This document shows positions 1-19,427 of a stretch of DNA of 19,427 nt, in pieces. The notes under the pieces were generated by a model, which saw only the letters and a program-made list of their open reading frames with translations, had not been told where the DNA came from and ran no database searches. Location of the stretch: the UHGV virus genome UHGV-0123532; one strand, written 5' to 3'. The translations under genes and the position numbers were made by a program. The number at the start of each line of letters is the position of its first letter. Within the stretch, counting starts at the first letter, position 1. Source of the DNA: a virus.

Positions 1-31
1 CTATGATTGGTTAGTAATAGAGTGTATCGGT

Positions 32-313
32 ATGCGATGTGGTTTATTAATGGCAATCTGCCTTTGTTTAGTATCTTTTAGCGGATATGCAGCAACAGGA
101 AAGTCTGATGCTCAGATCAAAAAAGAAATAATTAAAGAATCCATTGAATCTTATCCAGGCAATTGTGCGTGTCCTTATAATCATGCAAGGAATGGTAGTA
201 GATGTGGTGGACGCAGTGCATATAGCCGTAATGGAGGGTATGACGTGGTATGTTATGAGGGTGATGTTACCGATGAAATGATCCGGCAATGGAAGCAGGA
301 GAATGCTGAGTAA
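32..313 (+). CDS. hypothetical small secreted Cys-rich protein (93 aa; alternative start at 50)
   Basis: ORF from track; hydrophobic N-terminal segment (LLMAICLCLVSFSGYAA) followed by a polar region with 5 Cys; AT-rich compared with the prophage backbone; no family recognised by eye. Confidence 0.4.
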   Translation: MRCGLLMAICLCLVSFSGYAATGKSDAQIKKEIIKESIESYPGNCACPYNHARNGSRCGGRSAYSRNGGYDVVCYEGDVTDEMIRQWKQENAE

Positions 314-390
314 TCTCTTTTAACAGGTTTGTTGTGCGAGCATTATGTGCCGTTAACGGTACACTAGCTAGTGATAGTTCCAAAAAGAAA

Positions 391-423
391 ACCCGCAGTT
401 CTTACGCTGCGGGTTTGTTGTTC
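391..423. terminator. bidirectional intrinsic-terminator-like hairpin
   Basis: Stem acccgcag (391-398) pairs with ctgcgggt (407-414), 8-nt loop; A-run 381-390 upstream and T-rich 415-423 downstream, so it can terminate the plus-strand small ORF and the minus-strand hok transcript. Confidence 0.45.
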
Positions 424-501
424 ATGTCTGTGAGATAGGGTGCCACTTCAGCCAACCTTAGCAACCGATTGACGGGGGATTGCTCCCCCGTCGCGGTTTC
501 C

Positions 502-642
502 TTACTGCTTACACTGTAAGAACGCCGCAAACTCCGCTCCCCAGAAGCTCATCCGTATTTCACACAGCGAACCGTGTAGCATCCAGATGATGAGGATTAC
601 CGTCACGCAGAACGTGATGGCCGTAAGCGATTTTTGCGACAT
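502..642 (-). CDS. hok: Hok/Gef-family type I toxin, 46 aa (MSQKSLTAITFCVTVILIIWMLHGSLCEIRMSFWGAEFAAFLQCKQ)
   Basis: Hand-translated minus-strand ORF (below the 60-aa cutoff of the track); ATG at 640-642 preceded by AAGGAG; single TM helix plus conserved SLCE and AAFL-CK motifs, collinear with HokA-type toxins as remembered. Confidence 0.7.
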   Translation of the reverse strand: MSQKSLTAITFCVTVILIIWMLHGSLCEIRMSFWGAEFAAFLQCKQ

Positions 643-671
643 AGCGCTTGCTCCTTTGTTGGAGAGGCGCT
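643..671 (-). promoter_or_regulatory. stem-loop in the hok leader that pairs the Shine-Dalgarno with an upstream anti-SD
   Basis: Minus-strand RNA AGCGC-CUCUCC-AACAAA-GGAG-CAAGCGCU-AUG: outer arms agcgc/gcgcu and inner CUCC/GGAG are complementary; this matches the known translational control logic of hok mRNAs. Confidence 0.4.
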
Positions 672-833
672 AACCTATCACTTGCTTAAGGTAGATATGT
701 TAGGGCCTCGGTTAAACAGAAATGTTTTCCGGGGCCTTTCCACATCTGGCCTTCGGGTATTCCCTCCGACCATCAGCCGAAAGGCACCCGCGCGTAATCT
801 ATCGCTTTTTTGTTACTCCGGCAATTCTGCCTG

Positions 834-1094
834 TTAATTCTGAGGTAAAGGCAAACTCATCTGATTGTTTCCCCTGTGTGAAGCTGGCAGCTCATGCCAC
901 GGGATACCTTCTGAAGAGTGAACGCCGGAGGTGTGTTTTGATGTGAATTTATGGAAAGCTTCCAGTGTTGAGAAGCATACGCCGCATTCCAGGTTGTTAC
1001 ACTGGTAATACTTTTGCCGCACGGTGTTTGAATCATTTTCCGGACGACTGGTGCGGATACGGGCAGATGCGCCACAAAGCGGACAACGGAACAT
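834..1094 (-). CDS. ogr: Ogr/Delta-family zinc-finger late transcription activator
   Basis: MFRCPLCG...YYQCNNLECGVCF has the CxxC...CxxxxC pattern and resembles P2 Ogr (MFHCPLCQH...YHQCQNVNCSATF); RBS AAGGGAGG 6 nt upstream; lies directly downstream of D as in P2. Confidence 0.8.
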   Translation of the reverse strand: MFRCPLCGASARIRTSRPENDSNTVRQKYYQCNNLECGVCFSTLEAFHKFTSKHTSGVHSSEGIPWHELPASHRGNNQMSLPLPQN

Positions 1095-1136
1095 AGCGAC
1101 CTCCCTTAACGTTGTGCTGCTGCTATTCTAAGTTGC

Positions 1137-2246
1137 TCACTCTGTTTCTGCTATCCATTCCGGGATTTTTGCCTCAAGCTCAAGCTGCGTGGTAAAGCCG
1201 CTGTTATCGATGGTGTGCTCGGCTTTTGCAATAATCCAGTCCTGATTATCAATCTCGCTTTTAAATCCTGTTACCGTGCCATGCATTTCGGGGTAGAGTT
1301 CTGCACGACCACATGCCAGCGTGATGGAGAATGATGCGGCTCCGCGTTGTAGCTGCTGCCACTTTGCCGCCGCTGCGCGTCTTGCTGCCTGCTCGTTCTG
1401 ATAAGTCTTGCGTAACACAAACACATTGCCTTCCGCGCCTTCCATATAATCACCTTCGCGGCTGCTGCTTTTCTCCTTTTTGGGTTTTGGCGGTTTGCGG
1501 TGTTTCACGCTGACTTTTTTCTTTTTCCCGTAATTAAGATCAAGCCAGTAAGCGCGTACCCCCGTATACGCTTCGCGGTCAGCAATGCGGAACTGATGGC
1601 GATCGCCACTGCTGCGCGTGATGGCGAACGATGGCAACGGCTGGCCCTGTGCGTTCACGCCACCGCCTGGCATAATGAATAACAGATTACCGCTTTTTAC
1701 CGTGGTGATTGCGCCCAGCATTTCCGCCATGCGCGTAAGGAAGGACATGTCGCTTTCTTCGGTCTGGTCGGCGTGGTCGATTTCGATATCCATCAGCATT
1801 TCGCTGATTTGCGGTTTCAGACCATACCGATGAGCGATGGCGGATACCACACGCTCAACGGTCACATCATGCCAGGACACCTCACGTTTAACGTTAAATT
1901 CATCCCGAAAATCTGCGCTTCTGGCTGAAACAGTCAGCCTGTCCGGCGGTCCTTCGTGAGCGATTTCATCAACAATGTAAGTGCCTTTTTCTGTCAGCGG
2001 TTCTCCTTTCCAGCCAATGAGAACCGTCAGGCGCGCGCCCCGTGGCGGTAGCTGCAACTGACCATCCGCATCATCCAGCGTGATGGTGAGCTGGTCCGCG
2101 TCAAATCCCCGGTTGTCGGTCAGTGACAGGCTCATCAGGCGCTCTGCCACGCCTGACAGCGTTTTACCCTCCGCGAGAATATCAAAATCCGGCATTTTCA
2201 CGGGGTCTGTGCCCTGACTGAGCAATTGCATGGTGGTATCGGTCAT
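1137..2246 (-). CDS. D: P2 gpD-like tail protein (late gene D), about 370 aa
   Basis: Long ORF from track; start chosen at internal ATG 2244-2246 (MTDTTMQLL...) with GGAGGG RBS; identity by resemblance to remembered P2 gpD and by synteny with ogr. Confidence 0.8.
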   Translation of the reverse strand: MTDTTMQLLSQGTDPVKMPDFDILAEGKTLSGVAERLMSLSLTDNRGFDADQLTITLDDADGQLQLPPRGARLTVLIGWKGEPLTEKGTYIVDEIAHEGPPDRLTVSARSADFRDEFNVKREVSWHDVTVERVVSAIAHRYGLKPQISEMLMDIEIDHADQTEESDMSFLTRMAEMLGAITTVKSGNLLFIMPGGGVNAQGQPLPSFAITRSSGDRHQFRIADREAYTGVRAYWLDLNYGKKKKVSVKHRKPPKPKKEKSSSREGDYMEGAEGNVFVLRKTYQNEQAARRAAAAKWQQLQRGAASFSITLACGRAELYPEMHGTVTGFKSEIDNQDWIIAKAEHTIDNSGFTTQLELEAKIPEWIAETE

Positions 2247-2403
2247 CTGTTCCCTCCCTGTGCGGCATGGTCGCATGTGCGTGCGGAGGGGGTTACTGCT
2301 TTTTGTTGTCGCCGGATCGGGAGAACGGCACAGGGGTGAGATTACGCGCGTGGTGGGTGATGATTGTTGCCGAATCATTTAACGGATACAAGGGGCTAAA
2401 GCT

Positions 2404-3291
2404 ATGAGTGAAACTCGTTTTCATGGTGCCCGTGTTACGGAAAATACCGACCTGGTAACAGCGATTAACGATGTTGATTCCAGCGTTATCGGTATCGTGG
2501 CAACGGCGGATGATGCGGACGCGAAGCTGTTCCCGCTGAACAAGCCCACACTGCTGACCCGCGTCAATGACGTGCTGGGAAAATGCAGGACAACGGGGAC
2601 GCTTTATCGTGCGCTTAAGGCCATCGCAGACCAGGTGAGCACAAAGGTGATCGTCGTTCGCGTGGCTGAACACAAAGAAGAAGACGGAAAGACGCAGGAT
2701 CAACTGGTTATCGGTGGTTCTGAATCTGACGGCAGCTATACGGGGATGTATGCGCTGCTTGTTGCAGAGCAGGATGAAAGCATCGGATACCGTCCGCGTA
2801 TTCTGGCCGCGCCGGAGCTGGACACGGAGGCGGTGACAAAATCCCTGTGCGTGATTGCGGGTAAACTGCGCGCGTTTGTGTATGCCTCATGTCACGGCTG
2901 TAACACGATGGCTGAGGTGATTACCTACCGCCAGAAATTCAACGAACGTGAGGTGATGCTCTTATGGCCGGACTTCATCGCCTACAACCCGAAAAGTGGC
3001 AAAAACGAAACGTTCCCCGCGCCTGCCTATGCGTGCGGCCTTCGTGCGTACATTGACCATGAGCAGGGATGGCACAAATCACTGTCCAACGTTCCGGTTA
3101 AAAATGTGCTGGGGATGTCCAGGCATGTGTTCTGGTCGTTGCAGGCCGAAGACAGCGATGCCAACAGCCTCAACAACAAAGAAATCACGACCATTATTCG
3201 TCGCAACGGGTTCCGCTTCTGGGGCAACCGCACACCGGAAACGAACGCCTACATCTTTGAGGTGTATGCCGGAACATCGGCCAGCGTCTGA
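2404..3291 (+). pseudogene. FI: tail sheath protein FI, C-terminally truncated fragment (295 aa of about 396)
   Basis: Clear collinear similarity to P2 FI (TFPLNKP, LRAF-Y, WPDF-A, EQGWHK-LSNV, LIRR-GFRFWGNRT) ending near P2 residue 300; on the opposite strand to D/L/M/N and converging with the L-like ORF. Confidence 0.75.
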
Positions 3292-3608
3292 TGGCCAGCC
3301 GCCTGCTGTTCCTGCTGCCACGCTTCCAGTTCGCGGGTAACGTGAGCCACGGCCCCAGTGGCGGTATGCAGCAGGCGGGAGGTGGTCACGCGGCCCGGCA
3401 GTCGTACCGCCAGACGCAGCTCGCGCAGCACAATATCCGGCCAGAATGCACCTGCTGAAATGCGAGTGTCGCCATCATCGGTATCGGTGATGTCGTCCTC
3501 TGCGGGTCCTGGTTCAGTTCTGGCAACCATACTCATGGAGTTCACTCCTGAAAAAAAATCGGGCGGTGGGTGCGCGGTGTAAACGGTCACGGAGTCAAAC
3601 CGGAACAC
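3249..3608 (-). pseudogene. putative truncated head completion protein (gpL-like), GTG start
   Basis: Assigned only by position (starts 31 bp after the M stop, as L follows M in P2); its last ~14 codons (3249-3291) are antisense to the FI fragment, so the native reading frame is probably cut at the junction; P2 L is about 169 aa. Confidence 0.3.
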
Positions 3609-3639
3609 CGCGCACGCCGCCCGCTGACGGGGTCAGTCG

Positions 3640-4440
3640 TTAACCGCGCTTCGCCTTCTGCGACGCGGTGGTTTTTCGTGTTGCAGGCTTCTGCGTTGTC
3701 TTTTTACTTTTGCTGCTTTCGTCCTGCGTCTGCTGTGCGCTGGCGTCTTCTGGTGCGGCTGCGGAATCGGCTTTTTTCAGGGCGCGGGAAAGGGTTGCAA
3801 TCTCGCGTTTCACACCTGCGTTCGGGTTCAGGTGCATCGCTTCGCGCAGCAGCTTCAGTGATGAGGCCATGTTGTCTGCATCGGTCAGGCCACGACGGGC
3901 AAAGGCACACGCCTTGCATAATTTGGCGCGCACTTCGTCCGGCATGTCCTGGTTGGCGACAATTTCCCAAAGTGTGTCCAGTGGTTCGATAAAGGCGGAT
4001 AAATCCGCGTCGGCATCCGTCCCGGCCTGCGTCAGTACCGGGTTGCAGATTTCTTCGGTCAGTACCGTGGCAGCAGTACGGCCAAAGTTATCCGGCATGA
4101 TGAGGTTGTGACGGACCACATATGCACCAATACGCAGCGCCAGCGGAAGATCGCCGCAGTCAATCGCCCACACCATCAGCGTGGCAATTACTTCGTCCTG
4201 TTGCCCGCCGTCAGTCTCCAGCGTTCCCTCAATCCAGCCGGAAAAGTCCGGCAACAACTCTTTTTTGATGGCGGCTTTCGCGCTTCTGGCCTGTACGCCC
4301 TTTAGCCTGGCCTGTGCCAGACGCAGACGATACAGCACCTCTTCATGCGCGGTACGCGCGGCGTGGTCCACACCTTCATTCGCCCGGCCTGCGCGCTGTG
4401 CCATCACGTTCTGCCAGTGTTGTTGTGCAGGAGTAATCAT
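3640..4440 (-). CDS. M: terminase small (endonuclease) subunit, gpM-like
   Basis: 266-aa ORF with GGAGAG RBS; similar to remembered P2 gpM (PAQ-H, DMPDEVRAKL, basic Lys/Arg-rich tail); synteny N-M. Confidence 0.8.
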   Translation of the reverse strand: MITPAQQHWQNVMAQRAGRANEGVDHAARTAHEEVLYRLRLAQARLKGVQARSAKAAIKKELLPDFSGWIEGTLETDGGQQDEVIATLMVWAIDCGDLPLALRIGAYVVRHNLIMPDNFGRTAATVLTEEICNPVLTQAGTDADADLSAFIEPLDTLWEIVANQDMPDEVRAKLCKACAFARRGLTDADNMASSLKLLREAMHLNPNAGVKREIATLSRALKKADSAAAPEDASAQQTQDESSKSKKTTQKPATRKTTASQKAKRG

Positions 4441-4457
4441 TTTTTCTCTCCGTTACA

Positions 4458-4476
4458 GGCGGGCATGATGCCCGCC
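4458..4476. other. perfect palindrome/hairpin between N and M (ggcgggcat-g-atgcccgcc)
   Basis: Seen directly; GC-rich 9-bp arms; no U-tract on the minus strand, so more likely an mRNA processing or stability element than a strong terminator. Confidence 0.35.
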
Positions 4477-4485
4477 GTGAGTTGA

Positions 4486-5538
4486 TTAGCTGTCGGCGAA
4501 CTTCAGGCCAGTGATCATCGCGCACTTGCCATAGTCTTCAACGACATAAGCGTCATTGATGGACTGGTAGGTGGCGATGCGGTTGTATTCCGGCTCGTCT
4601 TTCATCAGGCGACGCATTGAACCTTTCTGCCAGTAAATCGACAGGTTGTTGAACGAGGTGATAAGCATCGTTGCATCCGGGAAGAACGGCGCAAGGAACA
4701 CGCCCAGCCCGCCAATGGTGCGCGATGACAGGATGAGCTGCCCGGCAAGTAATTCCGCATTGGGATTCTGGCCGCTGATGCTGTTCAGCACGGGCAGACG
4801 CAGCGAGTTAAACAGGTTGCGCCCCATAATCACCGCGAGGTCGTCAGCTTCCTTGTGCCATTCATCCAGCAGGGATGAGCGCGCATCCTGTACCAGAGCA
4901 TCGGCATTCGCATACTTACCCGCGTGCGCCACAGTGTTGTCCATGTTGCGGGAGGTCAGCGTCACGTCATTCATTACGCGCTCGCTGGCATCGGTTCTGA
5001 TGTGCTCCAGCCAGCCCACGTTAACGTCCTGAAGCAGCTTGTTGGTGTGAAAATCAGACTCGTAGGCGTGGGATGTGCCGTTAAAGCCAATCATGATGCG
5101 ATCAAGCGCTACCTGCCGGGCGATCTGTGTACTGATACGGGACTGAAAATCGCTGTGGGCCGCCCAGGTATCAAGCTGTGGGTACGAAATAAAGGTATCG
5201 TAGTTCACCTGTTCGCACTGGTACTGACGAGACTTCATATCGATCACGTTATTCGGGTTACGGCGTTTGATGCCGTCATAACTGCTATTCGTGCGCGCAA
5301 TTGGCCCGGTGGTGTCCAGGAGGATTTTTTCGCCTTTCTGGTCGGTCACGCCGATCACGTTAATTCTTTTCGTAAATTCGGTACTTTCCTTTGAGGCGTT
5401 TTCAAAACGCTGCTGCACCGCGGGTTCCACGGTAAATCGCGATACCAGTGCAGATACCGGGATATTGTTAAGCGACGCCTGCTGCGCCATATAGCAACCC
5501 AGCTTGTTGCGGGTAATATCTGACATCACCAGATTCAT
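4486..5538 (-). CDS. N: major capsid protein, gpN-like
   Basis: 350-aa ORF; AGGAG RBS 10 nt before ATG at 5536-5538; collinear similarity to P2 gpN (FTVEP, IGFNG, GWL, LSIYW, YVVEDY). Confidence 0.9.
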   Translation of the reverse strand: MNLVMSDITRNKLGCYMAQQASLNNIPVSALVSRFTVEPAVQQRFENASKESTEFTKRINVIGVTDQKGEKILLDTTGPIARTNSSYDGIKRRNPNNVIDMKSRQYQCEQVNYDTFISYPQLDTWAAHSDFQSRISTQIARQVALDRIMIGFNGTSHAYESDFHTNKLLQDVNVGWLEHIRTDASERVMNDVTLTSRNMDNTVAHAGKYANADALVQDARSSLLDEWHKEADDLAVIMGRNLFNSLRLPVLNSISGQNPNAELLAGQLILSSRTIGGLGVFLAPFFPDATMLITSFNNLSIYWQKGSMRRLMKDEPEYNRIATYQSINDAYVVEDYGKCAMITGLKFADS

Positions 5539-5561
5539 AAAAAATTTGCTCCTTTGTCTTA

Positions 5562-5938
5562 TCAGAAGTCAGCCAGCTGGTCGGAGGCTGCGCCCGTTGC
5601 GGTGAAGCGGTTCTGCGGATCGCCGTCCTGTGTGCGCAGTTTTTCCTTCAATGCTGTCAGCTCTGTGGTCAGTGACGTGATTTTCTGGCGGTCCTGCTGA
5701 TGGCGGGTTCCGTAATATCTTCCGTACTCAGCGCGGTGACATCGCCCATTGCGGAAAATTCGCTTGACGGGCATGGCGAGAGATAGTGCTCAACGTTCAC
5801 GCGGGCAGCGTAAACATCCGGGTTGAAGTTCTCGGCGGCTTCACGCAGATGTACCTGGCTGATTTCGCGGCCATCAACAGTTGATCCGGAGACAGCCACG
5901 CGAAACTTTTTGCGGGATGTCTTTTTTTCATTAGCCAT
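5562..5938 (-). pseudogene. O: capsid scaffold gpO-like, internally deleted and frameshifted
   Basis: N-terminal piece (MANEKKTSRKKFRVAVSGSTVDGREISQVHLREAAENFNPDVYAARVNVEHY..GDV) in one frame and C-terminal piece (TELTALKEKL...ATGAASDQLADF) in another; total locus about 377 bp against about 855 bp for P2 O. Confidence 0.6.
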
Positions 5939-6092
5939 AGTTTTTGCCCCTCTGACTGGTTCTTCAGTCATGATGGCAAAGCGTAACAGGCTGATAAAAA
6001 GGGCTTTTGTTGTAAGAAAACGGCCAGAACAGGGGGTTAAGGAGAACGGTTTCGCGCGCGGGTAATCTTCCTGTAATTACTCAGGGGGAGCA
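5939..6092. promoter_or_regulatory. divergent late-promoter region between O and P
   Basis: By synteny with P2 (divergent P and O operon promoters); no convincing TGT-N12-ACA Ogr dyad found by eye, so assigned by position only. Confidence 0.35.
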
Positions 6093-7844
6093 ATGATTCA
6101 GGACGCTTTTGTGCGCCAGCGTGCGCGGCAACTTTACTGGCAGGGTTATCCGCCCGCAGAAATATCACGTCTGATGGGAATAAACCCGAACACGATTTAT
6201 GCGTGGAAAAAACGCGACCAGTGGGATGAAACGCCACCCGTGCAGCGTGTCACGCAGTCCATCGATGCGCGCCTCATCCAGCTTACTGAAAAACAGAATA
6301 AAACAGGCGGTGACTTTAAGGAAATTGACCTGCTGACCCGGCAGCTTAAAAAAATGCATGATGGCCAGCCGGATGCGACGGCCACAGGAAAGAAAGGCCG
6401 GGCGAAAAAACTCAAAAATCATTTCACGCCGGAACAGATTGCCGCACTGCGGGAAAAAATCATCAGCAGGCTGGAGTGGCATCAGCGGGGCTGGTTTGAC
6501 TCCCTGACCCTTTGCAGGGAAGCCGGGATACGTAACAGGATGATCCTGAAATCCCGACAGATTGGCGCGACCTGGTATTTTGCACAGGAAGCACTGCTGA
6601 TGGCGCTGCGTGACGATGTGGCGCAACCTTACCAGCGTAACCAGATTTTTTTGTCTGCGTCGCGTCGTCAGGCGTTCCAGTTTAAAAGCATTATTCAGAA
6701 GGCTGCGGCTGAAGTTGATGTGGAGCTGAAAGGGGGCGATAAAATCATCCTCTCCAACGGCGCAGAGCTGCATTTTCTCGGCACTTCTGCTGCGTCGGCG
6801 CAGTCCTATACGGGCAATTTTTATTTTGATGAATTTTTCTGGGTCAGTCGCTTTGCTGAACTGCGCAAGGTGGCTGGCGCTATGGCAACCCTCAGCGGAT
6901 TGCGGCGCACCTACTTCTCCACGCCATCCACCGAAACGCACGAAGCATACGCCTACTGGAACGGCGACCGCTGGAACGAGAAAAAGGCCACACATAAACG
7001 CCAGCGTTTTTCTGTGGACTGGAAAACACTGCATAACGGGCTTATCTGCCCTGACCGGACGTGGCGGCAAATTGTCACGCTGGAAGATGTGGTTAATCAC
7101 GGCTGGAAACACACCGATATCGACGAAATTCGTGATGAAAACACCGAAGACGAGTTCCTCAATCTCTATATGTGTGAGTTTGTCCGCGAAGGGGAATCGG
7201 CATTTAACCTGAATATCCTGATTGGCTGCGGTGTTGACGGATACGACGACTGGAAAGACTGGAAACCTTTTGCTCCCCGCCCGATGGGGAATCGTCCGGT
7301 ATGGATTGGGTATGACGCAAACGGCAGCAGTGGCAACGGCGACAGCGGCGCTGTGTCCGTGGTGGTTCCTCCGGCTGTTCCTGGTGGCCGTTTTCGAACG
7401 GTGGAGACGCGACGCGTTCAGGGGCTGGAGTTTGAAGAACAGGCCAGAGTCATTGAAGATTTCACGTATCGCTACAACGTGGAACACATCGGCATTGATG
7501 TGACGGGCGGGAACGGGGAGGCTGTTTATCAGATAGTGAAACGGTTTTTCCCTGCCGCTATTCCGTACACCTTCACGCTGTCATCAAAACGGTCGCTTGT
7601 ACTGAAAATGCTGCAAATAATGCGTGCCGGGCGGTGGGAATACGATCGCGCCGAACGCGAGCTGGTCGCGGCCTTTAACGCCGTGCGTAAGGTGAAAACA
7701 CCGGGCGGCTTTATCACTTACGAAACGGACCGCGCGAGGGGGATCAGCCACGGCGACCTTGCGTGGGCAACCATGCTTGCTGTCATTAACGAACCAATTG
7801 GCGGCGAAGGAGAAAACGAGCGTTTCACGGTTATGGAGTTCTGA
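6093..7844 (+). CDS. P: terminase large (ATPase) subunit, gpP-like
   Basis: 583-aa ORF, length and position match P2 gpP; stop overlaps the Q start (TGATG at 7842-7846). Confidence 0.85.
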   Translation: MIQDAFVRQRARQLYWQGYPPAEISRLMGINPNTIYAWKKRDQWDETPPVQRVTQSIDARLIQLTEKQNKTGGDFKEIDLLTRQLKKMHDGQPDATATGKKGRAKKLKNHFTPEQIAALREKIISRLEWHQRGWFDSLTLCREAGIRNRMILKSRQIGATWYFAQEALLMALRDDVAQPYQRNQIFLSASRRQAFQFKSIIQKAAAEVDVELKGGDKIILSNGAELHFLGTSAASAQSYTGNFYFDEFFWVSRFAELRKVAGAMATLSGLRRTYFSTPSTETHEAYAYWNGDRWNEKKATHKRQRFSVDWKTLHNGLICPDRTWRQIVTLEDVVNHGWKHTDIDEIRDENTEDEFLNLYMCEFVREGESAFNLNILIGCGVDGYDDWKDWKPFAPRPMGNRPVWIGYDANGSSGNGDSGAVSVVVPPAVPGGRFRTVETRRVQGLEFEEQARVIEDFTYRYNVEHIGIDVTGGNGEAVYQIVKRFFPAAIPYTFTLSSKRSLVLKMLQIMRAGRWEYDRAERELVAAFNAVRKVKTPGGFITYETDRARGISHGDLAWATMLAVINEPIGGEGENERFTVMEF

Positions 7845-8890
7845 TGAGCAGAAAAAATAAAAAAGTGCGCATGAGTTCACGCATTGATCTCGCTGATGCA
7901 CTCAGGAAAGAATCGTCGCTCAGTGCATTCACTTTTGATGGTCCTTATCGCCTGACCGGGCATGATTTGCTGGACAATATGTACTGTGCTGATAACGGGC
8001 GGTGGTATGAAACCCCGGTGGACTGGTACGGTCTGGCAAGAGCCGCCCGGCAAACGTCCTGGCATCAGTCTGCGCTTTACTTTAAGCGCAATGTATTGCT
8101 CGGTTGCTACATCCCGCACCCGCTGCTTTCCCGGCAGGATTTCTCGGCACTGGCGCTGGACTGGTTTGTGTTCGGTAACGCATTCCTTGAGCTTCGAAGC
8201 AATATGCTCGGCGAACCGCTTAAATTACGGCACGCCCTGGCGAAATACATACGACGCGGAAGCGATCTTGAATCATGGTGGTATGTGCAGGATGGCAAGG
8301 ATGCGTTCCAGTTTCGCCCTGGCAAAGTGTGCCACCTGATGAATCCTGACATTAACCAGGAAATCTACGGCATGCCGGAATATCTCGGCGCATTACTCTC
8401 GGCCAGCCTGTCTCATTCGGCGGACATGTTCAGAAAACTGTATTACGACAACGGATCCCACGCCGGGTGCATCATCTACATCGGTGCAGCGCAGGTAAAC
8501 CGCGAAAGCATGGACTCTCTGAAAGAAACGCTACAGGGTGCACGTGGTGGCGGTGCGTTTAAAAACGTGCTCATTCATGCGCCCAACGGGGGCAAAGAGG
8601 GGGTGCAAATTTTGCCGTTCCAGCAGATCACCGCAAAGGATGAGTTCATGAATGTTAAGGCGGCATCCCGTGATGATGTGCTGGCTGCGCACCGCGTTCC
8701 GCCGCAACTAATGGGGGCGATGCCGGGTGAAAAAAGTGCGTTTGGTGATGTGGAGAAGGCCGCGCGGGTTTACGCAATTAACGAGCTGATGCCCATCATG
8801 GAGGCCATGAAGCACATCAATGACTGGCTTGGCGAAGAGGTGATCCGCTTTAACCCTTACGCACTGTTAGATACCCAGCTCACATCCTGA
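7844..8890 (+). CDS. Q: portal (capsid vertex) protein, gpQ-like
   Basis: 348-aa ORF translationally coupled to P; length and position match P2 gpQ. Confidence 0.85.
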   Translation: MSRKNKKVRMSSRIDLADALRKESSLSAFTFDGPYRLTGHDLLDNMYCADNGRWYETPVDWYGLARAARQTSWHQSALYFKRNVLLGCYIPHPLLSRQDFSALALDWFVFGNAFLELRSNMLGEPLKLRHALAKYIRRGSDLESWWYVQDGKDAFQFRPGKVCHLMNPDINQEIYGMPEYLGALLSASLSHSADMFRKLYYDNGSHAGCIIYIGAAQVNRESMDSLKETLQGARGGGAFKNVLIHAPNGGKEGVQILPFQQITAKDEFMNVKAASRDDVLAAHRVPPQLMGAMPGEKSAFGDVEKAARVYAINELMPIMEAMKHINDWLGEEVIRFNPYALLDTQLTS

Positions 8891-8917
8891 CGCGCTTCGC
8901 TTGTCTGCTGCTTCGCC

Positions 8918-8940
8918 GGGGCATAAAAAATTTATGCCCC
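8918..8940. terminator. hairpin downstream of Q (ggggcataaa-aaa-tttatgcccc)
   Basis: Perfect 10-bp stem with 3-nt loop starting 28 bp after the Q stop; no clean U-tract, so a weak or factor-assisted terminator. Confidence 0.4.
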
Positions 8941-9220
8941 GACTCTCCAGCTCCTGTATCAGTCAGATAATTTCACGACGCTTTACAGTATATCGCCACC
9001 ATCGACGGTCAGACTCTTACGCAATCCCACCGCGTTGACTGCATGTTCTTCGCCGCCTCAGTGCGATTTTGACGGCCTTACCTTTCACCCCATCAAATCA
9101 GAATCCCTCACGTATTTTTCACGCTCAGCGTGAGAAATACAGCCATTCTGTTGTGTCTCTGCGACATCGTTCAGGGAATGCTATTTACCCCCTGAAACGC
9201 GGGCTGTTCCCCCGTCACCT

Positions 9221-9272
9221 GCGCGCAGAAAAAACGCGTTTTTTTGTGCATGCACGGATCCTTGACGGATCC
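9221..9272. repeat. dense cluster of short palindromes
   Basis: GCGCGC (9221-9226), AAAAAACGCGTTTTTT (9229-9244), GTGCATGCAC (9246-9255), GGATCC twice (9256-9261, 9267-9272), all seen directly. Confidence 0.6.
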
Positions 9273-9315
9273 AGCCGCCACGCGGGCCGGAAGGGTAAAA
9301 AGTCGTTCAAAAAAA

Positions 9316-9345
9316 TTGTGCAAATTTGTGCACTATTGTGCAAAC
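9316..9345. repeat. three tandem copies of TTGTGCA at exact 10-bp period
   Basis: tTGTGCAaat / tTGTGCActa / tTGTGCAaac at 9316, 9326, 9336; helical-turn phasing suggests a protein-binding array. Confidence 0.55.
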
Positions 9346-9581
9346 CGAACGGAGTGCTTATTTATAGAAAAATTGAGCCTATGTATACGACGTTGCTTAT
9401 AAATACATCCCTGACTGTTATGTGAAAATATGCAAAGAAAATTACATGCTATGGAGATGAGAGTTATAACGACCTTTTCTACTTATTTGTAAAAGAGGTC
9501 GTTATGTAAAAGTTAAATTATTTTTTACTCTTGATATGTGTAAAAAATATAGCTTTGATGTTTATATCCTATTAGAATATA

Positions 9582-11279
9582 TTATTTATCCTCTTTAATG
9601 ATTTTGTTATAGTCAAAATCCCAAATTTTTCTGTCAATGCCGTTTGTTGGTGTAACCCGGTAGAATAAGGATCGTAATCCATTGTAAAAATACTGGAGAG
9701 ATTTCTGATTTTCTGGTTTGTCTAACCAGTTTCTTGTAATCATTCTAAAGAATTCAATATGCTGATTGAATATTTTCTTATTTAATTTTCTTCTTAAACC
9801 GGATGTAGACTCATGGTTGTCTTTTCTTTTCTGAATTTCAGTTTCAATTGATTGTAATTGAGGACGTATCTTGAGTAAGTATAACTCTTTCGAAAAACCA
9901 TTGTTAATTATATCCTGATTTTCCCAGAAGGAAGAGTCGTCGGTATTATAAAGGTGCTCACAATGCTCAAATATCAATTGTTCTGGAGCTTTTTCACCCG
10001 GCAGTGATATAATTCCTCTCTGATCCTCAGGGCTGTGATCTCCATCAAGAATACAAATTGATTTTAACGAGGTTTCCTTAAGATGAGAATCATTAAAAAT
10101 AGTTTTTAAATTGTCTGCACCAATGAAACAATCAATTAAGTGAAATGAATTACTAACTATAGCAAAATTTGGATATTTGCTTATCCAATAACCAAGTATT
10201 TCATTAAATAAAAAGCGAGCTTCTTCATCTTCCGTGAAAACTGGTATCTTGTTCCTTGTGTATATCTCATCCTTTGTTTGTGTTTTCAGATACATTGTTA
10301 TTTTTAATATATCAGGATTATCCAAAAGCAGAGCCTTTGTAATATTGTTAATTAGATAGACAACATGGTATTTTTTATGAAAAGCATATTCTAGCAATGT
10401 CAGACTGTGCGTTGTGAAAAATACTTGAATCTTATAATCTTTTGCGTATTGATAAATTTTATCTAATAATCTTATCTGTAAAGAAGGATGTAAAGTGGCA
10501 TCAAATTCATCTATTAACAGAATGCTTTCTTTTTGATCAGTGGATTGAATAAGTGATTCAAAATAATACCTAAGGCTAACTAATGCCTTGATTATAATGA
10601 ATATATTGTCTTCCCCGGATGATATGGTATTAGAATCAATTGCTGGGTTATCGGTATCAAATAATGGGCCAGCTTTAAAATCTCCGATATTGTTTGATTC
10701 TATATTTATAATATTAATGCCCAAAAGTTCATTATATATTTTCGATATATAACCAACATACTCTTCTGGTAGGTTTAACGGAATTTTTGTAAGGGCGTCG
10801 TCTTTAGTTTCACCAATTGGGAATAGTCGCGATAATCCAAGATATAAAACTGGTTTAGCTGGAAGTGATTGTTTTTCTTTTCCGCGTGGGTATACTGGTT
10901 TGATAGCATACCGTTGCGCTTCGTCTGGATTTTTTGAGTTGTGCTTTCTGAAGTCTAGTGTGCTATGATCCAAATAGTTAATAGAAAATAACACACCTTT
11001 TGTTCCCTCTGCCGGATCGGTGTAATTTTTTGATTCCCTAACAATTGCTTCCATTTTGGGGTTGGCTATTTTGTTTATAGATTTTATAACTCTAACACAA
11101 TTACTATTTGAATAATTTTGTGATCGAGATGGTGGCATTTGGAAACCATTGCTAATTAAATGAAGCAATGTTGTCTTACATGTCCCATTGGTTCCTGATA
11201 TTATATTGATGTCTTCATTGAATGAGAAGTCAATATCTATCAGTTTCTTAAATTTTTTAAAACTAATTTCTTTAATCAT
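9582..11279 (-). CDS. OLD-family ABC-type ATPase with C-terminal Toprim-like nuclease region (565 aa)
   Basis: N-terminal P-loop SGTNGTCKTTLL; Walker B/D-loop LLIDEFDATLHP and H-loop FFTTHS typical of AAA_15/AAA_21 OLD-like ATPases; downstream conserved acidic motifs VFTEDEE and ILDGDHS spaced like the Toprim Glu and DxD; AGGA RBS; AT-rich. Confidence 0.6.
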   Translation of the reverse strand: MIKEISFKKFKKLIDIDFSFNEDINIISGTNGTCKTTLLHLISNGFQMPPSRSQNYSNSNCVRVIKSINKIANPKMEAIVRESKNYTDPAEGTKGVLFSINYLDHSTLDFRKHNSKNPDEAQRYAIKPVYPRGKEKQSLPAKPVLYLGLSRLFPIGETKDDALTKIPLNLPEEYVGYISKIYNELLGINIINIESNNIGDFKAGPLFDTDNPAIDSNTISSGEDNIFIIIKALVSLRYYFESLIQSTDQKESILLIDEFDATLHPSLQIRLLDKIYQYAKDYKIQVFFTTHSLTLLEYAFHKKYHVVYLINNITKALLLDNPDILKITMYLKTQTKDEIYTRNKIPVFTEDEEARFLFNEILGYWISKYPNFAIVSNSFHLIDCFIGADNLKTIFNDSHLKETSLKSICILDGDHSPEDQRGIISLPGEKAPEQLIFEHCEHLYNTDDSSFWENQDIINNGFSKELYLLKIRPQLQSIETEIQKRKDNHESTSGLRRKLNKKIFNQHIEFFRMITRNWLDKPENQKSLQYFYNGLRSLFYRVTPTNGIDRKIWDFDYNKIIKEDK

Positions 11280-11296
11280 CTATATCATCCTTAAAT

Positions 11297-12142
11297 TTAA
11301 ATGTCAGGGATTTTTATACCATGATTATAAATGATAATTTCTAGACCTTTTTTCTTATCTTGTGCAGTATAATTAAGCGTATAATCAGTCATATTGAATT
11401 CATGATATATGCTTTTTATTTCAGGCACATTGTCATAAGACACAACCCAAGGTAGTTGAATTTCCCGTAGTGTATTAGCGATTTTTACATGATCATCATG
11501 TTTATAAAAATTTCTATATAACTCTGCTCCTTTAACATAATAAGGTGGATCAAGATATATTAGACTATTTTGGGGTAGCAATGCTTTTTGGTGTAGCAGA
11601 AAATCTACAGCATCAAAATTCGATACGTAAATTTTCTCCTTATATGCACCAATTAGTTCAATCCTTTTAATTAACTCTTTTTTGTTGAATCTTGCATCTA
11701 ACTTCCATGGTCCTTTTTGTTCTTTCCCTCCAATAACGCCAGCCTTAAGTATTCCTGAACGGTTTGTTCTATTTAAAAAGAAAGTAGATAATGCGACTTC
11801 AAGCATACTATATTTATCATTGTTTAGGAGTATCTCCTTTTGAGTATGCCAATTTTCAATAGTCACAGGAACTTCATCAATCATTTCACATAACAGATCG
11901 TTATGATTAACCACTGCAAACCAAAAAGAATAAAGGGCAGGATCAATATCATTTATGAAGATATTTTCAACAAGACCGTTAAGGAGCAAACCTAATGCTA
12001 CACCGGCTCCACCTGCATAAGGTTCAGCATAACATCCACCAATGAGATCATTGTTGCGGAGTATTTGTTCAATATGTGGCAAGAATTTTGCCTTACCTCC
12101 CGGATAACGAAGAGGGGTTCTAAAATGAGAAGGCTTTGTCAT
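11297..12142 (-). CDS. Dam-like (D12 class) N6-adenine DNA methyltransferase (281 aa)
   Basis: LRYPGGK N-terminal motif, AdoMet motif EPYAGGAGV, catalytic DPPY; stop lies 17 bp upstream of the ATPase start, same strand. Confidence 0.85.
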   Translation of the reverse strand: MTKPSHFRTPLRYPGGKAKFLPHIEQILRNNDLIGGCYAEPYAGGAGVALGLLLNGLVENIFINDIDPALYSFWFAVVNHNDLLCEMIDEVPVTIENWHTQKEILLNNDKYSMLEVALSTFFLNRTNRSGILKAGVIGGKEQKGPWKLDARFNKKELIKRIELIGAYKEKIYVSNFDAVDFLLHQKALLPQNSLIYLDPPYYVKGAELYRNFYKHDDHVKIANTLREIQLPWVVSYDNVPEIKSIYHEFNMTDYTLNYTAQDKKKGLEIIIYNHGIKIPDI

Positions 12143-12229
12143 CCACGATTTTCTCAGTAAAAAATAAACATAATCTTAACATGGCACTTGAGTTTTCCCG
12201 ATAAAAAACATCGTCGCCGTCCATAGATA

Positions 12230-12247
12230 TTTGCATAGTTATGCAAA
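12230..12247 (-). promoter_or_regulatory. inverted repeat TTTGCATA-gt-TATGCAAA in the leader of the methyltransferase operon
   Basis: Perfect 8-bp arms seen directly; located between the predicted promoter and the MTase start, an operator-like or 5' UTR hairpin position. Confidence 0.4.
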
Positions 12248-12275
12248 AAATCCAGTTTTCAATGAATTAAGGGGA

Positions 12276-12305
12276 ATTATATCAATTGCATTCTATTCAA
12301 CACAA
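12276..12305 (-). promoter_or_regulatory. candidate sigma70 promoter for the MTase-OLD operon
   Basis: Minus strand TTGTGT-N18-TATAAT (perfect -10 at 12276-12281, -35 at 12300-12305), immediately after the gene A stop. Confidence 0.35.
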
Positions 12306-12327
12306 TATTCGGTTAGCGATTCACATC

Positions 12328-15153
12328 TCATCCCTCATGATGGAAAAGGCATATCCAACTTTGTAATTGTTTTTTCTCATCATCATTTTGATTACTAAAG
12401 TGCTGTTTGCCTCTCTTTTGGAGCAAAGTAGCCTTGCGGCGGGCGCGTTCAGTGGTTTCATTGATTCTTTGTGCGTGCTCTGCGTCACGGATGGCGCGCA
12501 GCATGTCAGAAAGCACGGTAACGGGGGTTTTCATGGTGTTCTGGTCCTGCTGAAGTGTGGATGCCAGACGTGCGGCGGCTTCGGGGTCTGATGCCCCCAG
12601 TTGTTCCAGATAGCTGGCGACCGGGTTATGACGGATCTCTGTGCTGCTTACGCCGTGATTACGGCTCAGGCGCTGCCAGAGCTGCGTAATTCGGCTGGCC
12701 GGGCGGGTATCCGGTTTGCGTACAATTTCAAATCCCTGCGGTGCAATGATGCTGCCGTCAACGTACAGGCTGCCGCCCCGTAACAGGTGCTGCATCTGCT
12801 GTTCACCGATATGCAGGCCGAGAGATTCGGCAGATTCCCGCCATTCTTTAGCGAGTAATTCGTGGTTATCAGGCAAAGGCCGCTGCTGTTTGCGGCTCTG
12901 TGTCCAGCTCTGCATTTCATCACTGCTGTTTTTTGCCTGTTTGTCACGAAGCGAACGCATCAGCGCCCGGCGTTCGTGCCGTTTCAGTGAGCGCATCCAT
13001 TCGTTCACTTCAACGCCGTCAGGAAGCTGCGGCCACGGTGCTGGCCGTTCTTTCGACTGTTCTGTCCCGCTGTTGCCTGTTTCCTGTACACGGGGACAGT
13101 TATTGCCACGAGTCCAAGGGGCGGCAGGGCCGCCCTGAAGGTCAAAACCATTTTCGCGGGCGCTGTCTTCCGCTTCCGGTTTGCGTCTTACCAGCTTCCA
13201 GTTATCCGGATGCGTGCACACACGGGAGGATTCCCCGATGAGTGGTGACCAGATCCCGTAAATCTGTACGCTCTGTTCGCCGTAATCGTTCAGCTCATCG
13301 GCGAGGTCGTAGGCGGTGCGAATCAGGTAGTCTTTGCGTGGAACAAGTACGCCGCCCTGTTTCTCAATGTAGGTGGCAAAACATCCGGCATCAGCGGCAG
13401 CAAGAACCGCATCCATTGCGTCATCCTTCAGCCGTTGCGGGCCTTCCGGGTTGCGTGCCATCTGGCTGGCAAGGCGACGCAGTTCACGCCACACCTGACG
13501 GGAGGGGATGCCAAAGAACTGGAACTGGCGGACCCGGTGAAGGCGCGCCCAGCCAATGGCGCGTTCCACGCTCTCGGTCATTGATTTTCCGGTTTCGTGG
13601 TCAACGCGTGGTTTGCCTGTTTTCGGGTCGATGCCATCCACGGCGCGGCTGTCCAGGTTTTTTCCGATGTAGGTGGCGATGTAGCTGGTTGGCGTGCCTT
13701 TTGAGCCGTCGACATACTCCGCCTTAAAGCGCGGAGTAATATCATCGCCCAGCTCGTGACGATCTTCCTGAATGGCAATATCGCGGGTGTGGGACACAAT
13801 GGTGTCGATTTCTTCCGGATGAGCAAAGACCATCATATGCCAGTGCACGGTGCCGTCATGGTGAGGCTCCACCGTGCGGATGCCATACCAGCGCAGGCCG
13901 TCGCGGTTCAGTTTCTTGCGGACCGCCGCAAAAAACGTGTTAACCAGGTAATCGCTGGAGTCGCGCATGGTGGCCCCGTTCCATTTGGGATTCGGATGAC
14001 CGTTCTCTGTTGTAGCGTGGTATTTTGACGGGCAGGTGACAGTCAGAAACACCGCTTTGTCGCCACGGGCTTCGGCCAGAAGTTCCAGCCCCTTCATGGT
14101 GGCCATCATTTCTGCCTTACGGTGAACCGGGTTACTTACTCCCGCGTAATACACTGTCTCGAGATCAATCGTGAACCCGTCTTCGTTTTCCAGCATGAAA
14201 CTTTTCAGGAAATCGCGTGTTTTCTCGCGCTGTGCGCGAAACTCGCTTAACGCGTCCTGGCTCAGATAGGGCGATGTTTTTCTGGAAACCAGACAGGCGG
14301 CGCGGAGTTGTTCTTCTCTCCACTCGCAACGTAACAGCCACAGTTTGCGTTTCCACCATTCCGCACAGGTCAGGCGAAGGATTGCGCCCGGCAGCAGCTC
14401 CGTGTCCGGTTCGTTCCTCCGGTCTTTGTCTGTTGTCAGTGCGTCATAATGTGGAGGCATGGCGTGCAGGTGTAACGCCATGCGGGCCAGCATCTGATAC
14501 GCCTTCAGCGTTACATCCATGGTCAGTTCGCCATCGGTCGCGCCAAAGCCATCGCAGAGTTTTTCGAAGGTGCTGCTGAACATCGCCGCCGTCATGGTGG
14601 CCAGCGTCTGTATCTGGTGTTTGTTGAGCTGCGGCAGGTAAAGCAAATCGTCCAGGCGTTCGCGTCCGGCAAGGGAGCGATAACCCTGTGTCAGCCAGCG
14701 GTGATCGGTGCGCTCCAGACGTTCGAATATTTTGCGCAGGTTTCCGCGCGCGTAGCGTTCAGCCTGCCAGCTCTTTTTGCCTTTCTGACGATCGGCTTCC
14801 TGTTTTTTGCGCAGGAAGGAGAGGTGGCGAATAAGCGGATCGCGCAGATAGGACGGCAGCAGGCGCAGCGAGGCCATGGCTTCATCCACCGCACCGCGTG
14901 CCTGTTTTCTGGCGTCTCCTGCCAGTGTGATGGTTTTGTCCTGTTTTTCCTGTGCGTCCAGGCTTTTATTAATCAGGTTGCCCAGCGGCGTTGCGGAGAA
15001 CGCCGCATCAGCCATTTCCTGGCGGCGCTCGTTCTCTACCCGGTAGGCATCCAGCCAGGAGGAAAGCGCGGATTCAGGAGCGGGGATCCCCGTTCCTTCA
15101 CGCCCCACTGCGTGGCGCGGTTGTTGCCAGTCCCTGATGTACTCTGCCGTCAT
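12328..15153 (-). CDS. A: replication initiation endonuclease, gpA-like (rolling-circle HUH type), 941 aa
   Basis: HUH-type motif TVHWHMMVF and paired tyrosines YIATYIGK characteristic of P2 A-family proteins; position after the early operon. Confidence 0.85.
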   Translation of the reverse strand: MTAEYIRDWQQPRHAVGREGTGIPAPESALSSWLDAYRVENERRQEMADAAFSATPLGNLINKSLDAQEKQDKTITLAGDARKQARGAVDEAMASLRLLPSYLRDPLIRHLSFLRKKQEADRQKGKKSWQAERYARGNLRKIFERLERTDHRWLTQGYRSLAGRERLDDLLYLPQLNKHQIQTLATMTAAMFSSTFEKLCDGFGATDGELTMDVTLKAYQMLARMALHLHAMPPHYDALTTDKDRRNEPDTELLPGAILRLTCAEWWKRKLWLLRCEWREEQLRAACLVSRKTSPYLSQDALSEFRAQREKTRDFLKSFMLENEDGFTIDLETVYYAGVSNPVHRKAEMMATMKGLELLAEARGDKAVFLTVTCPSKYHATTENGHPNPKWNGATMRDSSDYLVNTFFAAVRKKLNRDGLRWYGIRTVEPHHDGTVHWHMMVFAHPEEIDTIVSHTRDIAIQEDRHELGDDITPRFKAEYVDGSKGTPTSYIATYIGKNLDSRAVDGIDPKTGKPRVDHETGKSMTESVERAIGWARLHRVRQFQFFGIPSRQVWRELRRLASQMARNPEGPQRLKDDAMDAVLAAADAGCFATYIEKQGGVLVPRKDYLIRTAYDLADELNDYGEQSVQIYGIWSPLIGESSRVCTHPDNWKLVRRKPEAEDSARENGFDLQGGPAAPWTRGNNCPRVQETGNSGTEQSKERPAPWPQLPDGVEVNEWMRSLKRHERRALMRSLRDKQAKNSSDEMQSWTQSRKQQRPLPDNHELLAKEWRESAESLGLHIGEQQMQHLLRGGSLYVDGSIIAPQGFEIVRKPDTRPASRITQLWQRLSRNHGVSSTEIRHNPVASYLEQLGASDPEAAARLASTLQQDQNTMKTPVTVLSDMLRAIRDAEHAQRINETTERARRKATLLQKRGKQHFSNQNDDEKKQLQSWICLFHHEG

Positions 15154-15159
15154 AGTGAT

Positions 15160-15525
15160 TTACTTCGTCATGCCATTCAGGGTGTCGCGGCAGGCTGTAG
15201 CCAGCCGCTGAATTTCCAGCACGGTGTCTTCTGTGTCGGCATGGCGATGTGTGATGCGGATGCTGTCGGCAATCACATCGACGATTGCAGAGGATGGGCG
15301 CTGGTAAATGCCAATAACGGACGGGGTGCCACCTTCAATGCGGTAAAGCCTGTAATTTCCCTCGTGGCTGTCAATCATGTAGCGACCATCAATAACAATC
15401 TTTCCGTCAGCGAGCTGCGGTACAGGCAGGGATTTCTGGTACATGTCATAACGATCACGCACGCGAGCGGCAAGATCACGTTCTGTGTTGAGCAGGTATT
15501 CAAGAAAGTCGTTGGCGAGAATCAT
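15160..15525 (-). CDS. hypothetical early-operon protein (121 aa)
   Basis: ORF with AAGAGGA RBS; stop 6 nt before the gene A start. Confidence 0.55.
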   Translation of the reverse strand: MILANDFLEYLLNTERDLAARVRDRYDMYQKSLPVPQLADGKIVIDGRYMIDSHEGNYRLYRIEGGTPSVIGIYQRPSSAIVDVIADSIRITHRHADTEDTVLEIQRLATACRDTLNGMTK

Positions 15526-15597
15526 TGCGGCAATCCTCTTGTTACAGATGTGCGAAGGCCTCCCGCCGCAAGGTGCAGGAAAGGCCCGGAACAGGAA

Positions 15598-15828
15598 TTA
15601 ATGGAGTTTGTTTTGCTGCTGGATGAGCTGTTGAAGCTCGTGCAGATCATCCGCCAGATAGCTGAAAACAGAGGCGGAATAAATGTTTGATAGTGCGTGG
15701 CTGCGCTCATGCAGCATATTGATGTGCATGATTTGCGCGACGCGTGATGCGCGGGAAAGTCTGCGGTTGATTTCAGTCTGGATGTGACGACGCTCCGCGA
15801 TAGCGCGGTGTGGTTTGCGGTTTGCCAT
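15598..15828 (-). CDS. hypothetical early-operon protein (76 aa)
   Basis: ORF with AAGGGG RBS embedded in the 3' arm of an upstream stem. Confidence 0.5.
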   Translation of the reverse strand: MANRKPHRAIAERRHIQTEINRRLSRASRVAQIMHINMLHERSHALSNIYSASVFSYLADDLHELQQLIQQQNKLH

Positions 15829-15838
15829 GGTGTGGCCC

Positions 15839-16059
15839 CTTGTGTAGTAAGTTGTGAAAACTCACCATCCAGAGCTGCGAAACTGTGGGTGGCGAGACGT
15901 ACGAGGTTCGCAGTACCGGCTACACAAGAACCCGGCCCGACCGAAGTCGGCCCCGTACGCCCCGCCATAATTCTGACGCGAAAAAAACGTGGCAATACAG
16001 TACGCACAAAAAAACCGCTGGCGCGGTTGTGCGCTTGTGTAGTCAGCAGGCTGCGAAAC
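15839..16059. repeat. three copies of a bipartite motif CTTGTGTAG ... CTGCGAA(A)C in alternating orientation
   Basis: Forward copies at 15839-15847/15875-15883 and 16034-16042/16051-16059; reverse-complement copy at 15906-15913/15920-15928; all seen directly. Confidence 0.6.
16003..16028 (-). terminator. intrinsic-terminator-like hairpin plus U-tract on the minus strand inside the early operon
   Basis: Minus-strand RNA AACCGC-GCCA-GCGGUU followed by a U-run (plus-strand A-run 16008-16014). Confidence 0.4.
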
Positions 16060-16150
16060 CCGACACCCGTTTTGTGAGGTGCAGCGGAAATGTAACCTGA
16101 CTGATTGCGGCATGGCAAGCGGTTTTTTTGTGTGTGCATGTTCTGGTTTC

Positions 16151-16450
16151 TTACTGGTTCAGAAAAAAATCAAAAACCTTGTCAATGCGTTGCAGCAGCT
16201 CTTGCTGTATTGCTTCCGGTGTTTCCGGTTCGCCTGGCGCCTTCAACGTCGCGCAGAAATCAGCGATTTCATGATGGAGCGTCAGGCGAATGGCAGGAGC
16301 CGTGGTTCTGGCGTGCTCCAGCTCATCCAGCAGTGCCAGCACGGCAGACGGCGAGAGCATTGCGCGAAATGCCAGTAATTTTTGAGGCGTTGCCATTCGT
16401 TGCAGGGCAAATGCCAGTTCGCGTAGCTTCTGGTGGTTGATGGTGCTCAT
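16151..16450 (-). CDS. hypothetical early-operon protein (99 aa)
   Basis: ORF from track; start overlaps the upstream gene stop by 4 nt. Confidence 0.5.
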   Translation of the reverse strand: MSTINHQKLRELAFALQRMATPQKLLAFRAMLSPSAVLALLDELEHARTTAPAIRLTLHHEIADFCATLKAPGEPETPEAIQQELLQRIDKVFDFFLNQ

Positions 16451-16713
16451 GTTCTGGCTTCCTTCAGTAGCTGGTTAAACATGTGAGTAAGTGGATTGCT
16501 ACACCCGAACGGCATCGGGTTTACGTGGTAAGAAGCCTGGCCTCCAGTTTTGCGAGCGCGACCACCTGTGCTGCGGTTTGTTCTGATGACTAAGCCGCTG
16601 CGCCAAAGTCGGCGTAACTCAGCATTAATAGCTGTGGTTGGGGTGTTCAGTGCTGCGGCGATTTCTCCGCCGCTACAACCCGGATGTGTAGTGATGTAGT
16701 CCAGAATGGTCAT
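16447..16713 (-). CDS. putative winged-helix DNA-binding protein (88 aa)
   Basis: ILDYI...GCSGGEIAAAL...LRRLWRSGLV resembles winged-HTH recognition regions; 4-nt overlaps with both neighbours. Confidence 0.45.
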   Translation of the reverse strand: MTILDYITTHPGCSGGEIAAALNTPTTAINAELRRLWRSGLVIRTNRSTGGRARKTGGQASYHVNPMPFGCSNPLTHMFNQLLKEART

Positions 16714-16913
16714 TTGCGTGGCTCCTGTACCTGTCGGATAAGATTCACCCGCGCCACGTTGGTGGCGCAGAAGTAAGTGCCGTCAGTGAGGTAGATGTGG
16801 TGTGCATCCTTTTCCGAACGATGTTTGTCGATAGTGGTAATCAGGCGTTCGTCGACCTCGTATTCGCGCCCTCTGGAGGTAAAGCGAATGATGGGAAAAT
16901 GCTTAATTGCCAT
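16710..16913 (-). CDS. hypothetical early-operon protein (67 aa)
   Basis: ORF from track in operon context. Confidence 0.45.
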   Translation of the reverse strand: MAIKHFPIIRFTSRGREYEVDERLITTIDKHRSEKDAHHIYLTDGTYFCATNVARVNLIRQVQEPRK

Positions 16914-16936
16914 TGCGCCCCCTTTGTCCAGTAACC

Positions 16937-17353
16937 CTATGCGTGAAATACGGCACGTTGCGCGTCATCAATGAATACAGCTTGAGATCGTTCTATCAGG
17001 CGGAGATTTGTCAGAAGCTCTGACTCTTTTGTGTGGTAAGGCGTTATCAGGTAGTTGCCGTGCAGTTCGGCAATAATGGTGTATTGCGTCATTATTGCCG
17101 AACCAAGAATGTAAATGCGGCGTCCAATGCTGGACGGATTCATGGCTGCAACTGTTGACTGTGTTTTAAGAGTGTCGATTTCTTTGCCCTGTTCCTCAAT
17201 AATTTTGGCTGCTTCAGAGGTGGCTATTGCGATGGTCAGTGCGTAAAGCGCTGCCATATGTTGATTATCTTTCTGGGCTGCCCTGGACAGCTTGTCTTGC
17301 TCTGCTGACACTATTTTTAATGTATTGATAATATTTTTTTCTTTTGCGTTCAT
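16937..17353 (-). CDS. hypothetical early-operon protein (138 aa), possibly a gpB analogue
   Basis: ORF with GGAG RBS; assignment to B is positional only. Confidence 0.45.
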   Translation of the reverse strand: MNAKEKNIINTLKIVSAEQDKLSRAAQKDNQHMAALYALTIAIATSEAAKIIEEQGKEIDTLKTQSTVAAMNPSSIGRRIYILGSAIMTQYTIIAELHGNYLITPYHTKESELLTNLRLIERSQAVFIDDAQRAVFHA

Positions 17354-17445
17354 TTTATATCTCCGTTATTTACGTGTGCGAATACCTCCGCGAATGCGGA
17401 TAGTTTTCAGGTTTTCGGGTTTAATCTGGTGTTTTGTTTAAGCTA

Positions 17446-17559
17446 TTATTTGTCAGTGAAAAAGCGTTCAATCTTTTTTACTGAATGAATAATTCGCATA
17501 ATCCCAATGGCGCAGGCCACCGAAATAATCAGAACAAGCCATGAGATAAATATACTCAT
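17446..17559 (-). CDS. small single-TM peptide, 37 aa (MSIFISWLVLIISVACAIGIMRIIHSVKKIERFFTDK)
   Basis: Hand-translated; its ATG overlaps the stop of the upstream 80-aa gene as ATGA; hydrophobic core followed by a basic tail. Confidence 0.4.
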   Translation of the reverse strand: MSIFISWLVLIISVACAIGIMRIIHSVKKIERFFTDK

Positions 17560-17798
17560 GCGATATTCCCCAGCTTATACGGTTCAATGTGTTCCCCGCA
17601 TTCTGCGGCACAGATCAGCTCGGAAAGTTCGTTCAGTGCATCCAGATCATCAGCGTAAAAAGCAACGTCATACAAACTCCGGATTGCCCTGGTCAATGAG
17701 TCACGGGCTGCATGTTCAGCATGAGCGCCTGATGCACTTAAGCGAAAATAAAATCGTTCAAGTGCTTTGTTAATGAGAGTTTTATATTCTTTGCCCAT
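17556..17798 (-). CDS. hypothetical early-operon protein (80 aa)
   Basis: ORF from track; AAAGGG upstream. Confidence 0.5.
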   Translation of the reverse strand: MGKEYKTLINKALERFYFRLSASGAHAEHAARDSLTRAIRSLYDVAFYADDLDALNELSELICAAECGEHIEPYKLGNIA

Positions 17799-17809
17799 CG
17801 CAACGCCCT

Positions 17810-18088
17810 TTAATCTGCTTTCTGAATTTCAGCTTCTGAATCCATACAAATAATTTCGATATAGGGTTCATCGCCATTAACCTGACGTGCCTTTTCAGCT
17901 TCGCTAATGATTTCTCGTACGGTCTGGTACGGAAGCTCCACAGTCAGGCGCGTACCGTTCAGATAAACGTAAGTAGCTGCGTTTTTTTCGGATGGAACAA
18001 CTCCGTCAATGGCTGATGCGCGTAATAACAGTTCACCGCGAAAATCAATAAAACGGATAAATACACCTTGTGCATGCTCTTTGGTCAT
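17810..18088 (-). CDS. hypothetical early-operon protein (92 aa from internal ATG)
   Basis: Start moved to ATG at 18086-18088 (AGGTG RBS), which removes overlap with the upstream gene. Confidence 0.5.
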   Translation of the reverse strand: MTKEHAQGVFIRFIDFRGELLLRASAIDGVVPSEKNAATYVYLNGTRLTVELPYQTVREIISEAEKARQVNGDEPYIEIICMDSEAEIQKAD

Positions 18089-18098
18089 AAAGCACCTG

Positions 18099-18449
18099 TT
18101 ATAAATCAGCCTGTTTAATAAAACTTTGCCCGCGAAGCAGACGATCAACCGTGCGAAGTGCTTCGTATAATGTGAAATCCTGCCCGAAGTGATTGTCGCC
18201 GCAGTTCAATGCAAAAATGCGGTTTCCGGTAAACGGATTGCGTGGGCATTTGTGGACCACGATTCCAGCTTTCTCAATCAGCCAGGCATGCTCGCCGATT
18301 TGTTTTACAGCGTGGCCATCCGGTGTTGCGTGCGTCTCGTTCAGGTTATAGCGACTGTTACTACGTGATGCACTGGTAGCGACGTGGTGTACATGGCGTT
18401 CTACGCCATTACGAAATTTGGAGTATGGATTATTAGCGTTTTTTTTCAT
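18099..18449 (-). CDS. hypothetical early-operon protein (116 aa)
   Basis: ORF from track in operon context. Confidence 0.5.
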   Translation of the reverse strand: MKKNANNPYSKFRNGVERHVHHVATSASRSNSRYNLNETHATPDGHAVKQIGEHAWLIEKAGIVVHKCPRNPFTGNRIFALNCGDNHFGQDFTLYEALRTVDRLLRGQSFIKQADL

Positions 18450-18470
18450 GATGGTGCTCTGTTCATTGTT

Positions 18471-18674
18471 TTAGCTGTTAGCCAAAGCGTCTTTTAACAT
18501 CGCCACAAGGTTTACTTCAGGCTTTTCCATTTTGGCGCGTTTGGGGCGGATAATAATTCGACCGTCAGCCAACATCTTTTTGCATGTATTAAGAGGGATA
18601 CCTGTTATCTCTGCATATTTCTGCAGGGATACATAGGGGGCATTCACATTGATATTGATGGTTATACCTGACAT
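18471..18674 (-). CDS. cox: Cox-like small HTH protein (putative excisionase/switch regulator)
   Basis: APYVSLQKYAEITGIPLNTCKKMLADGRI resembles the P2 Cox N-terminal region (AIPYQEFAKLIGKSTGAVRRMIDKGKL) as remembered; early-operon position. Confidence 0.5.
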   Translation of the reverse strand: MSGITININVNAPYVSLQKYAEITGIPLNTCKKMLADGRIIIRPKRAKMEKPEVNLVAMLKDALANS

Positions 18675-18690
18675 CCCACTAGCCTCCTGA

Positions 18691-18897
18691 TCAGGAAGAT
18701 TTGTTTTGTTCTTTCTGGGTTAGCTCTAGGCCGCGAAGGAAGATCATGCGCGCCATGTTAGAGGATGAGCGTTGTTCTTTAGCTGCCATTTCATCAATGA
18801 CGGCTCGCTCCTCGAGGGACAGCCGAAGTGCCAGTCTTGGACCTGTGGCGGTGTTACGCGGAATGCGTGATCTGGTATCGTGAAGAACTTGTTTCAT
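18691..18897 (-). CDS. ribbon-helix-helix-like small regulator, first gene of the early operon
   Basis: PRLALRLSLEERAVIDEMAAKE is an Arc/CopG-like RHH signature; no strong RBS. Confidence 0.45.
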   Translation of the reverse strand: MKQVLHDTRSRIPRNTATGPRLALRLSLEERAVIDEMAAKEQRSSSNMARMIFLRGLELTQKEQNKSS

Positions 18898-18934
18898 AGT
18901 GGTATATTGTGATCATCTAATAGCTCGTGAAATC

Positions 18935-18963
18935 ATTTTGGTATCAAAAAAGATACCTGTCAA
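18935..18963 (-). promoter_or_regulatory. early (lytic) promoter with operator palindrome in the spacer
   Basis: Minus strand TTGACA (18958-18963) - 17 nt - CAAAAT (18935-18940); the spacer is the inverted repeat GGTATC-AAAAAA-GATACC (18940-18957). Confidence 0.5.
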
Positions 18964-18972
18964 GGTTTTTGT

Positions 18973-19377
18973 ATGAAAAATGATATTGGTCAGCGGTTGC
19001 GTGAGGAAAGGGAAAGATTGGGACTTAGTCAAGTTGCCATGAGCGACATTGGTGGAGTCAAAAAGCTAACTCAGCTTAGATATGAGAAAGGAGATAGCTT
19101 TCCTGATGCTGCGTATTTGGCAGCGCTGTCTCGTTTTGGCCTTGATGTTCAGTATGTTGTGTTGGGAATTCACTCACCTGAAACTTATAACGATGATGAG
19201 CAGGAGTTGATTACTCGCTTTCGAGCAGCTTCGTTAGATGTGAAAAACGCGGTGATTGGGGCTTTAAAAGGTGCGATCAGTGAAAAGGAAACTCAGCCAT
19301 CAGGACGTGAGTTAAATATTTCTGGTGGTAAAAACCGTATCGCTGGTCGTGACTATAACGAAACTAAGGGTAGGTGA
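18973..19377 (+). CDS. XRE-family HTH transcriptional repressor (immunity repressor, C-like)
   Basis: N-terminal HTH QRLREERERLGLSQVAMSD; transcribed divergently from the early operon. Confidence 0.7.
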   Translation: MKNDIGQRLREERERLGLSQVAMSDIGGVKKLTQLRYEKGDSFPDAAYLAALSRFGLDVQYVVLGIHSPETYNDDEQELITRFRAASLDVKNAVIGALKGAISEKETQPSGRELNISGGKNRIAGRDYNETKGR

Positions 19378-19392
19378 TAGTAGGGAGGTGAC

Positions 19393-19427
19393 ATGGCCGT
19401 CAACTCAAACGGTTCAAACAATCGCGT
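19393..19427 (+). CDS. 5' end of an ORF running off the window (MAVNSNGSNNR...)
   Basis: ATG at 19393 preceded by GGGAGGTG; only 11 codons visible. Confidence 0.3.
   Translation, partial: MAVNSNGSNNR

Follow-up and report, generated by a model that had tools for sequence, protein, structure and literature searches.

The question raised by this locus is whether a small open reading frame (ORF) near the end of a prophage, next to the late-gene activator ogr, is part of a type I toxin-antitoxin system of the hok/sok kind, and whether it belongs to the phage or to the bacterial chromosome. The DNA analysed is a stretch of 19,427 nucleotides from a virus (UHGV virus genome UHGV-0123532, to be referred to as the window), and all positions given below are those of the window. 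An earlier note on this DNA had proposed a hok/sok-like type I toxin-antitoxin locus at positions 381–833. With a probability of roughly 85%, positions 385–824 represent a hok/sok-type type I system. It is the cargo of a P88-like (Xuanwuvirus, P2-like) E. coli prophage, integrated at the 3′ end of the tRNA gene leuZ, and occupies the interval from ogr to the attachment site. The proposed interval brackets the transcription unit well, from the −35 element of its putative promoter at 824 to the terminator at 385. The system is recognized by a Hok/Gef peptide, the tac/fbi pairing of the mRNA ends, a sequestered Shine-Dalgarno (SD) sequence, a 3′ hairpin, and a conserved, predicted Sok RNA.

The hok coding region is located at 502–642 on the (−) strand (46 codons and a stop codon), and its product is MSQKSLTAITFCVTVILIIWMLHGSLCEIRMSFWGAEFAAFLQCKQ. 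Residues 7–44 can be aligned to positions 5–42 of the 42 in the Pfam family HOK_GEF (PF01848), with a score of 30.1 bits (E 3.7e-7) against a curated gathering cut-off of 22 bits, so the similarity to the Hok family assumed in the earlier note is found on alignment. The peptide also matches PHROG 251 (phrog_251, E 2.5e-23), and RefSeq annotates the ORF on identical DNA as 'Hok/Gef family protein' (WP_000078920.1). Seven residues, M1, C16, T18, L30, C31, E32, and E41, are conserved at a level above 80% in a set of 1264 Hok peptides (10.1101/2025.08.07.668861). All seven are present in the window ORF, as M1, C12, T14, L26, C27, E28, and E37, and four of them (M1, C27, E28, and E37) are invariant among 25 members of its subfamily. 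Judged by the Pfam threshold and these seven residues, the toxin is a member of the Hok/Gef family. A hydrophobic stretch, L6–L22, can be read directly from the sequence, and toxicity is predicted from the family. BLASTP gives 34% identity to HokW over 35 amino acids (E 1e-7) and 27% identity to HokC over 33 amino acids (E 2e-5). No PADLOC model matches the peptide.

With the 46-aa protein as query, 68 relatives are found. They come from Escherichia, Shigella, Salmonella, and Klebsiella, and almost all have the same length of 46 amino acids. Related loci were sought with an alignment of 25 Hok homologues and drawn from genome contigs, IMG/VR, and exact-protein look-ups. Nearly all the hok loci from IMG/VR are at least 98% identical, and the diversity came from the contigs encoding the relatives. 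After removal of near-duplicates, 33 distinct mRNAs were aligned, with 61–96% identity to that of the window. An ORF of 46–47 codons is kept in all 33 of these loci, from Escherichia, Salmonella, Klebsiella, and Citrobacter. The median dN/dS of hok is 0.185 (332 pairs), by which measure the peptide is under purifying selection. Shortened Hok variants are present in some genomes. One relative (L103) has lost the promoter and tac.

The full-length hok mRNA is predicted to be about 405 nucleotides long (385–789 on the (−) strand), with G789 as its first nucleotide and its 3′ end just after the terminator; both ends were placed by analogy with hokC and hokW. The putative promoter appears to be of the sigma-70 type. 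Its −10 element, TAGATT (796–801), occurs as TAGATT, TAGAAT, TAGAGT, or TAAATT in 32 of the 33 relatives, always 6 nt ahead of the GGGTGCC at the start of the mRNA. The −35 element, TTGCCG (819–824), was read directly 17 nt upstream of the −10 element. It agrees with the consensus at four of six positions, which is under the threshold of the promoter scan, and TTG-type hexamers are found at the same place in most relatives. The intrinsic terminator that the earlier note had seen downstream of hok was picked up by the terminator scan at 389–416 on the (−) strand, with 10 base pairs followed by TTTTCTTTTT. It probably also ends the ogr transcript. Relatives in other contexts have different terminators after fbi, and the terminator of the window is therefore context-specific. 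An Rfam match to Leu_leader at 385–451 on the (−) strand (19.7 bits, E 0.39) merely reflects the terminator hairpin and was rejected.

The fold of the mRNA (789 to 385) has a minimum free energy of −178.1 kcal/mol (z = −8.1 against 100 shuffled sequences) and joins the 5′ end to the 3′ region. In this fold the first 15 nucleotides, tac (GGGUGCCUUUCGGCU, 775–789), are base-paired with fbi (GGCUGAAGUGGCACCC, 438–453). Eleven consensus pairs of the tac/fbi helix are 98–100% paired over the 33 loci, and four of them have compensatory changes. In tac columns 1–7 the pairing is never lost, and the changes lead to G-U pairs alone. Compensatory changes are present in 11 of the 33 sequences at each of columns 10–12, and in three sequences at column 13. 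The series in this extension runs from U-A to C-G, from C-G to G-C, and from G-C to A-U, in 11 sequences each. Single-base variants of fbi among the relatives (GGCGCCC, GGCACTC, and GGCATCC) can all still pair, by way of G-U. In a 3′-truncated RNA, tac is predicted to refold into a local hairpin at the 5′ end.

The translation-initiation region of hok is closed by two further elements. As the earlier note had recognized, the SD sequence is buried in a stem-loop (642–672), where the anti-SD CUCC (661–664) is paired with GGAG (651–654) and the base of the stem takes in the A of the AUG. The outer stem (columns 123–127 with 147–151) is 99.4% paired, and sequestration is predicted in 32 of the 33 distinct relatives. 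The SD sequence is sequestered in the full-length and 3′-truncated folds alike. A downstream box, GCGGAGUUUGCGGCGU (522–537), in the codons for AEFAAF, pairs with the start-codon region (627–642) in a helix of 14 pairs (helix 8), with 99.8% of the cells paired. The nucleotides of these codons are nearly invariant because the downstream box pairs with the start-codon region.

Beyond the stop codon, a GC-rich hairpin (470–493, helix 13) has compensatory changes in five of its nine pairs. It is presumed to be the barrier to exonucleolytic trimming from the 3′ end, a role taken over from plasmid R1 (PMC9841398); the terminator scan picked up its (+) strand. The leader segment complementary to the 5′ tail of Sok (684–690) pairs with 456–462 in the full-length mRNA (helix 6; columns 104–110 with 347–353), with compensatory changes in two of five pairs (7 and 8 sequences). 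In the 3′-truncated fold this segment is single-stranded, which would free the target of the Sok tail.

The same elements are found by RNAalifold from the 33 mRNAs, namely tac/fbi, 684–690 with 456–462, the SD hairpin, the start codon with the downstream box, and the post-stop hairpin. In this consensus structure 98.9% of the cells are paired over the 33 loci. Cells with changes on both sides number 87, compared to 27.3 ± 4.0 after shuffling, and none of 500 shuffles reaches the observed value. When the partners are slid by 1–3 columns, at most 44% of the cells are paired, a control that is lenient since the structure was derived from the same sequences. The fold and the covariation are far beyond chance, and the compensatory series in the tac/fbi extension, together with five pairs that covary in the hairpin past the stop codon, is direct evidence for the structure.

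The Rfam model RF01794 ('sok') can be aligned in its entirety to 632–789 on the (−) strand, with a score of 47.9 bits (E 2.9e-9), which is under its gathering score of 59. As a control, the same model was applied to the validated loci, where it scores 118.3 bits at hokC and 113.5 bits at hokW. In both cases the match is on the hok-sense strand and extends between the 5′ end of the mRNA and the AUG. The model therefore describes the hok leader, and the window holds a divergent copy of it. The comparison with known chromosomal hok loci suggested in the earlier note yields a hokC leader recognized by the same model, next to the protein similarity given above.

The earlier note had mapped neither a Sok promoter nor a mok frame, and had pointed to the (+) strand as the place for an antisense promoter. 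A candidate Sok promoter is found there, with the −35 element TTGCTC at 648–653 and the −10 element TAACCT at 671–676. Among the 33 relatives, the −35 element is always TTGCTC, TTTACT, or TTGCCT, the −10 element is TAACCT in 29 and TATCCT in 4, and the spacer is exactly 17 nt in every one. The sokW promoter of phage 933W, TTGCCT-17-TAACCT, is in the same position, and the annotated sokW starts 7 nt past its −10 element, which would put the start of Sok in the window near 683–684. This conserved promoter would drive a predicted Sok RNA of about 60 nt (684–745 on the (+) strand) overlapping the hok leader, to which it is complementary at nt 45–106. The RNA would have a single-stranded 5′ tail, a hairpin at 702–738 with a GAAA loop, and a short, U-poor tail. 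Its ends were placed from the annotated sokC and sokW, with the 3′ end near 739–747. The promoter agrees with the sigma-70 consensus at only three of six positions in each hexamer. A sigma-70 scan of positions 1–1200 at default stringency found no promoter, neither that of hok nor that of Sok, and both promoters are therefore assigned from conservation in the relatives together with the annotated sokC and sokW, and are best regarded as putative. The terminator scan did not pick up a terminator for the predicted Sok, the U tract of which has three U residues.

The two strands of this region differ in stability. The (+) strand RNA (684–750) folds at −28.9 kcal/mol (z −4.5), compared to −22.3 kcal/mol for the sense strand. 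Three positions in the Sok stem are G-U pairs when read as antisense RNA, but A-C mismatches when read as sense RNA. In all 33 relatives, the antisense hairpin is the more stable of the two (mean −21.6 vs −13.6 kcal/mol), an asymmetry that selection on an antisense RNA predicts.

In plasmid R1, translation of mok up to the SD sequence of hok is mandatory for the translation of hok (PMC9841398; PMC4147584). The AUG of mok in R1 and in hokC is located 7–8 nt past a GAGG motif. This motif (709–706) is invariant in the window and its relatives, and the window continues with CCCUAACAUAUC. Where mok would canonically start, the window has AUAUC, and no relative has ATG, GTG, or TTG there. Neither the ORF listing nor three-frame maps of the window contain a mok frame reaching the SD sequence of hok; the reading frame that corresponds to mok is free of stop codons between 685 and 562 and has no start codon. 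In a survey of 51 distinct loci, no conserved mok was found. An ORF with an ATG, GTG, or TTG start reaches the hok SD in 16 of the 51, from six different starts. The upstream ORFs of these loci start at nt 3, 17, 45, 46, 100, or 113, their ends are spread over nt 77–284, and their frames change by 1-nt indels even between loci that are more than 95% identical. The annotation of mokC and mokW in their own loci serves as a positive control. An upstream ORF starting at AUG745 (19 codons in the window, with its stop at 688) gives a full, overlapping frame in E. albertii. It was rejected as mok, being missing in the members from Salmonella, Klebsiella, and Citrobacter and having a stop that varies in position between nt 77 and nt 284. 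By this survey, the canonical mok frame is missing across the whole subfamily, and its absence is no lesion peculiar to the copy in the window. Of the 'classic hok mRNA architecture' in the earlier note, the RNA structure is therefore borne out, but the translational coupling and the canonical mok frame are missing. Likewise, of the two items it had left unmapped, the candidate Sok promoter and the predicted RNA can now be placed at 648–745 on the (+) strand, but mok is absent.

The gene upstream of hok is ogr, which encodes a zinc-finger activator of the Ogr/Delta family (834–1094 on the (−) strand; Pfam Ogr_Delta, 52.4 bits). The end of the ogr ORF is 192 nt from the ATG of hok, in agreement with the distance of about 190 bp given earlier. 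In the fetched loci, ogr is directly upstream in 84 of 114 hok copies, with a spacing of 193–195 nt in 81 of the 84. Positions 382–1100 are 98.6% identical to phage P88 (Xuanwuvirus, Peduoviridae), which is reported to have been obtained as a phage by induction (PMC5285337), and 94–97% identical to the Peduoviridae or P2-like phages Chuche, Shae_phiSM, PhiR44_2, 500465-2, P884B11, and 520873. A Salmonella P2-like prophage beside ihfA-pheT has the gene order gpU-gpD-ogr-hok, with a Hok that is 61% identical, at a different integration site.

The end of the prophage was defined by comparison with E. coli K-12. Homology to K-12 stops at the 3′ETS-leuZ terminator, located 439 bp beyond the left end of the window, and resumes past the integrase, beside yecA. 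A direct repeat of 124 bp, consisting of the last 55 nt of leuZ and the 3′ETS, is present at both junctions, with the integrase at the far end. Both junctions are outside the window in this comparison, and the whole window is thus inside the prophage. The terminator of hok is about 0.8 kb from attL, and an ORF with its own PHROG (32–313) is located in between. The placement 'next to the prophage end' in the earlier note can therefore be refined, as the module is about 0.8 kb from that end, with a phage ORF between the two. A Pfam Sclerostin match of this ORF (18 bits against a cut-off of 27) was rejected as due to chance. The similarity to other phages breaks at 380–382, 428–430, or 438, just after the terminator or fbi. 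Together with the differing terminators, these breakpoints define a conserved module of about 438–824 in a variable slot. From these comparisons, hok/sok is phage cargo, and the variable slot that it occupies in leuZ-integrating P2-like phages extends from ogr to attL. The prophage that hosts the window copy has a deletion of about 15 kb, has lost tail genes, and is defective, so that selection on the module in this copy cannot be assumed.

The module is widespread. Positions 1–1100 are 100% identical to several E. coli chromosomes, and 385–830 is found in about 28% of the complete E. coli genomes (1545 of 5426), with up to seven copies per genome, and in 34 plasmid records. A copy with 83.6% identity is present in many Stx2a phages. 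Members of this Hok cluster are also located at lambdoid prophage ends, in tandem in Salmonella islands, and beside a TraI relaxase. A published survey of Hok, with mok and Sok outside its analysis, counts 3852 prophages and 2501 phages, with enrichment in prophages, and hok genes are not enriched near defence systems (10.1101/2025.08.07.668861).

A mechanism can be proposed by analogy with R1 hok/sok and with hokW-sokW (PMC9841398, PMC4147584, PMC8621323). The full-length mRNA would be stable and inert. Slow trimming from the 3′ end to the hairpin region would remove fbi, upon which the 5′ end would refold and expose the target of Sok. As long as the prophage is present and transcribed, the short-lived Sok would pair with the processed mRNA, and RNase III would destroy the duplex. 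Once Sok synthesis ends, by loss of the prophage DNA or by the shut-off of transcription by an infecting phage, the stored mRNA would give Hok, which would depolarize the inner membrane and kill the cell. Prophage retention through the killing of cured cells would be the role with about an even chance of being correct. Abortive-infection defence, as a further or an alternative role, is suggested more tentatively, and a third option is help with lysis, as reported for hokW-sokW.

As there is no conserved mok, the step in which Sok blocks mok and thereby the translation of hok cannot apply as such here. The simplest possible substitute for this coupling would be control by decay, with degradation of the duplex that Sok forms with the mRNA. 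In partition-function folding, the probability that the SD sequence is unpaired is 0.33 in the full-length mRNA, 0.35 in the truncated mRNA, and 0.33 in the truncated mRNA with the Sok target open, showing no opening of the SD sequence among these states. It is possible, at less than even odds, that the widespread 46-aa Hok cluster functions without a mok leader peptide. The action of Sok on Hok would then be limited to triggering the breakdown of the processed mRNA, or would involve a structural effect that equilibrium folding does not reveal.

Three other explanations of the locus have to be weighed against a hok/sok-type system carried by the phage. The earlier note had left open whether hok is chromosomal flank or cargo at the prophage edge. 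A place in the bacterial chromosome beside the attachment site might be suspected as hok lies beyond ogr, the last conserved P2-type gene, and as prophage calls in IMG/VR often end exactly at the hok stop codon. The module is nonetheless contained in the genomes of P88 and the six other phages above, K-12 homology ends to the left of the window and resumes only past the integrase, with the direct repeat at both junctions, and hok stays adjacent to ogr at the different site in Salmonella. The chromosomal half of the alternative is already refuted by the phage genomes and the K-12 comparison, with a negligible chance of being correct, and the cargo half stands. It is also conceivable, with a very low probability, that hok is an orphan toxin governed by the folding of its own mRNA, with the (+) strand signals as by-products of the hok leader and no antisense RNA. 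In its favor, the Sok promoter is a poor match to the consensus and is missed by the default scan, and the Sok terminator is weak, with three U residues. On the other hand, the hexamers and the exact 17-nt spacing are kept in all 33 relatives, with TAACCT and TATCCT as the only forms of the −10 element. The stem positions that pair only on the antisense strand, the greater stability of the antisense hairpin in every relative, and the matching hexamers ahead of the annotated sokW all argue for a genuine Sok.

The locus could also be an inactive relic, with RNA and ORF that look intact and a Hok that is untranslatable after the loss of mok, as in most chromosomal hok loci of K-12. This explanation is improbable, but it has more in its favor than the other two. 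A mok frame, mandatory in R1, is absent from the window and most relatives, the SD sequence and the AUG remain paired throughout the modelled states, the tail genes of the surrounding prophage are deleted, truncated Hok variants occur elsewhere, and one relative is without promoter and tac. The loss of mok belongs to the whole subfamily, however, and is not a lesion of this copy. Moreover, a relic does not account for the purifying selection on the peptide, for an ORF kept in all 33 loci, or for helices that are each maintained by compensatory changes. The Sok promoter is likewise kept in all 33, and an antitoxin is pointless without a toxin. Near-identical copies are present in the inducible P88 and in 28% of the complete E. 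coli genomes. A hok/sok-type system carried as phage cargo thus remains the preferred reading.

The locus in the window is an ordinary, already catalogued hok/sok module, unusual only in having no conserved mok frame. As a discovery it has small weight: the gene is annotated, its PHROG family exists, and the enrichment in prophages is published. Its value is in annotation, as RNA parts that were unannotated (Sok, tac/fbi, and the promoters) are mapped and the status of the module as cargo in a variable slot is established. That the 46-aa Hok cluster appears to be independent of mok is the one point that merits experimental work. If confirmed, this cluster would be a regulatory variant of hok/sok, for which the translation of mok is regarded as a requirement, and a convenient natural system for asking how an antitoxin that binds far upstream of the ribosome-binding site of the toxin can act without translational coupling.

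A detailed comparison can be made with four known systems. The hok/mok/sok (parB) locus of plasmid R1 was compared through its descriptions in PMC9841398 and PMC4147584. The two have in common a small membrane toxin of the Hok/Gef family, an mRNA of about 400 nt, its closure by tac/fbi, and a 3′ hairpin, which in the window is presumed to limit trimming. They also share a Sok of about 60 nt (predicted in the window) with a 5′ tail and one hairpin with a GAAA-type loop, a Sok promoter that overlaps the translation-initiation region of hok, and the GAGG of the leader. In comparison, Hok has 52 amino acids in R1 and 46 in the window, the window module is on a phage and not a plasmid, there is no mok start 7–8 nt past GAGG and no conserved overlapping frame, and the Rfam leader model scores under its gathering value (47.9 bits). 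Measured against the canonical hok/mok/sok type, the window locus therefore fails on mok and on the Rfam threshold, and otherwise fits all the RNA features that can be tested.

The hokC (gef)/mokC/sokC locus of E. coli K-12 has the same gene order and strand arrangement as the window. The annotated sokC is located 49–107 nt upstream of the hokC ATG, and the predicted Sok 42–103 nt upstream of that of hok. The leader of hokC is recognized by the same Rfam model with a far higher score (118 bits, vs 47.9 for the window), mokC (69 aa) is annotated at hokC whereas the window is without mok, and the two toxins are 27% identical over 33 amino acids. Moreover, hokC is a fixed chromosomal locus, unlike the phage cargo in the window.

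The hokW/mokW/sokW locus of the Stx2 phage 933W and of the Sakai prophage Sp5 is prophage-borne, as is the window module, and the Sok promoters are closely similar (TTGCCT-17-TAACCT for sokW, TTGCTC-17-TAACCT for the window). In Sp5, hokW-sokW has been established experimentally as a type I toxin-antitoxin system that aids phage release (PMC8621323). HokW belongs to a different cluster, with 51 amino acids, 34% identity to the Hok of the window, and an annotated mokW of 70 amino acids, and hokW is found in a lambdoid phage, away from ogr, whereas the hok of the window adjoins ogr. Phage records name the window gene 'MokW-like', but its identification as hokW was rejected, as the HokW of 933W differs, with 51 amino acids and its own mokW. 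The closest counterpart is SF19_gp52 of P88 and the same gene in other Xuanwuvirus and P2-like phages, which is essentially the module of the window in the same position after ogr. Database entries for this gene name the protein alone, as 'MokW-like host killing' or 'Hok/Gef family protein', and carry no annotation of Sok or of the elements of the mRNA that are described here.

The prophage in the window carries an internal deletion relative to its counterpart in E. coli AR_0013, from which it does not otherwise differ. Approximately 15 kb is missing; the window region concerned is 2404–3291, with the junction near position 3267. The segments on the two sides of the junction (1–3267 and 3267–19427) are each 100% identical to AR_0013, and they are non-contiguous in that genome. 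The tail-sheath ORF is shortened to 295 residues in the window, compared with 394 residues in AR_0013, and it directly adjoins the terminase-small and capsid genes. The prophage is therefore defective.

The att duplication of the prophage is a 124-bp repeat, formed by the last 55 nucleotides of the tRNA-Leu gene (leuZ) and the 3′ETS-leuZ sRNA region. Both copies are located outside the window, at 11439–11562 of the fetched locus L001 and at 4311–4434 of L114 (reverse complement). As the repeat includes the 3′ETS-leuZ region, lysogens have two copies of the sequence of this sponge RNA. Two further small RNAs have Rfam matches above the gathering score, both on the minus strand within the early region of the prophage: a C4 antisense RNA (15885–15972, 83.2 bits) and the Hfq-binding sRNA isrK (16008–16082, 61.9 bits).

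An accessory slot, with packaging genes on one side and a replication gene on the other, holds genes for an AAA ATPase (565 residues) followed by a DNA methyltransferase (281 residues), at 9582–12142 on the minus strand. In PADLOC, the methyltransferase matches PD-Lambda-5_B with an E value of 8.7e-122; for the ATPase, the matches are to models of the PtuA/AriA/GajA type, with values of about 1e-16. Judged from these models, the two genes look like a PD-lambda-5-like defence pair.

No minus-strand terminator is found between the stop codon of the late-gene activator ogr (834–836) and the predicted start of the hok mRNA (position 789), that is, within window positions 789–836. Transcripts of ogr should therefore run into hok and stop at its terminator (389–416), which should give rise to 5′-extended hok RNAs.

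Relatives of the 46-residue Hok toxin are also found in other contexts. Tandem pairs of these genes, about 490 bp apart, are present in Salmonella islands (L093, L094 and L097; 2501–3140), some of which have a YafO-family toxin gene beside the tandem copies. The copy in L103 (2501–2641) is located at a lambdoid prophage end adjoining fieF-pfkA. It is probably inactive, having lost its promoter and the tac element, the 5′ element of the end pairing of hok mRNA. Contigs that carry the labels Planococcaceae, Vagococcus and Xanthomonas pisi (L005, L006 and L009) contain identical or near-identical hok loci, which are most likely enterobacterial contamination in those assemblies.

A Cys-rich ORF of 93 residues (32–313, plus strand) is located between hok and attL, the left prophage junction. 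Its N-terminus is signal-peptide-like, and it matches phrog_27544 (function unknown) with an E value of 7e-58; the RefSeq label of its product is hypothetical. The ORF is a second, variable cargo gene besides hok, since the same slot holds another, different small ORF in phage P88.

Follow-up and report, generated by a model that had tools for sequence, protein, structure and literature searches.

The locus examined here raises the question of how a truncated tail-sheath gene (FI) in a P2-family prophage came to converge on a truncated head-completion gene (L) on the opposite strand, with the genes that should lie between them missing, and of how many rearrangements are needed to explain this arrangement. 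The stretch of DNA analyzed (UHGV virus genome UHGV-0123532), hereafter called the window, comprises 19,427 nucleotides. A first-pass annotation of the window, made from the sequence alone and with the gene order of phage P2 as template, had proposed that, at a minimum, an inversion and a large deletion took place.

Materials and Methods

The features of the window were taken from a listing of its open reading frames (ORFs) and from scans with PHROG and Pfam profiles. Since the window does not include the integrase end of the prophage, the condition of the element as a whole is seen only in part. Deletions were mapped by alignment with the near-complete prophage of Escherichia coli AR_0013, and the joint was compared base by base with both parental sides. 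Phage genomes were searched by megablast using window positions 1100-4500 as query, and a 100-bp probe across the joint was compared with complete E. coli genomes.

Results

Gene Content of the Window

At the leuZ-side prophage end lie a small conserved hypothetical gene (WP_001303543.1, window 32-313, plus strand) and a Hok/Gef-family toxin gene (about 502-642, minus strand), both of which recur in the undeleted sibling prophage described below and in P88. The gene ogr (834-1094, minus strand) encodes an intact Ogr/Delta-type zinc-finger late-gene activator (PF04606, E = 5e-14), the product of which is labelled Ogr/Delta-like zinc finger protein in the records of E. coli AST46 and AR_0013. 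It adjoins tail gene D (1137-2246, minus strand; 369 codons), which is intact, belongs to the late control D family (phrog_52, E = 2e-165; PF05954) and is an annotated CDS of 1110 bp in the AST46 record.

The tail-sheath gene fragment (2404-3267, plus strand) is separated from the divergent gene D by a spacer of 157 bp (2247-2403), and the distance between the two start codons given in the first-pass annotation was thus exact. The fragment comprises the 5' 864 of 1185 nt, i.e., 288 of 394 codons, while the 3' quarter of the gene (the last 321 nt) is gone, and its open frame continues to a stop codon at 3289-3291. In the profile scan the resulting ORF (2404-3291, plus strand) covers only positions 19-374 of the 496 positions of phrog_23; the Pfam domains Phage_sheath_1 and Gp18_domIII_N are present and the C-terminal sheath domain is absent. 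The fragment of the head-completion gene L (3268-3536, minus strand) retains the 5' ~270 of 495 nt, corresponding to about 90 of 164 codons, and covers positions 2-85 of 158 in phrog_71 and positions 1-65 of 139 in PF05926.

Beyond L follow the intact genes M for the small terminase subunit (3640-4440, minus strand; phrog_74, E = 2e-81) and N for the capsid (4486-5538, minus strand), the scaffold/protease gene O (5562-5938, minus strand), which consists of two disjoint pieces owing to a frameshifting internal deletion, and the intact genes P (6093-7844, plus strand) and Q, the portal gene (7844-8890, plus strand). A cargo region (9582-12142, minus strand) is located between replication gene A and the portal gene Q. 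Gene A and the cargo are intact, as is the repressor/cox region, in line with the earlier statement that immunity, replication and cargo had been kept.

Assignment to the P88-Type Lineage and its Native Gene Order

The window is a P88-type P2-family prophage (Peduoviridae, genus Xuanwuvirus) located beside the E. coli tRNA genes glyW-cysT-leuZ. It contains the head and packaging module of the P2 family, with capsid, portal and terminase proteins of that family and with Q-P divergent from O-N-M-L (PF05125, E = 1e-115; phrog_68, phrog_74, phrog_5751, and phrog_70). At the end of the prophage the Ogr/Delta activator adjoins tail gene D in an order that matches the P88 relatives and AR_0013. Nucleotide identity to P88 (NC_026014) is 94-98% in colinear blocks, and the divergent orientation of the block from sheath to U relative to D, as in P88, is seen for the part that is retained, namely the 5' end of the sheath gene. 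All P88-type defining features examined are thus present except completeness: the tail, tail-fibre and lysis modules and a full set of intact head genes are lacking, with 15,204 bp absent and both O and L broken.

In the megablast search, window positions 1100-3275 formed a single colinear block with 13 phage records at 94-98% identity (among them P88, Xuanwuvirus P884B11, PhiR44_2, and Citrobacter phage Shae_phiSM), and the alignments to these phage genomes were not split at the boundary between D and the sheath gene. The query has a match in approximately 1,420 of the 5,426 complete E. coli genomes; among the matches listed, all those without a local insertion run colinear across D and the sheath gene. 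In the P88 record the minus strand carries the genes U, T, E', E, FII, and FI (27600-33175) and the plus strand carries D (33333-34433), and the gap between D and the sheath gene (33176-33332) is 157 bp, equal to the spacer in the window. The AR_0013 prophage has the same arrangement of the block from sheath to U against D, the 157-bp spacer included. In P2 itself (NC_001895), FI-FII-E-T-U-D are all on one strand and co-directional with O-N-M-L, and this element of the earlier reasoning holds.

P88 is inducible and plaque-forming, as documented by a one-step growth curve and electron microscopy (EM) images in a paper in which the orientation of the sheath gene is not discussed (PMC5285337). 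Since P88 is inducible with a growth curve and EM images, the divergent order is native and functional in this lineage. An inversion of the block from FI to U relative to P2, if there was any, is an old trait of the whole lineage and not an event in the remnant.

A Single Deletion Relative to a Near-Complete Sibling Prophage

The genome of E. coli AR_0013 (NZ_CP032204, 4461500-4500500) carries a near-complete copy of the prophage at the same site downstream of pgsA-glyW-cysT-leuZ and with the same cargo. Three blocks of this copy (locus L003) cover the whole window: window 1-3275 aligns with 36888-33614 (99.88% identity), window 3267-5709 with 18418-15976 (99.96% identity) and window 5703-19427 with 15524-1798 (99.97% identity). 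The missing tail and lysis genes occur in none of these three blocks, and genes L, M, and N of the window are colinear with those of AR_0013. The AR_0013 prophage, in contrast, retains both segments missing from the window, of 15,204 bp and 460 bp; its portal gene has an internal stop in the annotation. Up to position 3267 the sheath DNA of the window is 99.9% identical to the 394-codon sheath gene of AR_0013, by which the possibility that the fragment is a full-length protein of a shorter sheath family is refuted.

The deleted segment corresponds to positions 18418-33621 of the AR_0013 locus, its length of 15,204 bp being measured against AR_0013 as a proxy parent and shifting by ~1.9 kb if the parent had other cargo, for example no DUF6645 gene. 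On the L side the 3' part of L, gene X, the holin, endolysin, LysB and LysC genes and the DUF6645 gene were lost; in the middle, genes R, S, V, W, J, I, H, and G together with the invertible fibre segment and the invertase; and on the sheath side, genes U, T, E/E', and FII along with 321 nt at the 3' end of FI. The large deletion, by which the lysis genes and nearly all genes for the tail were lost, was therefore recognized correctly in the first-pass annotation, as was the truncated sheath gene abutting a truncated L on the opposite strand, which the ORFs, the profiles and the AR_0013 alignment all confirm.

Breakpoints were mapped against AR_0013, as had been proposed earlier for a complete relative, and one novel joint was obtained, located at 3267/3268, which is the scar of the 15,204-bp deletion and the only novel joint at this locus relative to AR_0013. 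The two genes do converge tail to tail, but the joint in the DNA differs from the position near 3291 at which they had been said to meet: 3291 is the stop codon that the sheath frame encounters after seven codons of antisense L. Likewise, the ORF does have the reported ~295 codons (295 aa), but only 288 of these belong to the sheath gene and the remaining seven are antisense L.

A deletion that reached from mid-L to sheath codon 288 would by itself leave a truncated L converging on a truncated sheath gene on the opposite strand. Because the block of sheath, tube, E, T, and U is natively divergent from D, one such deletion leaves exactly the arrangement observed. We therefore consider it highly probable that the window is a P88-type prophage in which one clean internal deletion of ~15.2 kb, acting on a sheath block natively divergent from D, produced the present picture. 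Across 19.4 kb the window differs from the near-complete AR_0013 copy by a handful of bases (~0.03% divergence), which argues that the deletion is recent.

The Joint is Inherited and Not an Artefact

The 100-bp probe across the joint had a whole match in one of the 5,426 complete E. coli genomes, that of AST46. In this complete, circular RefSeq chromosome, 4,611 bp are 100% identical to window 1-4611, and the sequence resumes beyond a Mu-like insertion with a region 100% identical to window 4607-19427. The insertion is flanked by a 5-bp target duplication equal to window 4607-4611, and the window represents the state that preceded it. The inserted element is a Mu-like prophage of ~33 kb (with Mom/Com genes) that lies in the capsid gene N of AST46 (locus L002, 23387-23515 onward). 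In the AST46 record both the sheath fragment and the L fragment are annotated as pseudogenes, so that the joint is already known in the form of two pseudogenes in the RefSeq annotation.

The exact 295-aa fused ORF was found in 77 blocks of an assembly collection (ENA, JGI, and Logan), always with the same neighbours and with O broken alike, and on 47 contigs, one of which measures 4.99 Mb. The identical joint is also present in many independent assemblies from ENA, JGI, Logan, and NCBI. It is a clonally inherited allele and no artefact.

Against this background two other explanations of the arrangement were weighed. One could suppose that the assembly had merged two prophage fragments into a chimera, which is conceivable for collapsed repeats, since more than 1,370 E. 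coli genomes carry sheath sequences and more than 1,370 carry L sequences; the complete AST46 chromosome and independent assemblies with the same flanking genes carry the identical joint, however, and the similarity at the joint (1-9 bp) is too short to mislead an assembler, so that we regard a chimera as practically excluded. The inversion of the first-pass annotation would start from an ancestor with the P2 order, in which the FI region was inverted and a large segment was separately deleted, and it would have created novel joints at both D/FI and FI/L. Its appeal is that on the P2 map the strand of FI is "wrong" relative to both L and D. The order of D and FI together with the 157-bp spacer is, however, identical in viable P88-type phages and in the insertion-free matches listed among the ~1,420 matching E. 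coli genomes, window 1100-3275 aligns in one piece without a second novel joint at D/FI, and inverted repeats are absent from the breakpoints proposed for it (3285-3295 and 2247-2403). With D/FI native in P88 and AR_0013 and one joint in total, the claim of at least an inversion is contradicted, and this scenario is very improbable. The 157-bp spacer accordingly holds no rearrangement joint. The element is a recently decayed, vertically inherited remnant and a case of ordinary prophage decay.

Sequence at the Joint and Putative Mechanism

On the sheath side the parental sequence at the joint reads ...TTTGAGGTGTAT / ACCCGAAC and on the L side ...ACGGGT / GCCGGAAC (slashes mark the point of breakage), and the product reads ...GGTGTAT GCCGGAAC. 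Both sides are parental sequence in the base-by-base comparison, without filler bases at the joint. The microhomology consists of one common T, accompanied by an imperfect repeat matching at 7 of 9 positions (T[A/G]CC[C/G]GAAC).

Neither an IS nor the scar of one was found at the joint, which is not what an IS-mediated adjacent deletion would leave, and inverted repeats were absent from window 2200-3700. The joint likewise shows no site of the kind used by recombinases. Deletion by the DNA invertase of the phage was rejected as the crossover sites (TTCTTGATTACC-TT-GGTTTAGGAGAA) are unlike either breakpoint. The sheath endpoint did not coincide with a significant hairpin (z-scores from -0.5 to +0.6; local DNA z = -0.5).

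The joint most likely formed by RecA-independent illegitimate joining, either through slippage guided by microhomology or through end joining. Random slippage is not strongly indicated, as the microhomology amounts to one perfect base plus the imperfect 7/9 repeat. Moreover, the sheath endpoint is shared with three other deletions, which a purely random illegitimate event would not predict, and site-specific initiation of the break may have been involved.

Recurrent Deletion Endpoints

The sheath-side endpoint ...GGTGTA/TA, which lies inside the hexamer GTATAC, is common to four junction types within 1-2 nt, each with a different partner. In the window and in AST46 the sheath site at 3267 is joined to L at nt 270. 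In CAVP819 the junction reads GGTGTATA/TCGCC and the partner is L at nt 78, while in TW10598 and an IMG/VR contig it reads GGTGTATA/ACCACGCC, the partner being gene R with the lysis genes kept. In a Logan contig (L021) the junction GGTGTAT/AACCGCGC leads to the stop codon of M. The sheath endpoint is located at L005 4642, L006 4667-4670, L013 1136-1141, and L021 1398 in the other loci compared. With the P88-type L allele as reference, all four junctions are composed of the left arm ...GGTGTA, a common T or TA, and the partner. The four left arms belong to different SNP haplotypes without derived SNPs in common, that of the window being the AR_0013 haplotype, which points to independent events. 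Sheath breaks within 150 bp of the site were found in 4 of the 1,380 E. coli records that carry the region, three of them exactly at the site, and the other truncated sheath variants are each broken at a different place of their own.

A second recurrent endpoint is located in the stop codon of M, at its TA (window 3641-3642; GTCGT/TA/ACCGCGC), and has three partners, being joined in E2386 to the tube gene, in L021 to the sheath hot site, and in B2C to gene I (endpoint at L007 5379-5380, L096 12753-12754, and L021 1398). A 287-aa sheath fragment at the contig ends of five draft contigs (P0124) terminates in ...YIFEV, exactly at the recurrent sheath endpoint, which suggests that a repeat element may abut the site in those genomes. 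By an exact-pattern scan of viral contigs one further contig of the TW10598 type was recovered; in metagenome collections and collections of species-representative genomes the junctions gave chance 17-mer matches only.

In draft assemblies many sheath proteins (P0122-P0134) are interrupted at residues 254-287, where the contigs end. Separately, five proteins that are truncated or frameshifted (P0028, P0041, P0043, P0051, and P0057) all diverge at sheath residues 237-240 (...NVLG(MS); window about 3112-3123), which may be another mutation-prone spot in the sheath gene, the variants being unrelated.

Several candidate causes of the recurrence were examined. The P2 ori nick site, Chi and long repeats elsewhere in the prophage did not match at the endpoint, and intact phages showed no mosaic boundary at the hot site. 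A restriction cut alone was rejected because GTATAC occurs six times in the prophage and the site is not singled out by it. The IS4 of CE0021a sits at about nt 195 of the sheath gene, away from the hot site, and was likewise discarded. A sequence 4 nt from the site matches the end of IS1203 at 10 of 13 positions, but equal or better matches exist at 12 other sites in the prophage, and this pseudo-end beside the hot site is a weak lead.

As an alternative to random joining, a site-specific break or nick, or the action of a transposase or recombinase, at GGTGTA/TA could recurrently start one-sided deletions towards L, the far end then being picked by 1-3 bp of homology and the window being one of the products. 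The coincidence, within 1-2 nt, of the sheath endpoints of four junction types with differing partners and independent-looking haplotypes, the exact position of three of the four nearby breaks among the 1,380 E. coli records, the similar reuse of the M stop TA with three partners and the sheath fragment that stops at the site on five draft contigs are all consistent with such a process. Against it stand the insignificant hairpin, the lack of likeness to the invertase crossover sites, the P2 ori nick site or Chi, the absence of an IS at the site in every genome examined, an IS1203-end match no better than that of 12 other sites, and a sample of junctions that is small and was gathered opportunistically. 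We therefore put this mechanism forward only tentatively, as possible rather than probable. That GGTGTA/TA in the P88-type sheath gene, and perhaps the M stop TA, is a site-specific fragile or recombination point at which one-sided deletions of the tail module begin repeatedly and independently in different lineages of E. coli is somewhat less likely still. If true, it would imply directed inactivation of prophages by a candidate enzyme of the host, the phage or a mobile element.

Further Decay and Cargo

Gene O carries a deletion of its own, mapped against AR_0013, of 460 bp with the joint at 5708/5709, where TT is common to both sides, and the reading frame is shifted after codon 77. The profile of O accordingly matches only at positions 2-78 and 237-281 of 287. 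The same 460-bp deletion was present in all examined copies of the window-type element.

With O broken and L truncated, heads would not be built, and from its gene content the element should be unable to build tails or to lyse its host, in agreement with the earlier view that it is defective. Since tail genes are lacking, the remnant is no tailocin either. That the remaining genes are intact is uninformative with respect to selection because the remnant differs from AR_0013 by so few bases, and the first-pass reading as a domesticated prophage does not follow from it.

The cargo comprises a DNA adenine methylase gene, the product of which matches the defence-system protein PD-Lambda-5_B (E = 9e-122), and an adjoining gene for a 565-aa AAA ATPase with generic ATPase-family matches only (PtuA, GajA, AriA, and ATPase-Toprim). 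The undeleted sibling AR_0013 has this methylase cargo as well.

Discussion

Defective P2-family prophages with internal deletions are common. What the present locus adds is primarily a methodological correction: rearrangements have to be read against a reference of the right lineage, here the P88 type and not P2, and one deletion then suffices. Follow-up may be worthwhile for the recurrent endpoint alone. If its reuse reflects a specific enzyme or DNA feature, prophage decay would be directed and not random, and this could be addressed with a PCR-based assay.

Other decayed copies provide a first comparison. AST46, CAVP819, TW10598, E2386, B2C, EC130, and O157:H7 PV15-279 all carry a leuZ-linked P88-type prophage with internal losses wherever the flank was examined. 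The joint of AST46 is identical to that of the window, with the Mu-like prophage in N in addition, whereas CAVP819 and TW10598 have only the sheath endpoint in common with the window, and E2386, B2C, and EC130 have joints other than that of the window. In O157:H7 PV15-279 an IS1203 and an IS30 fragment replace the N-terminal part of T, the genes E, FII, and FI, and the start of D, which is a different, IS-associated route of decay. In this strain the IS1203/IS30 region lies between a tape-measure gene without its N-terminal part and a shortened D (locus L015, 14990-20192).

Among characterized phages, P88 and its relatives (NC_026014, NC_049391, PV340564, and OR565851) share with the window the order ogr-D, the divergent sheath gene and the 157-bp spacer, as well as the order of Q-P and O-N-M-L and the replication gene A. 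The window differs from P88 by the absence of ~15.2 kb (from the 3' end of L to the 3' end of FI) and of 460 bp of O, and by the genes between A and Q, which are the methylase and ATPase cargo in the window and ParM/partition genes in P88. P2 belongs to the same family and has the same set of genes (Q, P, O, N, M, L, FI, D, ogr, and A), but in P2 FI-FII-E-T-U-D form one F operon, whereas in the P88 type the block from FI to U is inverted relative to D. P2 is consequently the wrong template for inferring rearrangements in the window.

Follow-up and report, generated by a model that had tools for sequence, protein, structure and literature searches.

Capsid scaffold protein gpO in P2-like phages

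In phage P2, gpO is a protein of 284 aa (NP_046759.1) whose residues 1-141 form a protease acting on N and on itself, and presumably also on Q (PMC7552001; PMC6893505), and the S107A mutant of this protein is protease-deficient (PMC7552001). Residues 195-284 constitute the internal scaffold, an absolute requirement for the assembly of P2 procapsids (PMC7552001), and residues 142-194 may mediate the incorporation of the portal (PMC7552001; PMC6893505). The protein is essential, as viable P2 and P4 virions need it (PMC7552001; PMC6893505).

The stretch of DNA analysed here, which we call the window, comprises 19,427 nt (UHGV virus genome UHGV-0123532). The gpO of phage P88 (YP_009113068.1, annotated as 'head maturation protease') and its counterpart in E. 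coli 4/0 (WP_001262681.1) are encoded by the same gene as the one found in the window, placed between the divergent genes P and N. The DNA retained at the O locus is 98.5-99.8% identical to the gpO gene of P88 and of P88-like prophages; compared with the P88 and E. coli 4/0 genes, however, the window copy is without 460 internal nucleotides and is frameshifted. P2 gpO is a homologue with 38% identity to the intact P88-type protein, with which it has PF05929 and the operon position in common. It is intact and functional, whereas the window copy is without the serine and the region equivalent to about residues 75-237 of P2.

From comparison of the sequences we conclude that positions 5562-5938 of the window (minus strand, 377 nt) are a pseudogene of the gpO gene, which encodes the capsid scaffold and head maturation serine protease, in a P88-like E. 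coli prophage (Xuanwuvirus, Peduoviridae; P2 family). The assignment is given by the alignments to P88 and E. coli 4/0 and by matches to PF05929 in two frames. We hold it to be very nearly certain that the locus was inactivated by a single spontaneous internal deletion of 460 bp, as one step in ordinary cryptic-prophage decay.

Reading frames of the O remnant

Two overlapping ORFs are found on the minus strand in different frames, one at 5669-5971 (100 aa) and the other at 5562-5774 (70 aa). The 100-aa ORF matches positions 2-70 of the 268-position profile PF05929 (Phage_GPO) with an E-value of 1.8e-25 and 90.5 bits (cut-off 33.6 bits), and the 70-aa ORF matches positions 221-267 with an E-value of 1e-4 and 22.5 bits, which lies below that cut-off. 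Profile positions 71-220 had no counterpart at the O locus in the Pfam search of both ORFs. Judging by these matches, the descent of the remnant from the GPO family (PF05929) is not in doubt. A continuous ORF over the whole profile (about 270-285 aa) is absent, the profile being divided between two pieces in different frames. In NCBIfam no model matches gpO, the intact 278-aa protein included.

The first-pass annotation had described the locus as a scaffold gene O with an internal deletion and a frameshift, with its N- and C-terminal pieces in different frames and with less than half the length of the P2 gene, and all of this is borne out: at 377 nt the remnant is 44% as long as P2 O (855 nt), the gene having 837 nt in both P88 and E. 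coli 4/0. The same annotation had given the locus as 5562-5971. The ORFs are as it described them, but the end at 5971 probably does not hold: this position is an in-frame ATG upstream of the ATG at 5938 (MANEKK...), and the latter is most likely the true start codon of O, because P88, E. coli 4/0 and the pseudogene of E. coli AST46 all have their annotated start at the equivalent position.

The N-terminal fragment of gpO (5708-5938, minus strand) contains the native codons 1-77 (MANEKK...STEDITE) and retains H51. It is followed, 3' of the deletion junction, by an out-of-frame stretch (5669-5707, minus strand) in which 12 aberrant codons, PAISRTARKSRH, lead to a TGA stop at 5669-5671. The C-terminal fragment (5562-5705, minus strand) contains the native codons 232-278 (RHQQDRQK...DQLADF; R232-F278) together with the native stop; its 47 codons, shifted to the -1 frame with respect to the N-terminal fragment, are unreachable from the O start.

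The 460-nt deletion and its junction

A megablast search of window positions 5400-6150 against phage genomes gave 16 records with 91-98.5% identity, all of them P88-like (Xuanwuvirus, Peduoviridae), and in all 16 the 751-nt query spreads across ~1,210 nt in two pieces. The alignment to P88 has a single gap of 460 nt between window positions 5707 and 5708 (P88 locus L001, 1808-2267). The closest intact prophage copy is that of E. coli 4/0 (gpO of 837 nt, 278 aa), to which the alignment shows one mismatch in 451 aligned bases besides the same 460-nt gap. As both flanks of the gap are 98-99.8% identical at the DNA level to full-length genes, a chance resemblance is ruled out.

The deleted stretch corresponds to codons 78-230 plus one base. 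Since 460 equals 3x153+1 and is not a multiple of 3, the reading frame shifts. Correcting a single base does not yield a full-length O, 460 nt being missing.

The junction was placed at 5706-5710 by the alignments to P88 and E. coli 4/0, and reads 5'-GTCCTGCTGATGGCGGGTTCCGTAAT-3'. The two deletion ends share an exact microhomology of 2 nt, TT on the plus strand at 5708-5709 (AA in the coding sense), which sits within an imperfect GGAA/GGAAA repeat. The short microhomology, exact over just these 2 bp, suggests that the segment may have been lost by replication slippage or else by illegitimate recombination. There is nothing unusual in the mechanism or in the organisation of this lesion, as decay of prophages by deletion is commonplace.

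Product of the remnant

Owing to the frameshift, a ribosome that begins at the O start codon would make a product of 89 aa, composed of 77 native and 12 aberrant residues. When P2, P88, E. coli 4/0 and the fragments of the window are aligned, H48 of P2 corresponds to H51, which is kept, and S107 of P2 corresponds to S109, which is deleted. H48 of P2 presumably has a role in catalysis. The deleted codons 78-230 are equivalent to about P2 75-237 and cover the remainder of the protease domain with its catalytic serine (S109), then the middle region, and the C-terminal scaffolding domain over its first half. A C-terminal scaffolding domain in frame with the N terminus is thus absent, just its last 47 codons being left in the -1 frame.

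On account of these losses we infer that the 89-aa product would be neither a protease nor a scaffold. By analogy with P2, whose gpO is just 38% identical to the P88-type protein, the element would be unable to assemble T=7 procapsids or to process N, O and Q. The defect in head assembly that the first-pass annotation had expected agrees with what P2 genetics would predict for such a product.

Neighbouring head genes

The major capsid gene N (4486-5538, minus strand) lies directly downstream of the O remnant and is full length, encoding 350 aa with a match to PF05125 (E 1e-115). It has a ribosome-binding site of its own, AAGGAG, 23 nt past the native O stop, and therefore the O deletion need not be polar. 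Strong Pfam matches were also obtained for the small terminase M (3640-4440, minus strand, 266 aa), for the full-length large terminase P (6093-7844, plus strand, 583 aa) and for the full-length portal Q (7844-8890, plus strand, 348 aa). The lengths of N, M, P and Q are equal to those in P88. The gene order, with Q and P on the plus strand and O', N, M and L' on the minus strand, is that of P88 and P2, in which O is the first gene of the O-N-M-L operon and is divergent from P-Q.

The region between the divergent genes O and P (5939-6092) is assigned as the late-promoter region by its position and by analogy with the P2 annotation, and it is intact with respect to P88 except for a SNP at 5997. 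A scan of positions 5450-6150 for sigma-70 promoters gave no match, which is expected for Ogr-activated late promoters and decides nothing, and in the O/P intergenic region no exact match to TGT-N12-ACA was found.

Occurrence of the junction

A query spanning the flanks of the deletion (window 5300-6100) was matched over at least 80% of its length by 1,071 of 5,426 complete E. coli genomes. Among the best 40 listed of these 1,071 matches, 39 span ~1,261 bp in two pieces, and the remaining one, E. coli AST46, has the 801-bp span of the window. When 60 nt with the junction in their middle were used as a probe, under an E-value limit that excludes half-matches, only one of the 5,426 complete genomes gave a hit, that of AST46. 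Within the assembly index, one contig alone yields the exact product of the 100-aa ORF. An exact-pattern scan for the 26-nt junction gave no match in the GTDB representative genomes, which hold one genome per species and are uninformative on the strain diversity of E. coli, nor in the JGI metagenome contigs, in a scanned set evidently without Ga0250139_00721.

These results bear on the reading that the 89-aa N-terminal fragment or the whole remnant has been kept for a function, for example a dominant-negative effect on the capsids of superinfecting P2- or P88-like phages, or that the gene represents a naturally short family. It could be said for this reading that the late-promoter region, the O start codon and the genes N, M, P and Q are all intact, that the allele has lasted long enough to occur in two genomes, and that the element bears defence-like cargo, so that a benefit to the host may keep the element. 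We nevertheless consider it very improbable. A naturally short scaffold family, which the first-pass annotation had named as a possible refutation, is ruled out by the presence of the junction in one of 5,426 complete genomes and by the full-length span in the 39 other listed genomes, and against a retained function stand as well the single contig that yields the 100-aa product and the missing matches among GTDB representatives and metagenome contigs. Moreover, the C-terminal codons, although out of frame, differ from E. coli 4/0 at one base, which indicates a recent accident and not an evolved short gene. Clonal descent accounts for the sharing of the allele by these two genomes, which are near-identical.

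Even less credence can be given to the more specific proposal that the 89-aa stub, which still has an intact late promoter in front of it, is made when a superinfecting P2- or P88-like phage supplies Ogr and then poisons procapsid assembly or portal incorporation in that phage. If this were true, the crippled prophage would be an assembly-interference defence beside its methylase/ATPase cargo.

The same allele in E. coli AST46

The deletion that we favour is also found outside the window. The O junction is identical in the complete chromosome of E. coli AST46 (NZ_AP043639.1; human, Japan), which was independently sequenced, and in the JGI contig 3300056508|Ga0250139_00721, to which positions 1-15971 of the window are 100% identical and from which the window evidently derives. 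In AST46 the RefSeq/PGAP annotation labels the gene (ACZ453_RS10280) as 'GPO family capsid scaffolding protein, frameshifted', positions 14263-14639 of the AST46 locus (L002) being the equivalent of window 5562-5938. The identical O allele is, in consequence of this label, already known as a frameshifted pseudogene.

Over 14.8 kb (window 4607-19427) AST46 differs from the window by two SNPs, at 5997 and 12271, with no gaps, and window 1-4611 is 100% identical in AST46. Both SNPs are intergenic. The one at 5997, which is an A in the window and a C in AST46 and P88, falls within the late-promoter region between the divergent genes O and P, some 59 nt upstream of the point where O starts.

While the two gpO pseudogenes are the same allele with the same junction, AST46 differs in that its gene N is also interrupted, being split by a Mu-like prophage flanked by a 5-bp duplication, AGGCG (window 4607-4611), of which the window represents the empty site. 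This Mu-like prophage has about 33 kb by the coordinates of the record and encodes a transposase, an AAA ATPase, Gam, Mor and others (L002 1-13307). The comparison of both genomes indicates that the O-deletion allele is inherited and older than the insertion of the Mu-like prophage into N of AST46.

The occurrence in AST46 also decides the question of an assembly or sequencing artefact, in which a full-length O would have had 460 bp collapsed or dropped by the assembler, a concern that may be raised since the matching JGI contig comes from a sample of uncertain quality. The two SNPs and the Mu-like insertion show that AST46 is another genome, separately assembled, and yet it has the identical junction; furthermore, the deletion ends share a microhomology of 2 bp only, and no long repeat flanks the missing segment that could cause a collapse. 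Because two independent assemblies carry the same junction, an artefact, which the first-pass annotation had recommended be checked, can be excluded with little hesitation. The least credible of the alternatives to a deletion that inactivated the gene is a programmed -1 ribosomal frameshift joining the pieces at the junction into a short scaffold of about 124-125 aa: the two frames do overlap by 39 nt, with the C-terminal fragment shifted by -1 against the N-terminal one, but no X_XXY_YYZ slippery heptamer exists at or after the junction (ACG GAA CCC GCC ATC), intact relatives have no need of a frameshift, and the fused product would still be without the catalytic serine and about half of the scaffolding domain.

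A second deletion, from gpL to the tail sheath

A second deletion junction is located at 3267-3275, where the middle of gpL is fused to the middle of the tail sheath at a shared TGCCGGAAC and where about 14.9 kb were lost. This sequence is an exact match to the L side of P88 and agrees at 7 of 9 positions with the sheath side of P88. Matches to phages resume at window position 3267, and matches to E. coli sheath/D sequences stop at 3275.

The gene for the head completion protein gpL (3249-3536/3608, minus strand) is left with 95 of 164 aa, covering the first 65 of 139 profile positions. Adjoining it, the tail-sheath ORF (2404-3291, plus strand) is left with 295 of 394 aa, its C terminus being gone. 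The orientation of the sheath is normal, because the sheath operon is naturally divergent from D in P88. The part of the P88 map from about 17,435 to about 32,305 is missing from the window, which includes the C terminus of gpL, X, the holin, the endolysin, the baseplate, the fibres, the invertase, U, the tape measure, E/E', the tube and the C terminus of the sheath. The element therefore does not have all the head, lysis, baseplate, fibre and tail genes of a functional P88-like (Xuanwuvirus) prophage.

The gpL-to-sheath deletion is also present in AST46, and so both deletions co-occur in the two genomes. It is a separate event, independent of the O deletion. The view that decay of the structural module has independent evidence, put forward in the first-pass annotation, finds support in this second lesion.

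Other features of the element

Between the portal gene Q and the replication gene A, where P88 has parM/partition genes, the window carries a cargo of two genes (9582-12142, minus strand). The first encodes a Dam-type methyltransferase of 281 aa that matches the PADLOC model PD-Lambda-5_B (E 8.7e-122), and the second an AAA_15/AAA_21 ATPase of 565 aa that has only generic PtuA/AriA/GajA-like matches (about 1e-16). No match to PD-Lambda-5_A was seen among the best 25 of 103 PADLOC hits. From these matches the methyltransferase/ATPase cargo may be a variant of a defence system.

Searches with Rfam identified a C4 antisense RNA (83 bits) and the Hfq-binding sRNA isrK (62 bits), at 15885-15972 and 16008-16082 on the minus strand. 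Both RNAs are placed upstream of a 76-aa ORF for a 'derepression protein' (15598-15828), and the C4 RNA, isrK and this ORF together look like an immunity module of the c4/ant type. A 205-aa ORF at 15522-16139, called in the JGI contig, overlaps both RNAs, has no family match and is probably spurious.

At the left end of the window (positions 1-1100) the gene ogr is found at 834-1094 (minus strand, 86 aa; Ogr_Delta in the JGI call), and the RefSeq annotation of matching E. coli genomes places a gene for a toxin of the Hok/Gef family in the same stretch. The late activator encoded by ogr has thus been retained though most of the late genes were lost.

Significance

The element is a cryptic prophage that is predicted to be unable to build heads or tails, and its genes should not be counted as those of an active phage. 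The importance of the finding lies mainly in correct annotation. In addition, the lesions provide a small dated series of decay within one prophage lineage, in which the O and gpL-to-sheath deletions are common to both genomes and the Mu-like insertion into gene N of AST46 came later.

Follow-up and report, generated by a model that had tools for sequence, protein, structure and literature searches.

Analysis of a 19,427-nt stretch of viral DNA (UHGV-0123532; hereafter the window) identified positions 9189-9345 as the probable cos packaging site of a P88-like prophage (Xuanwuvirus, Peduoviridae), homologous throughout to the cos regions of P2, 186, and P4. We assign this reading a probability of roughly 0.8. 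The site is of the P2 type, a known kind of element, in a sequence version that appears to be undescribed: its 19-mer was absent, in either orientation, from searchable papers.

The window carries the genes of a P2-family prophage. Open reading frame and Pfam analyses placed the large terminase gpP at 6093-7844 and the portal gpQ at 7844-8890 on the plus strand, and the small terminase gpM at 3640-4440, the capsid protein gpN at 4486-5538, and the replication protein gpA at 12328-15153 on the minus strand. The gpO of this prophage is deleted, and induction would probably yield no particles. Among deposited phages, megablast/blastn placed Escherichia phage P88 and related members of Xuanwuvirus and Gemsvirus (Peduoviridae) nearest, at 95-97% identity. 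The block between Q and A is AT-rich, with a GC fraction of 0.27-0.37, and its annotated order is Q, cos (9189-9345), cargo (9346-12300), and gene A, a layout identical to that of P2 and 186, in which cos follows the 3′ end of the portal gene and precedes the non-essential region and gene A. The sequence-only reading had argued from synteny that cos should lie between Q and the cargo island, and it does lie there, as in P2. The layout agrees both with that argument and with the defence hotspot that Rousset et al. report beside cos, between gpQ and gpA (PMC9122126). The cargo itself, a variable AT-rich minus-strand segment that corresponds to the P2 cos-proximal hotspot and lies outside cos, has genes for a D12 adenine methyltransferase (11297-12142) and an ATPase (9582-11279), which resemble the PD-Lambda-5 pair. 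At the other end of the block, 27 nt past the Q stop codon, the plus strand carries a perfect 11-bp inverted repeat with a 3-nt loop (CGGGGCATAAA / TTTATGCCCCG; 8917-8941). It is located where P2 has the terminator tQ and 186 has tW; it has no T-tail and was not called by a consensus terminator scan.

The sequence-only reading had reported that the canonical P2/186 cos 19-mer was not to be seen. That statement held in a search of the full window, in which neither strand contained a match to the P2 19-mer GGCGAGGCGGGGAAAGCAC with up to three mismatches. The canonical 19-nt cohesive end GGCG(A/T)GGCGGGGAAAGCA(C/T) was likewise missing, with its C-run and G core retained. The core had been overlooked: in diverged form it occupies about 9201-9221, adjoining the palindrome cluster on its left and outside the stretch to which attention had been drawn. 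The 19-mer homologue GGGCTGTTCCCCCGTCACC at 9201-9219 (reverse complement GGTGACGGGGGAACAGCCC) is identical to the P2 cohesive end at 13 of 19 positions; the six differences between GGTGACGGGGGAACAGCCC and its P2 counterpart put it beyond the reach of a three-mismatch search.

A prophage of Escherichia coli 23CRST028, whose portal is 67% identical to that of the window, helped to locate this core. It carries the same three TTGTGCA repeats as the window and, about 95 nt upstream of them, a clear P2-type end, GCGCGC-TTGCTCCCCCGCCTCGCC-TGCGCGC, which is close to the SEN4/SEN5 cohesive end of PMC5261728. At the equivalent position, the window reads CGCGGGCTGTTCCCCCGTCACC-TGCGCGC, and the core G of its C5G is position 9214. 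Placed by its GC flanks, the 19-mer homologue falls at 9201-9219, the interval with 13 of 19 identities to P2; placed by the P2 register to the core G, it falls at 9203-9221. When aligned to the profile, P88-type sequences lack 1 nt on the left side and 2 nt on the right side of the core region compared with canonical members. Because this core-to-flank spacing is 1-2 nt shorter than canonical, each predicted nick carries an uncertainty of about 2 nt, and the predicted overhang could measure 16-19 nt. Searchable literature yielded no physical-end data for P88-type phages or Xuanwuvirus termini.

The predicted cosN-like nicking region at 9201-9221, as placed by profile alignment and register, is bordered by GC-rich flanks, and core and flanks are at least 98% conserved among 107 distinct P88-type sequences. 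In the left flank (CCCCTGAAACGC, 9189-9200), the C-run and CGCG are conserved in the family, canonical members having GCGCGC. The right flank (TGCGCGCA, 9220-9227) mirrors the left and is conserved in P88-type and SEN4-type relatives. At every column that is at least 90% conserved, the window matches the majority base; with no deviation at well-conserved columns, its cos looks intact.

For comparison across the family, the ends of P2, 186, and P4 were joined and all sequences were anchored on the core. They have a common architecture, consisting of a GC flank, a 19-mer with a C4-5G core, a second GC flank, roughly 12-19 variable nucleotides, a T-tract with RTGCA, a spacer of about 65 nt, and three further RTGCA elements roughly one helical turn apart. 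Counted from the core G, RTGCA elements start at +32, +104, and +114 in P2, 186, P4, the window, Enterobacter phage phiT5282H, two SEN4-type prophages, and a satellite-like island described below. The fourth starts at +124 in GTGCA types versus +126 or +127 in ATGCA types, P2, 186, and P4 belonging to the ATGCA type and the window lineage to the GTGCA type. GTGCA elements start at 9246, 9318, 9328, and 9338 in the window. The first of these, with its T-tract, stands at +32, a distance identical to that in P2, 186, and P4; the others, at +104, +114, and +124, fit the definition, derived in this analysis from P2, 186, and P4, of three RTGCA elements in phase at a distance of about 100-125 nt from the core. 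The register to the nicking core is nucleotide-exact even between phages with portal identities of only about 45-50%.

Profile searches with nhmmer, using profiles built without any P88-type sequence, detected the same relationship. A profile of P2, 186, P4, and four ATGCA-type prophages produced a single match under the inclusion threshold, at 9210-9343 on the plus strand, which was weak (E = 0.0037). After canonical-core GTGCA-type prophages were added, the profile again produced a single match, at 9189-9344 on the expected strand, with E = 1.5e-15 and 50.7 bits. No other match in the window was significant, the next best lying at 16349-16370 with E = 0.42. Homology with P2-family cos regions spans about 155 bp, in one block that holds the repeats in the same register as the ATGCA elements of P2, 186, and P4, and no second cos-like match exists elsewhere in the window. 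This homology and shared register support the earlier suggestion that the repeats could be terminase sites of a divergent cos.

Both independent profiles aligned the P2 CCCCG to 9210-9214, which bears on a different placement of the cut. In that placement, the true P88-type nicking site would be an inverted, G-rich, cos-like sequence at about 9279-9297 (CACGCGGGCCGGAAGGGTA), leaving some other role for 9201-9221. The idea came from NC_049391 (P88_4B11), a linear RefSeq record whose ends abut at the equivalent of 9297/9298; sister records of the P88_4B11 series start at or beside the P2 cos, and an IMG/VR provirus record begins about 5 nt from the same point. The candidate is identical to the P2 19-mer at 9 of 19 positions on the opposite strand, and conservation of the block GGGCCGGAAGGG is partial among P88-type and phiT5282H-type sequences. 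We first took the P88_4B11 ends as possible evidence of physical ends and rejected them on the depositors' own methods, which report that repeats at contig ends were removed and that nucleotide 1 and orientation were set according to reference genomes (PMC6969025). The break is thus a curator's choice rather than a measured terminus. Other contig and record ends scatter at the equivalents of about 9143, 9266, 9267, and 9302, and IMG/VR contig or provirus ends were uninformative as a proxy for physical ends. The block is, moreover, absent or unrecognisable in SEN4-type relatives and in P2, which have the same architecture and whose cos, measured in P2, aligns with 9201-9221. A nicking site at 9279-9297 is accordingly the least probable of the alternatives that we weighed.

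The P88_4B11 break lies 76-78 nt right of the core predicted here. Positions 9275-9302 as a whole form a central semi-conserved block (CCGCCACGCGGGCCGGAAGGGTAAAAAG), recognised by profile alignment and conservation, whose counterpart in many relatives, P4 and 186 among them, is a GCGCC...GGCGC dyad. We also discarded a candidate at 9265-9283, which has the 9-mer CCGCCACGC in common with the 186 cos and 11 of 19 identities overall; relatives do not conserve it, and neither profile aligns it to the core.

With 9201-9221 as the predicted nicking region, we turn to the sequences on its right. The sequence-only reading had pointed to three TTGTGCA repeats at exact 10-bp spacing within 9316-9345. 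They are present at 9316-9322, 9326-9332, and 9336-9342, exactly 10 bp from start to start, and are joined by a fourth copy at 9244-9250. The exact triple TGTGCA-N4-TGTGCA-N4-TGTGCA is unique in the window; at up to three mismatches, 0.06 occurrences were expected from 200 shuffles and two were seen, the second being the identical site on the opposite strand. As the motif alone is not enriched across the window (seven copies versus 5.1 expected), the non-random property of the repeats is their clustering and phasing, not their number. The three distal copies on the plus strand (9316-9342) are presumptive terminase-recognition elements and the last conserved block of the backbone. Directly before them lies an A7 tract (9309-9315), which is conserved in GTGCA-type relatives and may form an intrinsic bend.

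The dense palindromes noted at 9221-9272 exist as described: an 8+8 palindrome at 9229-9244 (half-sites AAAAAACG and CGTTTTTT), the palindrome GTGCATGCAC at 9246-9255, and two GGATCC palindromes, each with GATC, inside the two copies of the direct repeat ACGGATCC (9254-9261 and 9265-9272). They are, however, mostly lineage-specific spacer, of which relatives keep only 9239-9250 and the GATCC at 9257-9261. The A6-CGCG half of the 8+8 palindrome (9228-9238) is variable; the whole A6-CGCG-T7 palindrome and the second GGATCC are restricted to the closest (P88) lineage, and phiT5282H-type phages and the satellite-like island have unrelated sequence there. The sole conserved element of the palindrome is its right arm, the proximal element composed of a T7 tract and GTGCA (9239-9250, plus strand), whose counterpart in P2 and P4 is TTTTAATGCA, within their 55-bp cos core. 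A hairpin or cruciform reading of the palindromes was rejected, since they folded no better than shuffles as single-stranded DNA (z = -1.5).

The cos of lambda is organised as cosQ-cosN-cosB, with R-sites for gpNu1, the IHF site I1, and a 12-nt overhang. The window resembles it in outline, having a predicted nicking site of partial dyad symmetry, repeated elements for what by analogy would be the small terminase within about 120 bp on one side, and a possible bend between them. The two are without sequence homology, and they differ in overhang (predicted at about 19 nt, versus 12 nt in lambda). The P2 terminase is also unlike that of lambda: its gpM is a member of Phage_term_smal, and its gpP carries a helix-turn-helix (HTH) of its own at the N-terminus. 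The proposal of IHF-type binding sites was not borne out. The IHF consensus WATCAANNNNTTR had 27 matches with up to one mismatch in the window and none within 8891-9360, so the region differs in this respect from an IHF-assisted, lambda-type cosB. Readings of the repeats as CRP sites, DnaA boxes, or Ogr/Delta sites (TGT-N12-ACA) were compared by eye, and none fits.

Conservation was profiled over 107 distinct sequences with a P88-type core. Blocks conserved at 98% or more comprised 9199-9226, 9240-9250, the GATCC at 9257-9261, parts of 9284-9302, and 9307-9342; after 9342, conservation collapsed, with 55 distinct 20-mers directly 3′ of the third repeat. Loci with a P88-type core that were selected through Q, and are unbiased as to the repeats, gave a similar picture. 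GTGCA occupied all three distal positions in 72 of 78 viral and 13 of 20 species-representative loci, and the position at +32 in 74 of 78 and 19 of 20, respectively; the variants were single changes to GTGCG or GCGCA. The repeats are therefore conserved, a point on which the sequence-only reading had let its suggestion depend. In the wider family, degenerate forms of the third repeat, such as TTGCGCA or TTTGCAC, are frequent. Among GTDB species representatives, a 23-seed profile matched 73 of 80 portal-linked loci, drawn from many Enterobacterales as well as other Proteobacteria, always downstream of Q, in genera including Citrobacter, Edwardsiella, Serratia, Xenorhabdus, Photorhabdus, Yersinia, Providencia, Erwinia, and Morganella and in some Betaproteobacteria.

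Searches of complete E. coli genomes with megablast/blastn matched 1,148 of 5,426, and the match ended at window position 9342 or 9345 in nearly all of them. Homology runs from Q through the region that had been singled out and stops at the third repeat, beyond which sequences differ. Given this stop and the varied 20-mers beyond it, the repeats are the last conserved block of the backbone and not part of the cargo.

This boundary also weighs on the suggestion that the repeats are regulatory sites for the adjacent cargo. The repeats and the A-tract would then be a regulatory or insulating element, acting either as an operator or promoter of the cargo or as a weak minus-strand terminator that shields cos and the late genes from cargo transcripts. 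The cargo genes do lie on the minus strand and read toward cos, a terminator scan flagged a minus-strand hairpin at 9333-9318 (GTGCAC-AAAT-TTGCAC) followed by a T7 run, and the equivalent ATGCA repeats of P2 lie just upstream of the old/tin transcript starts. The hairpin stem is nevertheless only 5 bp, and the minus-strand RNA folds no better than shuffles (z = -0.96); Rfam 15 covariance models had no match at E ≤ 1 in 8800-9650. P2, 186, and P4 have the repeats in the same register without a T-run. No co-variation of the repeats with the neighbouring cargo, as expected of an operator or promoter, was found: they are invariant beside at least 55 downstream cargo junctions and are kept in the satellite-like island with other neighbours, and the ATGCA elements of P4 stand beside unrelated genes, its surroundings and those of the island being quite different. 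A profile built from the cos regions of other phages, furthermore, aligns the repeats within one homologous block. We therefore regard a regulatory or insulating role as unlikely.

The satellite-like island came to light through one weak match. It is a 12.5-kb E. coli element between gcd and hpt. Its genes code for two integrases, an HTH protein, an Icd-like protein, a Toprim primase, an Ogr/Delta zinc finger, MazEF, and a capsid homologue of the P2 family; genes for a portal, a terminase, or a tail were not found in it. The capsid homologue takes the place of Sid/Psu in its gene content. The island keeps a P88-type core and has each of the four GTGCA elements at the same distance from it; its spacer has diverged, and its cos version occurs at 90% identity or more in about 56 E. 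coli genomes. At the level of sequence, the P88-type cos is in this way shared with an apparent satellite. The pattern parallels that of P4, which is said in PMC9122126 to have only its cos in common with P2 and which keeps the P2-type elements in register.

P4 further bears on whether the repeats are kept mainly as a recombination boundary of the hotspot, a shared anchor or recombinase target for cargo swaps that packaging would not need. In favour of such a role, the third repeat is the exact point at which homology among more than 1,100 genomes stops, and cos-adjacent hotspots and cos-proximal recombination as a driver of exchange are discussed in PMC9122126. In P4, however, the core separates the repeats, which are on the psu side, from the variable hotspot; the repeats thus go with cos and are not tied to the hotspot boundary. 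The nucleotide-exact register at portal identities of about 45-50% speaks for a constraint on their position with respect to the cut site, for which a recombination anchor has no need, and a cos would in any case be expected to have the boundary at its last essential cis element. We consider a mainly recombinational role unlikely, and the reading of the repeats as part of cos is the one that we follow below.

Relative to P2, 186, and P4, the window has cos in the same place and with the same order of elements, has the same +32, +104, and +114 distances, and is likewise matched by a satellite. It differs from them in having (TT)GTGCA rather than ATGCA repeats, the third distal one at +124 instead of +126 or +127, and an A7 tract before the repeats. 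Its cos lies about 310 nt from the Q stop codon, versus about 170 nt in P2, 186, and P4. The cohesive ends of these phages are 19-nt 5′ extensions; they were measured in P2 and are predicted in the window. The conserved P2/P4 cos core comprises 55 bp (Ziermann and Calendar, 1990, as cited in PMC5694545 and PMC9594776), and the distal repeats fall outside the core as these later papers give it.

A second comparison is instructive in another way. SEN4/SEN5, Salmonella P2-like phages, are reported to have the cos ggcgaggcgggggaacgag (PMC5261728), and the window and the SEN4 end have the 9-mer CGGGGGAAC in common. SEN4/SEN5-type prophages (L009, L020, and L094) carry the proximal and distal GTGCA repeats in the same register as the window, together with the TGCGCGC flank. 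They keep the canonical half ending in CCCCCGCCTCGCC, whereas the window has CCCCCGTCACC, with a core-to-flank distance that is 2 nt shorter. A canonical half combined with GTGCA repeats indicates that core type and repeat type vary independently.

By analogy with P2 and lambda, we propose that gpM together with gpP would bind the four RTGCA elements, all in one orientation, along a single face of the helix, the A/T tracts favouring DNA bending. The nuclease of gpP would thereby be placed on the core and make staggered nicks that leave 5′ overhangs of 16-19 nt. The conservation of the distal repeats suggests that packaging may require them. Under this proposal, the third repeat would be the last element needed in cis and sequence beyond 9342-9345 would be freely replaceable, which would explain why the defence hotspot starts exactly there. 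As to the binding subunit, Pfam assigns an N-terminal HTH to gpP (Terminase_5/HTH_23), which is noted in the 186 record as well. Identity among GTGCA-type phages is 78-87% in this HTH, 64-77% in the rest of gpP, and 53-65% in gpM, and about 42% to P2/186. These values hint that the gpP HTH may read the repeats, in a comparison that is confounded by phylogeny; covariation between terminase and cos type was set aside as evidence, being a mild signal with the same confounding.

More tentatively, the P88-type cos might define a separate packaging specificity, with its own core, possibly an overhang of 16-18 nt, GTGCA repeats, and its own satellites, such that cos type would decide which satellites a helper mobilises. 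As part of the same possibility, the four RTGCA elements, perhaps read by the gpP HTH, could make up an undescribed cosB-like module common to all P2-like phages and P4.

About one fifth of complete E. coli genomes carry the cos version described here, which annotation pipelines and cos searches that are based on the P2 19-mer miss. This cos predicts the ends of the virion genome, and it supplies a cis element with which cosmids or transducing particles could be built in this phage group. In P88-type prophages, its right-hand limit at 9342-9345 fixes exactly where the cos-proximal defence hotspot begins on the left. That P2, 186, P4, and distant relatives hold four RTGCA elements in register suggests a recognition module outside the published 55-bp core, and matched cos types could help to predict which helpers and satellites form pairs.

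The large terminase subunit gpP has an N-terminal helix-turn-helix (HTH; residues 1-70; window 6093-6302). Among phages with GTGCA-type elements, the presumptive terminase-recognition repeats of the P88-like lineage, this is the most highly conserved segment of the terminase, with 78-87% identity, compared with 64-77% for the remainder of gpP and 53-65% for the small subunit gpM. Against P2 and 186, which carry ATGCA-type elements, identity is 41-43%.

The spacer of the predicted cos contains further elements. Midway along the stretch that separates the proximal RTGCA element from the distal ones, many family members have a semi-conserved GC-rich dyad (window 9275-9302). In P4 it takes the form CCGCGCC-N6-GGCGCGG, and 186 has an equivalent as well; P2 lacks it. 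The spacer also holds two GGATCC sequences (window 9256-9261 and 9267-9272), each with a Dam-type GATC inside it, and the GATCC is kept in relatives. The neighboring cargo encodes an adenine methyltransferase.

This cargo occupies the cos-proximal hotspot (window 9346-12300) and is AT-rich, with a GC content of 0.27-0.37. Its methyltransferase gene (window 11297-12142, minus strand) encodes a D12-class enzyme that matches PADLOC PD-Lambda-5_B (E 9e-122). An AAA_15/ABC-type ATPase is encoded at window 9582-11279, also on the minus strand, with weak matches to PtuA, AriA, GajA, and HEC-04. In P2, transcript starts of old/tin have been mapped at 33424 and 33426, and the three distal ATGCA elements (P2 33424-33500), the counterparts of those at window 9316-9342, lie directly upstream of them; in that phage the cos repeats overlap or abut a cargo promoter.

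On the other side of cos, a perfect 11-bp hairpin (window 8917-8941) directly follows the stop codon of the portal gene Q, a position matching that of P2 tQ and 186 tW; no T-tail was found beside it on either strand. Between this hairpin and cos, the window has about 250 nt more non-coding DNA than P2. The P88 annotation places two small ORFs (43 and 48 aa) there; one of them, probably a spurious call, would overlap the cos core. The linear RefSeq record NC_049391 (Xuanwuvirus P884B11) is opened within the cos region, at the equivalent of window 9297/9298, 76-78 nt to the right of the predicted nicking core. Since nucleotide 1 of this record was the depositors' choice, its ends are not to be taken as cohesive ends.

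The capsid scaffold/protease gene gpO (window 5565-5938) lacks about 458 nt internally relative to P88, with the junction at about 5687-5708. Residues 1-85 and 231-278 of P88 gpO align to the window, but in different reading frames, so the prophage has probably lost the capacity to assemble capsids. There were 1,001 E. coli records with a match; of the 12 that were listed, a single one (NZ_AP043639, strain AST46) has the same contiguous junction, and the extra 460 nt is present in the other 11.

A P88-type cos is also present on a 12.5-kb satellite-like island in the gcd/hpt interval of E. coli mip270_05 (NZ_CM132658, about 4411344-4423858), and the island's version of cos occurs in about 56 E. 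coli genomes. Alongside its own homologue of the P2-family major capsid protein (Phage_cap_P2, E 2e-72), the island codes for two integrases, an Icd-like protein, a Toprim primase, an Ogr/Delta zinc finger, and MazEF; no portal, terminase, or tail genes were found in it. It appears to be a satellite that relies on a P2-type helper, and its capsid homologue recalls Ccm of SaPIbov5.

Follow-up and report, generated by a model that had tools for sequence, protein, structure and literature searches.

A methylase–ATPase cargo cassette in the cos-proximal slot of a P88-type prophage and its likely role as a methylation-gated defence module

We found that the AT-rich island next to replication gene A of a P88-type prophage (Xuanwuvirus, P2 family) is a genuine, horizontally acquired cassette of two genes, which encode a PD-λ-5_B-type adenine methylase and an ABC-type ATPase having a probable Toprim-like domain at its C-terminus. 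From homology and context, the cassette is most likely a methylation-gated nuclease defence module, working either in a restriction-modification-like or in a guard-like manner. More than one-quarter of the complete E. coli genomes carry P2-type prophages, whose cos-proximal slot has been proven to be a reservoir of anti-phage systems. The P2-family slot is known as a defence hotspot with mobile cargo (PMC9519451, PMC9122126). The cassette described here joins the methylation-based marking of self and non-self, as in restriction-modification and PD-λ-5, with the ABC-ATPase-Toprim effectors of the OLD, PARIS, Gabija and HEC-04 type, two fields that are usually handled separately. The features are collected in Table 1, where the window is the whole stretch of DNA that was analysed (19,427 nt).

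Table 1. Features of the cassette and its flanks (positions in the window)
Feature	Position	Strand	Remarks
Portal protein Q, left conserved flank	7844..8890	+	Pfam Phage_portal; 96–97% nucleotide identity to P88
cos-like 19-mer GGTGACGGGGGAACAGCCC, conserved flank (context, not cargo)	9201..9219	-	∼125 bp off the island edge; tentative
Swapped AT-rich cargo segment	9343..12430	.	blastn homology breaks and GC statistics
Hairpin, likely terminator (inferred)	9466..9505	.	17-nt arms, 88% complementary, 6-nt loop; inverted-repeat search
ABC-type (OLD/SMC-like) ATPase, 565 aa	9582..11279	-	C-terminal Toprim-like nuclease domain (probable), ∼residues 340–445, then helical tail
Intergenic spacer, operon junction	11280..11296	-	17 nt; AAGGA Shine-Dalgarno ahead of the ATPase start codon
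D12-class (alpha) N6-adenine DNA methyltransferase, 281 aa	11297..12142	-	PD-λ-5_B subfamily; first in operon
Putative cassette promoter	12276..12305	-	TTGTGT, 18-nt spacer, extended -10 TGaTATAAT; read by eye
Cargo-linked 3′ end of replication gene A	12328..12430	-	Last ∼34 codons, 35% GC
Replication endonuclease gene A, conserved part, right flank	12431..15153	-	Pfam Phage_GPA, E 4.5e-131; 96% nucleotide identity to P88

An AT-rich cargo segment between conserved phage flanks

The sequence-only reading of this DNA had described a block far more AT-rich than the flanking phage genes, running from about 9350 to the gene A stop codon and occupying the old/tin position of P2. We took the positions of the homology breaks as the limits of the island for the GC statistics. 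Within these limits, the 3,088-bp island has a GC content of 32.1%, compared with 52.8% in the rest of the window, and it lies ∼8 sd below 204 other stretches of 3,088 bp (range 46.3–57.1%, mean 53.8, sd 2.7). In the sliding GC profile, the values drop sharply from 0.49–0.56 to 0.28–0.37 across ∼9300–12400 and then go back up to 0.58. Codon usage showed the same discontinuity, the GC3 values being 0.27 for the ATPase and 0.23 for the methylase gene as against 0.58–0.69 for the phage genes. The compositional part of the earlier description was borne out. Homologous modules were also AT-rich relative to their own flanks in 62 of the 64 loci.

The edges were placed by blastn comparison with P88 and phage 503458, in which the homology ends at 9342/9345 and resumes at 12431. 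The left edge that had been proposed lies within 7 nt of this break and stands, whereas the right one had to be moved from the gene A stop codon (12328) to 12430. Gene A as a whole extends over 12328–15153 on the minus strand, and its last codons go with the cargo; beyond a common ...RKA(T/D)LL, the end of gene A in the window is entirely different from that in P88, with the break at 12430/12431.

The island is positioned between Q and the cos-like site on one side and gene A on the other, as tin and old are located between A/orf91 and cosR in P2 (gene order A-orf91-tin-old-cosR), and the proposed old/tin position was therefore upheld. The cos-like 19-mer is identical in P88 and agrees with the P2 cosR 19-mer at 13 of the 19 positions in a manually counted alignment; the exact P2 cos 19-mer had no match in the window at up to three mismatches.

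In P88, 520873, 503458 and Shae_phiSM, flanks that are 95–97% identical to those of the island enclose ParM and partition genes, the commonest cargo between them. A set of 5,426 complete E. coli genomes contains ∼1,451 with the island flanks, and only 15 of these have the methylase–ATPase cargo. In NCTC9008, another P2-like prophage has a canonical PD-λ-5 system in this slot. These conserved flanks with swapped cargo show the exchange directly and support the acquisition of a cassette into a variable locus, as had been suggested. Near-identical copies of the cassette were found in this prophage slot only (15 of 15 genomes and 14 IMG/VR contigs), and the distant homologues reside in other mobile elements, namely integrase islands, an ICE and prophages, and not in conserved non-phage chromosomal contexts.

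The two genes and their linkage across loci

Both the cargo ORFs, whose identity the sequence-only reading had not given, are intact. The islands of Salmonella, Klebsiella and Morganella have the same short spacing of 17–18 nt between the methylase and the ATPase gene. Transcription of the cassette probably starts at a promoter of its own and runs through the methylase into the ATPase gene. A consensus scan for promoters and terminators performed no better than on shuffled sequence and did not list the putative promoter. The hairpin that may act as the terminator is located 77 nt past the ATPase stop codon.

The methylase matched Pfam MethyltransfD12 (E = 1.3e-20) and the PADLOC model PD-Lambda-5_B (404 bits, E = 8.7e-122), on which the canonical PD-λ-5_B scores 403 bits. 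It is 52% identical to the methylase of one canonical PD-λ-5 locus. Its AdoMet (EPYAGGAG) and catalytic (DPPYY, with D197) motifs are intact, and its only solved relative is 7m6b (E = 1.5e-17).

The N-terminal part of the ATPase is of the ABC type, with Walker A (K35), Walker B and signature motifs as in OLD-family nucleases. Its C-terminal part probably contains a Toprim-like domain of the OLD/AriB/HEC-04 type, the similarity being weak at the sequence level. The best PADLOC match of the protein was HEC-04 (58 bits, residues 249–444 of 565), and the C-terminal domain alone matched the same profile with 27 bits (E = 3.4e-7) over a region spanning the acidic E...DxD site (putatively E350, D412 and D414), which is invariant. 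This site is essential in HEC-04 (Payne et al. 2024 preprint). The best PADLOC matches of the ATPase were all defence ATPases, generic hits of about 55 bits, and no PADLOC profile names the methylase–ATPase pair as a system.

Other searches gave null results for this domain. The Pfam search of the ATPase returned neither Toprim nor DUF4435, and PF14491 (DUF4435) did not match the C-terminal fragment even at E ≤ 10. There was nothing in hhalign of the C-terminal domain against the Toprim domain of P2 Old, nothing significant in Foldseek of the C-terminal model against the PDB, and no match of the C-terminal domain profile to PDB sequences and Pfam. When this profile was run against a representative set of 1.84 billion proteins, only the same family (319 clusters) appeared among the best 150 matches listed, and therefore no bridge to the annotated Toprim or DUF4435 families. 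No mention of WP_001581118 was found in the literature searched.

The linkage of the two genes is obligatory. In ∼130 loci, whose hosts belong to many phyla and range over Firmicutes, Proteobacteria, Actinobacteria, Spirochaetes and an archaeal MAG, the ATPase was always linked to a methylase of the PD-λ-5_B-type subfamily, which lay within 450 bp at 66 of the 80 genomic and 44 of the 47 viral loci, and within 4.5 kb at all loci with room. This linkage is kept in four different gene orders; the methylase comes first in Enterobacterales. PD-λ-5_A is additionally present at 17 of the 80 genomic loci and at 0 of the 47 viral contigs, which gives three-gene hybrids, one of them in Pantoea. The partners are freely re-assorted. 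The methylases from the three-gene and two-gene loci interleave, and the divergence of the ATPase correlates poorly with that of the methylase (Spearman 0.28). Decay was asymmetric, at least 2–3 loci having a disrupted ATPase with an intact methylase and none of ∼120 having the reverse. The neighbours in the homologous loci are those of defence islands (ScoMcrA-HNH, Mrr_cat, AAA_15+DUF3696, AbiTii and HerA). The ABC ATPase classification of Krishnan et al. 2020 may already catalogue such neighbourhoods.

Proposed function and its alternatives

The explanation that we favour overall, with moderate confidence, is a mobile defence cassette whose methylase marks self and whose ABC-Toprim-like nuclease is gated by this mark. 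The cassette is a self-contained, mobile two-gene unit, inserted at the cos-proximal variable slot of a P88-type prophage. Its PD-λ-5_B-type methylase would mark the DNA of the lysogen, and the ABC-ATPase/Toprim-like protein would be a nuclease whose activity depends on the methyl mark. In the version that we prefer, the ATPase would play the part that a restriction subunit has in ATP-dependent restriction-modification and would attack unmethylated incoming DNA, by which competing phages would be excluded. The cassette would then be a sibling of PD-λ-5, in which the methylase family was kept and the ParB/HEPN effector was swapped for an ABC-Toprim effector. In favour of this explanation are the mobile cargo in a known hotspot, the PD-λ-5_B-type methylase, the obligatory linkage, the asymmetric decay (which lends indirect support to the cleavage of unmethylated DNA), the three-gene loci, the defence-island neighbours and the AT-richness of the homologous modules. 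Against it are the weak Toprim assignment at the sequence level and the lack of a profile that names the pair. In addition, the characterised ABC-Toprim proteins (Old, PARIS, HEC-04 and GajA) sense infection or act as abortive effectors and are not methylation-sensitive restriction enzymes, and the low Spearman value also counts against it because a nuclease reading the site of the methylase would be expected to co-diverge with the methylase.

The comparative data give a concrete picture of a modular exchange of effectors around one methylase family. We tentatively consider it possible that interchangeable effectors (ParB/HEPN, ABC-ATPase/Toprim, or both) dock onto the PD-λ-5_B-type methylase as their common specificity or 'self-mark' subunit, and that the two-gene form is an as yet unrecognised restriction-modification class or a bait-guard module. 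As the former, it would be an ATP-dependent class with an OLD-like ABC-Toprim protein as the restriction subunit. As the latter, it would be a minimal, phage-borne 'bait methylase plus guard nuclease' that punishes the anti-restriction factors of rivals. If a methylation-gated ABC-Toprim nuclease is indeed present, it would widen the range of known restriction enzymes and would account for a gene pair to which current defence finders give no annotation, or which they would presumably report as PD-λ-5 with a part missing.

The strongest alternative to gated restriction is a guard or abortive-infection mechanism of the PARIS or PrrC kind, which we regard as unlikely but worth weighing. Here, the methylase or its methylation would be the bait that the ABC ATPase monitors. 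An anti-restriction factor, such as the DNA mimic Ocr or a SAM lyase, would disable the bait and release the Toprim nuclease, and the destruction of tRNA or DNA would lead to cell death or growth arrest. All characterised OLD-type ABC+Toprim defence proteins are sensors and suicidal effectors, and such proteins are pervasively recruited beside methylation-based systems (PMC12839542, PMC9122126); however, the autonomous relatives (Old, HEC-04 and fused PARIS) work without a methylase. The structural matches of the ATPase include AriA and AriB, but the protein has no DUF4435 signature. At the 17 of 80 loci where the ATPase is paired with a complete PD-λ-5 (A+B), it would form a backup layer, whereas the dominant two-gene form has no primary restriction nuclease in need of backup. 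The weak co-divergence of the two proteins is consistent with a sensor that ignores the DNA site of the methylase, and Vassallo et al. termed PD-λ-5 a compacted 'RM+Abi' system (PMC9519451). On the other hand, a pure-bait methylase would be unusual in having no disrupted copies among ∼120 loci.

It is improbable that the two genes are independent, one being an orphan methylase for the protection of prophage DNA or the tuning of expression, and the other a stand-alone OLD-like exclusion ATPase. Orphan Dam-like methylases are common on phages, P2 old encodes a stand-alone ABC-Toprim protein in the same slot, and a distant relative, from phage phiNP, lacks a methylase directly beside it. However, the linkage is maintained across phyla, through the four gene orders and repeated re-assortment, always with the same methylase subfamily and with an operon-like spacing.

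A role outside defence, that of an SMC/RecF-like DNA-maintenance or partition ATPase with an epigenetic methylase, is very improbable: ParM and partition proteins are the usual cargo at these flanks in P88-type phages and the ATPase head resembles those of Smc and Rad50, but the protein has no coiled-coil insertion or kleisin-type partner, its C-terminal acidic site is invariant, its best profile matches are all defence ATPases, its homologues are located in defence islands, and the sibling system PD-λ-5 has been proven to act in defence.

Comparison with known systems

An orthologue of P2 Old was ruled out, as hhalign aligned the Walker B region only and the C-terminal comparison was null. 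Old matches Pfam OLD-like_TOPRIM, whereas the ATPase described here does not, and Old has no methylase partner. Also, P2 old and tin run opposite to gene A, whereas the cassette is co-directional with A. PARIS or a fused AriAB was ruled out by the absence of DUF4435 and by ATPase matches that are generic only; the AriAB/AriA score in PADLOC is only ∼54 bits and covers only the ATPase motifs, and PARIS has no dedicated methylase. HEC-04 resembles the cassette protein in layout, with an ABC ATPase ahead of a C-terminal Toprim domain, which is only probable in the latter. However, the similarity to it is weak and partial, covering residues 249–444 and falling short of a full-length profile match. 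Moreover, HEC-04 acts alone and is found embedded in Hma systems, whereas the ATPase here is always coupled to a methylase.

The restriction-modification version that we prefer resembles the Type II and Type III logic in that the genes of a methylase and a putative nuclease are closely linked, mobile and inherited together, and in a decay asymmetry that favours keeping the methylase. It differs in that the putative nuclease has no PD-(D/E)xK, HNH or GIY-YIG fold and no helicase motor. We know of no ABC ATPase with a Toprim-like domain that acts as a restriction subunit.

PD-λ-5 (Vassallo et al. 2022, ECOR7) has been experimentally validated and gives broad protection (PMC9519451). Its cloning required a Δmrr host, which points to active non-Dam adenine methylation. 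A simple PD-λ-5 was ruled out for the cassette, which lacks component A and has in its place a protein with no relation to it. BLASTP of the ATPase with the canonical PD-λ-5_A gave E = 1.1, PD-λ-5_A was not among the best 25 of the 103 PADLOC matches of the ATPase, and tblastn of five PD-λ-5_A proteins against the window returned nothing. The effector PD-λ-5_A is a ParB/HEPN protein of ∼500 aa, whereas the cassette has a 565-aa ABC ATPase with the probable Toprim-like domain. The two systems have in common the methylase subfamily, the P2-family hotspot and the form of a compact, AT-rich, mobile two-gene cassette, and they are physically joined at the three-gene loci. As far as can be judged from its sequence, the cassette is a relative of PD-λ-5 with a different effector.

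Composition, boundaries and position of the insert

In a 400-nt sliding profile, we observed that the GC fraction falls from ~0.50–0.56 to 0.28–0.37 over ~9300–12400 and then climbs to 0.58. With limits set by the homology breaks to related phages (9343–12430), GC was 32.1%, compared with 52.8% for the remainder of the window; the lowest value among 204 other 3,088-bp windows was 46.3% (mean 53.8, sd 2.7). Third-position GC was 0.27 and 0.23 in the cargo genes and 0.58–0.69 in the phage genes. The discontinuity described by the sequence-only reading is thus real, sharp and far beyond chance. AT-richness travels with the module, since in 62/64 loci the GC of the module was below that of its own flanks (mean −9.3 points).

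Homology to related phages was lost at 9342/9345 and regained at 12431 (blastn), which places the right junction inside gene A, ~100 nt from its 3′ terminus. The left edge proposed earlier, 9350, agrees with this break, whereas the right edge lies at 12430 inside gene A and not at its stop codon. Replication protein A ends in ~32 residues wholly unlike those of phage P88 beyond a common ...RKA(T/D)LL, which indicates that the exchange junction of the hotspot is within the A coding sequence. On this alignment the A tail is cargo-specific, and each cargo supplies its own (12328–12430 in the window).

The genes around the island are of the P2 family. The flanks are 95–97% identical to P88-type Peduoviridae, Xuanwuvirus (P88, 520873, 503458 and Shae_phiSM; megablast), and the match is confined to them (23% of the query). 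These phages hold ParM/partition genes between the same flanks, the cargo swapping expected for a variable locus. The P2 gene order is A-orf91-tin-old-cosR, and the P2 cos 19-mer aligns ~125 bp from the island (13/19 identical; P88 is identical there). Hence, the assignment to the old/tin position was correct, with portal Q and the cos-like site on one side and gene A on the other. The cos-like site is tentative, as the exact P2 cos is absent from the window.

Of 5,426 complete E. coli genomes, 1,451 have the flanks and 15 the cargo, which invariably lies between these flanks. The cargo was also found in 14 IMG/VR contigs, and deposited phage isolates yielded no close ATPase homologue. This slot is already known as a defence hotspot (PMC9122126, PMC9519451), and four systems of Vassallo et al. 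sit in it.

The host prophage is defective, with genes missing or broken in 1137–4440, and relative to the intact AR_0013 prophage it lacks ~15.7 kb with lysis and tail genes. E. coli AST46 (NZ_AP043639.1, locus 2051960–2084336) is 100% identical to window 1–4500 and to the cassette, and its gene for the P2-type major capsid protein is interrupted by a Mu-like prophage of ~32.7 kb (Mu transposase, Gam, Mor, Com/Mom). In the window the capsid gene is intact, so the source is a related genome lacking this insertion. A 118-aa TTG ORF spanning the cos region, island edge, homology break and GC step is almost certainly not a gene. A second, milder GC dip (0.40–0.48) over 17000–19427 and 1–400 corresponds to the early/immunity end of the prophage, with small ORFs and an HTH repressor-like gene.

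Features of the insert and its surroundings in the window
Feature	Position	Strand	Remarks
gpD	1137–2378	−	
Tail-sheath fragment, 295 aa	2404–3291	+	next after gpD, on the opposite strand
Small terminase gpM	3640–4440	−	left flank; with truncated head-completion region directly after sheath fragment
P2-type capsid	4486–5538		left flank
Large terminase	6093–7844	+	left flank
Portal Q	7844–8890	+	left flank
TTG ORF, 118 aa	9069–9425	+	
cos-like site	9201–9219		tentative
Hairpin, 17-nt arms	3′ of ATPase stop codon		putative terminator
ATPase, 565 aa	9582–11279	−	downstream ORF; AAA_15/AAA_21 signatures
D12-class N6-adenine methyltransferase, 281 aa	11297–12142	−	upstream ORF; Pfam E 1.3e-20
Extended −10, TGaTATAAT	12284–12276	−	putative promoter element, 130 nt upstream of methylase
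Replication gene A	12328–15153	−	right flank; Phage_GPA, E 4.5e-131
HTH repressor-like gene	18973–19377		

The methylase and the ATPase

The cassette consists of two intact minus-strand ORFs, 17 nt apart, with an AAGGA ribosome-binding site ahead of the second. The methylase has the motifs EPYAGGAG and DPPYY and scores 404 bits on the PADLOC PD-Lambda-5_B model; PADLOC matches of the ATPase are generic hits to defence ATPases (~55 bits; HEC-04, PtuA, ATPase-Toprim_I-B, AriAB/AriA and GajA). PD-λ-5 of ECOR7, 'ParB/HEPN + methyltransferase' (2,461 bp), is broadly protective; its cloning used a Δmrr host, and Vassallo et al. read it as a compacted RM+Abi system. In E. coli NCTC9008 this slot of a different P2-like prophage is occupied by a 2,460-bp pair, whose A and B components score 558 and 403 bits, respectively, against the PD-λ-5 models. 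The window methylase is 52% identical to this B component, whereas the 565-aa protein has no similarity to the A component (E 1.1) and the window holds no PD-λ-5_A remnant. We therefore consider that the cassette joins a methylase of the PD-λ-5 family to a different effector.

In an alignment of 40 ATPase homologues (45–83% identity), the invariant residues comprise Walker A (G29–K35), the ABC signature (S220, G222, E223, D224), Walker B (D257, E258), H291 and, in the C-terminal half, E350, D351, E353, R355, D412-G413-D414 and P432-E433. Residues 343–445 align with positions 312–409 of the PADLOC profile of HEC-04 (E 3.4e-7), a validated ABC-Toprim defence protein that requires E319, D375 and D377. 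A C-terminal Toprim domain is probable on this basis. We rated it short of established, because Pfam gave no Toprim or DUF4435 match, hhalign to P2 Old was null past Walker B, Foldseek with the C-terminal model gave no significant match, and the C-terminal profile searched against 1.84 billion representatives found the same family alone (319 clusters) among the top 150 listed.

Citrobacter phage phiNP (OR565852, 2860–4647) encodes a 595-aa 'AAA family ATPase' adjoining the integrase that shares this C-terminal domain (hhalign probability 94%, FEDKE and LDGD motifs included). No methylase adjoins it; an adenine methyltransferase is encoded ~2 kb upstream, past exonuclease, xis and int.

Linkage across phyla

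The ATPase family extends over Enterobacterales, many Clostridia/Bacilli, Haemophilus, Neisseria, Streptococcus, Collinsella, Brachyspira and one archaeal MAG. Of 80 genomic loci, 66 have a methylase of the window methylase's subfamily ≤450 bp from the ATPase; 8 loci stop at a contig edge, and the rest have the methylase at 0.4–4 kb. It adjoins the ATPase in 44/47 viral contigs. The order is ATPase-methylase in most phyla, methylase-ATPase in Enterobacterales, and sometimes convergent.

At some loci a PD-λ-5_A homologue (103–893 bits) separates the two. Overall, PD-λ-5_A is present within 3 kb, in four arrangements, in 17/80 genomic loci (close relatives from Pantoea and from a Clostridium MAG included) and in 0/47 viral contigs. 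Methylases of three-gene and two-gene loci interleave (e.g. 78–81% identity across types), which indicates repeated gain or loss of the ParB/HEPN gene. Divergence of the ATPase was weakly correlated with that of the methylase (Spearman 0.28), and some pairs were strongly discordant (e.g. 78% identity for the ATPase against 44% for the methylase, or ~80% for the methylase against ~42% for the ATPase); the partners have been re-assorted, yet are linked throughout. At two loci (L076, L089), and possibly a third (L050), the ATPase is truncated beside an intact methylase, while none of ~120 loci has an intact ATPase beside a broken methylase.

The module lies in mobile surroundings rich in defence genes: integrase islands of Pantoea, Salmonella and Klebsiella, an ICE of E. 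coli, a prophage region of Desulfosporosinus, an island of Morganella carrying ScoMcrA-HNH, Mrr_cat and CbtA/CbeA, and one of Rhizobium carrying HerA and AbiTii. In Rhizobium and Pseudorhizobium the order is D12 methylase, HerA-like DUF87, a 532-aa unknown protein, ATPase and AbiTii, and this island may represent a related system of greater complexity. The Salmonella/Klebsiella two-gene islands (L006, L007, L008, L144, L145: 4289–5002) have a conserved 237-aa ORF between integrase and methylase, without Pfam match; it could be an accessory gene, and in L006 tblastn excluded a PD-λ-5_A remnant.

Proposed function and known systems

From sequence comparisons, the cassette fits best a methylation-gated nuclease module, in which the methylase would provide a 'self' signal and the ABC-ATPase/Toprim-like protein would be an effector that is unsafe without it. 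We favor a restriction-modification-like mode, where the nuclease would attack incoming DNA without the methylation mark, because the two-gene form is in the majority, the methylase is always retained intact, gene decay is asymmetric, and in PD-λ-5 this methylase is partnered by an unrelated nuclease. The chief alternative is a guard/Abi mode, where the ATPase would sense interference with the methylase or methylation, as in PARIS or PrrC. Every characterised ABC-Toprim defence protein behaves so, OLD-ABC/Toprim modules are reported to be recruited beside methylation-based systems (PMC12839542), and the weak co-divergence is also in its favor. Both modes predict obligatory linkage and differ in the trigger. 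Independent functions of the two genes, or a non-defence role, are unlikely, as the linkage persists across phyla and gene orders.

The pair is not a named system in PADLOC v2, and we found no description of it in the literature; Krishnan et al. 2020 and REBASE, outside our search, may list such neighbourhoods. We rate the cassette as a putative PD-λ-5/restriction-modification-like module with an OLD/HEC-04-like effector.

Follow-up and report, generated by a model that had tools for sequence, protein, structure and literature searches.

The discovery of OLD nucleases, at the old locus of phage P2, dates back over 50 years. Members of the family are grouped by gene context into class 1, which is solitary (P2 Old and Thermus OLD), class 2, which accompanies a UvrD-like helicase (GajA), class 3, which accompanies a retron reverse transcriptase and ncRNA (the retron-Eco8 effector), and class 4, which is split into AriA and AriB (PARIS); how the stand-alone OLD proteins discriminate self from non-self is a standing question (PMC10568477). 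HEC-04, described in a preprint by Payne et al. (2024), is toxic when induced, and its defence requires the Walker A Lys and the Toprim E/D/D residues (10.1101/2024.01.29.577857), while IbfA of IncI plasmids causes abortive infection. HEC-04 and IbfA, PARIS and the retron-Eco8 effector all act by abortive infection and are triggered by phage proteins; methylation is not read by any of them, and the substrate of PARIS AriB is tRNA, not DNA.

PD-lambda-5 is a two-gene system, consisting of the ParB/HEPN protein PD-Lambda-5_A and the methyltransferase PD-Lambda-5_B (Vassallo 2022). The two genes together were experimentally validated as a broad-range defence, as shown for the ECOR7 system, and in vivo the methylase has enough activity to make a delta-mrr host necessary (PMC9519451). 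The hotspot between gpA and the portal gene of P2 houses old, tin, PARIS-type systems and PD-lambda-5, and in the current study genuine PD-lambda-5 was found at this position in E. coli MSI001, NCTC9008 and O169:H41.

The DNA analyzed here (the window, a stretch of 19,427 nucleotides of the virus genome UHGV-0123532) holds a gene pair carried by a P2-like E. coli prophage that is degraded. The pair is located between the replication endonuclease gene gpA (12328..15153, minus strand) and the portal gene gpQ (7844..8890, plus strand), and the hotspot in the window contains only these two genes. The composition profile revealed a low-GC cargo island (9500..12200, 30–34% GC); the flanking phage genes have 52–59% GC versus 30–34% in the island from about 9500 to 12000. 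Both genes are on the minus strand, as are all of the protein motifs given below. The first (12142..11297) encodes a D12-class (alpha) N6-adenine DNA methyltransferase (MTase) of 281 aa belonging to the PD-lambda-5_B clade, and the second (11279..9582) an OLD-like nuclease of 565 aa, predicted to consist of an ABC ATPase, a Toprim domain and a helical bundle. Direct reading of the sequence gave a 17-bp intergenic spacer (11280-11296; ATTTAAGGATGATATAG in minus-strand letters), inside which an AAGGA ribosome-binding site lies 8–9 nt ahead of the nuclease ATG. This arrangement suggests methylase-first co-transcription of both genes. The first-pass annotation, which described two co-directional genes with a 17-bp gap and a ribosome-binding site in the position of P2 old and tin, had thus placed the ORFs and the hotspot correctly, and all of the motifs it quoted (LRYPGGK, EPYAGGAGV, DPPY, IDEFDATLHP, TTHS, FTEDEE and LDGDHS) were located in the translations.

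The 185 bp between gpA and the MTase gene (12143..12327, minus strand) presumably contain the promoter. A palindrome (TTTGCATA-GT-TATGCAAA, 12230-12247) lies inside this region, and a TATAAT was noticed by eye on its minus strand. Scanning the island for consensus promoters and terminators gave nothing above shuffled sequence and is uninformative in DNA of 30% GC. A hairpin at the island edge (9466..9505, with 17-nt arms that are 88% complementary), 77–116 nt past the nuclease stop codon, is a possible terminator.

The MTase matched Pfam MethyltransfD12 (PF02086, E=1e-20, aa 13-253) and, among the PADLOC models, MTase_II (PDLC03358, E=9e-108) and PD-Lambda-5_B (PDLC04018, E=8.7e-122, 404 bits, model positions 3-277 of 291). 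The latter score exceeds the 380 bits reached by a methylase from a genuine A+B locus, and the window MTase is 43–53% identical to methylases from genuine PD-lambda-5 A+B loci. The gene had been called a Dam-like methylase; the D12 adenine methylase part of that description stood, while the enzyme itself belongs to the PD-lambda-5_B family. In an alignment of 16 diverse homologues, P10-K17, E40, G44, G45 and D198-Y201 were invariant; these residues cover the N-terminal motif LRYPGGK (aa 11-17, 12092..12112), which was itself invariant, positions in the AdoMet-binding motif I EPYAGGAGV (aa 40-48, 11999..12025) and the invariant catalytic motif IV DPPY (aa 198-201, 11540..11551). The methylase clade is conserved throughout, including the putative DNA-recognition region, and the conserved stretch aa 114-151 suggests that its members may share one methylation motif. 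With its catalytic motifs intact, the MTase is predicted to be active, and its gene adjoins that of the putative Toprim nuclease 17 bp downstream. Among solved structures of D12 enzymes, even the nearest (7m6b, 67 bits) is too remote for the specificity of the MTase to be deduced from it. A non-specific adenine methylase like M.EcoGII was considered, since it could explain the need of PD-lambda-5 for a delta-mrr host, and was ruled out because M.EcoGII is a beta-class enzyme and not a D12 enzyme.

The 565-aa protein has abundant full-length homologues, and its domains were assigned as an ABC ATPase (aa 1 to about 310), a Toprim domain (about 340-430) and a C-terminal helical bundle (about 430-565). 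It matched Pfam AAA_15 (E=3e-12) and AAA_21 (E=1e-10) as well as SMC_N. The Pfam matches of both genes, the GC contrast of the island and the abundant homologues show that the pair is no chance finding. The N-terminal ABC ATPase characteristic of the OLD family was found with its Walker A Lys, signature-like motif, Walker B DE and H-loop. In 32 homologues the Walker A residues G29, N31, G32, C34 and K35 (GTNGTCKT, aa 29-36, 11172..11195) and the Walker B residues D257, E258, D260 and H264 were invariant; the latter belong to the Walker B and D-loop segment SILLIDEFDATLHP (aa 252-265, 10485..10526; IDEFDATLHP is aa 256-265). Invariant residues were also found in the signature-like motif (S220, G222 and E223) and in the H-loop TTHS (T289, H291 and S292; aa 289-292, 10404..10415). 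The Walker A motif has a Cys in place of the usual Gly before the Lys. Among 96 MTase-linked ATPases this position was C in 64, G in 11, S in 9, M in 3, Q and D in 2 each and A in 1, and 4 had no motif; the replacement of the P-loop Gly counts against the reading preferred below.

The C-terminal half gave few matches by sequence. A Pfam search with the C-terminal 270 aa found nothing at E<=10 save a chance match to DUF1351, a profile search against PDB sequences aligned the ATPase motifs alone and no Toprim, and none of the PADLOC Old and Toprim models matched this half ('Old' was absent from the 25 best matches). The profile of HEC-04 was the closest defence-family match to the nuclease and the sole one to reach the Toprim half (E=1.3e-16, nuclease aa 249-444 to profile positions 230-408 of 494; 4e-7 with the C-terminal half alone). 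The top matches of the full-length structure model were OLD-family nucleases, and the top globular matches of the C-terminal model were Toprim nucleases; a Foldseek search with the structure model also matched GajA, PtuA, Rad50 and SMC heads in addition to OLD. In the homologue alignments the glutamate motif FTEDEE (aa 348-353, 10221..10238), which the predicted Toprim fold has on its first strand and helix, had invariant F348, E350, D351 and E353, and the DxD motif LDGDHS (aa 411-416, 10032..10049) had invariant D412, G413 and D414; HEC-04 needs the corresponding E/DxD residues for defence. Because the Pfam and PDB searches gave no Toprim match, the Toprim assignment was based on the HEC-04 profile, the structure prediction and the conserved acidic residues. 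On this evidence the C-terminal half adopts a Toprim fold that bears the invariant E..DxD residues. The proposed OLD-like ABC-ATPase and Toprim architecture was therefore supported by the matches of the models to OLD-family and Toprim nucleases; of the two checks suggested for it, structure prediction favored Toprim nucleases and the OLD-type Toprim sequence models gave no match. Since the catalytic residues of both the methylase and the nuclease are invariant, both enzymatic activities are under selection.

Gene neighborhoods were compared in 80 species-level genome loci with a nuclease homologue, 70 of which were informative. A methylase of the PD-lambda-5_B clade was found within 5 kb of the nuclease in 69 of these 70, and was adjacent in 63. 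The linked loci have both co-directional orders as well as opposed orientations, and come from taxa that include Proteobacteria, Firmicutes, Actinobacteria, Spirochaetes, Fusobacteria, Planctomycetes and one archaeon. With a sequence divergence of 36–77%, the adjacency cannot stem from one element that spread recently. The two genes thus form a functionally coupled module with an obligate linkage, and the co-occurrence, which the first-pass annotation had asked to check in P2-like prophages, was found across many phyla. The annotation had also offered, as an alternative, two independent cargo genes, an orphan phage Dam and a stand-alone class-1-like OLD; the Dam would then shield the phage genome from host restriction, and the OLD would be its neighbor by chance. 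Orphan Dam-like methylases are frequent in phages, and P2 Old is a stand-alone gene in the same hotspot; moreover, all 15 of the more distant Dam-like methylases on viral contigs lacked both the ATPase and PD-lambda-5_A. Among the 65 viral-contig methylases with at least 35% identity to the window MTase, however, 57 adjoin one of two partner families (the ATPase in 33 and PD-lambda-5_A in 24; neither in 8, and the large ORFs beside these 8 gave no PADLOC match that would point to a third effector type). Together with the linkage in different phyla and in all gene orders, which effectively refutes this alternative, the 17-bp gap with its ribosome-binding site and the asymmetric decay described below make independent cargo very improbable.

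The methylases with different partners are interleaved in the viral-contig set. Partners have been swapped, and identical methylases can adjoin ATPases that are just 27% identical to one another. The ATPase and methylase without PD-lambda-5_A form the majority of the partnered loci (85 of 129, across phyla), and all three genes occur together in 18 loci, so that the ATPase might have been added to a core of A and B. The window pair might be the remnant of a three-gene unit like that of Pantoea (PD-lambda-5_A, methylase and ATPase) which has lost A, is partly or wholly inactive in defence and is kept by addiction. The closest loci outside E. coli that share the gene order and the 17-bp gap between MTase and ATPase, in Pantoea and Pluralibacter (L008/L047), have an ATPase that is 60% identical and PD-lambda-5_A immediately upstream, and the prophage that hosts the window pair is itself in decay. 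Against such a loss stand, besides the majority of A-less loci, which include several independent E. coli mobile elements, the intactness of both ORFs, with a locus DNA that is 98–100% identical over 15 E. coli genomes, and the window sequence, in which a tblastn search with 45 PD-lambda-5_A proteins gave chance hits only and no decayed A gene. A remnant is therefore judged improbable.

Broken genes were scored by ORF length; a coverage-based version of the test was dropped, as it was confounded by sequence divergence. Both genes were intact at 96 loci, 7 loci had a broken nuclease with an intact methylase and none had the reverse, the pattern to be expected of a nuclease that does harm when the methylase is missing; the 7:0 asymmetry is marginal when gene length is allowed for (p ~0.06). 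The asymmetry and the obligate linkage suit equally well an antidote role of the methylase. In a guard or abortive infection model, for which PrrC-EcoprrI and toxin-antitoxin pairs are the analogues, the nuclease would be kept latent by the methylase protein, ongoing methylation or the supply of SAM, and a phage factor, by inhibiting the methylase, depleting SAM or mimicking DNA, would free it, so that host and phage DNA or tRNA are destroyed and the infection is aborted. The nearest validated ATPase-Toprim proteins are abortive-infection effectors that do not read methylation (HEC-04 by its toxicity and IbfA by its abortive infection), and OLD-ABC+TOPRIM modules attached to methylation-based systems have been termed 'backup suicidal effectors'. 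Very different effectors beside identical methylases would also be easy to accommodate if the effectors merely sense the methylase. However, a system of two genes offers no second restriction enzyme that could be guarded, the strict invariance of the methylase catalytic motifs is more than an antitoxin acting merely as a protein would require, and the conservation of the clade, including its putative DNA-recognition region, would be expected where the mark matters. This model is the main rival of the reading preferred below and is regarded as less probable than it.

These results favor, with a probability of about 0.5, the reading that the pair is an ATP-dependent, methylation-coupled anti-phage module of restriction-modification (R-M) type and a relative of PD-lambda-5 with a swapped effector. 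The Dam-like D12 methylase, transcribed first, would mark adenines at target sites in host and prophage DNA. The 565-aa protein would be the restriction component, an ABC-ATPase switch fused to a two-metal Toprim nuclease that would attack unmarked incoming DNA, and the methylase would keep the DNA of the cell, or the nuclease itself, safe. That the module acts against phages is suggested by the methylase's homology to the validated PD-lambda-5 and the nuclease's to HEC-04 and OLD. The proposal further takes DNA to be the substrate, cleavage to be methylation-sensitive and the methylase to be the specificity subunit. As one methylase clade is combined with two unrelated effector families and with a number of ATPase subfamilies that have diverged strongly, target discrimination would be provided by the methylase or its mark. 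A point against the reading is that identical methylases can adjoin ATPases of just 27% identity, which is hard to square with a matched sequence specificity of the nuclease's own. By analogy, the methylase may have a role akin to Mod of Type III R-M, with the effector as an exchangeable executioner.

A bolder extension of the R-M-like reading is put forward tentatively and is somewhat doubtful. The nuclease family would be a fifth, methylase-linked OLD class and the first Toprim restriction enzyme, with a methylase that marks self DNA, is the specificity or licensing subunit for the nuclease and serves as a socket for OLD-like executioners, ParB/HEPN executioners or both. PD-lambda-5 and the window pair might then, just as tentatively, be two faces of one modular R-M architecture, widespread among prophages, ICEs and islands in many phyla.

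For the question of self and non-self in OLD proteins, a large, well-conserved OLD-like family with an obligate link to an adenine methylase offers a testable answer for at least one branch, namely methylation status. PD-lambda-5, a broad-range system, can be recast as one configuration of a modular family of a methylase with exchangeable effectors. Annotation rules based on A+B miss the ATPase-type configuration. In the loci sampled it is no rarer than the published one, and different mobile elements of E. coli carry at least four further forms of it that diverge in sequence. A PADLOC-type rule needing both A and B would skip the window locus. If methylation-sensitive, the nuclease would be new among restriction enzymes in both its catalytic fold (Toprim) and its motor (ABC ATPase). 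To our knowledge, no Toprim restriction enzyme has been described.

When compared with known systems, the nuclease resembles the OLD family in its N-terminal ABC ATPase with inserts, its predicted C-terminal Toprim with E..DxD, its best full-length structural matches and its hotspot, which is that of the founding member old. It differs in that its Toprim half has no match to a sequence model of OLD Toprim, and it fits none of classes 1 to 4, since its neighbor is a D12 methylase in 69 of the 70 informative loci; the earlier label of a stand-alone class-1-like OLD was abandoned for the same reason. No helicase, reverse transcriptase or ncRNA, or split Toprim/AriB gene was found in the window, the hotspot has no GajB UvrD-like helicase gene that would indicate Gabija, and the GajA profile matches to the nuclease are confined to the ATPase motifs. 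Membership in the families of P2 Old (class 1), Gabija, PARIS or retron effectors was rejected on this gene context. HEC-04 and IbfA are likewise fused ATPase-Toprim proteins of similar size, but they act as single genes, whereas the family of the window nuclease essentially never occurs without a methylase.

Type III (and Type I) R-M systems would work in a similar way, being a two-gene operon with an ATP-dependent nuclease and an adenine methylase for self/non-self discrimination. Their nuclease is, however, an SF2-helicase-PD-(D/E)xK protein and Mod a beta-class enzyme, in contrast to the ABC-ATPase-Toprim nuclease and the small alpha-class Dam-like methylase of the window. Restriction-endonuclease models were not among the 25 best PADLOC matches of the nuclease, and none matched its C-terminal half. 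PrrC-EcoprrI and RloC also have an ABC-type NTPase-nuclease genetically tied to a methylase-containing system; PrrC is a HEPN anticodon nuclease in a complete Type Ic R-M system, whereas the window has a solitary methylase and a predicted Toprim nuclease.

The pairing of OLD/Toprim proteins with an adenine methylase was named nowhere in the literature found on such systems (a prior note of it in ABC-ATPase classification is possible). The remark that no named system could be recognized holds in this respect, and fails for the methylase, which at 404 bits belongs to the B family of the named PD-lambda-5. What the window pair has in common with PD-lambda-5 is the methylase clade, the P2 hotspot and the format of a compact two-gene prophage cassette. 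The partners are unrelated, an ABC-ATPase-Toprim protein in the window and the ParB/HEPN protein in PD-lambda-5; none of 25 PD-Lambda-5_A HMMs was among the best matches of the 565-aa protein or matched its C-terminal half. The window pair is, accordingly, an effector-swapped relative of PD-lambda-5.

The two genes lie in a piece of an Escherichia coli P2-like prophage. From position 3267 onward the window aligned in two pieces, at 100% identity, with strain AR_0013, whose prophage adjoins yecA/tyrP. Both open reading frames are on the minus strand, the methylase (12142..11297, 281 aa) being followed by the ATPase-Toprim nuclease (11279..9582, 565 aa) after a 17 bp spacer carrying an AAGGA ribosome-binding site. 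The coordinates, co-directional arrangement and spacing in the first-pass annotation were recovered, as were all seven motifs that it had quoted (7/7 in the translations). Its placement of the pair in a P2 hotspot also held, since the flanking genes encode the replication endonuclease gpA (12328..15153, minus strand) and the portal protein (7844..8890, plus strand); the gpA/portal site is known as 'P2 defence hotspot #1' (Vassallo et al.; Rousset et al.). The GC content of the island with the pair is 30-34%, versus 52-59% for the phage backbone. The exact allele of the window was found in 15 of 5,426 complete E. coli genomes, all 15 of which are annotated only with 'AAA family ATPase' and 'DNA adenine methylase'.

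The prophage backbone is degraded within 1137-5971 of the window. A gpD-like tail gene (1137-2378, minus strand) abuts a truncated tail-sheath fragment (2404-3291, plus strand), the terminase small subunit gene gpM (3640-4440, minus strand) follows almost directly, and the capsid scaffold gene gpO (5669-5971) has lost about 460 bp compared with AR_0013, which leaves 100 aa. The window is without lysis genes and most tail genes, and the defence pair is nonetheless intact; the prophage is cryptic, with its cargo retained. The portal gene of AR_0013 (10445-11491 of its prophage locus, L001) is a RefSeq pseudogene with an internal stop, and its equivalent in the window (7844-8890) is an unbroken 348 aa ORF.

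In the 185 bp that separate gpA from the start codon of the methylase there is a perfect palindrome (TTTGCATA-GT-TATGCAAA, 8 nt arms, 12230-12247), located downstream of a TATAAT on the minus strand, which could be an operator for the cassette; no gene for a controller (C) protein was present to go with it. A hairpin (9466-9505, 17 nt arms, 88% complementary) is located 77-116 nt beyond the stop codon of the nuclease gene, where the GC content changes at the edge of the island, and together with two more AT-rich inverted repeats at 9506-9549 may form a terminator, a cargo-insertion junction, or both.

Pfam PF02086 (E=1e-20) identified the 281 aa protein as a D12-class adenine methyltransferase of full length, as first proposed from its motifs. 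In the PADLOC library it matched PD-Lambda-5_B, the methyltransferase of the anti-phage system PD-lambda-5, over its whole length (E=9e-122, 404 bits). The protein is strongly conserved through residues 114-151, presumably the counterpart of the DNA-recognition hairpin of Dam-family enzymes.

Residues 1-310 of the nuclease form an ABC-type ATPase (AAA_15, AAA_21 and SMC_N matches), in which K35, the signature-like motif S220, G222 and E223, D257-E258 and H291 were invariant in 32 homologues. The C-terminal 270 residues had no match in Pfam, and only the ATPase motifs aligned when the family profile was compared with PDB sequences. The profile of HEC-04, a validated ATPase-TOPRIM fusion whose corresponding E/D/D triad is needed for defence, aligned through residues 249-444 (E=1e-16 with the full nuclease, 4e-7 with the C-terminal half by itself), and E350, D351, E353 and D412-G413-D414 were invariant. 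The full-length AlphaFold model (pLDDT 79) gave the retron-Eco8 OLD effector (4e-11), GajA (3e-9) and Thermus OLD (1e-8) as best full-length structural matches. These results support a Toprim nuclease domain in the C-terminal half, and on the strength of the HEC-04 profile, the structural matches and the invariant acidic residues the 565 aa protein is OLD-like in architecture and fold, though it failed the OLD Toprim sequence-model tests. The original OLD/Toprim assignment is supported for architecture and fold, but not at the level of OLD Toprim sequence models.

The Walker A motif (11172-11195) reads GTNGTCKT, with Cys in place of the normally invariant Gly before Lys. This Cys was invariant in the 32 aligned homologues, and the same position in 96 methylase-linked ATPases was occupied by C (64), G (11), S (9), M (3), Q (2), D (2) or A (1), with no motif in 4. 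A core P-loop position seldom varies in this way, and the ATPase domain might act as a slow ATP-binding switch, not a fast motor.

Full-length homologues of the nuclease with 36-77% identity were numerous: within the set of scored candidates, clustering at 90% gave more than 1,300 groups at E<=0.001, and clustering at 50% gave 442 at E<=1e-30. Scanning one genome per species yielded 80 loci from Proteobacteria, Firmicutes, Actinobacteria, Spirochaetes, Fusobacteria, Planctomycetes, Deferribacteres and one methanogen. A methylase of the PD-lambda-5_B clade lay within 5 kb in 69 of the 80; ten loci were uninformative, the contig ending before the neighbour, and one held a truncated ATPase fragment without a methylase. 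The linked genes were adjacent on the same strand in the order ATPase-methylase (53/69) or methylase-ATPase as in the window (6/69), adjacent on opposite strands, convergent or divergent (4/69), or not adjacent (6/69). Independent look-ups found the pair in Desulfosporosinus and Pectobacterium as well. In a reverse census of 65 viral contigs with a methylase at least 35% identical to that of the window, the neighbour was an ATPase-Toprim gene in 33, PD-lambda-5_A (the ParB/HEPN protein gene) in 24 and neither in 8, while all 15 of the more distant Dam-like methylases in viral contigs were without either partner. These counts strongly support coupling of the two genes, and the pair is co-conserved across phyla. 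Because linkage was seen both from the nuclease (69 of 70 informative loci) and from the methylase (57/65 viral methylases partnered), the alternative of two independent cargo genes, raised in the first-pass annotation, is effectively refuted.

In E. coli the pair also occurs on an ICE (locus L007), beside an e14-like integrase at icd (L091) and in an integrase island (L092). These are additional pairs, at least three in number and highly divergent, on mobile elements other than the prophage, and their ATPases scored about 85 bits or less against that of the window. The bulk of the 119 distant methylase hits appears to come from an island of the KSC64/042/JJ1887 type. No defence annotation is attached to any of these divergent E. 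coli pairs (L007, L091, L092; hits H32-H55).

The validated PD-lambda-5 system of ECOR7 consists of two genes that carry the annotation 'ParB/HEPN, methyltransferase' and span 2,461 bp by the published coordinates. Genuine copies, with a 501 aa A component (558 bits on PDLC03998) and a 294 aa methylase, span 2,460 bp in E. coli MSI001, NCTC9008 and O169:H41, where they occupy the same gpA/portal hotspot as the pair in the window; a second A+B variant is carried by a lambdoid prophage of O121 strains. No PD-lambda-5_A gene or remnant was found in the window. When all loci were pooled, the methylase was partnered by the ATPase only in 85, by PD-lambda-5_A only in 26 and by both in 18 three-gene loci, which show every gene order. 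In three of the six non-adjacent genome loci, PD-lambda-5_A lies between ATPase and methylase (up to 893 bits), and the three-gene set includes Pantoea and Pluralibacter, with a methylase-then-ATPase core, the same 17 bp spacing and an ATPase 60% identical to that of the window. It is improbable that the pair is a reduced remnant of such a three-gene system, since most loci are of the two-gene kind, and these are intact.

Methylases of both partner classes interleave. The nearest neighbour of the window methylase under 90% identity is A-linked (60% identical), and mean methylase identity was 0.45 within a partner class versus 0.42 between classes. Divergence of ATPase and methylase was only moderately correlated (r = 0.41-0.51); in some cases ATPases just 24-27% identical to each other accompany methylases that are identical or 80% identical. 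PADLOC needs 25 HMMs for the A component versus 2 for B. The picture is of a methylase 'anchor' that is conserved while the effector modules beside it are exchanged rapidly.

Six viral loci (L117, L133, L149, L153, L155, L156) carry same-clade methylases with neither ATPase nor PD-lambda-5_A as neighbour. The large ORFs (377-798 aa) beside them matched no PADLOC family and might represent another, third type of exchangeable effector; alternatively, the methylases may be orphaned. In Rhizobium and Pseudorhizobium (L043 1-9000, L044) the ATPase-Toprim gene belongs to a larger array that also encodes a 337 aa methylase resembling PD-lambda-5_B, a HerA/mad8-like ATPase of 710 aa, a 532 aa protein without assignment and an AbiTii-like protein; these loci are composite, MADS-like or HerA-capture-like, and built on the same methylase.

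Among loci with both genes, both were intact in 96, and the nuclease was truncated or frameshifted beside an intact methylase in 7, with no case of the reverse. This asymmetry (p ~0.06 after allowing for the 2:1 difference in gene length) is suggestive, since a nuclease that is harmful in the absence of the methylase would be expected to leave such a record. On firmer ground stand the domain folds, the conservation of catalytic residues in both enzymes, the obligate linkage, the exchange of partners and the position in the hotspot. The best explanation, with a probability of about 0.5, is that the pair is an ATP-dependent restriction-modification-like module. In this plausible mechanism the methylase would mark self DNA, and the OLD-like Toprim nuclease would attack DNA without the mark. 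Because one methylase serves unrelated effectors and its residues 114-151 are strongly conserved, discrimination would reside in the methylase or its mark and not in a sequence-specific nuclease, a Type III-like logic.

The main rival, a more tentative reading, is a PrrC/EcoprrI-like guard or toxin-antitoxin, with a suicidal nuclease kept in check by the methylase until a phage interferes. Against it, the two-gene form has no restriction enzyme to guard, and the catalytic motifs of the methylase are strictly conserved; the nearest validated relatives nevertheless fit such behaviour, HEC-04 being toxic when induced and IbfA aborting infection, and PARIS and retron-Eco8 are abortive infection systems triggered by phage proteins. 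OLD-ABC/TOPRIM modules have also been viewed as 'backup suicidal effectors' of methylation-based systems (PMC12839542). The restriction-modification-like reading is preferred.

No description of a pairing between an OLD/Toprim nuclease and a Dam-type methylase was found in full-text searches, although earlier notice of the neighbourhood is possible. A P. aeruginosa study speculated on OLD-methylase cooperation; the tested PA1939 and PA2735 were independent. The system is widespread, compact and experimentally tractable, and it is relevant to two problems: how OLD nucleases tell target from non-target, a question of long standing, and how PD-lambda-5 works. Without an A component the pair is not PD-lambda-5 as defined. 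It also falls outside OLD classes 1-4, which are defined by gene context, and is distinct from Gabija, from PARIS, from retron effectors and from HEC-04, a single-gene system. It is rated as an effector-swapped, more common configuration of the PD-lambda-5 methylase family, its nuclease family being a candidate for an additional context class of OLD-like nucleases.

Follow-up and report, generated by a model that had tools for sequence, protein, structure and literature searches.

A conserved cysteine before the Walker A lysine in a predicted ATPase-nuclease encoded beside a DNA adenine methylase in a P2-like prophage

The OLD-family nucleases include P2 Old, Thermus scotoductus OLD (6P74), GajA of the Gabija system and the effector of retron Eco8. 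The classes described so far comprise stand-alone genes, genes paired with a UvrD-like helicase and genes paired with a retron reverse transcriptase, and a methylase-linked class is not among them (PMC10568477). A second relevant system is PARIS, which consists of an ABC ATPase (AriA) and a DUF4435/Toprim protein (AriB) and also occurs as single-gene fusions. For both P2 Old and PARIS, recent reports name tRNA, and not DNA, as the substrate that is cleaved. HEC-04 joins an ABC ATPase and a Toprim domain in a single polypeptide, and its defence needs the Walker A Lys as well as the E/D/D residues of the Toprim domain (bioRxiv 10.1101/2024.01.29.577857). PD-lambda-5 is a compact two-gene system of a methyltransferase and a ParB/HEPN protein, which its authors regarded as the prophage version of an 'RM+Abi' system (Vassallo et al. 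2022).

The locus described here lies in a 19,427-nucleotide stretch of the virus genome UHGV-0123532 (the window), in which a methyltransferase gene is followed on the same strand by a 565-aa ORF whose product begins with MIKEISFKKFKKLIDIDFSFNEDINIISGTNGTCKTTLLH (Table 1). The product was called an 'OLD-like ATPase' in the sequence-only reading of the window. This name suits the architecture, an ABC ATPase followed by a Toprim-like domain, but is loose as a family assignment, given that Pfam reported no Toprim or OLD domain, that the similarity to OLD sequences was marginal (6p74, E=0.64) and that the partner is a methyltransferase. The Pfam profiles AAA_15 (E=3e-12, 47 bits, cut-off 32) and AAA_21 (E=1e-10, 42 bits, cut-off 27) were matched, and the S-x-G signature, the Walker B motif, the D-loop and the H-loop are arranged in the order expected of ABC/SMC-like ATPases. 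In the PHROGs collection, the full-length protein matched phrog_3940 ('unknown function', E=2e-135).

Table 1. Features of the window around the ATPase and methyltransferase genes
Feature	Position	Strand	Basis
Phage portal gene	7844-8890	+	Pfam Phage_portal
AT-rich cargo island, P2 old/tin defence hotspot	9000..12300	.	composition, Pfam neighbours, RefSeq annotation of identical copies
ABC-type ATPase gene (AAA_15/AAA_21/SMC_N) with C-terminal Toprim-like nuclease domain	9582..11279	-	ORF, translation; 565 aa
C-terminal Toprim-like domain and helical tail, aa ~343-565	9585..10253	-	structure matches, motifs
Putative metal ligands D412/D414 in ILDGDH	10035-10052	-	
Putative metal ligands E350/D351 in FTEDEEA	10218-10238	-	
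H-loop TTHS (H291)	10404..10415	-	alignments
Walker B ILLIDEFD (aa 253-260; D257, E258), then D-loop ATLHP	10485..10523	-	alignments
ABC signature-like ISSGEDN, aa 219-225	10605..10625	-	alignments
Walker A / P-loop GTNGTCKTT, aa 29-37	11169..11195	-	aligned to GNNGxGK[TS] of PtuA, retron ATPases
Cys34 codon TGT, where the canonical Gly precedes the Walker Lys	11178..11180	-	translation; homologue alignment
D12-class (Dam-like) N6-adenine DNA methyltransferase, 281 aa	11297..12142	-	Pfam MethyltransfD12 E=1e-20
Methyltransferase DPPY motif	11540-11551	-	
Methyltransferase AdoMet-binding-like YAGGAG motif	12002-12019	-	
Replication gene A	12328-15153	-	Pfam Phage_GPA

In an AF2 model of the full-length protein (pLDDT 82), the best full-length PDB matches found by Foldseek were the OLD effector of retron Eco8, GajA and Thermus OLD 6p74, and the ATPase-only proteins PtuA, Rad50 and SMC ranked below them. 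For the C-terminal domain, the top three structural matches were AriB, Thermus OLD and the Ec67 Toprim. Pfam detected the ABC-type ATPase models alone and gave no Toprim, OLD or DUF4435 match in any of 60 family members; when isolated, the C-terminal domain had one weak match among the PADLOC models (HEC-04) and none to Toprim, OLD or DUF4435. The Toprim assignment is therefore based on structure and motifs. As modelled, the protein is an ABC ATPase with a Toprim-like domain in the architecture of OLD, PARIS and GajA. It belongs to none of the defined OLD classes, since its conserved neighbour is a D12 methyltransferase, and it further differs from the OLD family in having Cys instead of Gly in Walker A.

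The resemblance to PARIS was confined to the structure of AriB. The PADLOC models of AriA and AriAB matched the Walker B region alone (E ~1e-15), DUF4435 was not detected in any of the 60 members tested, and PARIS has no methylase partner. HEC-04 was the best PADLOC match (E=1e-16 over the full length and 3e-7 for the C-terminal part), the only PADLOC model that extends into the C-terminal domain, and it shares the organization of ATPase and Toprim in one polypeptide. However, the relation is distant (58 bits), and HEC-04 is embedded in Hma systems and is not paired with a D12 methylase. With PD-lambda-5 the locus shares the methyltransferase family (PD-Lambda-5_B, E=9e-122) and the compact two-gene layout, but not the effector. 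We considered the ATPase ORF as a candidate for the PD-lambda-5 effector and rejected it, because the model PD-Lambda-5_A, which represents the ParB/HEPN protein, did not match. This points to a methylase chassis common to both systems that carries a different effector here. What appears to be new in this variety of ATPase-Toprim defence nuclease is the lineage-specific Cys in Walker A and the methylase partner; a literature search returned nothing specific on either a methylase-linked OLD class or a Walker A motif with Cys.

A spacer of 17 nt, in which an AAGGA ribosome-binding site lies, separates the end of the methyltransferase gene from the ATPase gene downstream of it, and the methyltransferase also matched the PADLOC model MTase_II (E=9e-108). 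A methyltransferase with catalytic motifs is thus closely linked to a putative nuclease gene, as in restriction-modification systems. A D12 methyltransferase (E<=1e-84) directly adjoined the ATPase gene in almost every locus with enough flanking sequence, and both gene orders were found. This amounted to about 60 of the 80 species-level loci, most of the exceptions being contig ends. In most loci the methylase gene came immediately downstream of the ATPase gene; Enterobacterales and a small number of others had it upstream, and four loci had an additional gene between the two. The pair was present in Desulfosporosinus, Proteus and Salmonella, so that the adjacency spans phyla, and the same neighbour was found beside members of the sister family (described below) with Met, Gly, Gln or Ser in the P-loop. 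On this distribution, the pairing of ATPase and methylase is judged to be ancient. In two Rhizobiaceae loci (L056/L057), the nuclease gene had no D12 methylase within 3.5 kb and was accompanied by AbiTii and HerA-like genes, which is awkward for a strict restriction-modification model.

The P-loop of the protein is not canonical. A pattern scan of the 565 aa found no match to [AG]xxxxGK[ST], and in HMMER alignments with the solved PtuA and retron ATPases Cys34 stood opposite the Gly of GNNG[QCK]GK[TS], so that the Gly right before the Lys is missing from GTNGTCKTT. The sequence-only reading had recognized this substitution correctly, together with an intact Walker B motif and H-loop, to which the ABC signature can now be added. 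Its placement of the loop at 11190-11200 was less exact: the motif exists, and this interval covers only the end of it, I27-S28-G29-T30, some 10 nt away from the Cys codon. The remainder of Walker A is regular, as G29 and K35 were invariant and T/S36 was conserved across all non-decayed homologues.

Cys34 was found to be conserved over a great evolutionary depth. A protein search over about 5.8 billion proteins yielded 1,352 homologues, and all of the 120 best cluster representatives (90% clusters, identity down to 45%) that were aligned had Cys at this position. Their P-loops follow G[TSAP]NG[TAS]CK[TS][ST], and they include Firmicutes such as Desulfosporosinus and Sporomusa. We also scanned one genome per species with patterns for the signature and Walker B motifs, a procedure blind to the P-loop, and obtained 80 loci; of those with an N-terminus, 74 of 75 had Cys and one had Gly. 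These loci represent at least eight phyla (Proteobacteria, Firmicutes, Actinobacteria, Spirochaetes, Deferribacteres, Planctomycetes, Kiritimatiellia and Tenericutes), their sources being Enterobacterales and other Proteobacteria, Clostridia, Bacilli and Negativicutes, as well as Collinsella, Brachyspira/Treponema, Mucispirillum, Planctomycetes, Kiritimatiellia and Tenericutes. Across the genomic loci the Cys codon was TGT in 49 and TGC in 29, and the synonymous sites that flank it were randomized. The use of two codons among scrambled synonymous neighbours suggests that the amino acid Cys itself is under purifying selection. The homologue alignment that the sequence-only reading had proposed therefore shows the window to be no isolated outlier; it identifies Cys34 as a conserved feature of the clade and excludes a sequencing error or an isolated mutation.

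A deeper sample revealed some variation at this position. When 1.84 billion representatives at 50% identity were searched with a profile, 443 proteins fell below 1e-30; a sister family scored 200 bits or less against the profile. Among the 70 full-length representatives of the core family, 60 had Cys, eight had Gly, one had Ala and one (P0203) was decayed. The Gly-type members were scattered at no fewer than four places in a neighbour-joining (NJ) tree, in which the core family is star-like and poorly resolved, so that the direction and number of Gly/Cys changes cannot be read from it. The methylase neighbour recurs beside at least one of them, P0187. This scatter and the shared partner indicate that Cys is not indispensable; Gly and Cys seem to be interchangeable to a degree, with Cys strongly predominating in the core family. 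In the sister family the residue before the Walker Lys was G, S, C, M, Q, Y or L, while the Walker Lys, the D-E of Walker B and the signature were invariant and the H-loop was kept in all but one member. Such diversity suggests that the position is unusually permissive in this lineage. MoxR-type AAA+ proteins carry Ala before the Walker Lys. An independent precedent for catalysis with a small side chain at this site is given by MCM2-6, which are active and essential ATPases with Ala or Ser before the Walker Lys in GDP[GS]T[AS]KSQ (PMC2952866 Table 1). The MCM2-7 proteins are comparable in that they are active ATPases in which a small residue (Ala/Ser) has taken the place of this Gly (PMC2952866), but they are AAA+ rather than ABC/SMC-like, have Ala or Ser rather than Cys and are not related to defence.

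The other catalytic motifs were nearly unchanged among these proteins. K35, S/T36, E350, D351, D412 and D414 were invariant across the Cys-, Gly- and Ala-type 50%-identity representatives. S220 and G222 of the signature were invariant in these and in alignment A1, with the decayed P0203 as sole exception (S220->G), and D257 and E258 were invariant save in the same protein (E258->S). H264 was invariant inside the core family and F/Y in some members of the sister family. H291 was replaced by Q or R in three non-decayed core representatives, two of the Cys type and one of the Gly type; the substitutions listed are Q in P0136, P0151 and P0197 and R in P0212. P0203 is the only truly decayed core member: its Walker Lys, Walker B Glu and H-loop His are all gone, and its Toprim motifs are still intact. 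The near-invariance of the ATPase motifs in Cys-, Gly- and Ala-type members argues that the ATPase is under purifying selection. As far as conservation can tell, this set of motifs is the signature of a functioning ATPase-nuclease, unlike the decay in P0203, and it predicts that ATP is bound and hydrolysed with a Cys in the P-loop.

We therefore favour the explanation that Cys34 is a lineage-defining and selectively maintained variant of Walker A (G-x-N-G-x-C-K-[ST]) in a working ABC-type ATPase, and not a form of damage; we give it a probability of about three in four. This is the functional variant among the options of the sequence-only reading, and the near-fixation of Cys in the clade and the conservation of the other catalytic motifs support it. 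The ATPase-Toprim protein would be the effector half of a two-gene module and the D12 methyltransferase the other half, both expressed from an operon with the methylase first. The methylase may mark the DNA of the host and the prophage. On ATP, the head of the ATPase would dimerise; as the sensor or switch of the system, it would license the Toprim nuclease to attack invading nucleic acid that lacks the mark. Defence of this kind would resemble restriction and might include an abortive component. In the P-loop, the phosphates would be held by backbone amides, Lys35 and Thr36, and the lineage would tolerate a side chain before the Lys; Cys would have become fixed in the core family, plausibly tuning the binding or turnover of the nucleotide. 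The apparent dispensability of Cys34, the loci without a methylase and the reported cleavage of tRNA by P2 Old and PARIS, which makes the target less certain, all count against this explanation.

For the Cys residue, the main competing explanation is neutral, a frozen accident by which Cys was tolerated in a permissive P-loop and fixed once by drift without any specific role. We consider it possible but distinctly less probable. The Gly-type members and the one Ala-type member in the same gene context and the variety of residues in the sister family are in its favour, and so is the search for residues that co-vary with Cys versus Gly, which gave nothing convincing (the best associations, with T30, S252 and E223, were weak and are probably phylogenetic). 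A cluster or disulfide of C34, C61 and C409 was considered and rejected: C61 and C409 were invariant in close homologues, yet they varied freely in the 50%-identity Cys clade. On the other hand, although synonymous sites are saturated with changes, Cys has been kept in about 85-99% of the lineages, the figure varying with the depth of sampling. Moreover Ser, which is isosteric and can be reached by two single-base paths, was absent from the approximately 260 overlapping core-family sequences examined, and it is common in the sister family. The retention of Cys and the absence of Ser suggest selection for Cys specifically. Any special function of the thiol would be conjectural.

At the level of the system, the main rival is an abortive-infection sensor like P2 Old and PARIS, in which the ABC ATPase would detect a phage cue, either a protein or a DNA structure, and the Toprim domain would cleave tRNA, leaving the methylase with a separate epigenetic or anti-restriction role or that of a trigger. 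This alternative is tentative and carries about the same weight as drift does for the residue. It agrees with the closest folds, which are AriB, OLD and retron Toprim effectors, with the tRNase activity reported for P2 Old and PARIS, with the AbiTii and HerA-like neighbours of the methylase-free homologues and with the pairing of the same methylase family with a ParB/HEPN protein in PD-lambda-5, labelled 'RM+Abi' by its authors. It fits poorly with the fact that members of one methylase family have long stood very closely beside the nuclease gene, in either gene order and in two sister nuclease families, since such adjacency is a classic signature of a modification-dependent system for telling self from non-self.

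A bolder extension of the selected-variant explanation is that the core and sister families together form a broad and unrecognised class of ATP-dependent, restriction-like systems, composed of a D12 methylase and an OLD/PARIS-like ATPase-Toprim protein, in which the normally obligatory Gly of the P-loop has been replaced by a functional side chain. The thiol of the Cys fixed in the core family could then have a specific mechanistic or regulatory part, for example in slowing ATP turnover to make a licensing switch or in rendering the sensor responsive to redox or thiol-reactive cues in the course of infection. We regard this as speculative and rather unlikely.

Almost all P-loop NTPases have Gly before the Walker Lys (PROSITE-type [AG]xxxxGK[ST]), which favours the view, also put forward by the sequence-only reading, that the substitution is inactivating. 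The ATPase would then be a dead relic and the protein an ATP-independent nuclease or a scaffold; the nuclease activity of Thermus OLD has indeed been reported to be essentially independent of ATP (PMC10568477). However, the ATPase residues of the Cys-type members have remained invariant, the H-loop nearly so, over a very deep divergence, and Cys itself appears to be under purifying selection. True decay, as seen in P0203, takes away the Lys, the Glu of Walker B and the His of the H-loop at once. Inactivation is thus highly improbable. An error of sequencing or assembly, or a mutation private to the strain, by which GGT was read as TGT through a single transversion, is refuted by the presence of the cassette in 15 independent complete E. 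coli genomes, two fetched copies of which both have TGT, and by Cys in 120/120 of the best homologue clusters and 74/75 of the species-level loci with both codons in use.

Few positions in biology are as conserved as the Gly that precedes the Walker A lysine. A large, ancient and evidently selected family with Cys at this site, with relatives that have Met, Gln, Tyr or Leu, offers a natural experiment on the tolerance of the P-loop, and a unique reactive thiol in the active site would be a handle for probing how ATPases switch in immune sensors of the OLD/PARIS type. As judged from the homologues, the P-loop with Cys is the hallmark of a widespread, uncharacterised family of nucleases that are predicted to be driven by ATP and are almost always encoded beside a DNA adenine methylase. 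As a system, the pair resembles a branch of the ATPase-Toprim defence nucleases that is coupled to a methylase and has yet to be characterised. Gut Firmicutes and Enterobacterales carry it widely, and current defence-finding profiles recognise its methylase only.

The position of the pair in the window also suggests a role in defence. The flanks carry P2-type terminase, portal, capsid and replication gene A, and the cassette lies between the portal gene and gene A, with the ATPase gene in the slot of the P2 prophage where phage P2 carries old. This old/tin slot has been documented as a defence hotspot (PMC9519451, PMC9122126). On these grounds, the methylase-ATPase pair is predicted to be anti-phage cargo of a P2-like E. 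coli prophage. A search of the window for the P2 cos site with a 19-mer gave no match, which says nothing on the presence of the site; the cassette had no match in a phage nucleotide search, and tblastn returned distant relatives only. The two-gene module of methylase and nuclease in the P2 hotspot had been passed over in the sequence-only reading. The cassette was present in 15 of 5,426 complete E. coli genomes at 98-100% identity. The Cys codon was read in the window itself, in the copy of AR_0013, which is 100% identical, and in that of strain ZH177, which is the most divergent (98.2% identity, 11 amino-acid differences) and has kept TGT. The cargo island has a GC content of 30-33%, compared to about 55% in the flanking phage genes.

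The residue preceding the Walker A Lys, which is Cys in the window ATPase and in most of its core family, was Ser, Met, Gln, Tyr, Leu, Cys or Gly in the sister family (representative proteins P0225-P0269). The Walker A Lys itself, the Walker B D-E pair and the Toprim-like residues E350, D351 and D412 were all invariant in this family; the H-loop and D414 were each altered in a single member. A D12 methyltransferase gene adjoined the ATPase gene in all four sister-family members checked, which carry Met, Gly, Gln and Ser. Additional genes were present in the Gln-type module (L090, 904-5786). The one upstream is an ORF of 388 aa that gave a faint signal for a Type I S-subunit (Methylase_S); the other, a 421-aa ORF with no assigned function, separates the ATPase and the methylase.

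The Cys P-loop was also kept in the homologues of Rhizobium and Pseudorhizobium (loci L056, 3471-5237, and L057), and at neither locus was a D12 methyltransferase found within 3.5 kb of the ATPase homologue. At L056 the neighbouring genes encode an AbiTii protein and a DUF87 protein resembling HerA, and the neighbourhood looks like a defence island that lacks the usual methyltransferase partner. In P0203, a core-family member of 572 aa, Walker A reads GTPETLTALLY without the Lys, the Walker B Glu is replaced by Ser and the H-loop His by Thr, which amounts to a decayed ATPase. The protein nevertheless retains the E/DxD residues of the Toprim domain, and it may be a natural ATP-independent derivative.

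The window methyltransferase (11297-12142, minus strand) belongs to one family with the methylase of PD-lambda-5, a two-gene defence system for which an mrr-deleted host was needed for cloning (PMC9519451). This requirement hints that the modification is something other than plain Dam GATC methylation.

Most of the ATPase homologues came from Firmicutes. The GC content of the cassette (window 9000-12300) is 30-33%, compared to about 52-58% in the surrounding prophage, which indicates that the cassette was recently acquired by horizontal transfer from a low-GC donor. Between the portal and ATPase genes, about 690 nt (window 8891-9581) carry no annotated gene and include several repeats and palindromes (see table). 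The P2 map places the expected cos site in this interval, but the site was not located; a candidate cos 19-mer had no match in the window.

Positions of features in the portal-ATPase gap and of sister-family loci
Feature	Sequence	Position
Palindrome	window	8917-8941
Palindrome	window	9112-9140
Three ATTGTGCA(A/C) repeats	window	9315-9344
Strong hairpin, 17-nt arms	window	9466-9505
Sister-family locus	L088	4001-5548
Sister-family locus	L089	607-2175
Sister-family locus	L090	2144-3658
Sister-family locus	L091	142-1824

The defence cassette of E. coli AR_0013 is 100% identical to that of the window. However, the portal ORF is uninterrupted in the window (7844-8890) and has an internal stop (DIN*EIYG) in AR_0013 (L007, 7445-8491), and thus the window derives from another carrier strain.

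Follow-up and report, generated by a model that had tools for sequence, protein, structure and literature searches.

What occupies positions 15,830–16,150 between two early genes of the virus genome UHGV-0123532? The window analysed here is the whole stretch of 19,427 nt, and in this segment a sequence-only reading had found three copies of a bipartite motif and no convincing ORF, and had proposed an attenuator or riboregulator or, alternatively, an iteron-like protein-binding array. The results of our analysis showed that the segment is very probably an antisense-RNA immunity cassette of the P1 immI / P4 type, in an E. coli prophage of the P88-like kind (Xuanwuvirus, P2-like). The cassette is real and looks functional, and its mechanism has already been defined by P1, P7, P4 and Gifsy-1, so that it is not new in itself.

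Two adjacent RNA families on the minus strand

Two adjacent Rfam matches were found on the minus strand, the isrK leader at 16082–16008 and then C4 at 15972–15885, and P4 and P88 both gave the same two matches in the same order. The leader scored 61.9 bits with RF01394 (gathering score 50; model positions 1–77 of 77), and the second RNA scored 83.2 bits with RF01695 (gathering score 45; model positions 1–87 of 87; E = 2e-15). The Rfam C4 and isrK profiles have been reported to detect relatives of CI and seqA (PMC10111431), and both "c4 antisense RNA" and "c4-a1b1" are among the entries of PMC2864571. The idea of a riboregulator held in the main, whereas the notion of an unclassified attenuator fell, since both RNAs belong to curated families. 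The predicted 336-nt minus-strand RNA was folded as had been proposed, and its fold was more stable than those of shuffled sequences (z = −4.4). Read along the minus strand, the cassette and the genes behind it comprise the following features.

16139–15522, minus strand: eta-like frame, 205 codons (ORF list)
16118–16089, minus strand: predicted internal sigma-70 promoter, −35 TTGCCA at 16118–16113, 18-nt spacer, −10 TACATT at 16094–16089 (promoter scan)
16082–16008, minus strand: isrK / c4-a1b1 / P4 SeqA-type leader RNA, with a1/b1 (Rfam RF01394)
16028–16008, minus strand: intrinsic terminator, AACCGC-GCCA-GCGGUU followed by U7 (terminator scan, independent of Rfam)
15972–15885, minus strand: c4/CI-type antisense RNA (Rfam RF01695)
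15882–15836, minus strand: downstream target a2/b2 (repeats and covariation with a′/b′)
15828–15598, minus strand: epsilon-like gene, 76 aa, of the P4 epsilon ("derepression protein") family, predicted to be the first controlled gene
15525–15160, minus strand: 121-aa gene, with its own Shine-Dalgarno (SD) sequence AAGAGGA and an ATGA overlap with the eta-like frame
15153–12328, minus strand: replication initiator gene A, 941 aa (Pfam Phage_GPA, E = 4.5e-131), the last gene downstream of the cassette, transcribed in the same direction

Homology to P88 begins at about 16132, and the boundaries of the cassette are sharp and mosaic.

In the Rfam alignment, the start predicted by the promoter scan (about 16082) falls on position 1 of the isrK model, and the leader is predicted to be a primary transcript from its own sigma-70 promoter. 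Among 15 distinct P88-like cassettes, the first four bases of the −35 element (T-T-G-C) and all six bases of the −10 element were invariant, and the last two −35 bases were conserved in at least 90%; the spacer was divergent in sequence in L039, L093 and L112, with its length unchanged. A run of seven A residues at 16129–16123, corresponding to −47 to −41 of the predicted promoter, may represent the proximal subsite of an UP element, judging from its position. This promoter is the counterpart of PLE in P4, of P1c4 (P51b) in P1 and of PisrK in Gifsy-1. A second promoter-like site at 15995–15967 was dismissed as a chance match; its −35 element varies (TTGCCA, TCGCCA, TCGTCA) and its −10 element is the 5′ flank of c4.

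The three bipartite motifs are the classical a1/b1, a′/b′ and a2/b2 sites of the P1 immI and P4 immunity regions. On the plus strand, CTTGTGTAG is located at 15839–15847 and 16034–16042, with its reverse complement at 15920–15928, and GCTGCGAAAC is located at 15874–15883 and 16050–16059, with the complementary GGTTCGCAG at 15904–15913, so that two forward copies and one reverse-complement copy were confirmed. These three exact 9-mers within 210 nt are the sole exact copies in the 19.4-kb window, where about 0.15 exact copies per 9-mer would be expected on both strands (an arithmetic estimate rather than one from shuffles). When up to one mismatch was allowed, five matches were found against 2.84 expected from shuffles, which were run for this search only, and no further c4 target sites above chance were found in the rest of the window.

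In the RNA, the 5′ part of the leader forms two hairpins, with a1, UUUCGCAGC (16058–16050), within the loop of hairpin 2 and b1, CUACACAAG (16042–16034), in the linker; the terminator at 16028–16008 is the hairpin with a U-tract that the sequence-only reading had noticed. According to the model-structure alignment, c4 consists of a long closing stem around two hairpins. The first of these (stem at about 15951–15934) is capped by UUCG (15945–15942), as had also been seen. The element b′, CUUGUGUAG (15928–15920), lies within the 12-nt loop of hairpin 2, and a′, CUGCGAA (15913–15907), within the 3′ junction, both at the positions that they occupy in P1 c4. The processing-site signature of c4, with the 5′ flank GAAUUAU/GG (the slash marks the RNA end) and the 3′ end GCCACC, agrees in every base with the ends of P1 c4 as annotated (77 nt). 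By analogy with P1, a mature RNA of 79 nt (GGCGGGG...GCCACC) is predicted at about 15966–15888.

Downstream, a2, UUUCGCAGC, occupies 15882–15874 and b2, CUACACAAG, occupies 15847–15839, separated by a small spacer hairpin (about 15865–15847) that is present in the alifold consensus. The b2 element runs into the SD sequence AAGGGG (15841–15836) of the epsilon-like gene, the last minus-strand copy being CUACACAAGGGG, 7 nt 5′ of the AUG at 15828, which bears out the suggestion that the downstream pairing covers the ribosome-binding site (RBS) of the 76-aa gene. Across 50 distinct cassettes, the loop-pairing site adjoins GGAGG, GGGG or AGAGG, with the ATG usually 6–12 nt further on. As isolated segments, the loop and b2 gave a duplex of −20.4 kcal/mol, compared with −9.0 ± 2.7 kcal/mol for shuffles, and only 1 of 500 shuffles was as low. 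Co-folding of the whole c4 with its targets (RNAcofold, duplexfold) did not reproduce the loop–target pairings; this outcome is uninformative, because both methods exclude pseudoknots and hence any pairing of a hairpin loop with a second molecule.

Covariation of the pairing sites among relatives

The set for covariation analysis comprised the 15 distinct P88-like cassettes, with a mean identity of 88%. The variation was concentrated in the six a/b patches, and the internal helices of c4 were 100% paired in these relatives, the intramolecular helices being almost invariant. The a′b′ elements were paired with a2b2 at 97.1%, with both sides changed in 11 of the 16 pairs and a score of 0.694, compared with 0.134 for shuffled data (reached in 0 of 500 shuffles) and at most 0.226 for slid controls. 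The a′b′ elements were likewise paired with a1b1 at 98.8%, with both sides changed in 12 of the 16 pairs and a score of 0.717 versus 0.141. Some covarying pairs were in G-U wobble states, so that complementarity is kept as Watson-Crick plus G-U pairing. The covariation test that had been suggested was thus strongly positive, and the proposal that the repeats are RNA pairing elements whose middle copy can pair with either outer copy held for both partners. Since a1/b1 covary with a′/b′ as strongly as a2/b2 do, the pairing between leader and c4 is under selection as well.

An alignment-free test of 54 distinct loops, mostly from c4 cassettes with a few chance pattern matches, gave a consistent picture: the mean exact complementary run between a loop or junction and its own flanks was 6.9–7.8 nt, and it fell to 4.9–5.2 nt (sd 0.13) when loops were swapped between loci. 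The same matching was observed in about 45 further specificities from viral contigs. In the 15 cassettes, 10 loop types and 7 junction types occurred in 13 combinations, which revealed that a and b reassort; the specificity of P88, for example, is CUGUAGUUG / GUGGAAA.

These data bear on two other explanations of the repeats. Three bipartite copies (9 plus 7–10 nt) in 210 bp near a replication gene would suit an iteron-like array bound by a replication initiator or a repressor, but one copy is inverted, the middle copy lies within a full-length Rfam C4 match, and P2-type origins lie within gene A. Moreover, the copies change jointly among relatives in a way that preserves RNA complementarity, including G-U pairs, rather than the DNA sequence, which would be meaningless for a DNA site; such an array is hardly credible and was rejected. 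The other explanation is a purely cis-acting transcription attenuator, in which alternative hairpins set termination against read-through in the absence of any diffusible RNA, with the middle copy pairing with the upstream or the downstream copy, or with 16135–16115 pairing with 16022–16002 as an antiterminator. It draws on the intrinsic terminator located directly 3′ of a1/b1 and on a 21-nt, 90% complementary inverted repeat between the sequence upstream of the promoter and the 3′ half of the terminator, which appears in the minimum-free-energy fold. This repeat, however, is invariant in the P88-like group and hence uninformative there, its place is taken by a T-run or unrelated sequence in other subfamilies, and its A-run lies where an UP element would be expected. 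In addition, a′/b′ lie in the loop and junction of a stable tRNA-like fold, as in the trans-acting P1 c4. An attenuator of this kind is accordingly improbable. The antiterminator role of 16135–16115 / 16022–16002 was not adopted, as the pair showed no covariation in the P88-like group and is absent or different elsewhere.

A long open frame across the cassette and the genes behind it

The segment had been taken to lack a convincing ORF, and this view could not be upheld: a 205-aa frame (16139–15522) crosses it and is conserved in relatives. Given this conserved frame and the internal promoter, the segment is not simply an ORF-free spacer. The ATG at 16139 precedes the internal promoter and is located 11 nt past the stop codon of the 99-aa gene upstream; from there the frame reads across the leader with its terminator, c4 and a2/b2 and also across the entire epsilon-like gene, which is read in another frame, and its stop codon overlaps the start of the 121-aa gene as ATGA (15525–15522). 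From this overlap, translational coupling of the 121-aa gene to the eta-like frame is predicted. The same ATGA arrangement was seen with four different sequences at the start of the downstream gene, and in L039, L093 and L115 the frame is fused to the upstream gene.

The frame was open in 36 of 44 distinct cassettes. Between 110 nt upstream of c4 and 150 nt past the c4 start, 34 stop triplets were counted in the eta-like frame, compared with 117 and 163 in the other two frames, and inside the 12-nt loops the corresponding counts were 1 versus 15 and 12. A weak match to Pfam Phage_ASH, just under the threshold, covered aa 16–109, which is exactly the RNA cassette. In P4, the equivalent frame is ORF 8812..8168, which matches Phage_ASH with 82 bits, also over the RNA cassette. 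An NCBIfam search with the 205-aa ORF gave no match and BLASTP of its product against P4 Eta gave no similarity; with Phage_ASH below threshold, a conserved protein was rejected. It is the openness and coupling of the frame that are conserved rather than the peptide, and only the openness looks selected. In all P88-like cassettes the start of the epsilon-like gene (here the ATG at 15828) lies out of the eta-like frame, whereas in the P4-like cassettes the first translated gene is nested in frame.

The 76-aa protein belongs to Pfam PF25738 (32.5 bits against a gathering score of 27), is 29% identical to P4 epsilon (BLASTP, E = 4e-9), matches phrog_3688 (E = 1e-46) and is labelled "derepression protein" in P88 and in PV468777. 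The epsilon-like protein is 96–99% identical between phages with unrelated immunity repressors, which casts doubt on its acting as an anti-repressor for the phage that encodes it. The repressor encoded in the window itself has 134 aa. The 121-aa protein belongs to phrog_3237 (E = 1e-54), a family to which no function is assigned, and it showed no similarity to P4 ORF151.

Comparison with P1, P4 and Gifsy-1

The immI region of P1 and P7, reportedly described by Citron and Schuster in 1990, encodes the c4 antisense RNA with its a1/b1 and a2/b2 sites and the genes icd and ant. In P1 (GenBank NC_005856), promoter, a1, b1, the 77-nt c4, a2, b2, icd and ant follow one another in the same order and on the same strand relative to each other as the elements described here. 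The likeness extends to the position of a2 directly 3′ of c4, to b2 adjoining the SD sequence of the first gene and to identical flanks of the mature RNA (GAAUUAU/GG ... GCCACC), and the relatives differ in specificity, as P1 and P7 do. The first gene, in contrast, is here the P4-epsilon-like 76-aa gene, while P1 has icd and then ant1/ant2. A long eta-like frame is present here, whereas in NC_005856 the interval from the c4 promoter to icd has no annotated CDS, a comparison at the level of annotation only. The present phage is a P2-like integrating myovirus and P1 is a plasmid prophage. Unlike in P1, the promoter here is not known to have a C1-type operator.

The region of P4 comprises PLE, seqA, the CI RNA (seqB), seqC, the nested eta and kil, and then epsilon. 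As here, a long ORF runs from upstream of the internal promoter through both RNAs, its end overlaps the start of the next gene, and a gene of the epsilon family lies downstream. P4 differs in that kil, in frame with eta, comes first after seqC and is followed by epsilon, whereas here the epsilon-like gene is first and out of frame and the eta-like ORF is coupled to the 121-aa gene. Further downstream, P4 carries the alpha primase and the present phage a P2-type gpA, and leader and c4 are 35 nt apart here, compared with about 108 nt in P4. The P2-like setting and the nesting of the epsilon-like gene out of frame in the eta-like frame are what distinguishes the cassette from P4 and P1.

The isrK-orf45-anrP region of Gifsy-1 (Salmonella) resembles the cassette in that a leader of the isrK family, ending in a terminator, precedes a stable c4-like RNA; this RNA is crossed by a translated frame, and an anti-repressor-like gene is present as well. 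Its authors have stated its homology to SeqA and CI of P4, with IsrK as the structural homologue of SeqA and STnc1160 as CI-like (PMC4825925). The Gifsy-1 region differs in its lambdoid setting, in that AnrP leads to AntQ expression and in that the short leader is an activator there, for which Hfq binding and trans-activation of the read-through mRNA have been reported (PMC4825925).

Positive control of this kind is conceivable for the present phage too, though we regard it as considerably less probable than not. The leader (16082–16008) would then act in trans on the extended read-through mRNA by pairing with the c4 region or its targets, open the RBS and switch on the anti-repressor-like gene, with c4 serving mainly in cis as an inactive fold of the mRNA. 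This proposal does not exclude the main reading, from which it differs in the effector RNA and in the sign of regulation. The leader is a full-length member of the isrK family, its a1/b1 elements covary with a′/b′ as strongly as a2/b2, and its Gifsy-1 counterpart, the short IsrK, is a translational activator of the read-through mRNA, with the stable c4-like STnc1160 located downstream (PMC4825925). However, both flanks of mature P1 c4 are shared, which argues for a processed, trans-acting c4; P4, with the same two Rfam matches, uses CI as the repressor; and the minimum-free-energy fold of the whole transcript has c4 folded on itself rather than paired with the leader.

Proposed mechanism of the cassette

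In P1 and P4, the middle element is a processed, trans-acting antisense RNA and thus more than one arm of an alternative cis hairpin. All dynamic steps proposed below for the present phage follow by homology from P1, P7, P4 and Gifsy-1. The internal promoter would be constitutive in the lysogen, where the majority of its transcripts would end at the leader terminator, and RNase P would process the read-through transcripts at GAAUUAU/GG to give the stable RNA of about 79 nt. By pairing in trans with a2/b2, as described for P1 c4 (PMC12197685), this RNA would prevent the epsilon-like gene from being translated, and Rho-dependent polarity would extend the block to the 121-aa gene and gene A. Pairing with a1/b1 of the nascent leader may occur as well, which would reinforce termination and autoregulate the RNA. 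The a and b sequences would define immunity specificity, which would differ from one related phage to another.

In the lytic cycle, ribosomes would cross the cassette along the eta-like frame on transcripts from the upstream early promoter, their translation being coupled to that of the upstream gene. For P4, where eta, kil, CI and seqA have been described, termination is prevented when eta is translated from the upstream promoter, and this relieves the RNA-dependent premature termination at t_imm (PMC10111431). As with P4 eta, translation of the eta-like frame should prevent both terminator formation and antisense pairing, and the ATGA overlap would pass ribosomes to the 121-aa gene, so that early transcripts would be insensitive to immunity.

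Distribution and meaning of the cassette

Roughly a fifth of complete E. coli genomes contain the cassette (1153 of 5426 at 80% identity or more); the copy in E. coli AR_0013 is 100% identical, and those in O25b:H4 strains are 99.1% identical. In RefSeq and GenBank records the cassette is either unannotated or goes under the names "ash family protein", "hypothetical protein" or "transcriptional regulator". It seems most unlikely to us that it is a dead remnant, left by a P4-like satellite or by recombination with such an element, and has no present function. Its closest characterised relative is indeed the satellite P4, and its boundaries are sharp and mosaic, with P88 homology from about 16132; against this stand its frequency in E. 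coli, the compensatory changes seen between close relatives, and the intact state of the promoter, the terminator, the RNA helices, the SD overlap and the open frame.

The main value of recognizing the antisense-RNA cassette lies in annotation, since the cassette encodes, besides the two curated RNAs, a promoter and a terminator as well as an eta-like override frame. Its recognition explains the silencing of anti-repressor-like and replication genes behind an internal constitutive promoter in P88-like prophages, and it predicts RNA-defined heteroimmunity groups among otherwise near-identical prophages. Based on the reassortment of a and b, the conservation of the epsilon-like protein and the out-of-frame embedding of its gene in the eta-like frame, we tentatively suggest that the cassette might be a second, RNA-based layer of immunity in P88-like phages, which licenses gene A and the epsilon-like factor independently of the protein repressor. 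The epsilon-like gene and the eta-like "override" frame would then be alternative translation routes chosen by the promoter, and the epsilon-like protein may target other P2-type prophages, satellites or a host factor rather than its own repressor. Helper-type phages and their P4-like satellites have the cassette in common, which would imply an exchange of immunity modules between them, and possibly cross-talk.

RNA family identity and layout of the segment

The whole window was scanned against Rfam at gathering thresholds. Exactly two matches were obtained, both full length, on the minus strand and within the segment at 15830-16150. In the P1 nomenclature, a1/b1 are the upstream targets, a'/b' the recognition elements of c4, and a2/b2 the downstream targets.

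Elements of the RNA cassette
16082..16008, minus strand: isrK (RF01394), 61.9 bits against a gathering score of 50
16058-16050, minus strand: a1, UUUCGCAGC
16042-16034, minus strand: b1, CUACACAAG
15972..15885, minus strand: C4 antisense RNA (RF01695), 83.2 bits against a gathering score of 45
15928-15920, minus strand: b', CUUGUGUAG
15913-15907, minus strand: a', CUGCGAA
15882-15874, minus strand: a2, UUUCGCAGC
15847-15839, minus strand: b2, CUACACAAG

All sequence features described in the sequence-only reading were found where it had placed them. Its three-copy bipartite motif comprises CTTGTGTAG on the plus strand at 15839-15847 and 16034-16042 (reverse complement at 15920-15928) and GCTGCGAAAC at 15874-15883 and 16050-16059 (complementary GGTTCGCAG at 15904-15913), with no further exact copies elsewhere in the 19.4 kb. 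The terminator-like hairpin with U7 lies at 16028-16008 and the stem closed by UUCG at about 15951-15934; the minus-strand RNA of the segment folds more stably than shuffled sequences (z = -4.4).

The same two Rfam matches occur in the same order in P88 and in P4, where they fall on the CI RNA (8507..8420) and on the PLE leader with seqA (8692..8615). The corresponding layout is annotated in the P1 GenBank record: promoter P1c4, a1, b1, the 77-nt c4 RNA, a2, b2, icd and ant1/ant2. In P1, the loop of hairpin 2 carries b', which pairs with the 3' target beside the Shine-Dalgarno (SD) sequence, and the 3' junction carries a', whose partner is the 5' target. Since the mature-RNA ends (GAAUUAU/GG... 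and ...GCCACC) are common to the window and P1, the c4 RNA of the window is predicted to be ~79 nt long (15966-15888). Both the 'c4 antisense RNA' and the 'c4-a1b1' motif are in the list of Weinberg et al. 2010 (PMC2864571). IsrK was described as a structural homologue of P4 SeqA, and a CI-like stable RNA, STnc1160, is located downstream of IsrK (Hershko-Shalev et al., 2016; PMC4825925). CI and seqA relatives are detectable by the Rfam C4 and isrK profiles (PMC10111431). The segment belongs to this family in both profile and architecture; the kind of element is fully known, and this instance is recognised by curated models.

Promoter, cassette boundary and ribosome-binding site

A sigma-70 promoter-like site (TTGCCA-18-TACATT) was located at 16118..16089, and the start that it implies, 16082, coincides with the first position of the isrK model. 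All 15 distinct P88-like cassettes compared keep the hexamers unchanged or almost so, the spacer having diverged in sequence in three at constant length, and other subfamilies have well-placed hexamers of their own; promoter and terminator are both conserved. Homology to P88 begins at the cassette start (~16133) although the upstream gene differs, so the cassette behaves like a mosaic unit equipped with a promoter of its own. Another promoter-like sequence, TTGCCA-17-AATTAT (window 15967-15995, minus strand), begins just ahead of the c4 5' end and overlaps it; this match is probably due to chance, because its -35 hexamer is unconserved in relatives.

A 21-nt inverted repeat (16115-16135 / 16002-16022, 90% complementary), present in the minimum-free-energy fold, links the region immediately preceding the internal promoter with the 3' half and U-tract of the leader terminator, and the A7 run of the repeat is located where an UP element would be. 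Neither a purely cis-acting attenuator nor this long repeat (16135-16115 / 16022-16002) has comparative support, the repeat being invariant in the P88-like group and absent from other subfamilies.

At the other end of the cassette, b2 overlaps the SD sequence AAGGGG (15841-15836) that precedes the AUG at 15828, so pairing at b2 occludes it. Across 50 distinct cassettes, the loop-pairing site always abuts GGAGG, GGGG or AGAGG, with ATG usually 6-12 nt further on. The a2 and b2 sites are brought close to each other by a small conserved hairpin that lies between them.

Covariation of targets and recognition elements

We took 120 loci from viral contigs using a search pattern in which the c4 scaffold was fixed and the loop left free. 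One viral contig, L075, has two c4-scaffold matches (7051-7082 and 7920-7951) on the same strand, 870 nt apart, possibly representing two tandem cassettes. An alignment-free test was performed on 54 distinct loops with full flanks, mostly from c4 cassettes with a few chance pattern matches. When each loop or junction was compared with its own flanks at fixed upstream and downstream offsets, the longest exact complementary runs averaged 7.0, 7.8, 6.9 and 6.9 nt, against 4.9-5.2 nt (sd 0.13; maximum 5.6 in 200 permutations) when loops were swapped between loci.

The second test used an alignment of the 15 P88-like cassettes (358 columns, mean identity 88%), in which most of the variation lies in six patches that coincide exactly with a1, b1, b', a', a2 and b2. 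Pairing of a'b' with a2b2 was found in 97.1% of cells, with both sides changed in 11 of 16 pairs and a covariation score of 0.694, compared with 0.134 after shuffling (reached in 0 of 500 shuffles) and 0.226 for the highest slid control. For a'b' with a1b1, 98.8% of cells were paired, both sides had changed in 12 of 16 pairs, and the score was 0.717 (shuffled 0.141, 0/500; highest slid control 0.196). The sequence-only reading had proposed that the motif copies pair, and the covariation analysis that it had called for bore this out: targets and recognition elements change jointly. An iteron array, the other reading of the repeats, is contradicted by the inversion of one copy and by changes among relatives that preserve complementarity.

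The intramolecular helices of leader, terminator and c4 are nearly invariant and keep their pairing (c4 helices 100% paired, two pairs changed on both sides). As these helices hardly vary while the contacts co-vary, the intermolecular contacts are the fast-evolving, co-evolving part. The specificity elements also reassort, with 10 loop types and 7 junction types in 13 combinations among the 15 cassettes; one and the same loop (b') is combined with differing junctions (a') across L016, L031, L056, L074 and other cassettes of the alignment. L016 is a natural hybrid whose a1 (UUCUCAC) is mismatched to its own a', with a2 still matching. That the cassette is a dead relic is unlikely, given intact copies in 1153 of 5426 E. 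coli genomes.

A conserved eta-like frame across the cassette

The segment had been described as lacking a convincing ORF; this did not hold, as a 205-codon frame (16139..15522, eta-like) traverses it. Its weak match to Pfam Phage_ASH (aa 16-109; 25 bits, gathering score 26) covers exactly the RNA cassette (window 15813-16094). The equivalent P4 frame (8812..8168), which is P4 eta, starts ahead of PLE and passes through both seqA and CI; it shares its frame with kil (MATTLTPSH...) and matches Phage_ASH with 82 bits over nt 8704-8329. In P4, the constitutive promoter is internal to eta, and full-length Eta arises from the upstream late promoter alone, in coupling with the preceding gene, its translation preventing termination (PMC10111431).

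In 36 of 44 distinct cassettes, the frame in fixed c4 register stays open over a stretch that reaches 110 nt or more upstream of c4 and 150 nt or more beyond the c4 start. Over that interval it contains 34 stop triplets, versus 117 and 163 in the other two frames, and within the hypervariable 12-nt loops 1 versus 15 and 12. In the P88-like group, the eta-like ATG lies 8-11 nt past the stop of the upstream gene, whichever gene that is, except where the two are fused into one frame (L039, L093 and L115). The stop of the eta-like frame overlaps the next gene start as ATGA (window 15525-15522), which holds with four different downstream gene-start sequences; both the open frame and its coupling are conserved. 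The peptide sequence, by contrast, is not conserved: BLASTP revealed no similarity of the eta-like product to P4 Eta, and an NCBIfam search gave no match. Selection appears to act on translation across the cassette, not on the eta-like protein. Phage_ASH (PF10554) and the RefSeq/GenBank labels 'ash family protein' and 'similar to ash family protein' correspond to the isrK and C4 cassette translated in the eta frame, and this protein family largely mirrors RNA-level conservation.

Prophage setting and putatively controlled genes

The prophage to which the window belongs is P2-like, of the P88 / Xuanwuvirus group, and 15500-16500 is 97-99% identical to Escherichia phages vB_EcoM-569R5, P884B11 and PhiR44_2.

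Gene order around the cassette
18973..19377, plus strand: divergent HTH repressor gene, 134-aa product
18897..18691, minus strand: gene in the Cox position, 68-aa Arc-like protein
16450..16151, minus strand: 99-aa Ead/Ea22-like gene, one of several small early genes upstream of the segment
15828..15598, minus strand: 76-aa epsilon-like gene, after the segment
15525..15160, minus strand: 121-aa gene, after the 76-aa gene
15153..12328, minus strand: replication gene A, 941 aa (Phage_GPA, E = 4.5e-131)

The gap between the 121-aa gene and gene A is 6 nt. The 76-aa protein is a member of the P4 epsilon family ('derepression protein'; PF25738, 32.5 bits, gathering score 27) and is 29% identical to P4 epsilon (E = 4e-9), which is described as an anti-repressor with the P2 C repressor as its binding partner. 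The 76-aa protein is 99% identical in PV468777 (L001) and 96% in P88 (L002) (window 15598-15828 vs L001:5099-5329, L002:4099-4329), although the repressors (window 18973-19377, L001:9334-9675, L002:8160-8441) are barely related or unrelated, with at most a 37-aa HTH stretch in common; the epsilon-like protein thus does not co-vary with the repressor of its own phage. The switch/immunity region (window 18471-19377 vs L001 and L002) is mosaic, encoding the 134-aa HTH and 68-aa Arc-like proteins in the window, a 113-aa HTH and a Cox-family protein in PV468777, and a 93-aa C in P88, yet near-identity prevails in the early genes and in the RNA cassette.

A 281-aa D12 adenine methyltransferase (11297..12142, minus strand; 404 bits to PADLOC model PD-Lambda-5_B) adjoins a 565-aa AAA/OLD-like ATPase (9582..11279, minus strand; ~55-bit matches to PtuA, AriA, GajA and HEC-04), and the pair (9582-12142), situated between gene A and the portal/terminase genes, looks like anti-phage defence cargo.

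The cassette differs from those of P4 and P1 in its host, a helper-type phage that is P2-like and has gpA, and in the first gene behind the target, which is the epsilon-like one. Also unlike in P4 and P1, that gene is nested out of frame in an eta-like frame that is coupled to another gene. The literature searched, which covered little of the older phage work, yielded no account of such a cassette in P2-like phages.

Proposed regulatory mechanism

By analogy with P1, P7, P4 and Gifsy-1, the internal promoter would yield mostly the short leader in the lysogen, and read-through transcripts would be processed to stable c4. Pairing of c4 with a2/b2 would block translation of the epsilon-like gene and, through polarity, also make the 121-aa gene and gene A less strongly expressed. 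At a1/b1, pairing may feed back on termination, or it may be titrated by the leader. A role of the leader RNA as a Gifsy-1-type activator is compatible with these data, which do not separate it from the c4-centred model. In that c4-centred model, transcripts from the early promoter would escape by being translated: ribosomes on the eta-like frame would traverse terminator, c4 and targets before re-initiating at the 121-aa gene. The fast co-evolution of the intermolecular contacts is what would be expected of immunity specificity.

Follow-up and report, generated by a model that had tools for sequence, protein, structure and literature searches.

MgrB, AcrZ, MgtS, SgrT and CydX are inner-membrane regulators of enterobacteria with fewer than 50 residues, each with one transmembrane (TM) helix through which it binds a larger membrane protein. 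The 37-residue prophage product described here is likewise small and built on a single helix, and its one-sided conserved face with small residues invites comparison with that group by analogy; unlike its members, the peptide is phage-encoded, lies in a lytic operon and has no sequence similarity to them. Type I toxins (Hok/Gef, Ldr, TisB, Ibs) offer another point of comparison through their small size, hydrophobic helix and charged tail, but the peptide differs from them in having no family match, no antisense RNA and no independent locus, being coupled within an operon instead. In phage 186, the small non-essential genes fil and dhr occupy a comparable place in the early operon, between a cox/apl-type gene and gene A; the 186 record annotates Fil as a block to cell division and Dhr as an inhibitor of host replication. 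Unlike the peptide, neither Fil nor Dhr has an N-terminal TM helix. Comparison of the peptide with Fil and Dhr gave nothing by BLASTP and a probability of 0.6% by hhalign, and a local likeness to the C-terminus of Fil (IIRIVHFVIK against IMRIIHSVKK) was not significant.

Locus and prophage context

The peptide gene lies on the minus strand at 17446..17559 of the window (the whole 19,427-nucleotide stretch of virus genome UHGV-0123532 that we analyzed). It starts at ATG and has 37 codons before the TAA stop, which these coordinates include; its translation is MSIFISWLVLIISVACAIGIMRIIHSVKKIERFFTDK. The original prediction had given this frame and its content without naming a strand, and both hold up. 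The ATG and the stop codon (TGA) of the 80-residue DUF4754 gene upstream (17556..17798, minus strand; PF15946, Pfam E=8.7e-54) have two bases in common, and the predicted overlap on the upstream stop is indeed present: tcat at 17556-17559 on the plus strand is ATGA on the coding strand. Within the final DUF4754 codons, a Shine-Dalgarno-like (SD) GGGGAA at 17566..17571 (minus strand) occupies positions -12..-7 from the peptide ATG.

On sequence grounds, the window is a P88-like E. coli prophage (Xuanwuvirus, Peduoviridae, P2-family). The region is 100% identical to the chromosomes of several E. coli strains, and the closest phages belong to Xuanwuvirus (P88, P884B11, 520873 and Citrobacter phage Shae_phiSM). 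Its gene order, int-C / cox-...-A, is that of P2 and 186. In RefSeq, the prophage order runs from integrase through HTH repressor, Cox-like gene, DUF4761, a 92-residue protein and DUF4754 to the peptide, followed by several small genes and then the replication endonuclease (gpA), and the synteny int-C-cox-...-DUF4761-...-DUF4754-peptide-variable-gpA is constant across loci. The early-operon location predicted for the peptide holds up, and in this P2-family prophage it falls after the Cox-like gene and before replication gene A. Genes in the operon are tightly packed, with further 4-nt overlaps at 16710-16713 and 16447-16450. In a consensus scan, a pattern match to a promoter, TTGACA-17-CAAAAT at 18935..18963 (minus strand), faces the early operon and adjoins a divergent C-type repressor gene (18973..19377, plus strand); we presume it to be the early promoter Pe. 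The first open reading frame (ORF) after this presumed promoter, of 68 residues (18691..18897, minus strand), is weakly similar to ribbon-helix-helix proteins (RHH_1/RHH_5, E=0.075) and is named 'Arc-like repressor' in phage 520873. The RefSeq annotation of AR_0013 places a 45-residue ORF on the opposite strand instead (18746..18883, plus strand), a call that may be on the wrong strand.

Elsewhere in the window, the prophage looks deleted or rearranged when compared with the related intact prophage of strain AR_0013. Here a tail-sheath fragment (2404..3291, plus strand) adjoins an oppositely oriented gpL head-completion fragment (3249..3608, minus strand), and gpD (1137..2378, minus strand) and then ogr come next; the lysis genes are missing, as are most of the tail genes, and the GPO scaffold gene is seemingly split (5669..5971 and 5562..5774). 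At the prophage end, next to the ogr-like gene (834..1094, minus strand), a 46-residue ORF at 505..642 (minus strand; MSQKSLTAITFCVTVILIIWMLHGSLCEIRMSFWGAEFAAFLQCKQ) matches Pfam Hok/Gef (PF01848) with 30.1 bits against a cut-off of 22, and Rfam reported no Sok-like RNA for it. Matches to C4 antisense RNA (83 bits; 15885..15972, minus strand) and isrK (62 bits; 16008..16082, minus strand), both above the Rfam gathering score, lie just upstream of a 76-residue 'Derepression protein' ORF (15598..15828, minus strand; PF25738). Together, this arrangement resembles a P1 immI-like RNA-controlled antirepressor module in a P2-family prophage.

The peptide had been described as unannotated, which is true of the ORF track used for the original prediction and untrue of public databases. 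RefSeq holds it as a 114-nt CDS for a 'hypothetical protein' (WP_000021655.1) that is 100% identical to the window peptide, the GenBank record of phage P88 calls it 'membrane protein' (AIZ95115.1), and UniRef calls it 'Prophage membrane protein' (A0A0C2F1Q7). These entries are identical or more than 90% identical, occupy the same place after DUF4754 in P88-like prophages and represent the same gene family as the window peptide under automatically assigned names; phage records OR565851 and NC_049344 omit the gene. It is present in 1384 of 5426 complete E. coli genomes (~25%), O157:H7 among them, and where sampled E. coli entries have a match covering the ORF, a 'hypothetical protein' CDS adjoining DUF4754 is annotated there. 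The exact peptide sequence occurs on at least 1000 contigs.

Beyond E. coli the family is narrow. When 1.84 billion cluster representatives were scanned in full with HMMER, nine matched, all from the peptide's own family, and an alignment-based search returned 153 relatives, nearly all of them Escherichia proteins; their cluster members include some from Salmonella and Shigella. Searching phage genomes by tblastn with the peptide found P88-like phages only. On one contig labelled Vagococcus sp. WN89Y (NZ_JBQPOM010000071.1), DUF4754 is 99% identical and the peptide gene is intact; enterobacterial contamination or mislabelling is the most likely source. The peptide has no family match in Pfam, PHROGs, NCBIfam, PADLOC or PDB sequences, and we found nothing in the literature on DUF4754 or on the peptide sequence or accession, and nothing mechanistic on Xuanwuvirus. 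Full-text searches and the supplements of a Ribo-seq small-gene paper on strain Sakai gave no expression, localization or phenotype for the peptide, although lysogens would in any case not be expected to express a gene of early lytic growth. Judged by these searches, the peptide gene belongs to its own narrow, uncharacterized family, which is already in databases.

Purifying selection on the reading frame

We gathered more than 100 related loci from IMG/VR, phage genomes and assemblies; a contig scan with DUF4754 as the single query yielded two loci, and the IMG/VR scans were more productive. The ATGA overlap and the frame are kept in all but one of these loci. The apparent case of frame loss, phage 503458, was set aside: several 1-nt indels there also break DUF4754, and they would reflect sequencing error or decay rather than a loss specific to the peptide. 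Shortened alleles of 30-34 residues occur, and in these the TM segment and juxtamembrane part are retained.

Selection acts on the peptide frame itself. Across 38 unique 99-nt alleles, the ORF frame has pS=0.339 and pN=0.098, giving a pN/pS of 0.29 (sums over pairwise comparisons, not tree-corrected), as against 1.04 and 1.88 in the other two sense frames. The antisense frames give 1.05, 0.37 and 1.80, the frame at 0.37 being the one that shares third codon positions with the ORF. Variable sites are distributed over the three codon positions as 20:9:29, and substitutions within the TM segment are almost all from one hydrophobic residue to another (V/I/L/A/M/F). Among 30 unique 90-nt alleles, stops interrupt the other sense frames in 30/30 and 8/30 alleles and the antisense frames in 21/30 to 30/30. 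Two overlapping ORFs were rejected on these data, a 47-residue ORF at 17468..17611 (minus strand), with stops in 8 of 30 alleles and a pN/pS of at least 1, and an 88-residue antisense ORF at 17507..17773 (plus strand), whose frames carry stops in 21-30 of 30 alleles. The peptide is under purifying selection.

The start site is conserved along with the frame. Starting from either gene, we found the peptide gene directly after DUF4754 in every locus examined, and the two families share the same narrow taxonomic range. DUF4754 falls into three deep clades, 26-42% identical to the window copy. Each clade retains the ATGA overlap with the peptide gene, and each has a purine run (GGGGAA, GAGGTGG, GAGGAG or AGGAG) at -5..-12 even though the C-terminal residues of DUF4754 differ. 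A 4-nt overlap and an SD within the upstream coding sequence that persist across such diverged partners are the arrangement expected of the translational coupling that had been predicted. Conservation of the frame in related prophages, the check proposed for the original prediction, likewise came out in its favour, at more than 100 loci.

These data bear directly on whether the ORF could be a chance product of AT-rich spacer DNA that gene callers have propagated. It is indeed short, falls outside any assigned family and has 35% GC against ~47% in its surroundings, but a spurious ORF would hardly stay intact in more than 100 loci at a pN/pS of 0.29 with its SD and ATGA kept across clades. We regard the spurious reading as strongly disfavoured, to the point of being barely credible, and the peptide as very probably the product of a translated, functional gene.

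The junction between the two genes has also recombined. In one locus (L088), a 41-residue peptide allele follows a DUF4754 that is 42% identical to the window copy; in another (L089; GCA_900536625.1, UNQI01000008.1), the same 41-residue allele is joined to a window-type DUF4754 (84% identity), with the crossover within the last few bases of DUF4754. This pairing argues against a tightly co-evolved physical pair, and DUF4754 and the peptide form a conserved cassette that is not obviously co-evolving. At positions 1..795 of the L089 contig, upstream of the DUF4761-DUF4754-peptide block, a Mu-type transposase occupies the usual integrase/repressor/cox place; the cassette may occur beside, or be interrupted by, a Mu-like element.

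Predicted structure and length classes

The peptide was originally described as a single-TM protein with a hydrophobic helix and a basic C-terminal tail, and each part of that description survives closer analysis. One span-length hydrophobic segment covers residues 3-21, with a 19-residue Kyte-Doolittle mean of 2.68. Among the 220 ORFs of at least 30 residues in all six frames of the window, this value ranks second, and of the 146 ORFs with 30-60 residues just 2 reach 2.5. The tail, R22-K37, has five basic and two acidic residues, a net charge of +3 by direct count. From an alignment of 20 sequences, AlphaFold2 (AF2) predicted one continuous helix over residues 2-35 (mean pLDDT 86), straight and without a hinge. 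The span contains no charged residue, and its only polar residues are S6, S13 and C16. Since the residues ahead of the span are uncharged and the tail that follows is net +3, the positive-inside rule gives an N-out/C-in orientation, and we consider a membrane protein of this topology likely.

Conservation is concentrated on one side of the helix. Among 117 variants, M1, S6, W7 and L10 are invariant, and I11, A17, G19, I20, R22 and I24 are conserved in at least 90%. The conserved stripe runs S6-L10-S/A13-A17-I20/M21-I24-K28-E31, and the variable stripe takes in residues 5, 8/9, 15/16, 25-27, 29 and 32/33. Periodicity of conservation is strongest at 105 degrees, with a permutation p of ~0.02-0.05 that is marginal and comes from phylogenetically related sequences. 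A15 is the most variable TM position (2.14 bits), and C16 is replaced by M in 19/117 variants.

The family falls into length classes that differ after this conserved part. The 41-residue class ends at a conserved AAATAA, the 37-residue class acquires an earlier TAA through a point change, and the 45-residue class arises from a -1 slip in a T5 run, after which the frame reads on into the spacer. The conserved unit is residues 1-34, and the last three to four residues vary; with classes that are separated by a point-mutation stop and a T5 slip, residues after about position 34 would be dispensable.

Several alternative identities were considered for this architecture and rejected. A cleaved signal peptide or lipoprotein is unlikely from the sequence: the hydrophobic core has no basic residue ahead of it, position -3 is S/A and the lipobox is not conserved. 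The predicted layout, in which an N-out TM helix leads directly into an amphipathic helix in the cytoplasm, recalls TatA, and a 41-residue relative gave an NCBIfam TatA match (E=0.11); at 12 bits against a cut-off of 104, however, the match is far below threshold, and the AF2 helix has no hinge. We treat this and a second sub-threshold match of the family, to '5TM', as noise. A holin or antiholin role was rejected from gene order in the related intact prophage, whose holin, endolysin and Rz-like genes belong to the late region, a long way from the peptide gene.

Candidate functions

We propose that the peptide would be transcribed within the repressor-controlled early lytic operon, a timing suggested by its operon position, together with the Cox-like gene, DUF4761, the 92-residue protein, DUF4754, the variable module and replication endonuclease A. 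Translation would proceed by termination-reinitiation with DUF4754 at the ATGA, assisted by the peptide's own SD. The product would be a bitopic inner-membrane protein, one continuous helix with its N-terminus (Met-Ser) in the periplasm, W7 and R22 each at one membrane interface and R22-F34 forming a short amphipathic, net-basic juxtamembrane helix in the cytoplasm. During early lytic development, it would bind a membrane partner through its conserved face, which could be an inner-membrane protein of the host, the peptide itself and/or the acidic DUF4754 translated alongside it. A conserved stripe with small helix-packing residues, together with an uncharged span, makes partner binding the most likely activity and a pore less likely. 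We give roughly even chances to the peptide being a partner-binding modulator or anchor rather than a membrane-damaging toxin. An early bitopic partner-binding membrane protein is also our best explanation overall, a function read from architecture that we hold with a confidence balanced between belief and doubt.

The host-takeover or toxin-like role raised in the original prediction is an analogy. Such a peptide would resemble type I toxins or holins, being made early, oligomerizing in the membrane, dissipating the proton motive force and shutting down host metabolism. Its N-terminal TM helix, charged C-terminal tail and size are like those of Ldr, Fst and TisB, an operon repressed in lysogens would tolerate a toxic product, and frameshifted or truncated alleles of 45, 34 and 30 residues are fairly common. 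The truncated alleles nevertheless keep the TM segment and juxtamembrane part, and the span offers no charged or strongly polar residues to line a pore. The peptide also has no homology to a toxin, division inhibitor or defence family in Pfam, NCBIfam, PADLOC or the BLASTP and hhalign comparisons with 186 Fil and Dhr, whereas the true Hok/Gef ORF in the same window was detected easily. The locus has no separate promoter, long 5' UTR or antisense RNA family: promoter-like matches are at chance level (4 found against 4.2 expected), and Rfam found no RNA at the peptide locus. On balance, we think a membrane-damaging toxin unlikely. If the peptide instead served as a dedicated membrane anchor for DUF4754, the coupled complex would tether that acidic protein to the inner membrane, where it might, for example, organize early phage DNA transactions. 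The strict adjacency and 4-nt overlap in every locus found through either gene, and the shared taxonomic range of the families, fit such a role, as do the opposite net charges of DUF4754 (acidic) and the peptide tail (basic) by residue count and the extension of the conserved stripe into the cytoplasmic tail at K28 and E31. However, junction recombination pairs one peptide allele with very different DUF4754 proteins (L088 and L089), and the fold of DUF4754 yields no functional clue: it is predicted to be small and all-helical (AF2 pLDDT 92), and a Foldseek search against the PDB retrieved only generic helical bundles (best E 1.5). A dedicated anchor seems doubtful to us.

A further reading takes the act of translation, not its product, to be what matters, the ORF carrying ribosomes across the junction between DUF4754 and the spacer and so preventing Rho polarity or controlling a downstream hairpin and variable-module expression. 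Downstream of the peptide gene, the 92-nt spacer does contain a conserved 5-bp hairpin (AUCCGC-AUUC-GCGGAgg in the sense RNA; 17387..17400, minus strand), preceded by an A-rich tract with a conserved GAAAAC..GAAAAC (17401..17416, minus strand). The hairpin is present in the 37-residue, 45-residue and most 41-residue classes, even where the next gene differs; 98.9% of the cells in its alignment are paired, one pair changes from C:G to U:A and the loop varies freely. Hairpin and A-rich tract thus follow the ORF in almost all classes, and P2 and 186 carry terminators at a comparable point of the early operon. On the sense strand, the hairpin has no U-run after it and so is not a classical terminator like those of P2 and 186. 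We also rejected the hairpin as a plus-strand terminator-like element or antisense small RNA with a promoter-like sequence at 17305..17334, as promoter matches are at chance level, two G:U wobbles are valid on the sense strand only and folding z-scores are unremarkable. Against a role for translation as such, the amino-acid sequence is itself selected (pN/pS 0.29) and its conservation is one-sided on the helix, neither of which is expected of a pure spacer ORF. The hairpin also lies 22-46 nt downstream of the stop codon, a distance at which a terminating ribosome would not mask it. We consider this reading very improbable.

An early bitopic protein that binds a membrane partner thus remains our preferred reading of the peptide. 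A bolder view, to which we assign a low probability, is that DUF4754, the peptide and the downstream hairpin form a lineage-specific early module with no characterized relative, directed at a host inner-membrane machine (e.g. the divisome, FtsH/HflKC or a transporter) or at membrane anchoring of early phage DNA transactions. If that were true, about one in four E. coli genomes, O157:H7 among them, would carry a host-takeover or organizing mechanism of this kind.

As matters stand, the peptide gene is a well-supported, ordinary uncharacterized small phage gene that is already in databases. It is also a core, selected gene of a prophage family carried by ~25% of complete E. coli genomes, enterohaemorrhagic strains included, and it belongs to the under-studied small membrane proteins, several of which are potent regulators of large membrane complexes. 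Should it modulate a host membrane process during lytic development, it would provide a new handle on host takeover by P2-family phages, and it might also supply a small inhibitor, new in kind, of some essential function of the envelope.

Follow-up and report, generated by a model that had tools for sequence, protein, structure and literature searches.

How does a temperate phage hold lysogeny, and leave it, with only 75 bp between its repressor gene and its early operon? The question is raised by the window (the whole stretch of 19,427 nucleotides that was analyzed), which is 98% identical to Escherichia phage 520873 (Peduoviridae, Xuanwuvirus). The genome is P2-like: the repressor gene lies on the int side, and the early operon, with a Cox-like gene and replication genes, is transcribed away from it; the order annotated for relatives is integrase, repressor, Arc-like protein, Cox-like protein and, further along, replication endonuclease. 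Taking the explanation developed below as a whole, we consider it very likely that a P2-like E. coli prophage (Peduoviridae, Xuanwuvirus-type), integrated adjacent to yecA, has its lysis-lysogeny switch in the window. Judged by gene order and promoter layout, this switch is an ordinary, so far uncharacterized member of the P2 type. A palindrome within the early promoter is a standard design; the details are new for the present phage group. The genes flanking the switch are the following:

18973–19377, plus strand: 134-aa immunity repressor gene (ORF), on the int side of the switch, encoding a predicted, variable N-terminal XRE-type helix-turn-helix (HTH)
18691–18897, minus strand: first early gene, encoding a 68-aa Arc-like ribbon-helix-helix protein (full-length match to PHROG_3431 "Arc-like repressor", E 1e-28)
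18471–18674, minus strand: second early gene, encoding a 67-aa Cox-like protein of the excisionase/repressor family (PHROG_575, E 1.2e-27)

The PHROG_3431 match places the Arc-like protein in the Arc/MetJ ribbon-helix-helix group; its Pfam matches to RHH_1 and RHH_5 were below threshold. The gene is annotated in phage 520873, and diverged homologues hold the same position in phages of E. coli, Yersinia, and Arsenophonus. The Cox-like annotation is present in NC_049344; BLASTP detected no similarity of this protein to P2 Cox or 186 Apl.

The early promoter and its palindrome

A sigma-70 scan of positions 18400–19427 returned a single site (TTGACA-17-CAAAAT, 10 of 12 matches), which lies on the minus strand and encloses an inverted repeat:

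18958–18963, minus strand: −35 box TTGACA of the early promoter Pe (promoter scan), abutting O1, about 9–10 nt from the repressor ATG
18935–18940, minus strand: −10 box CAAAAT of Pe, its first base pairing with the outer G of O1
18940–18957: predicted primary operator O1, GGTATC-AAAAAA-GATACC, with the core GGTAT-N8-ATACC and an A/T-rich center

With its 17-nt spacer, Pe falls within the sigma-70 type (−35 and −10 boxes separated by 16–18 nt), the −10 box matching the consensus at just four of six positions. It is predicted to be the strong early promoter that drives the Arc-like, Cox-like, and replication operon, with a transcript starting near 18928 and running leftwards. O1 is composed of GGTATC (18940–18945), AAAAAA (18946–18951), and GATACC (18952–18957). 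It is the sole copy of GGTATC-N6-GATACC with zero mismatches in the 19.4-kb window and was also called as inverted repeat I2. The original prediction had described this arrangement correctly: the 75-bp gap (18898–18972) agrees with the ORF starts at 18897 (minus strand) and 18973 (plus strand), the near-consensus early promoter is the only site found by the scan, the perfect inverted repeat fills its spacer, and the distance of 10 bp to the repressor start codon corresponds to the 10 nt from the −35 edge at 18963 to the A of the ATG at 18973.

When the 75-bp region was shuffled by dinucleotides, 15% of the shuffles contained a perfect 6+6 inverted repeat whose arms were 0–10 nt apart (7% for arms 4–8 nt apart). 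Shuffled controls for the promoter scan gave a mean of 1.5 promoter-like matches, compared with one in the real sequence. Furthermore, GGTATC is over-represented in the window (18 copies, 5.3 expected). Because of these rates, neither the palindrome nor the promoter match is significant in a single sequence, and the significance of the palindrome therefore rests on comparative data.

Co-variation of palindrome and recognition helix

The same geometry, each time with its own palindrome, was found in at least eight repressor lineages. In the lineages compared, the palindrome fills the 17–18-nt spacer of a minus-strand promoter whose −35 box lies 0–12 nt from the repressor start. The operators of the other lineages read as follows:

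Gilliamella and Pectobacterium: GGTATA-N6-TATACC
Yersinia: GGTATA-N6-CATACC
Arsenophonus (L011): ATTTGC-N8-GCAAAT
Pseudomonas (L012): ATGGGTAG-N4-CTACCCAT
L093: GAGATC-N4-GATCTC
L094: GGAA-N6-TTCC
L096: ATGACTACA-N2-TGTAGTCAT
L097: AGTCAAGATATCTTGACT

The place of the Pe −35 box is taken by TTGAC(A/T/G) or a near match in the lineages examined (e.g., TTGGCT in Arsenophonus L011 and, read by eye, TTGCAT in L096). The homologous −10 boxes, at a spacing of 17–18 nt, read CATAAT, CAGAAT, CACAAT, AATAAT, CATACT, TAAAGT, and TATATT, invariably with A as the second and T as the sixth base.

The core GGTAT-N8-ATAC(C/T) is kept in 42 distinct modules, each of which adjoins a repressor with the helix V[KRQ]KL[AT]Q[LIM]. 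Throughout this class, the repressors carry VKKLTQL or a near variant, although they are only 53–63% identical overall. An alignment of 12 lineages revealed a different recognition helix together with a different palindrome in the other operator classes. The palindrome type tracks the recognition helix and not the type of the first early gene: a GGTAT operator can be accompanied by an Arc-like or by a Ner/Cro-like first early gene, and four different palindromes were found next to Arc-like first early genes. In a reverse test, 61 of 120 matches to GGTAT-N8-ATACC-N-GTCAA in IMG/VR lay directly upstream of a repressor of this family. In the diverged phages L060 and L062, which have the same immunity, positions 18940–18979 are fully conserved (100% identity to the window); for most of the 40-nt blocks on either side, from 18460 to 19427, identity is about 72–95%. 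By alignment, changes of the palindrome O1 in the Pe core spacer thus go along with changes in the recognition helix of the 134-aa HTH protein encoded next to it.

An exchangeable immunity cassette

Heteroimmune E. coli phages have near-identical flanks, in which exactly the operator and the repressor are swapped. In a block-wise comparison (40 nt) of L094 with the window, identity is about 100% between 18340 and approximately 18780 and 80–95% in the next blocks up to 18940; it drops to 22–62% across 18940–19340 and returns to 88–100% from 19340 onwards. The left junction of the exchanged segment is a short linker between two conserved blocks:

18922–18934: variable linker, left junction of the cassette (alignment)

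The cassette spans approximately 18922 to 19340, and the alignments indicate that O1 and the adjacent 134-aa protein are exchanged together between heteroimmune phages. In a reading that assumes recombination at two fixed linkers, the conserved block TGGTATATTGTGATC is the left-hand linker and the conserved tail coding for RIAGRDYNETKG the right-hand one.

The claim that repressor binding blocks the lytic promoter is supported by these comparisons, namely by the recurring geometry, the tracking of the helix, the cassette swap, and the layout shared with P2 and 186, from which we infer such a role for O1.

The repressor protein

The predicted recognition helix of the 134-aa repressor is GVKKLTQLRYEKG (about residues 28–40). 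The C-terminal half contains a conserved helix at about residues 75–105 and the conserved tail NRIAGRDYNETKG. The protein matched PHROG_8 "transcriptional regulator" (E 2.5e-14), and all Pfam HTH matches were below threshold (HTH_31 with 23.3 bits vs. 27, HTH_19 with 20.0 vs. 30.2, HTH_3 with 19.1 vs. 23). The best solved relative is the N-terminal domain of P22 c2 (E 0.011). A pairwise comparison with P2 C gave 33% identity over 46 aa (E 5e-5), and BLASTP against 186 CI yielded a dubious 39-aa stretch in the C-terminal tail only. The P2 C structure (at E ≤ 1) and the 186 CI domains were absent among the PDB matches. The protein falls outside the P2 C repressor family (about 99 aa, binding direct repeats), its predicted operator being an inverted repeat, and outside the 186 CI family (about 190 aa, with N- and C-terminal domains). 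The single-sequence AlphaFold model had a pLDDT of 44.5, too low for a comparison of folds.

No Pfam match to Peptidase_S24 was found in the 134 aa, which sets the protein apart from the self-cleaving LexA/lambda CI type. Since the RecA-cleavage domain is lacking, induction cannot proceed by autocleavage. No credible LexA/SOS box was detected within the window. A counterpart of the RIAGRDYNETKG tail is present at the N-terminus of a membrane protein encoded by the following gene; the two share the motif NR(I/V)AGRD(Y/F) and co-vary. A Pfam search with this membrane protein returned no family. The resemblance hints at an undescribed partnership between the repressor and the membrane protein, which could control induction.

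A candidate second operator

A weaker match to O1 overlaps the start of the repressor gene:

18970–18987: O2, candidate weaker second operator, TGTATG-AAAAAT-GATATT, overlapping the repressor start codon

Its center is located 30 bp (about three helical turns) from that of O1, with which it shares 8 of 12 positions. In all 42 modules of the GGTAT class, the best 5+5 score at +28 to +36 was between 7 and 9 out of 10 (mean 7.83); control windows had a mean of 4.55, and just 4.4% of them reached 7. The consensus is nGTATG-N-ATATC, and the position of the ATG within O2 shifts in some lineages. Second sites of this pattern also occur in Arsenophonus (11/12 at +31), Pseudomonas (13/16 at +34), and L093 (8/12 at +34); in L094, L096, and L097, representing three operator classes, an equivalent was looked for and not found. 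Part of the conservation reflects inheritance and protein constraint, because O2 lies within coding sequence and the ribosome-binding region and the 42 modules are related to one another. In the repressor gene, codon 4 is almost always NAT, codons 2 and 3 are A-rich, codon 5 alternates between Ile and Thr, and ATAYC is kept. An operator written into the start codon and the first five codons would explain the pattern at codons 2–5. The extended reading, in which a two-site operator brackets the −35 box with O2 in repressor codons 1–5, the cassette of Pe core, O1, O2, and HTH domain is portable as a unit, and a partnership between repressor and membrane protein is hinted at, is put forward tentatively and is somewhat doubtful as a whole.

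Other sites in the vicinity were considered as well. GGTAT-type half-sites had been reported near the promoter, and they are present as GGTATC at 18874–18879 and GGTATA at 18901–18906; the position 18872 quoted for the first is off by 2 nt. Their use as extra repressor sites is not supported by comparison: the 18874 site is replaced by GGTGCT or GGTGTC in phages whose operator is the same and whose repressor is 93–94% identical. Moreover, both half-sites persist in heteroimmune phages whose repressors are specific for other sequences, and variants at 18901 keep TGnTATATT, not GGTAT. A distal operator within the Cox-like gene (18585–18602, 10/12; 18651–18668) was also rejected. The sequence there encodes a conserved G-I-P-L-N-T motif, comparable scores were obtained for the Arsenophonus phage, whose repressor recognizes ATTTGC, and the same-immunity phages L060 and L062 lose the matches by synonymous changes.

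The repressor promoter and the role of the early proteins

A standard scan of 18400–19427 found no promoter on the plus strand, and a relaxed scan gave at least two candidates for the repressor promoter Pc, at 18903 and 18931. Two elements of the upstream region bear on the choice:

18898–18921, plus strand: conserved block AGTGGTATATTGTGATCATCTAAT, containing TGgTATATT at 18900–18908
18962–18965, plus strand: probable Shine-Dalgarno sequence AAGG of the repressor gene (read from the sequence), overlapping the Pe −35 region

TGgTATATT is probably the extended −10 box of Pc and is the best candidate for it. Transcription would start near 18915 and proceed rightwards, and the −35 box would be GTGAAG (18880–18885), inside the Arc-like gene. 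The invariant TG of this putative −35 box is explicable by a conserved His codon of the Arc-like gene. The block is near-invariant wherever the first early gene is Arc-like, including heteroimmune phages and Arsenophonus, and a constant 42–43 nt separate the Arc-like start from O1. The variants TGATATATT, TGTTATATT, TGGTACATT, and TGGTATGTT retain TGn, the A at position 2, and the T at position 6; in L073, the A at position 2 is lost. This conserved TGnTATATT occupies the place of 186 pL and P2 Pc, in a region with a second candidate at 18931 and without a scan-grade match on the plus strand.

The probable Shine-Dalgarno sequence, which is clearer in relatives (e.g., AAGGAGG in Pseudomonas L012), implies a leadered repressor mRNA beginning upstream of O1. 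A leaderless mRNA from TTGGTA-17-TGtCAAGGT is disfavored, as relatives have a clear Shine-Dalgarno sequence between the −35 box and the ATG.

With the same operator and repressor, Pc could instead be divergent and lie back-to-back on the Pe −10 box, with TTGTGA (18908–18913) as −35 box, TGaAATCAT (18931–18936) as −10 box, and a start inside O1 near 18943. A single dimer on O1 would then shut both promoters, resulting in simple negative autoregulation without transcriptional interference. In the relaxed scan, this 18931 candidate scores as high as the one at 18903, its −35 box is part of the conserved block, and hexamers resembling a plus-strand −10 box lie over the Pe −10 box in Gilliamella (TGtTAAATT) and several Arc-type lineages. 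Against this, L060 and L062, which have the same immunity, do not preserve its −10 partner, the stretch being variable linker there, and the characterized relatives P2 and 186 use face-to-face promoters placed like the 18903 candidate. We therefore regard the divergent arrangement as unlikely and favor a Pc next to the Arc-like start codon.

The Arc-like protein is probably a Cro-like counter-repressor. Since its gene is the same in heteroimmune phages, the immunity-specific operator cannot be a site of this protein as well. One of the two early proteins, Arc-like or Cox-like, may use the AGTGGTATATTGTGATCATCTAAT block as its operator.

Proposed mechanism and alternative functions of the palindrome

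In the proposed mechanism, a dimer of the 134-aa repressor on O1 would exclude RNA polymerase from Pe, which would maintain lysogeny and confer immunity to superinfection. The weaker O2 probably takes a second dimer, so that two dimers would bracket the −35 box and allow cooperativity and autoregulation. The 5' end of the repressor mRNA probably lies upstream of O1, at the Pc with its extended −10 box beside the Arc-like start codon. Pe and Pc would be oriented face-to-face as in P2 and 186, with transcript starts about 14 bp apart, and active Pe would interfere with Pc. Repressor bound to O1 would relieve this interference; at high occupancy of O1 and O2, it could block its own transcription. 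The Arc-like protein would probably act in the role of Cro or Cox at the conserved block over Pc.

Alternatively, the palindrome could be bound by the Arc-like or Cox-like protein or by a host factor, serving as an autoregulatory site of the lytic phase. The early proteins are predicted DNA binders, and the operator of P22 Arc sits between the −35 and −10 boxes of its target promoter. Nevertheless, L094 has Arc-like and Cox-like genes that are about 100% identical to those of the window, and the N-terminus of the L093 Arc-like protein is nearly identical, yet both have an entirely different palindrome and repressor. GGTAT palindromes are also present in phages without an Arc-like gene, and there would be no reason for a host factor to require its own site in each phage lineage of one host. 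This assignment is thus very improbable.

Still less credence is given to an RNA hairpin in the repressor mRNA leader that would affect stability or translation in place of a DNA site. O1 would be transcribed from an upstream Pc, the complementarity of the arms is kept in every lineage, and the arms of O2 (GGUAU/AUAUC) would pair with a G-U wobble. In contrast, folding of the leader (18915–18995) gave z = −1.14 relative to shuffles, and the O1 hairpin was absent from the minimum-energy structure. The 5-bp arms show no compensatory changes across the 42 GGTAT modules and the "loop" varies freely, which is the pattern of sequence-specific recognition by a protein; in addition, the −35 and −10 boxes of an opposite-strand promoter enclose the repeat in every case. 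Finally, a functionless chance feature of an A/T-rich intergenic region, which the 15% shuffle rate and the abundance of GGTATC would allow, is effectively refuted by the position-specific recurrence in at least eight lineages, the 100% conservation, and the co-variation of helix and operator.

Comparison with characterized switches

The phage belongs to the same family as P2 and has the same order of int side, repressor, switch, and early operon with a Cox-like gene. In the annotated P2 record, the −35 box of Pe overlaps the start codon of C, with O1 in the spacer; here, too, TTGACA of Pe is close to the repressor ATG, and the predicted operator fills the Pe spacer. By sequence, this is the P2-type layout (−35 box at or next to the start codon, operator in or around the Pe core). 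In P2 and, with Pc placed as proposed, also here, the repressor mRNA must read through the operator, and the HTH region of the 134-aa protein is weakly similar to P2 C. Heteroimmune relatives of P2 likewise differ mainly in repressor and operator (PMC1904268, PMC3448106). In contrast to P2 C (99 aa), which binds two 8-bp direct repeats flanking the −10 box (PMC2995052), the predicted sites here are an 18-bp inverted repeat and a candidate second copy across the −35 box, and the C-terminal half of the 134-aa repressor is unrelated to P2 C. The intergenic region comprises 75 bp instead of 114 bp in P2, which places the inferred transcript starts about 14 bp from each other, compared with about 35 bp in P2. 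Moreover, the Cox-like gene is second in the operon, behind an additional Arc-like gene.

The lysogenic promoter of 186 is activated by relief of transcriptional interference (PMC5001618; record annotation). With 186, the switch shares a repressor on inverted repeats over the lytic promoter, which is predicted here, and the geometry of the Pc candidate: in the annotated record, the −10 box of pL lies just before apl and its −35 box inside apl. However, 186 CI has 192 aa (134 aa here), an oligomerizing C-terminal domain, three sites at pR, and the distal sites FL and FR; a distal site searched for in the present phage was unsupported, and no CII/pE establishment module is evident beside the switch.

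Resemblance to the lambdoid repressors (P22 c2, 434 cI, lambda CI) includes a predicted HTH of the XRE/Cro-CI type, with P22 c2 as the closest solved structure, an 18-bp symmetric operator, a probable pairing of a strong site with a weaker neighboring one, and the overlap of operators with promoter elements. The operators of P22 and 434 are two-fold symmetric with an A/T-rich, largely non-conserved center. Differences are the S24/RecA-cleavage domain of the lambdoid repressors, which is missing here, the tripartite OR between back-to-back promoters as opposed to two predicted sites bracketing one −35 box, and the Arc-like nature of the probable early counter-repressor. At Pant of P22, the site of Arc is centered in the promoter spacer, RNA polymerase is sterically excluded, and the opposed promoter is affected indirectly. 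The position of the repressor site in the promoter spacer is comparable; P22 Arc is a ribbon-helix-helix tetramer, whereas the spacer site described here is assigned to an HTH protein, with the site of the Arc-like protein probably located elsewhere.

Conceptually, the gain is small: the P2/186 layout appears to tolerate a palindrome-binding XRE repressor in place of a direct-repeat-binding C protein. In practical terms, operator, promoter, and cassette boundaries would make homo- and heteroimmune P2-like prophages predictable by sequence, and the same knowledge would allow the design of virulent or inducible derivatives. At least eight predicted sets of repressor, operator, and promoter are candidates for compact, possibly orthogonal genetic parts.

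The literature on Xuanwuvirus, P88, and P2-like switches contained nothing on a GGTAT-N8-ATACC operator, and apart from one record, no description of the control of this immunity type was found in the literature searched or the phage collection; the P88 paper concerns tail fibers. The immunity type itself was detected in 524 of 5,426 complete E. coli genomes, that is, in about a tenth of them.

Layout of the switch region

Escherichia phage 520873 (Peduoviridae, genus Xuanwuvirus) shares 98% identity with the region, which was found in 524 of 5,426 complete E. coli genomes. The annotated order is yecA, integrase, DUF2511 protein, membrane protein and HTH protein, and divergently Arc-like protein, Cox-like protein, DUF4761 protein and, further on, a replication endonuclease. 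The relevant elements are:

18471–18674, minus strand: gene of the Cox-like protein (67 aa)
18691–18897, minus strand: gene of the Arc-like protein (68 aa)
18900–18908, plus strand: TGgTATATT, candidate extended −10 of the repressor promoter Pc
18940–18935, minus strand: CAAAAT, predicted −10 of the early promoter Pe
18940–18957: palindrome GGTATC-AAAAAA-GATACC, putative operator O1
18963–18958, minus strand: TTGACA, predicted −35 of Pe
18970–18987: TGTATG-AAAAAT-GATATT, candidate second operator O2
18973–19377, plus strand: gene of the repressor (134 aa)

The repressor matches PHROG_8 (E 2.5e-14), with sub-threshold Pfam HTH matches, and its closest solved relative is the P22 c2 N-terminal domain (E 0.011). 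Pfam search detected no S24 peptidase domain in it, its single-sequence AlphaFold model could not be used, and no LexA box was found in the window. The 67-aa protein matches PHROG_575 ("Cox-like excisionase and repressor", E 1e-27) and the 68-aa protein PHROG_3431 ("Arc-like repressor", E 1e-28). In the RefSeq record of E. coli AR_0013, the Arc-like gene is left out and a 45-aa antisense "hypothetical protein" (18746–18883, plus strand) is annotated; the Arc-like gene is backed by the phage 520873 record and the PHROG_3431 match. A recognizable Shine–Dalgarno sequence was not seen when the sequence upstream of the Arc-like gene was read.

The sequence of 18300–19427 and the ORF listing confirmed the predicted 75-bp gap between the divergent start codons (18897 and 18973). 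The palindrome of the original prediction is the sole zero-mismatch match in the window and was also recorded as inverted repeat I2. The proposed early promoter was recovered as well (17-nt spacer, 10 of 12 matches), as the only site in a promoter scan of 18400–19427. Since the palindrome lies between the two hexamers, it fills the Pe spacer; 9 nt separate the −35 hexamer from the repressor ATG.

In a single sequence, neither the palindrome nor the promoter match is statistically remarkable. A perfect 6+6 inverted repeat occurs in 15% of dinucleotide shuffles of the gap, and the shuffles contain about one promoter-like match, the same as the real sequence. GGTATC is present in 18 copies across the window compared with 5.3 expected (0 of 200 dinucleotide shuffles reach 18), mostly within coding regions and probably as Gly-Ile codon pairs; due to this excess, isolated GGTATC "half-sites" carry less weight.

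Putative operator and repressor across lineages

Binding of the repressor to the palindrome, which would block the early promoter as originally proposed, is well supported by comparison, namely by the layout, the match of helix and palindrome, cassette exchange and the conservation footprint. Relatives of the repressor were sought in one genome per species and in IMG/VR, and their upstream regions were read. The layout was the same in every lineage: a TTGAC(A/T/G)-type −35 (near match TTGGCT in Arsenophonus) on the opposite strand, 0–12 nt from the repressor start, a −10 at a distance of 17–18 nt with A at position 2 and T at position 6, and a spacer occupied by an inverted repeat of lineage-specific sequence.

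Inverted repeats in the Pe spacer and second matches to the lineage's own O1 pattern (score, offset from O1)
Gilliamella, Pectobacterium, Yersinia: GGTATA-N6-(T/C)ATACC; second match see text
Window: GGTATC-N6-GATACC; TGTATG-AAAAAT-GATATT, 8/12, +30
Arsenophonus: ATTTGC-N8-GCAAAT; AATTGC-N8-GCAAAT, 11/12, +31, ranking just below O1 in 6 kb
Pseudomonas: ATGGGTAG-N4-CTACCCAT; ATGGGTAC-N4-TTGCCCAT, 13/16, +34
L093: GAGATC-N4-GATCTC; 8/12, +34
L094: GGAA-N6-TTCC; not found
L096: ATGACTACA-N2-TGTAGTCAT; not found
L097: AGTCAAGATATCTTGACT; not found

In protein alignments, the helix GVKKLTQL.YEKG is common to all GGTAT-class repressors, the overall identity of which is only 53–63%, and it differs in each other operator class. 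Within the compared sequences, the palindrome type is independent of the first early gene. GGTAT operators are found with Arc-like genes (E. coli, Yersinia) and with Ner/Cro-like HTH genes (Gilliamella, Pectobacterium), and four different palindromes were found alongside Arc-like genes. In the reverse test, a search of IMG/VR with the DNA pattern GGTAT-N8-ATACC-N-GTCAA gave at least 120 matches; among the matches listed, 61 of 120 were directly upstream of a family repressor with the helix V[KRQ]KL[AT]Q[LIM]. New sub-lineages among them have other central spacers, for example, CCAAAAGG or TCAAATGA, and the recognized core is therefore taken to be GGTAT-N8-ATACC.

A function of O1 as an RNA hairpin is not supported: the folding z is −1.14, the minimum-energy fold does not contain the hairpin, and compensatory arm changes were never seen within a class. 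Two IMG/VR copies of the window-type switch are rare natural variants: the right arm of O1 is GATATC instead of GATACC in L036, and one T is missing from the Pe −10 region (CATTTGG) in L045. Mutation of the operator or promoter could explain them, as could sequencing errors.

Cassette exchange

From 18340 to ~18780, the heteroimmune locus L094 matches the window at approximately 100% identity, and from 19340 on at 88–100%, but across 18940–19340 at only 22–62%; the heteroimmune L093 is similar. What is swapped is therefore a single immunity cassette that comprises the Pe core, the operator and the greater part of the repressor gene, and whose left junction is located directly after CATCTAAT (~18921; alignment A2). 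L060 and L062 share the operator of the window and a 93–94% identical repressor in a diverged backbone. Most 40-nt blocks of 18460–19427 are 72–95% identical in these two loci, with still lower values left of 18460. The segment 18940–18979 shows 100% identity, a value that only one other block in the region reaches, and the 13 bp directly left of it (18922–18934) are the most variable intergenic part.

In L061:1241–1560 (IMGVR_UViG_2778261154_000006), an L093-type repressor gene is directly followed by a window-type one. The junction lies in the middle of O1 (...TAGCGAAAGATACCTGTCAAGG...), leaving the right arm of the palindrome alone; this locus may be a double-immunity recombinant.

A probable second operator over the repressor start codon

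When each lineage was scanned for its own O1 pattern, a second match appeared over the repressor start codon, 30–34 bp from O1, in the lineages indicated in the table. For each of the 42 distinct GGTAT-class modules, the highest 5+5 score between +28 and +36 was 7–9 of 10 (mean 7.83; consensus nGTATG-N-ATATC), compared with a mean of 4.55 in control windows, only 4.4% of which reached 7. The position of the start codon within O2 is shifted in L202, L181, and L151; at codon 5, either Ile or Thr is encoded, with ATAYC kept in both cases. Protein constraint alone therefore does not account for the conservation. O2 is probably a real second operator, in which case the −35 hexamer would be bracketed by two dimers three helical turns apart.

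A distal site in the Cox-like gene (18585–18602, 10/12) was discarded. It codes for the motif G-I-P-L-N-T, decays via synonymous changes in L060 and L062, and has a comparable score in the Arsenophonus phage, whose repressor recognizes a different sequence.

Half-sites and the conserved block at 18898–18921

The two GGTAT-type half-sites suggested as additional repressor sites did not hold. The one at 18874 sits within Arc-like codons; GGTATC is changed to GGTGCT in L060 and GGTGTC in L062, both with the immunity of the window, and is unchanged in the heteroimmune L093. The one at 18901 (GGTATA) is part of the block CATA(G/A)TG(G/T/A)TATATTGTGATC. The block is near-invariant where the first early gene is Arc-like, even with strongly diverged Arc-like proteins, and Arsenophonus keeps it although its operator is ATTTGC. 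Its variants (TGATATATT, TGTTATATT, TGGTACATT, TGGTATGTT) have TGn and T-A-x-x-x-T in common, not GGTAT. Neither of the two sites is therefore an immunity-specific operator half-site.

The block TGGTATATTGTGATC (18898–18921) is near-invariant in L010, L011, L066, L093, L094, L104, L118–L123, L148, L161, L177, and L183, where the Arc-like start codon and O1 are a constant 42–43 nt apart, the strong divergence of the Arc-like proteins notwithstanding. The block could serve as the extended −10 of Pc, as an operator of the Arc-like or Cox-like protein, or in both roles. Short direct repeats lie on either side of the Arc-like start (18867–18944): TCGTGAA at 18878 and 18925 (spaced by 47 bp), GTGATC at 18867 and 18909 (42 bp), and TCATAGTGGTAT/TCATTTTGGTAT at 18894 and 18933 (39 bp). 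A GTGA...GTGA pair with 18-bp spacing recurs in several related lineages. These repeats could be boxes for the Cox-like protein.

Candidate repressor promoter

Relatives have a clear Shine–Dalgarno sequence between the Pe −35 and the ATG (e.g., AAGGAGG in Pseudomonas), and the repressor mRNA is therefore expected to be leadered and to start left of O1. The best, albeit unproven, candidate for Pc is the extended −10 TGgTATATT with a start near 18915; its −35 would be GTGAAG (18880–18885) within the Arc-like gene. The promoter scan of 18400–19427 detected no plus-strand promoter, and a relaxed scan also scored TGaAATCAT at 18931 as a plus-strand −10 candidate. A conserved His codon accounts for the TG that is invariant in the putative −35, and in L073 position 2 of the candidate −10 is not an A.

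The annotated records of P2 and 186 have the geometry proposed here. In P2, the Pe −35 overlaps the start codon of C, the Pe spacer contains O1, and Pc is near cox; in 186, the pL −10 is located directly before apl and the −35 inside apl. With starts near 18928 (Pe) and 18915 (Pc), the promoters would be face to face with a transcript overlap of ~14 nt, tighter than in P2 (~35 nt) or 186 (62 nt).

Relation to known switches

The switch resembles those of P2 and 186 in its predicted working and in genomic place. The repressor has only 33% identity to P2 C over 46 aa of the HTH, the solved P2 C structure was not among its PDB matches, and its operator is an inverted repeat, whereas P2 C binds direct repeats. 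It is thus not of the P2 C family in the defining sense, nor is it a 186 CI. In its DNA recognition, it looks most like P22 c2 or 434, with a symmetric 18-bp site and an A/T-rich centre. BLASTP aligned repressor residues 98–134 (19264–19374) with residues 145–183 of 186 CI (L219) at 44% identity across 39 aa (pairwise E 2e-4); this alignment may reflect a remnant of common ancestry or be spurious.

P2-type and 186-type switches have been described, and "other" regulatory regions were noted in P2-like phages (PMC3448106, PMC5285337, PMC13026187, PMC5694545). No characterization of the window-type switch was found in the literature searched. It is an uncharacterized member of a well-known kind of switch, to which the operator core, a probable O2 that overlaps the repressor start codon, and the limits of the cassette are modest additions.

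Repressor tail and downstream membrane protein

The most unusual observation lies outside the immunity switch itself. The conserved C-terminal tail of the repressor, GGKNRIAGRDYNETKG, recurs N-terminally in the directly downstream 216-aa membrane protein (MAVNSNGSNNRVAGRDFHEKN...), for which no Pfam family was matched. Both were compared in the window (19324–19427), L002:6994–7644, L010, L012, L066, L093, L094, L096, L097, L003, and L009, and they co-vary across lineages: NRVAGRDYNE/NRVAGRDYYE in Pseudomonas, GQISAGNIYNN/EQVAGENIINVY in Gilliamella, and GQFAGNQIINN/GQFSSRDIINIH in Pectobacterium. The motif found in both proteins may indicate an interaction or a shared partner with relevance to induction.
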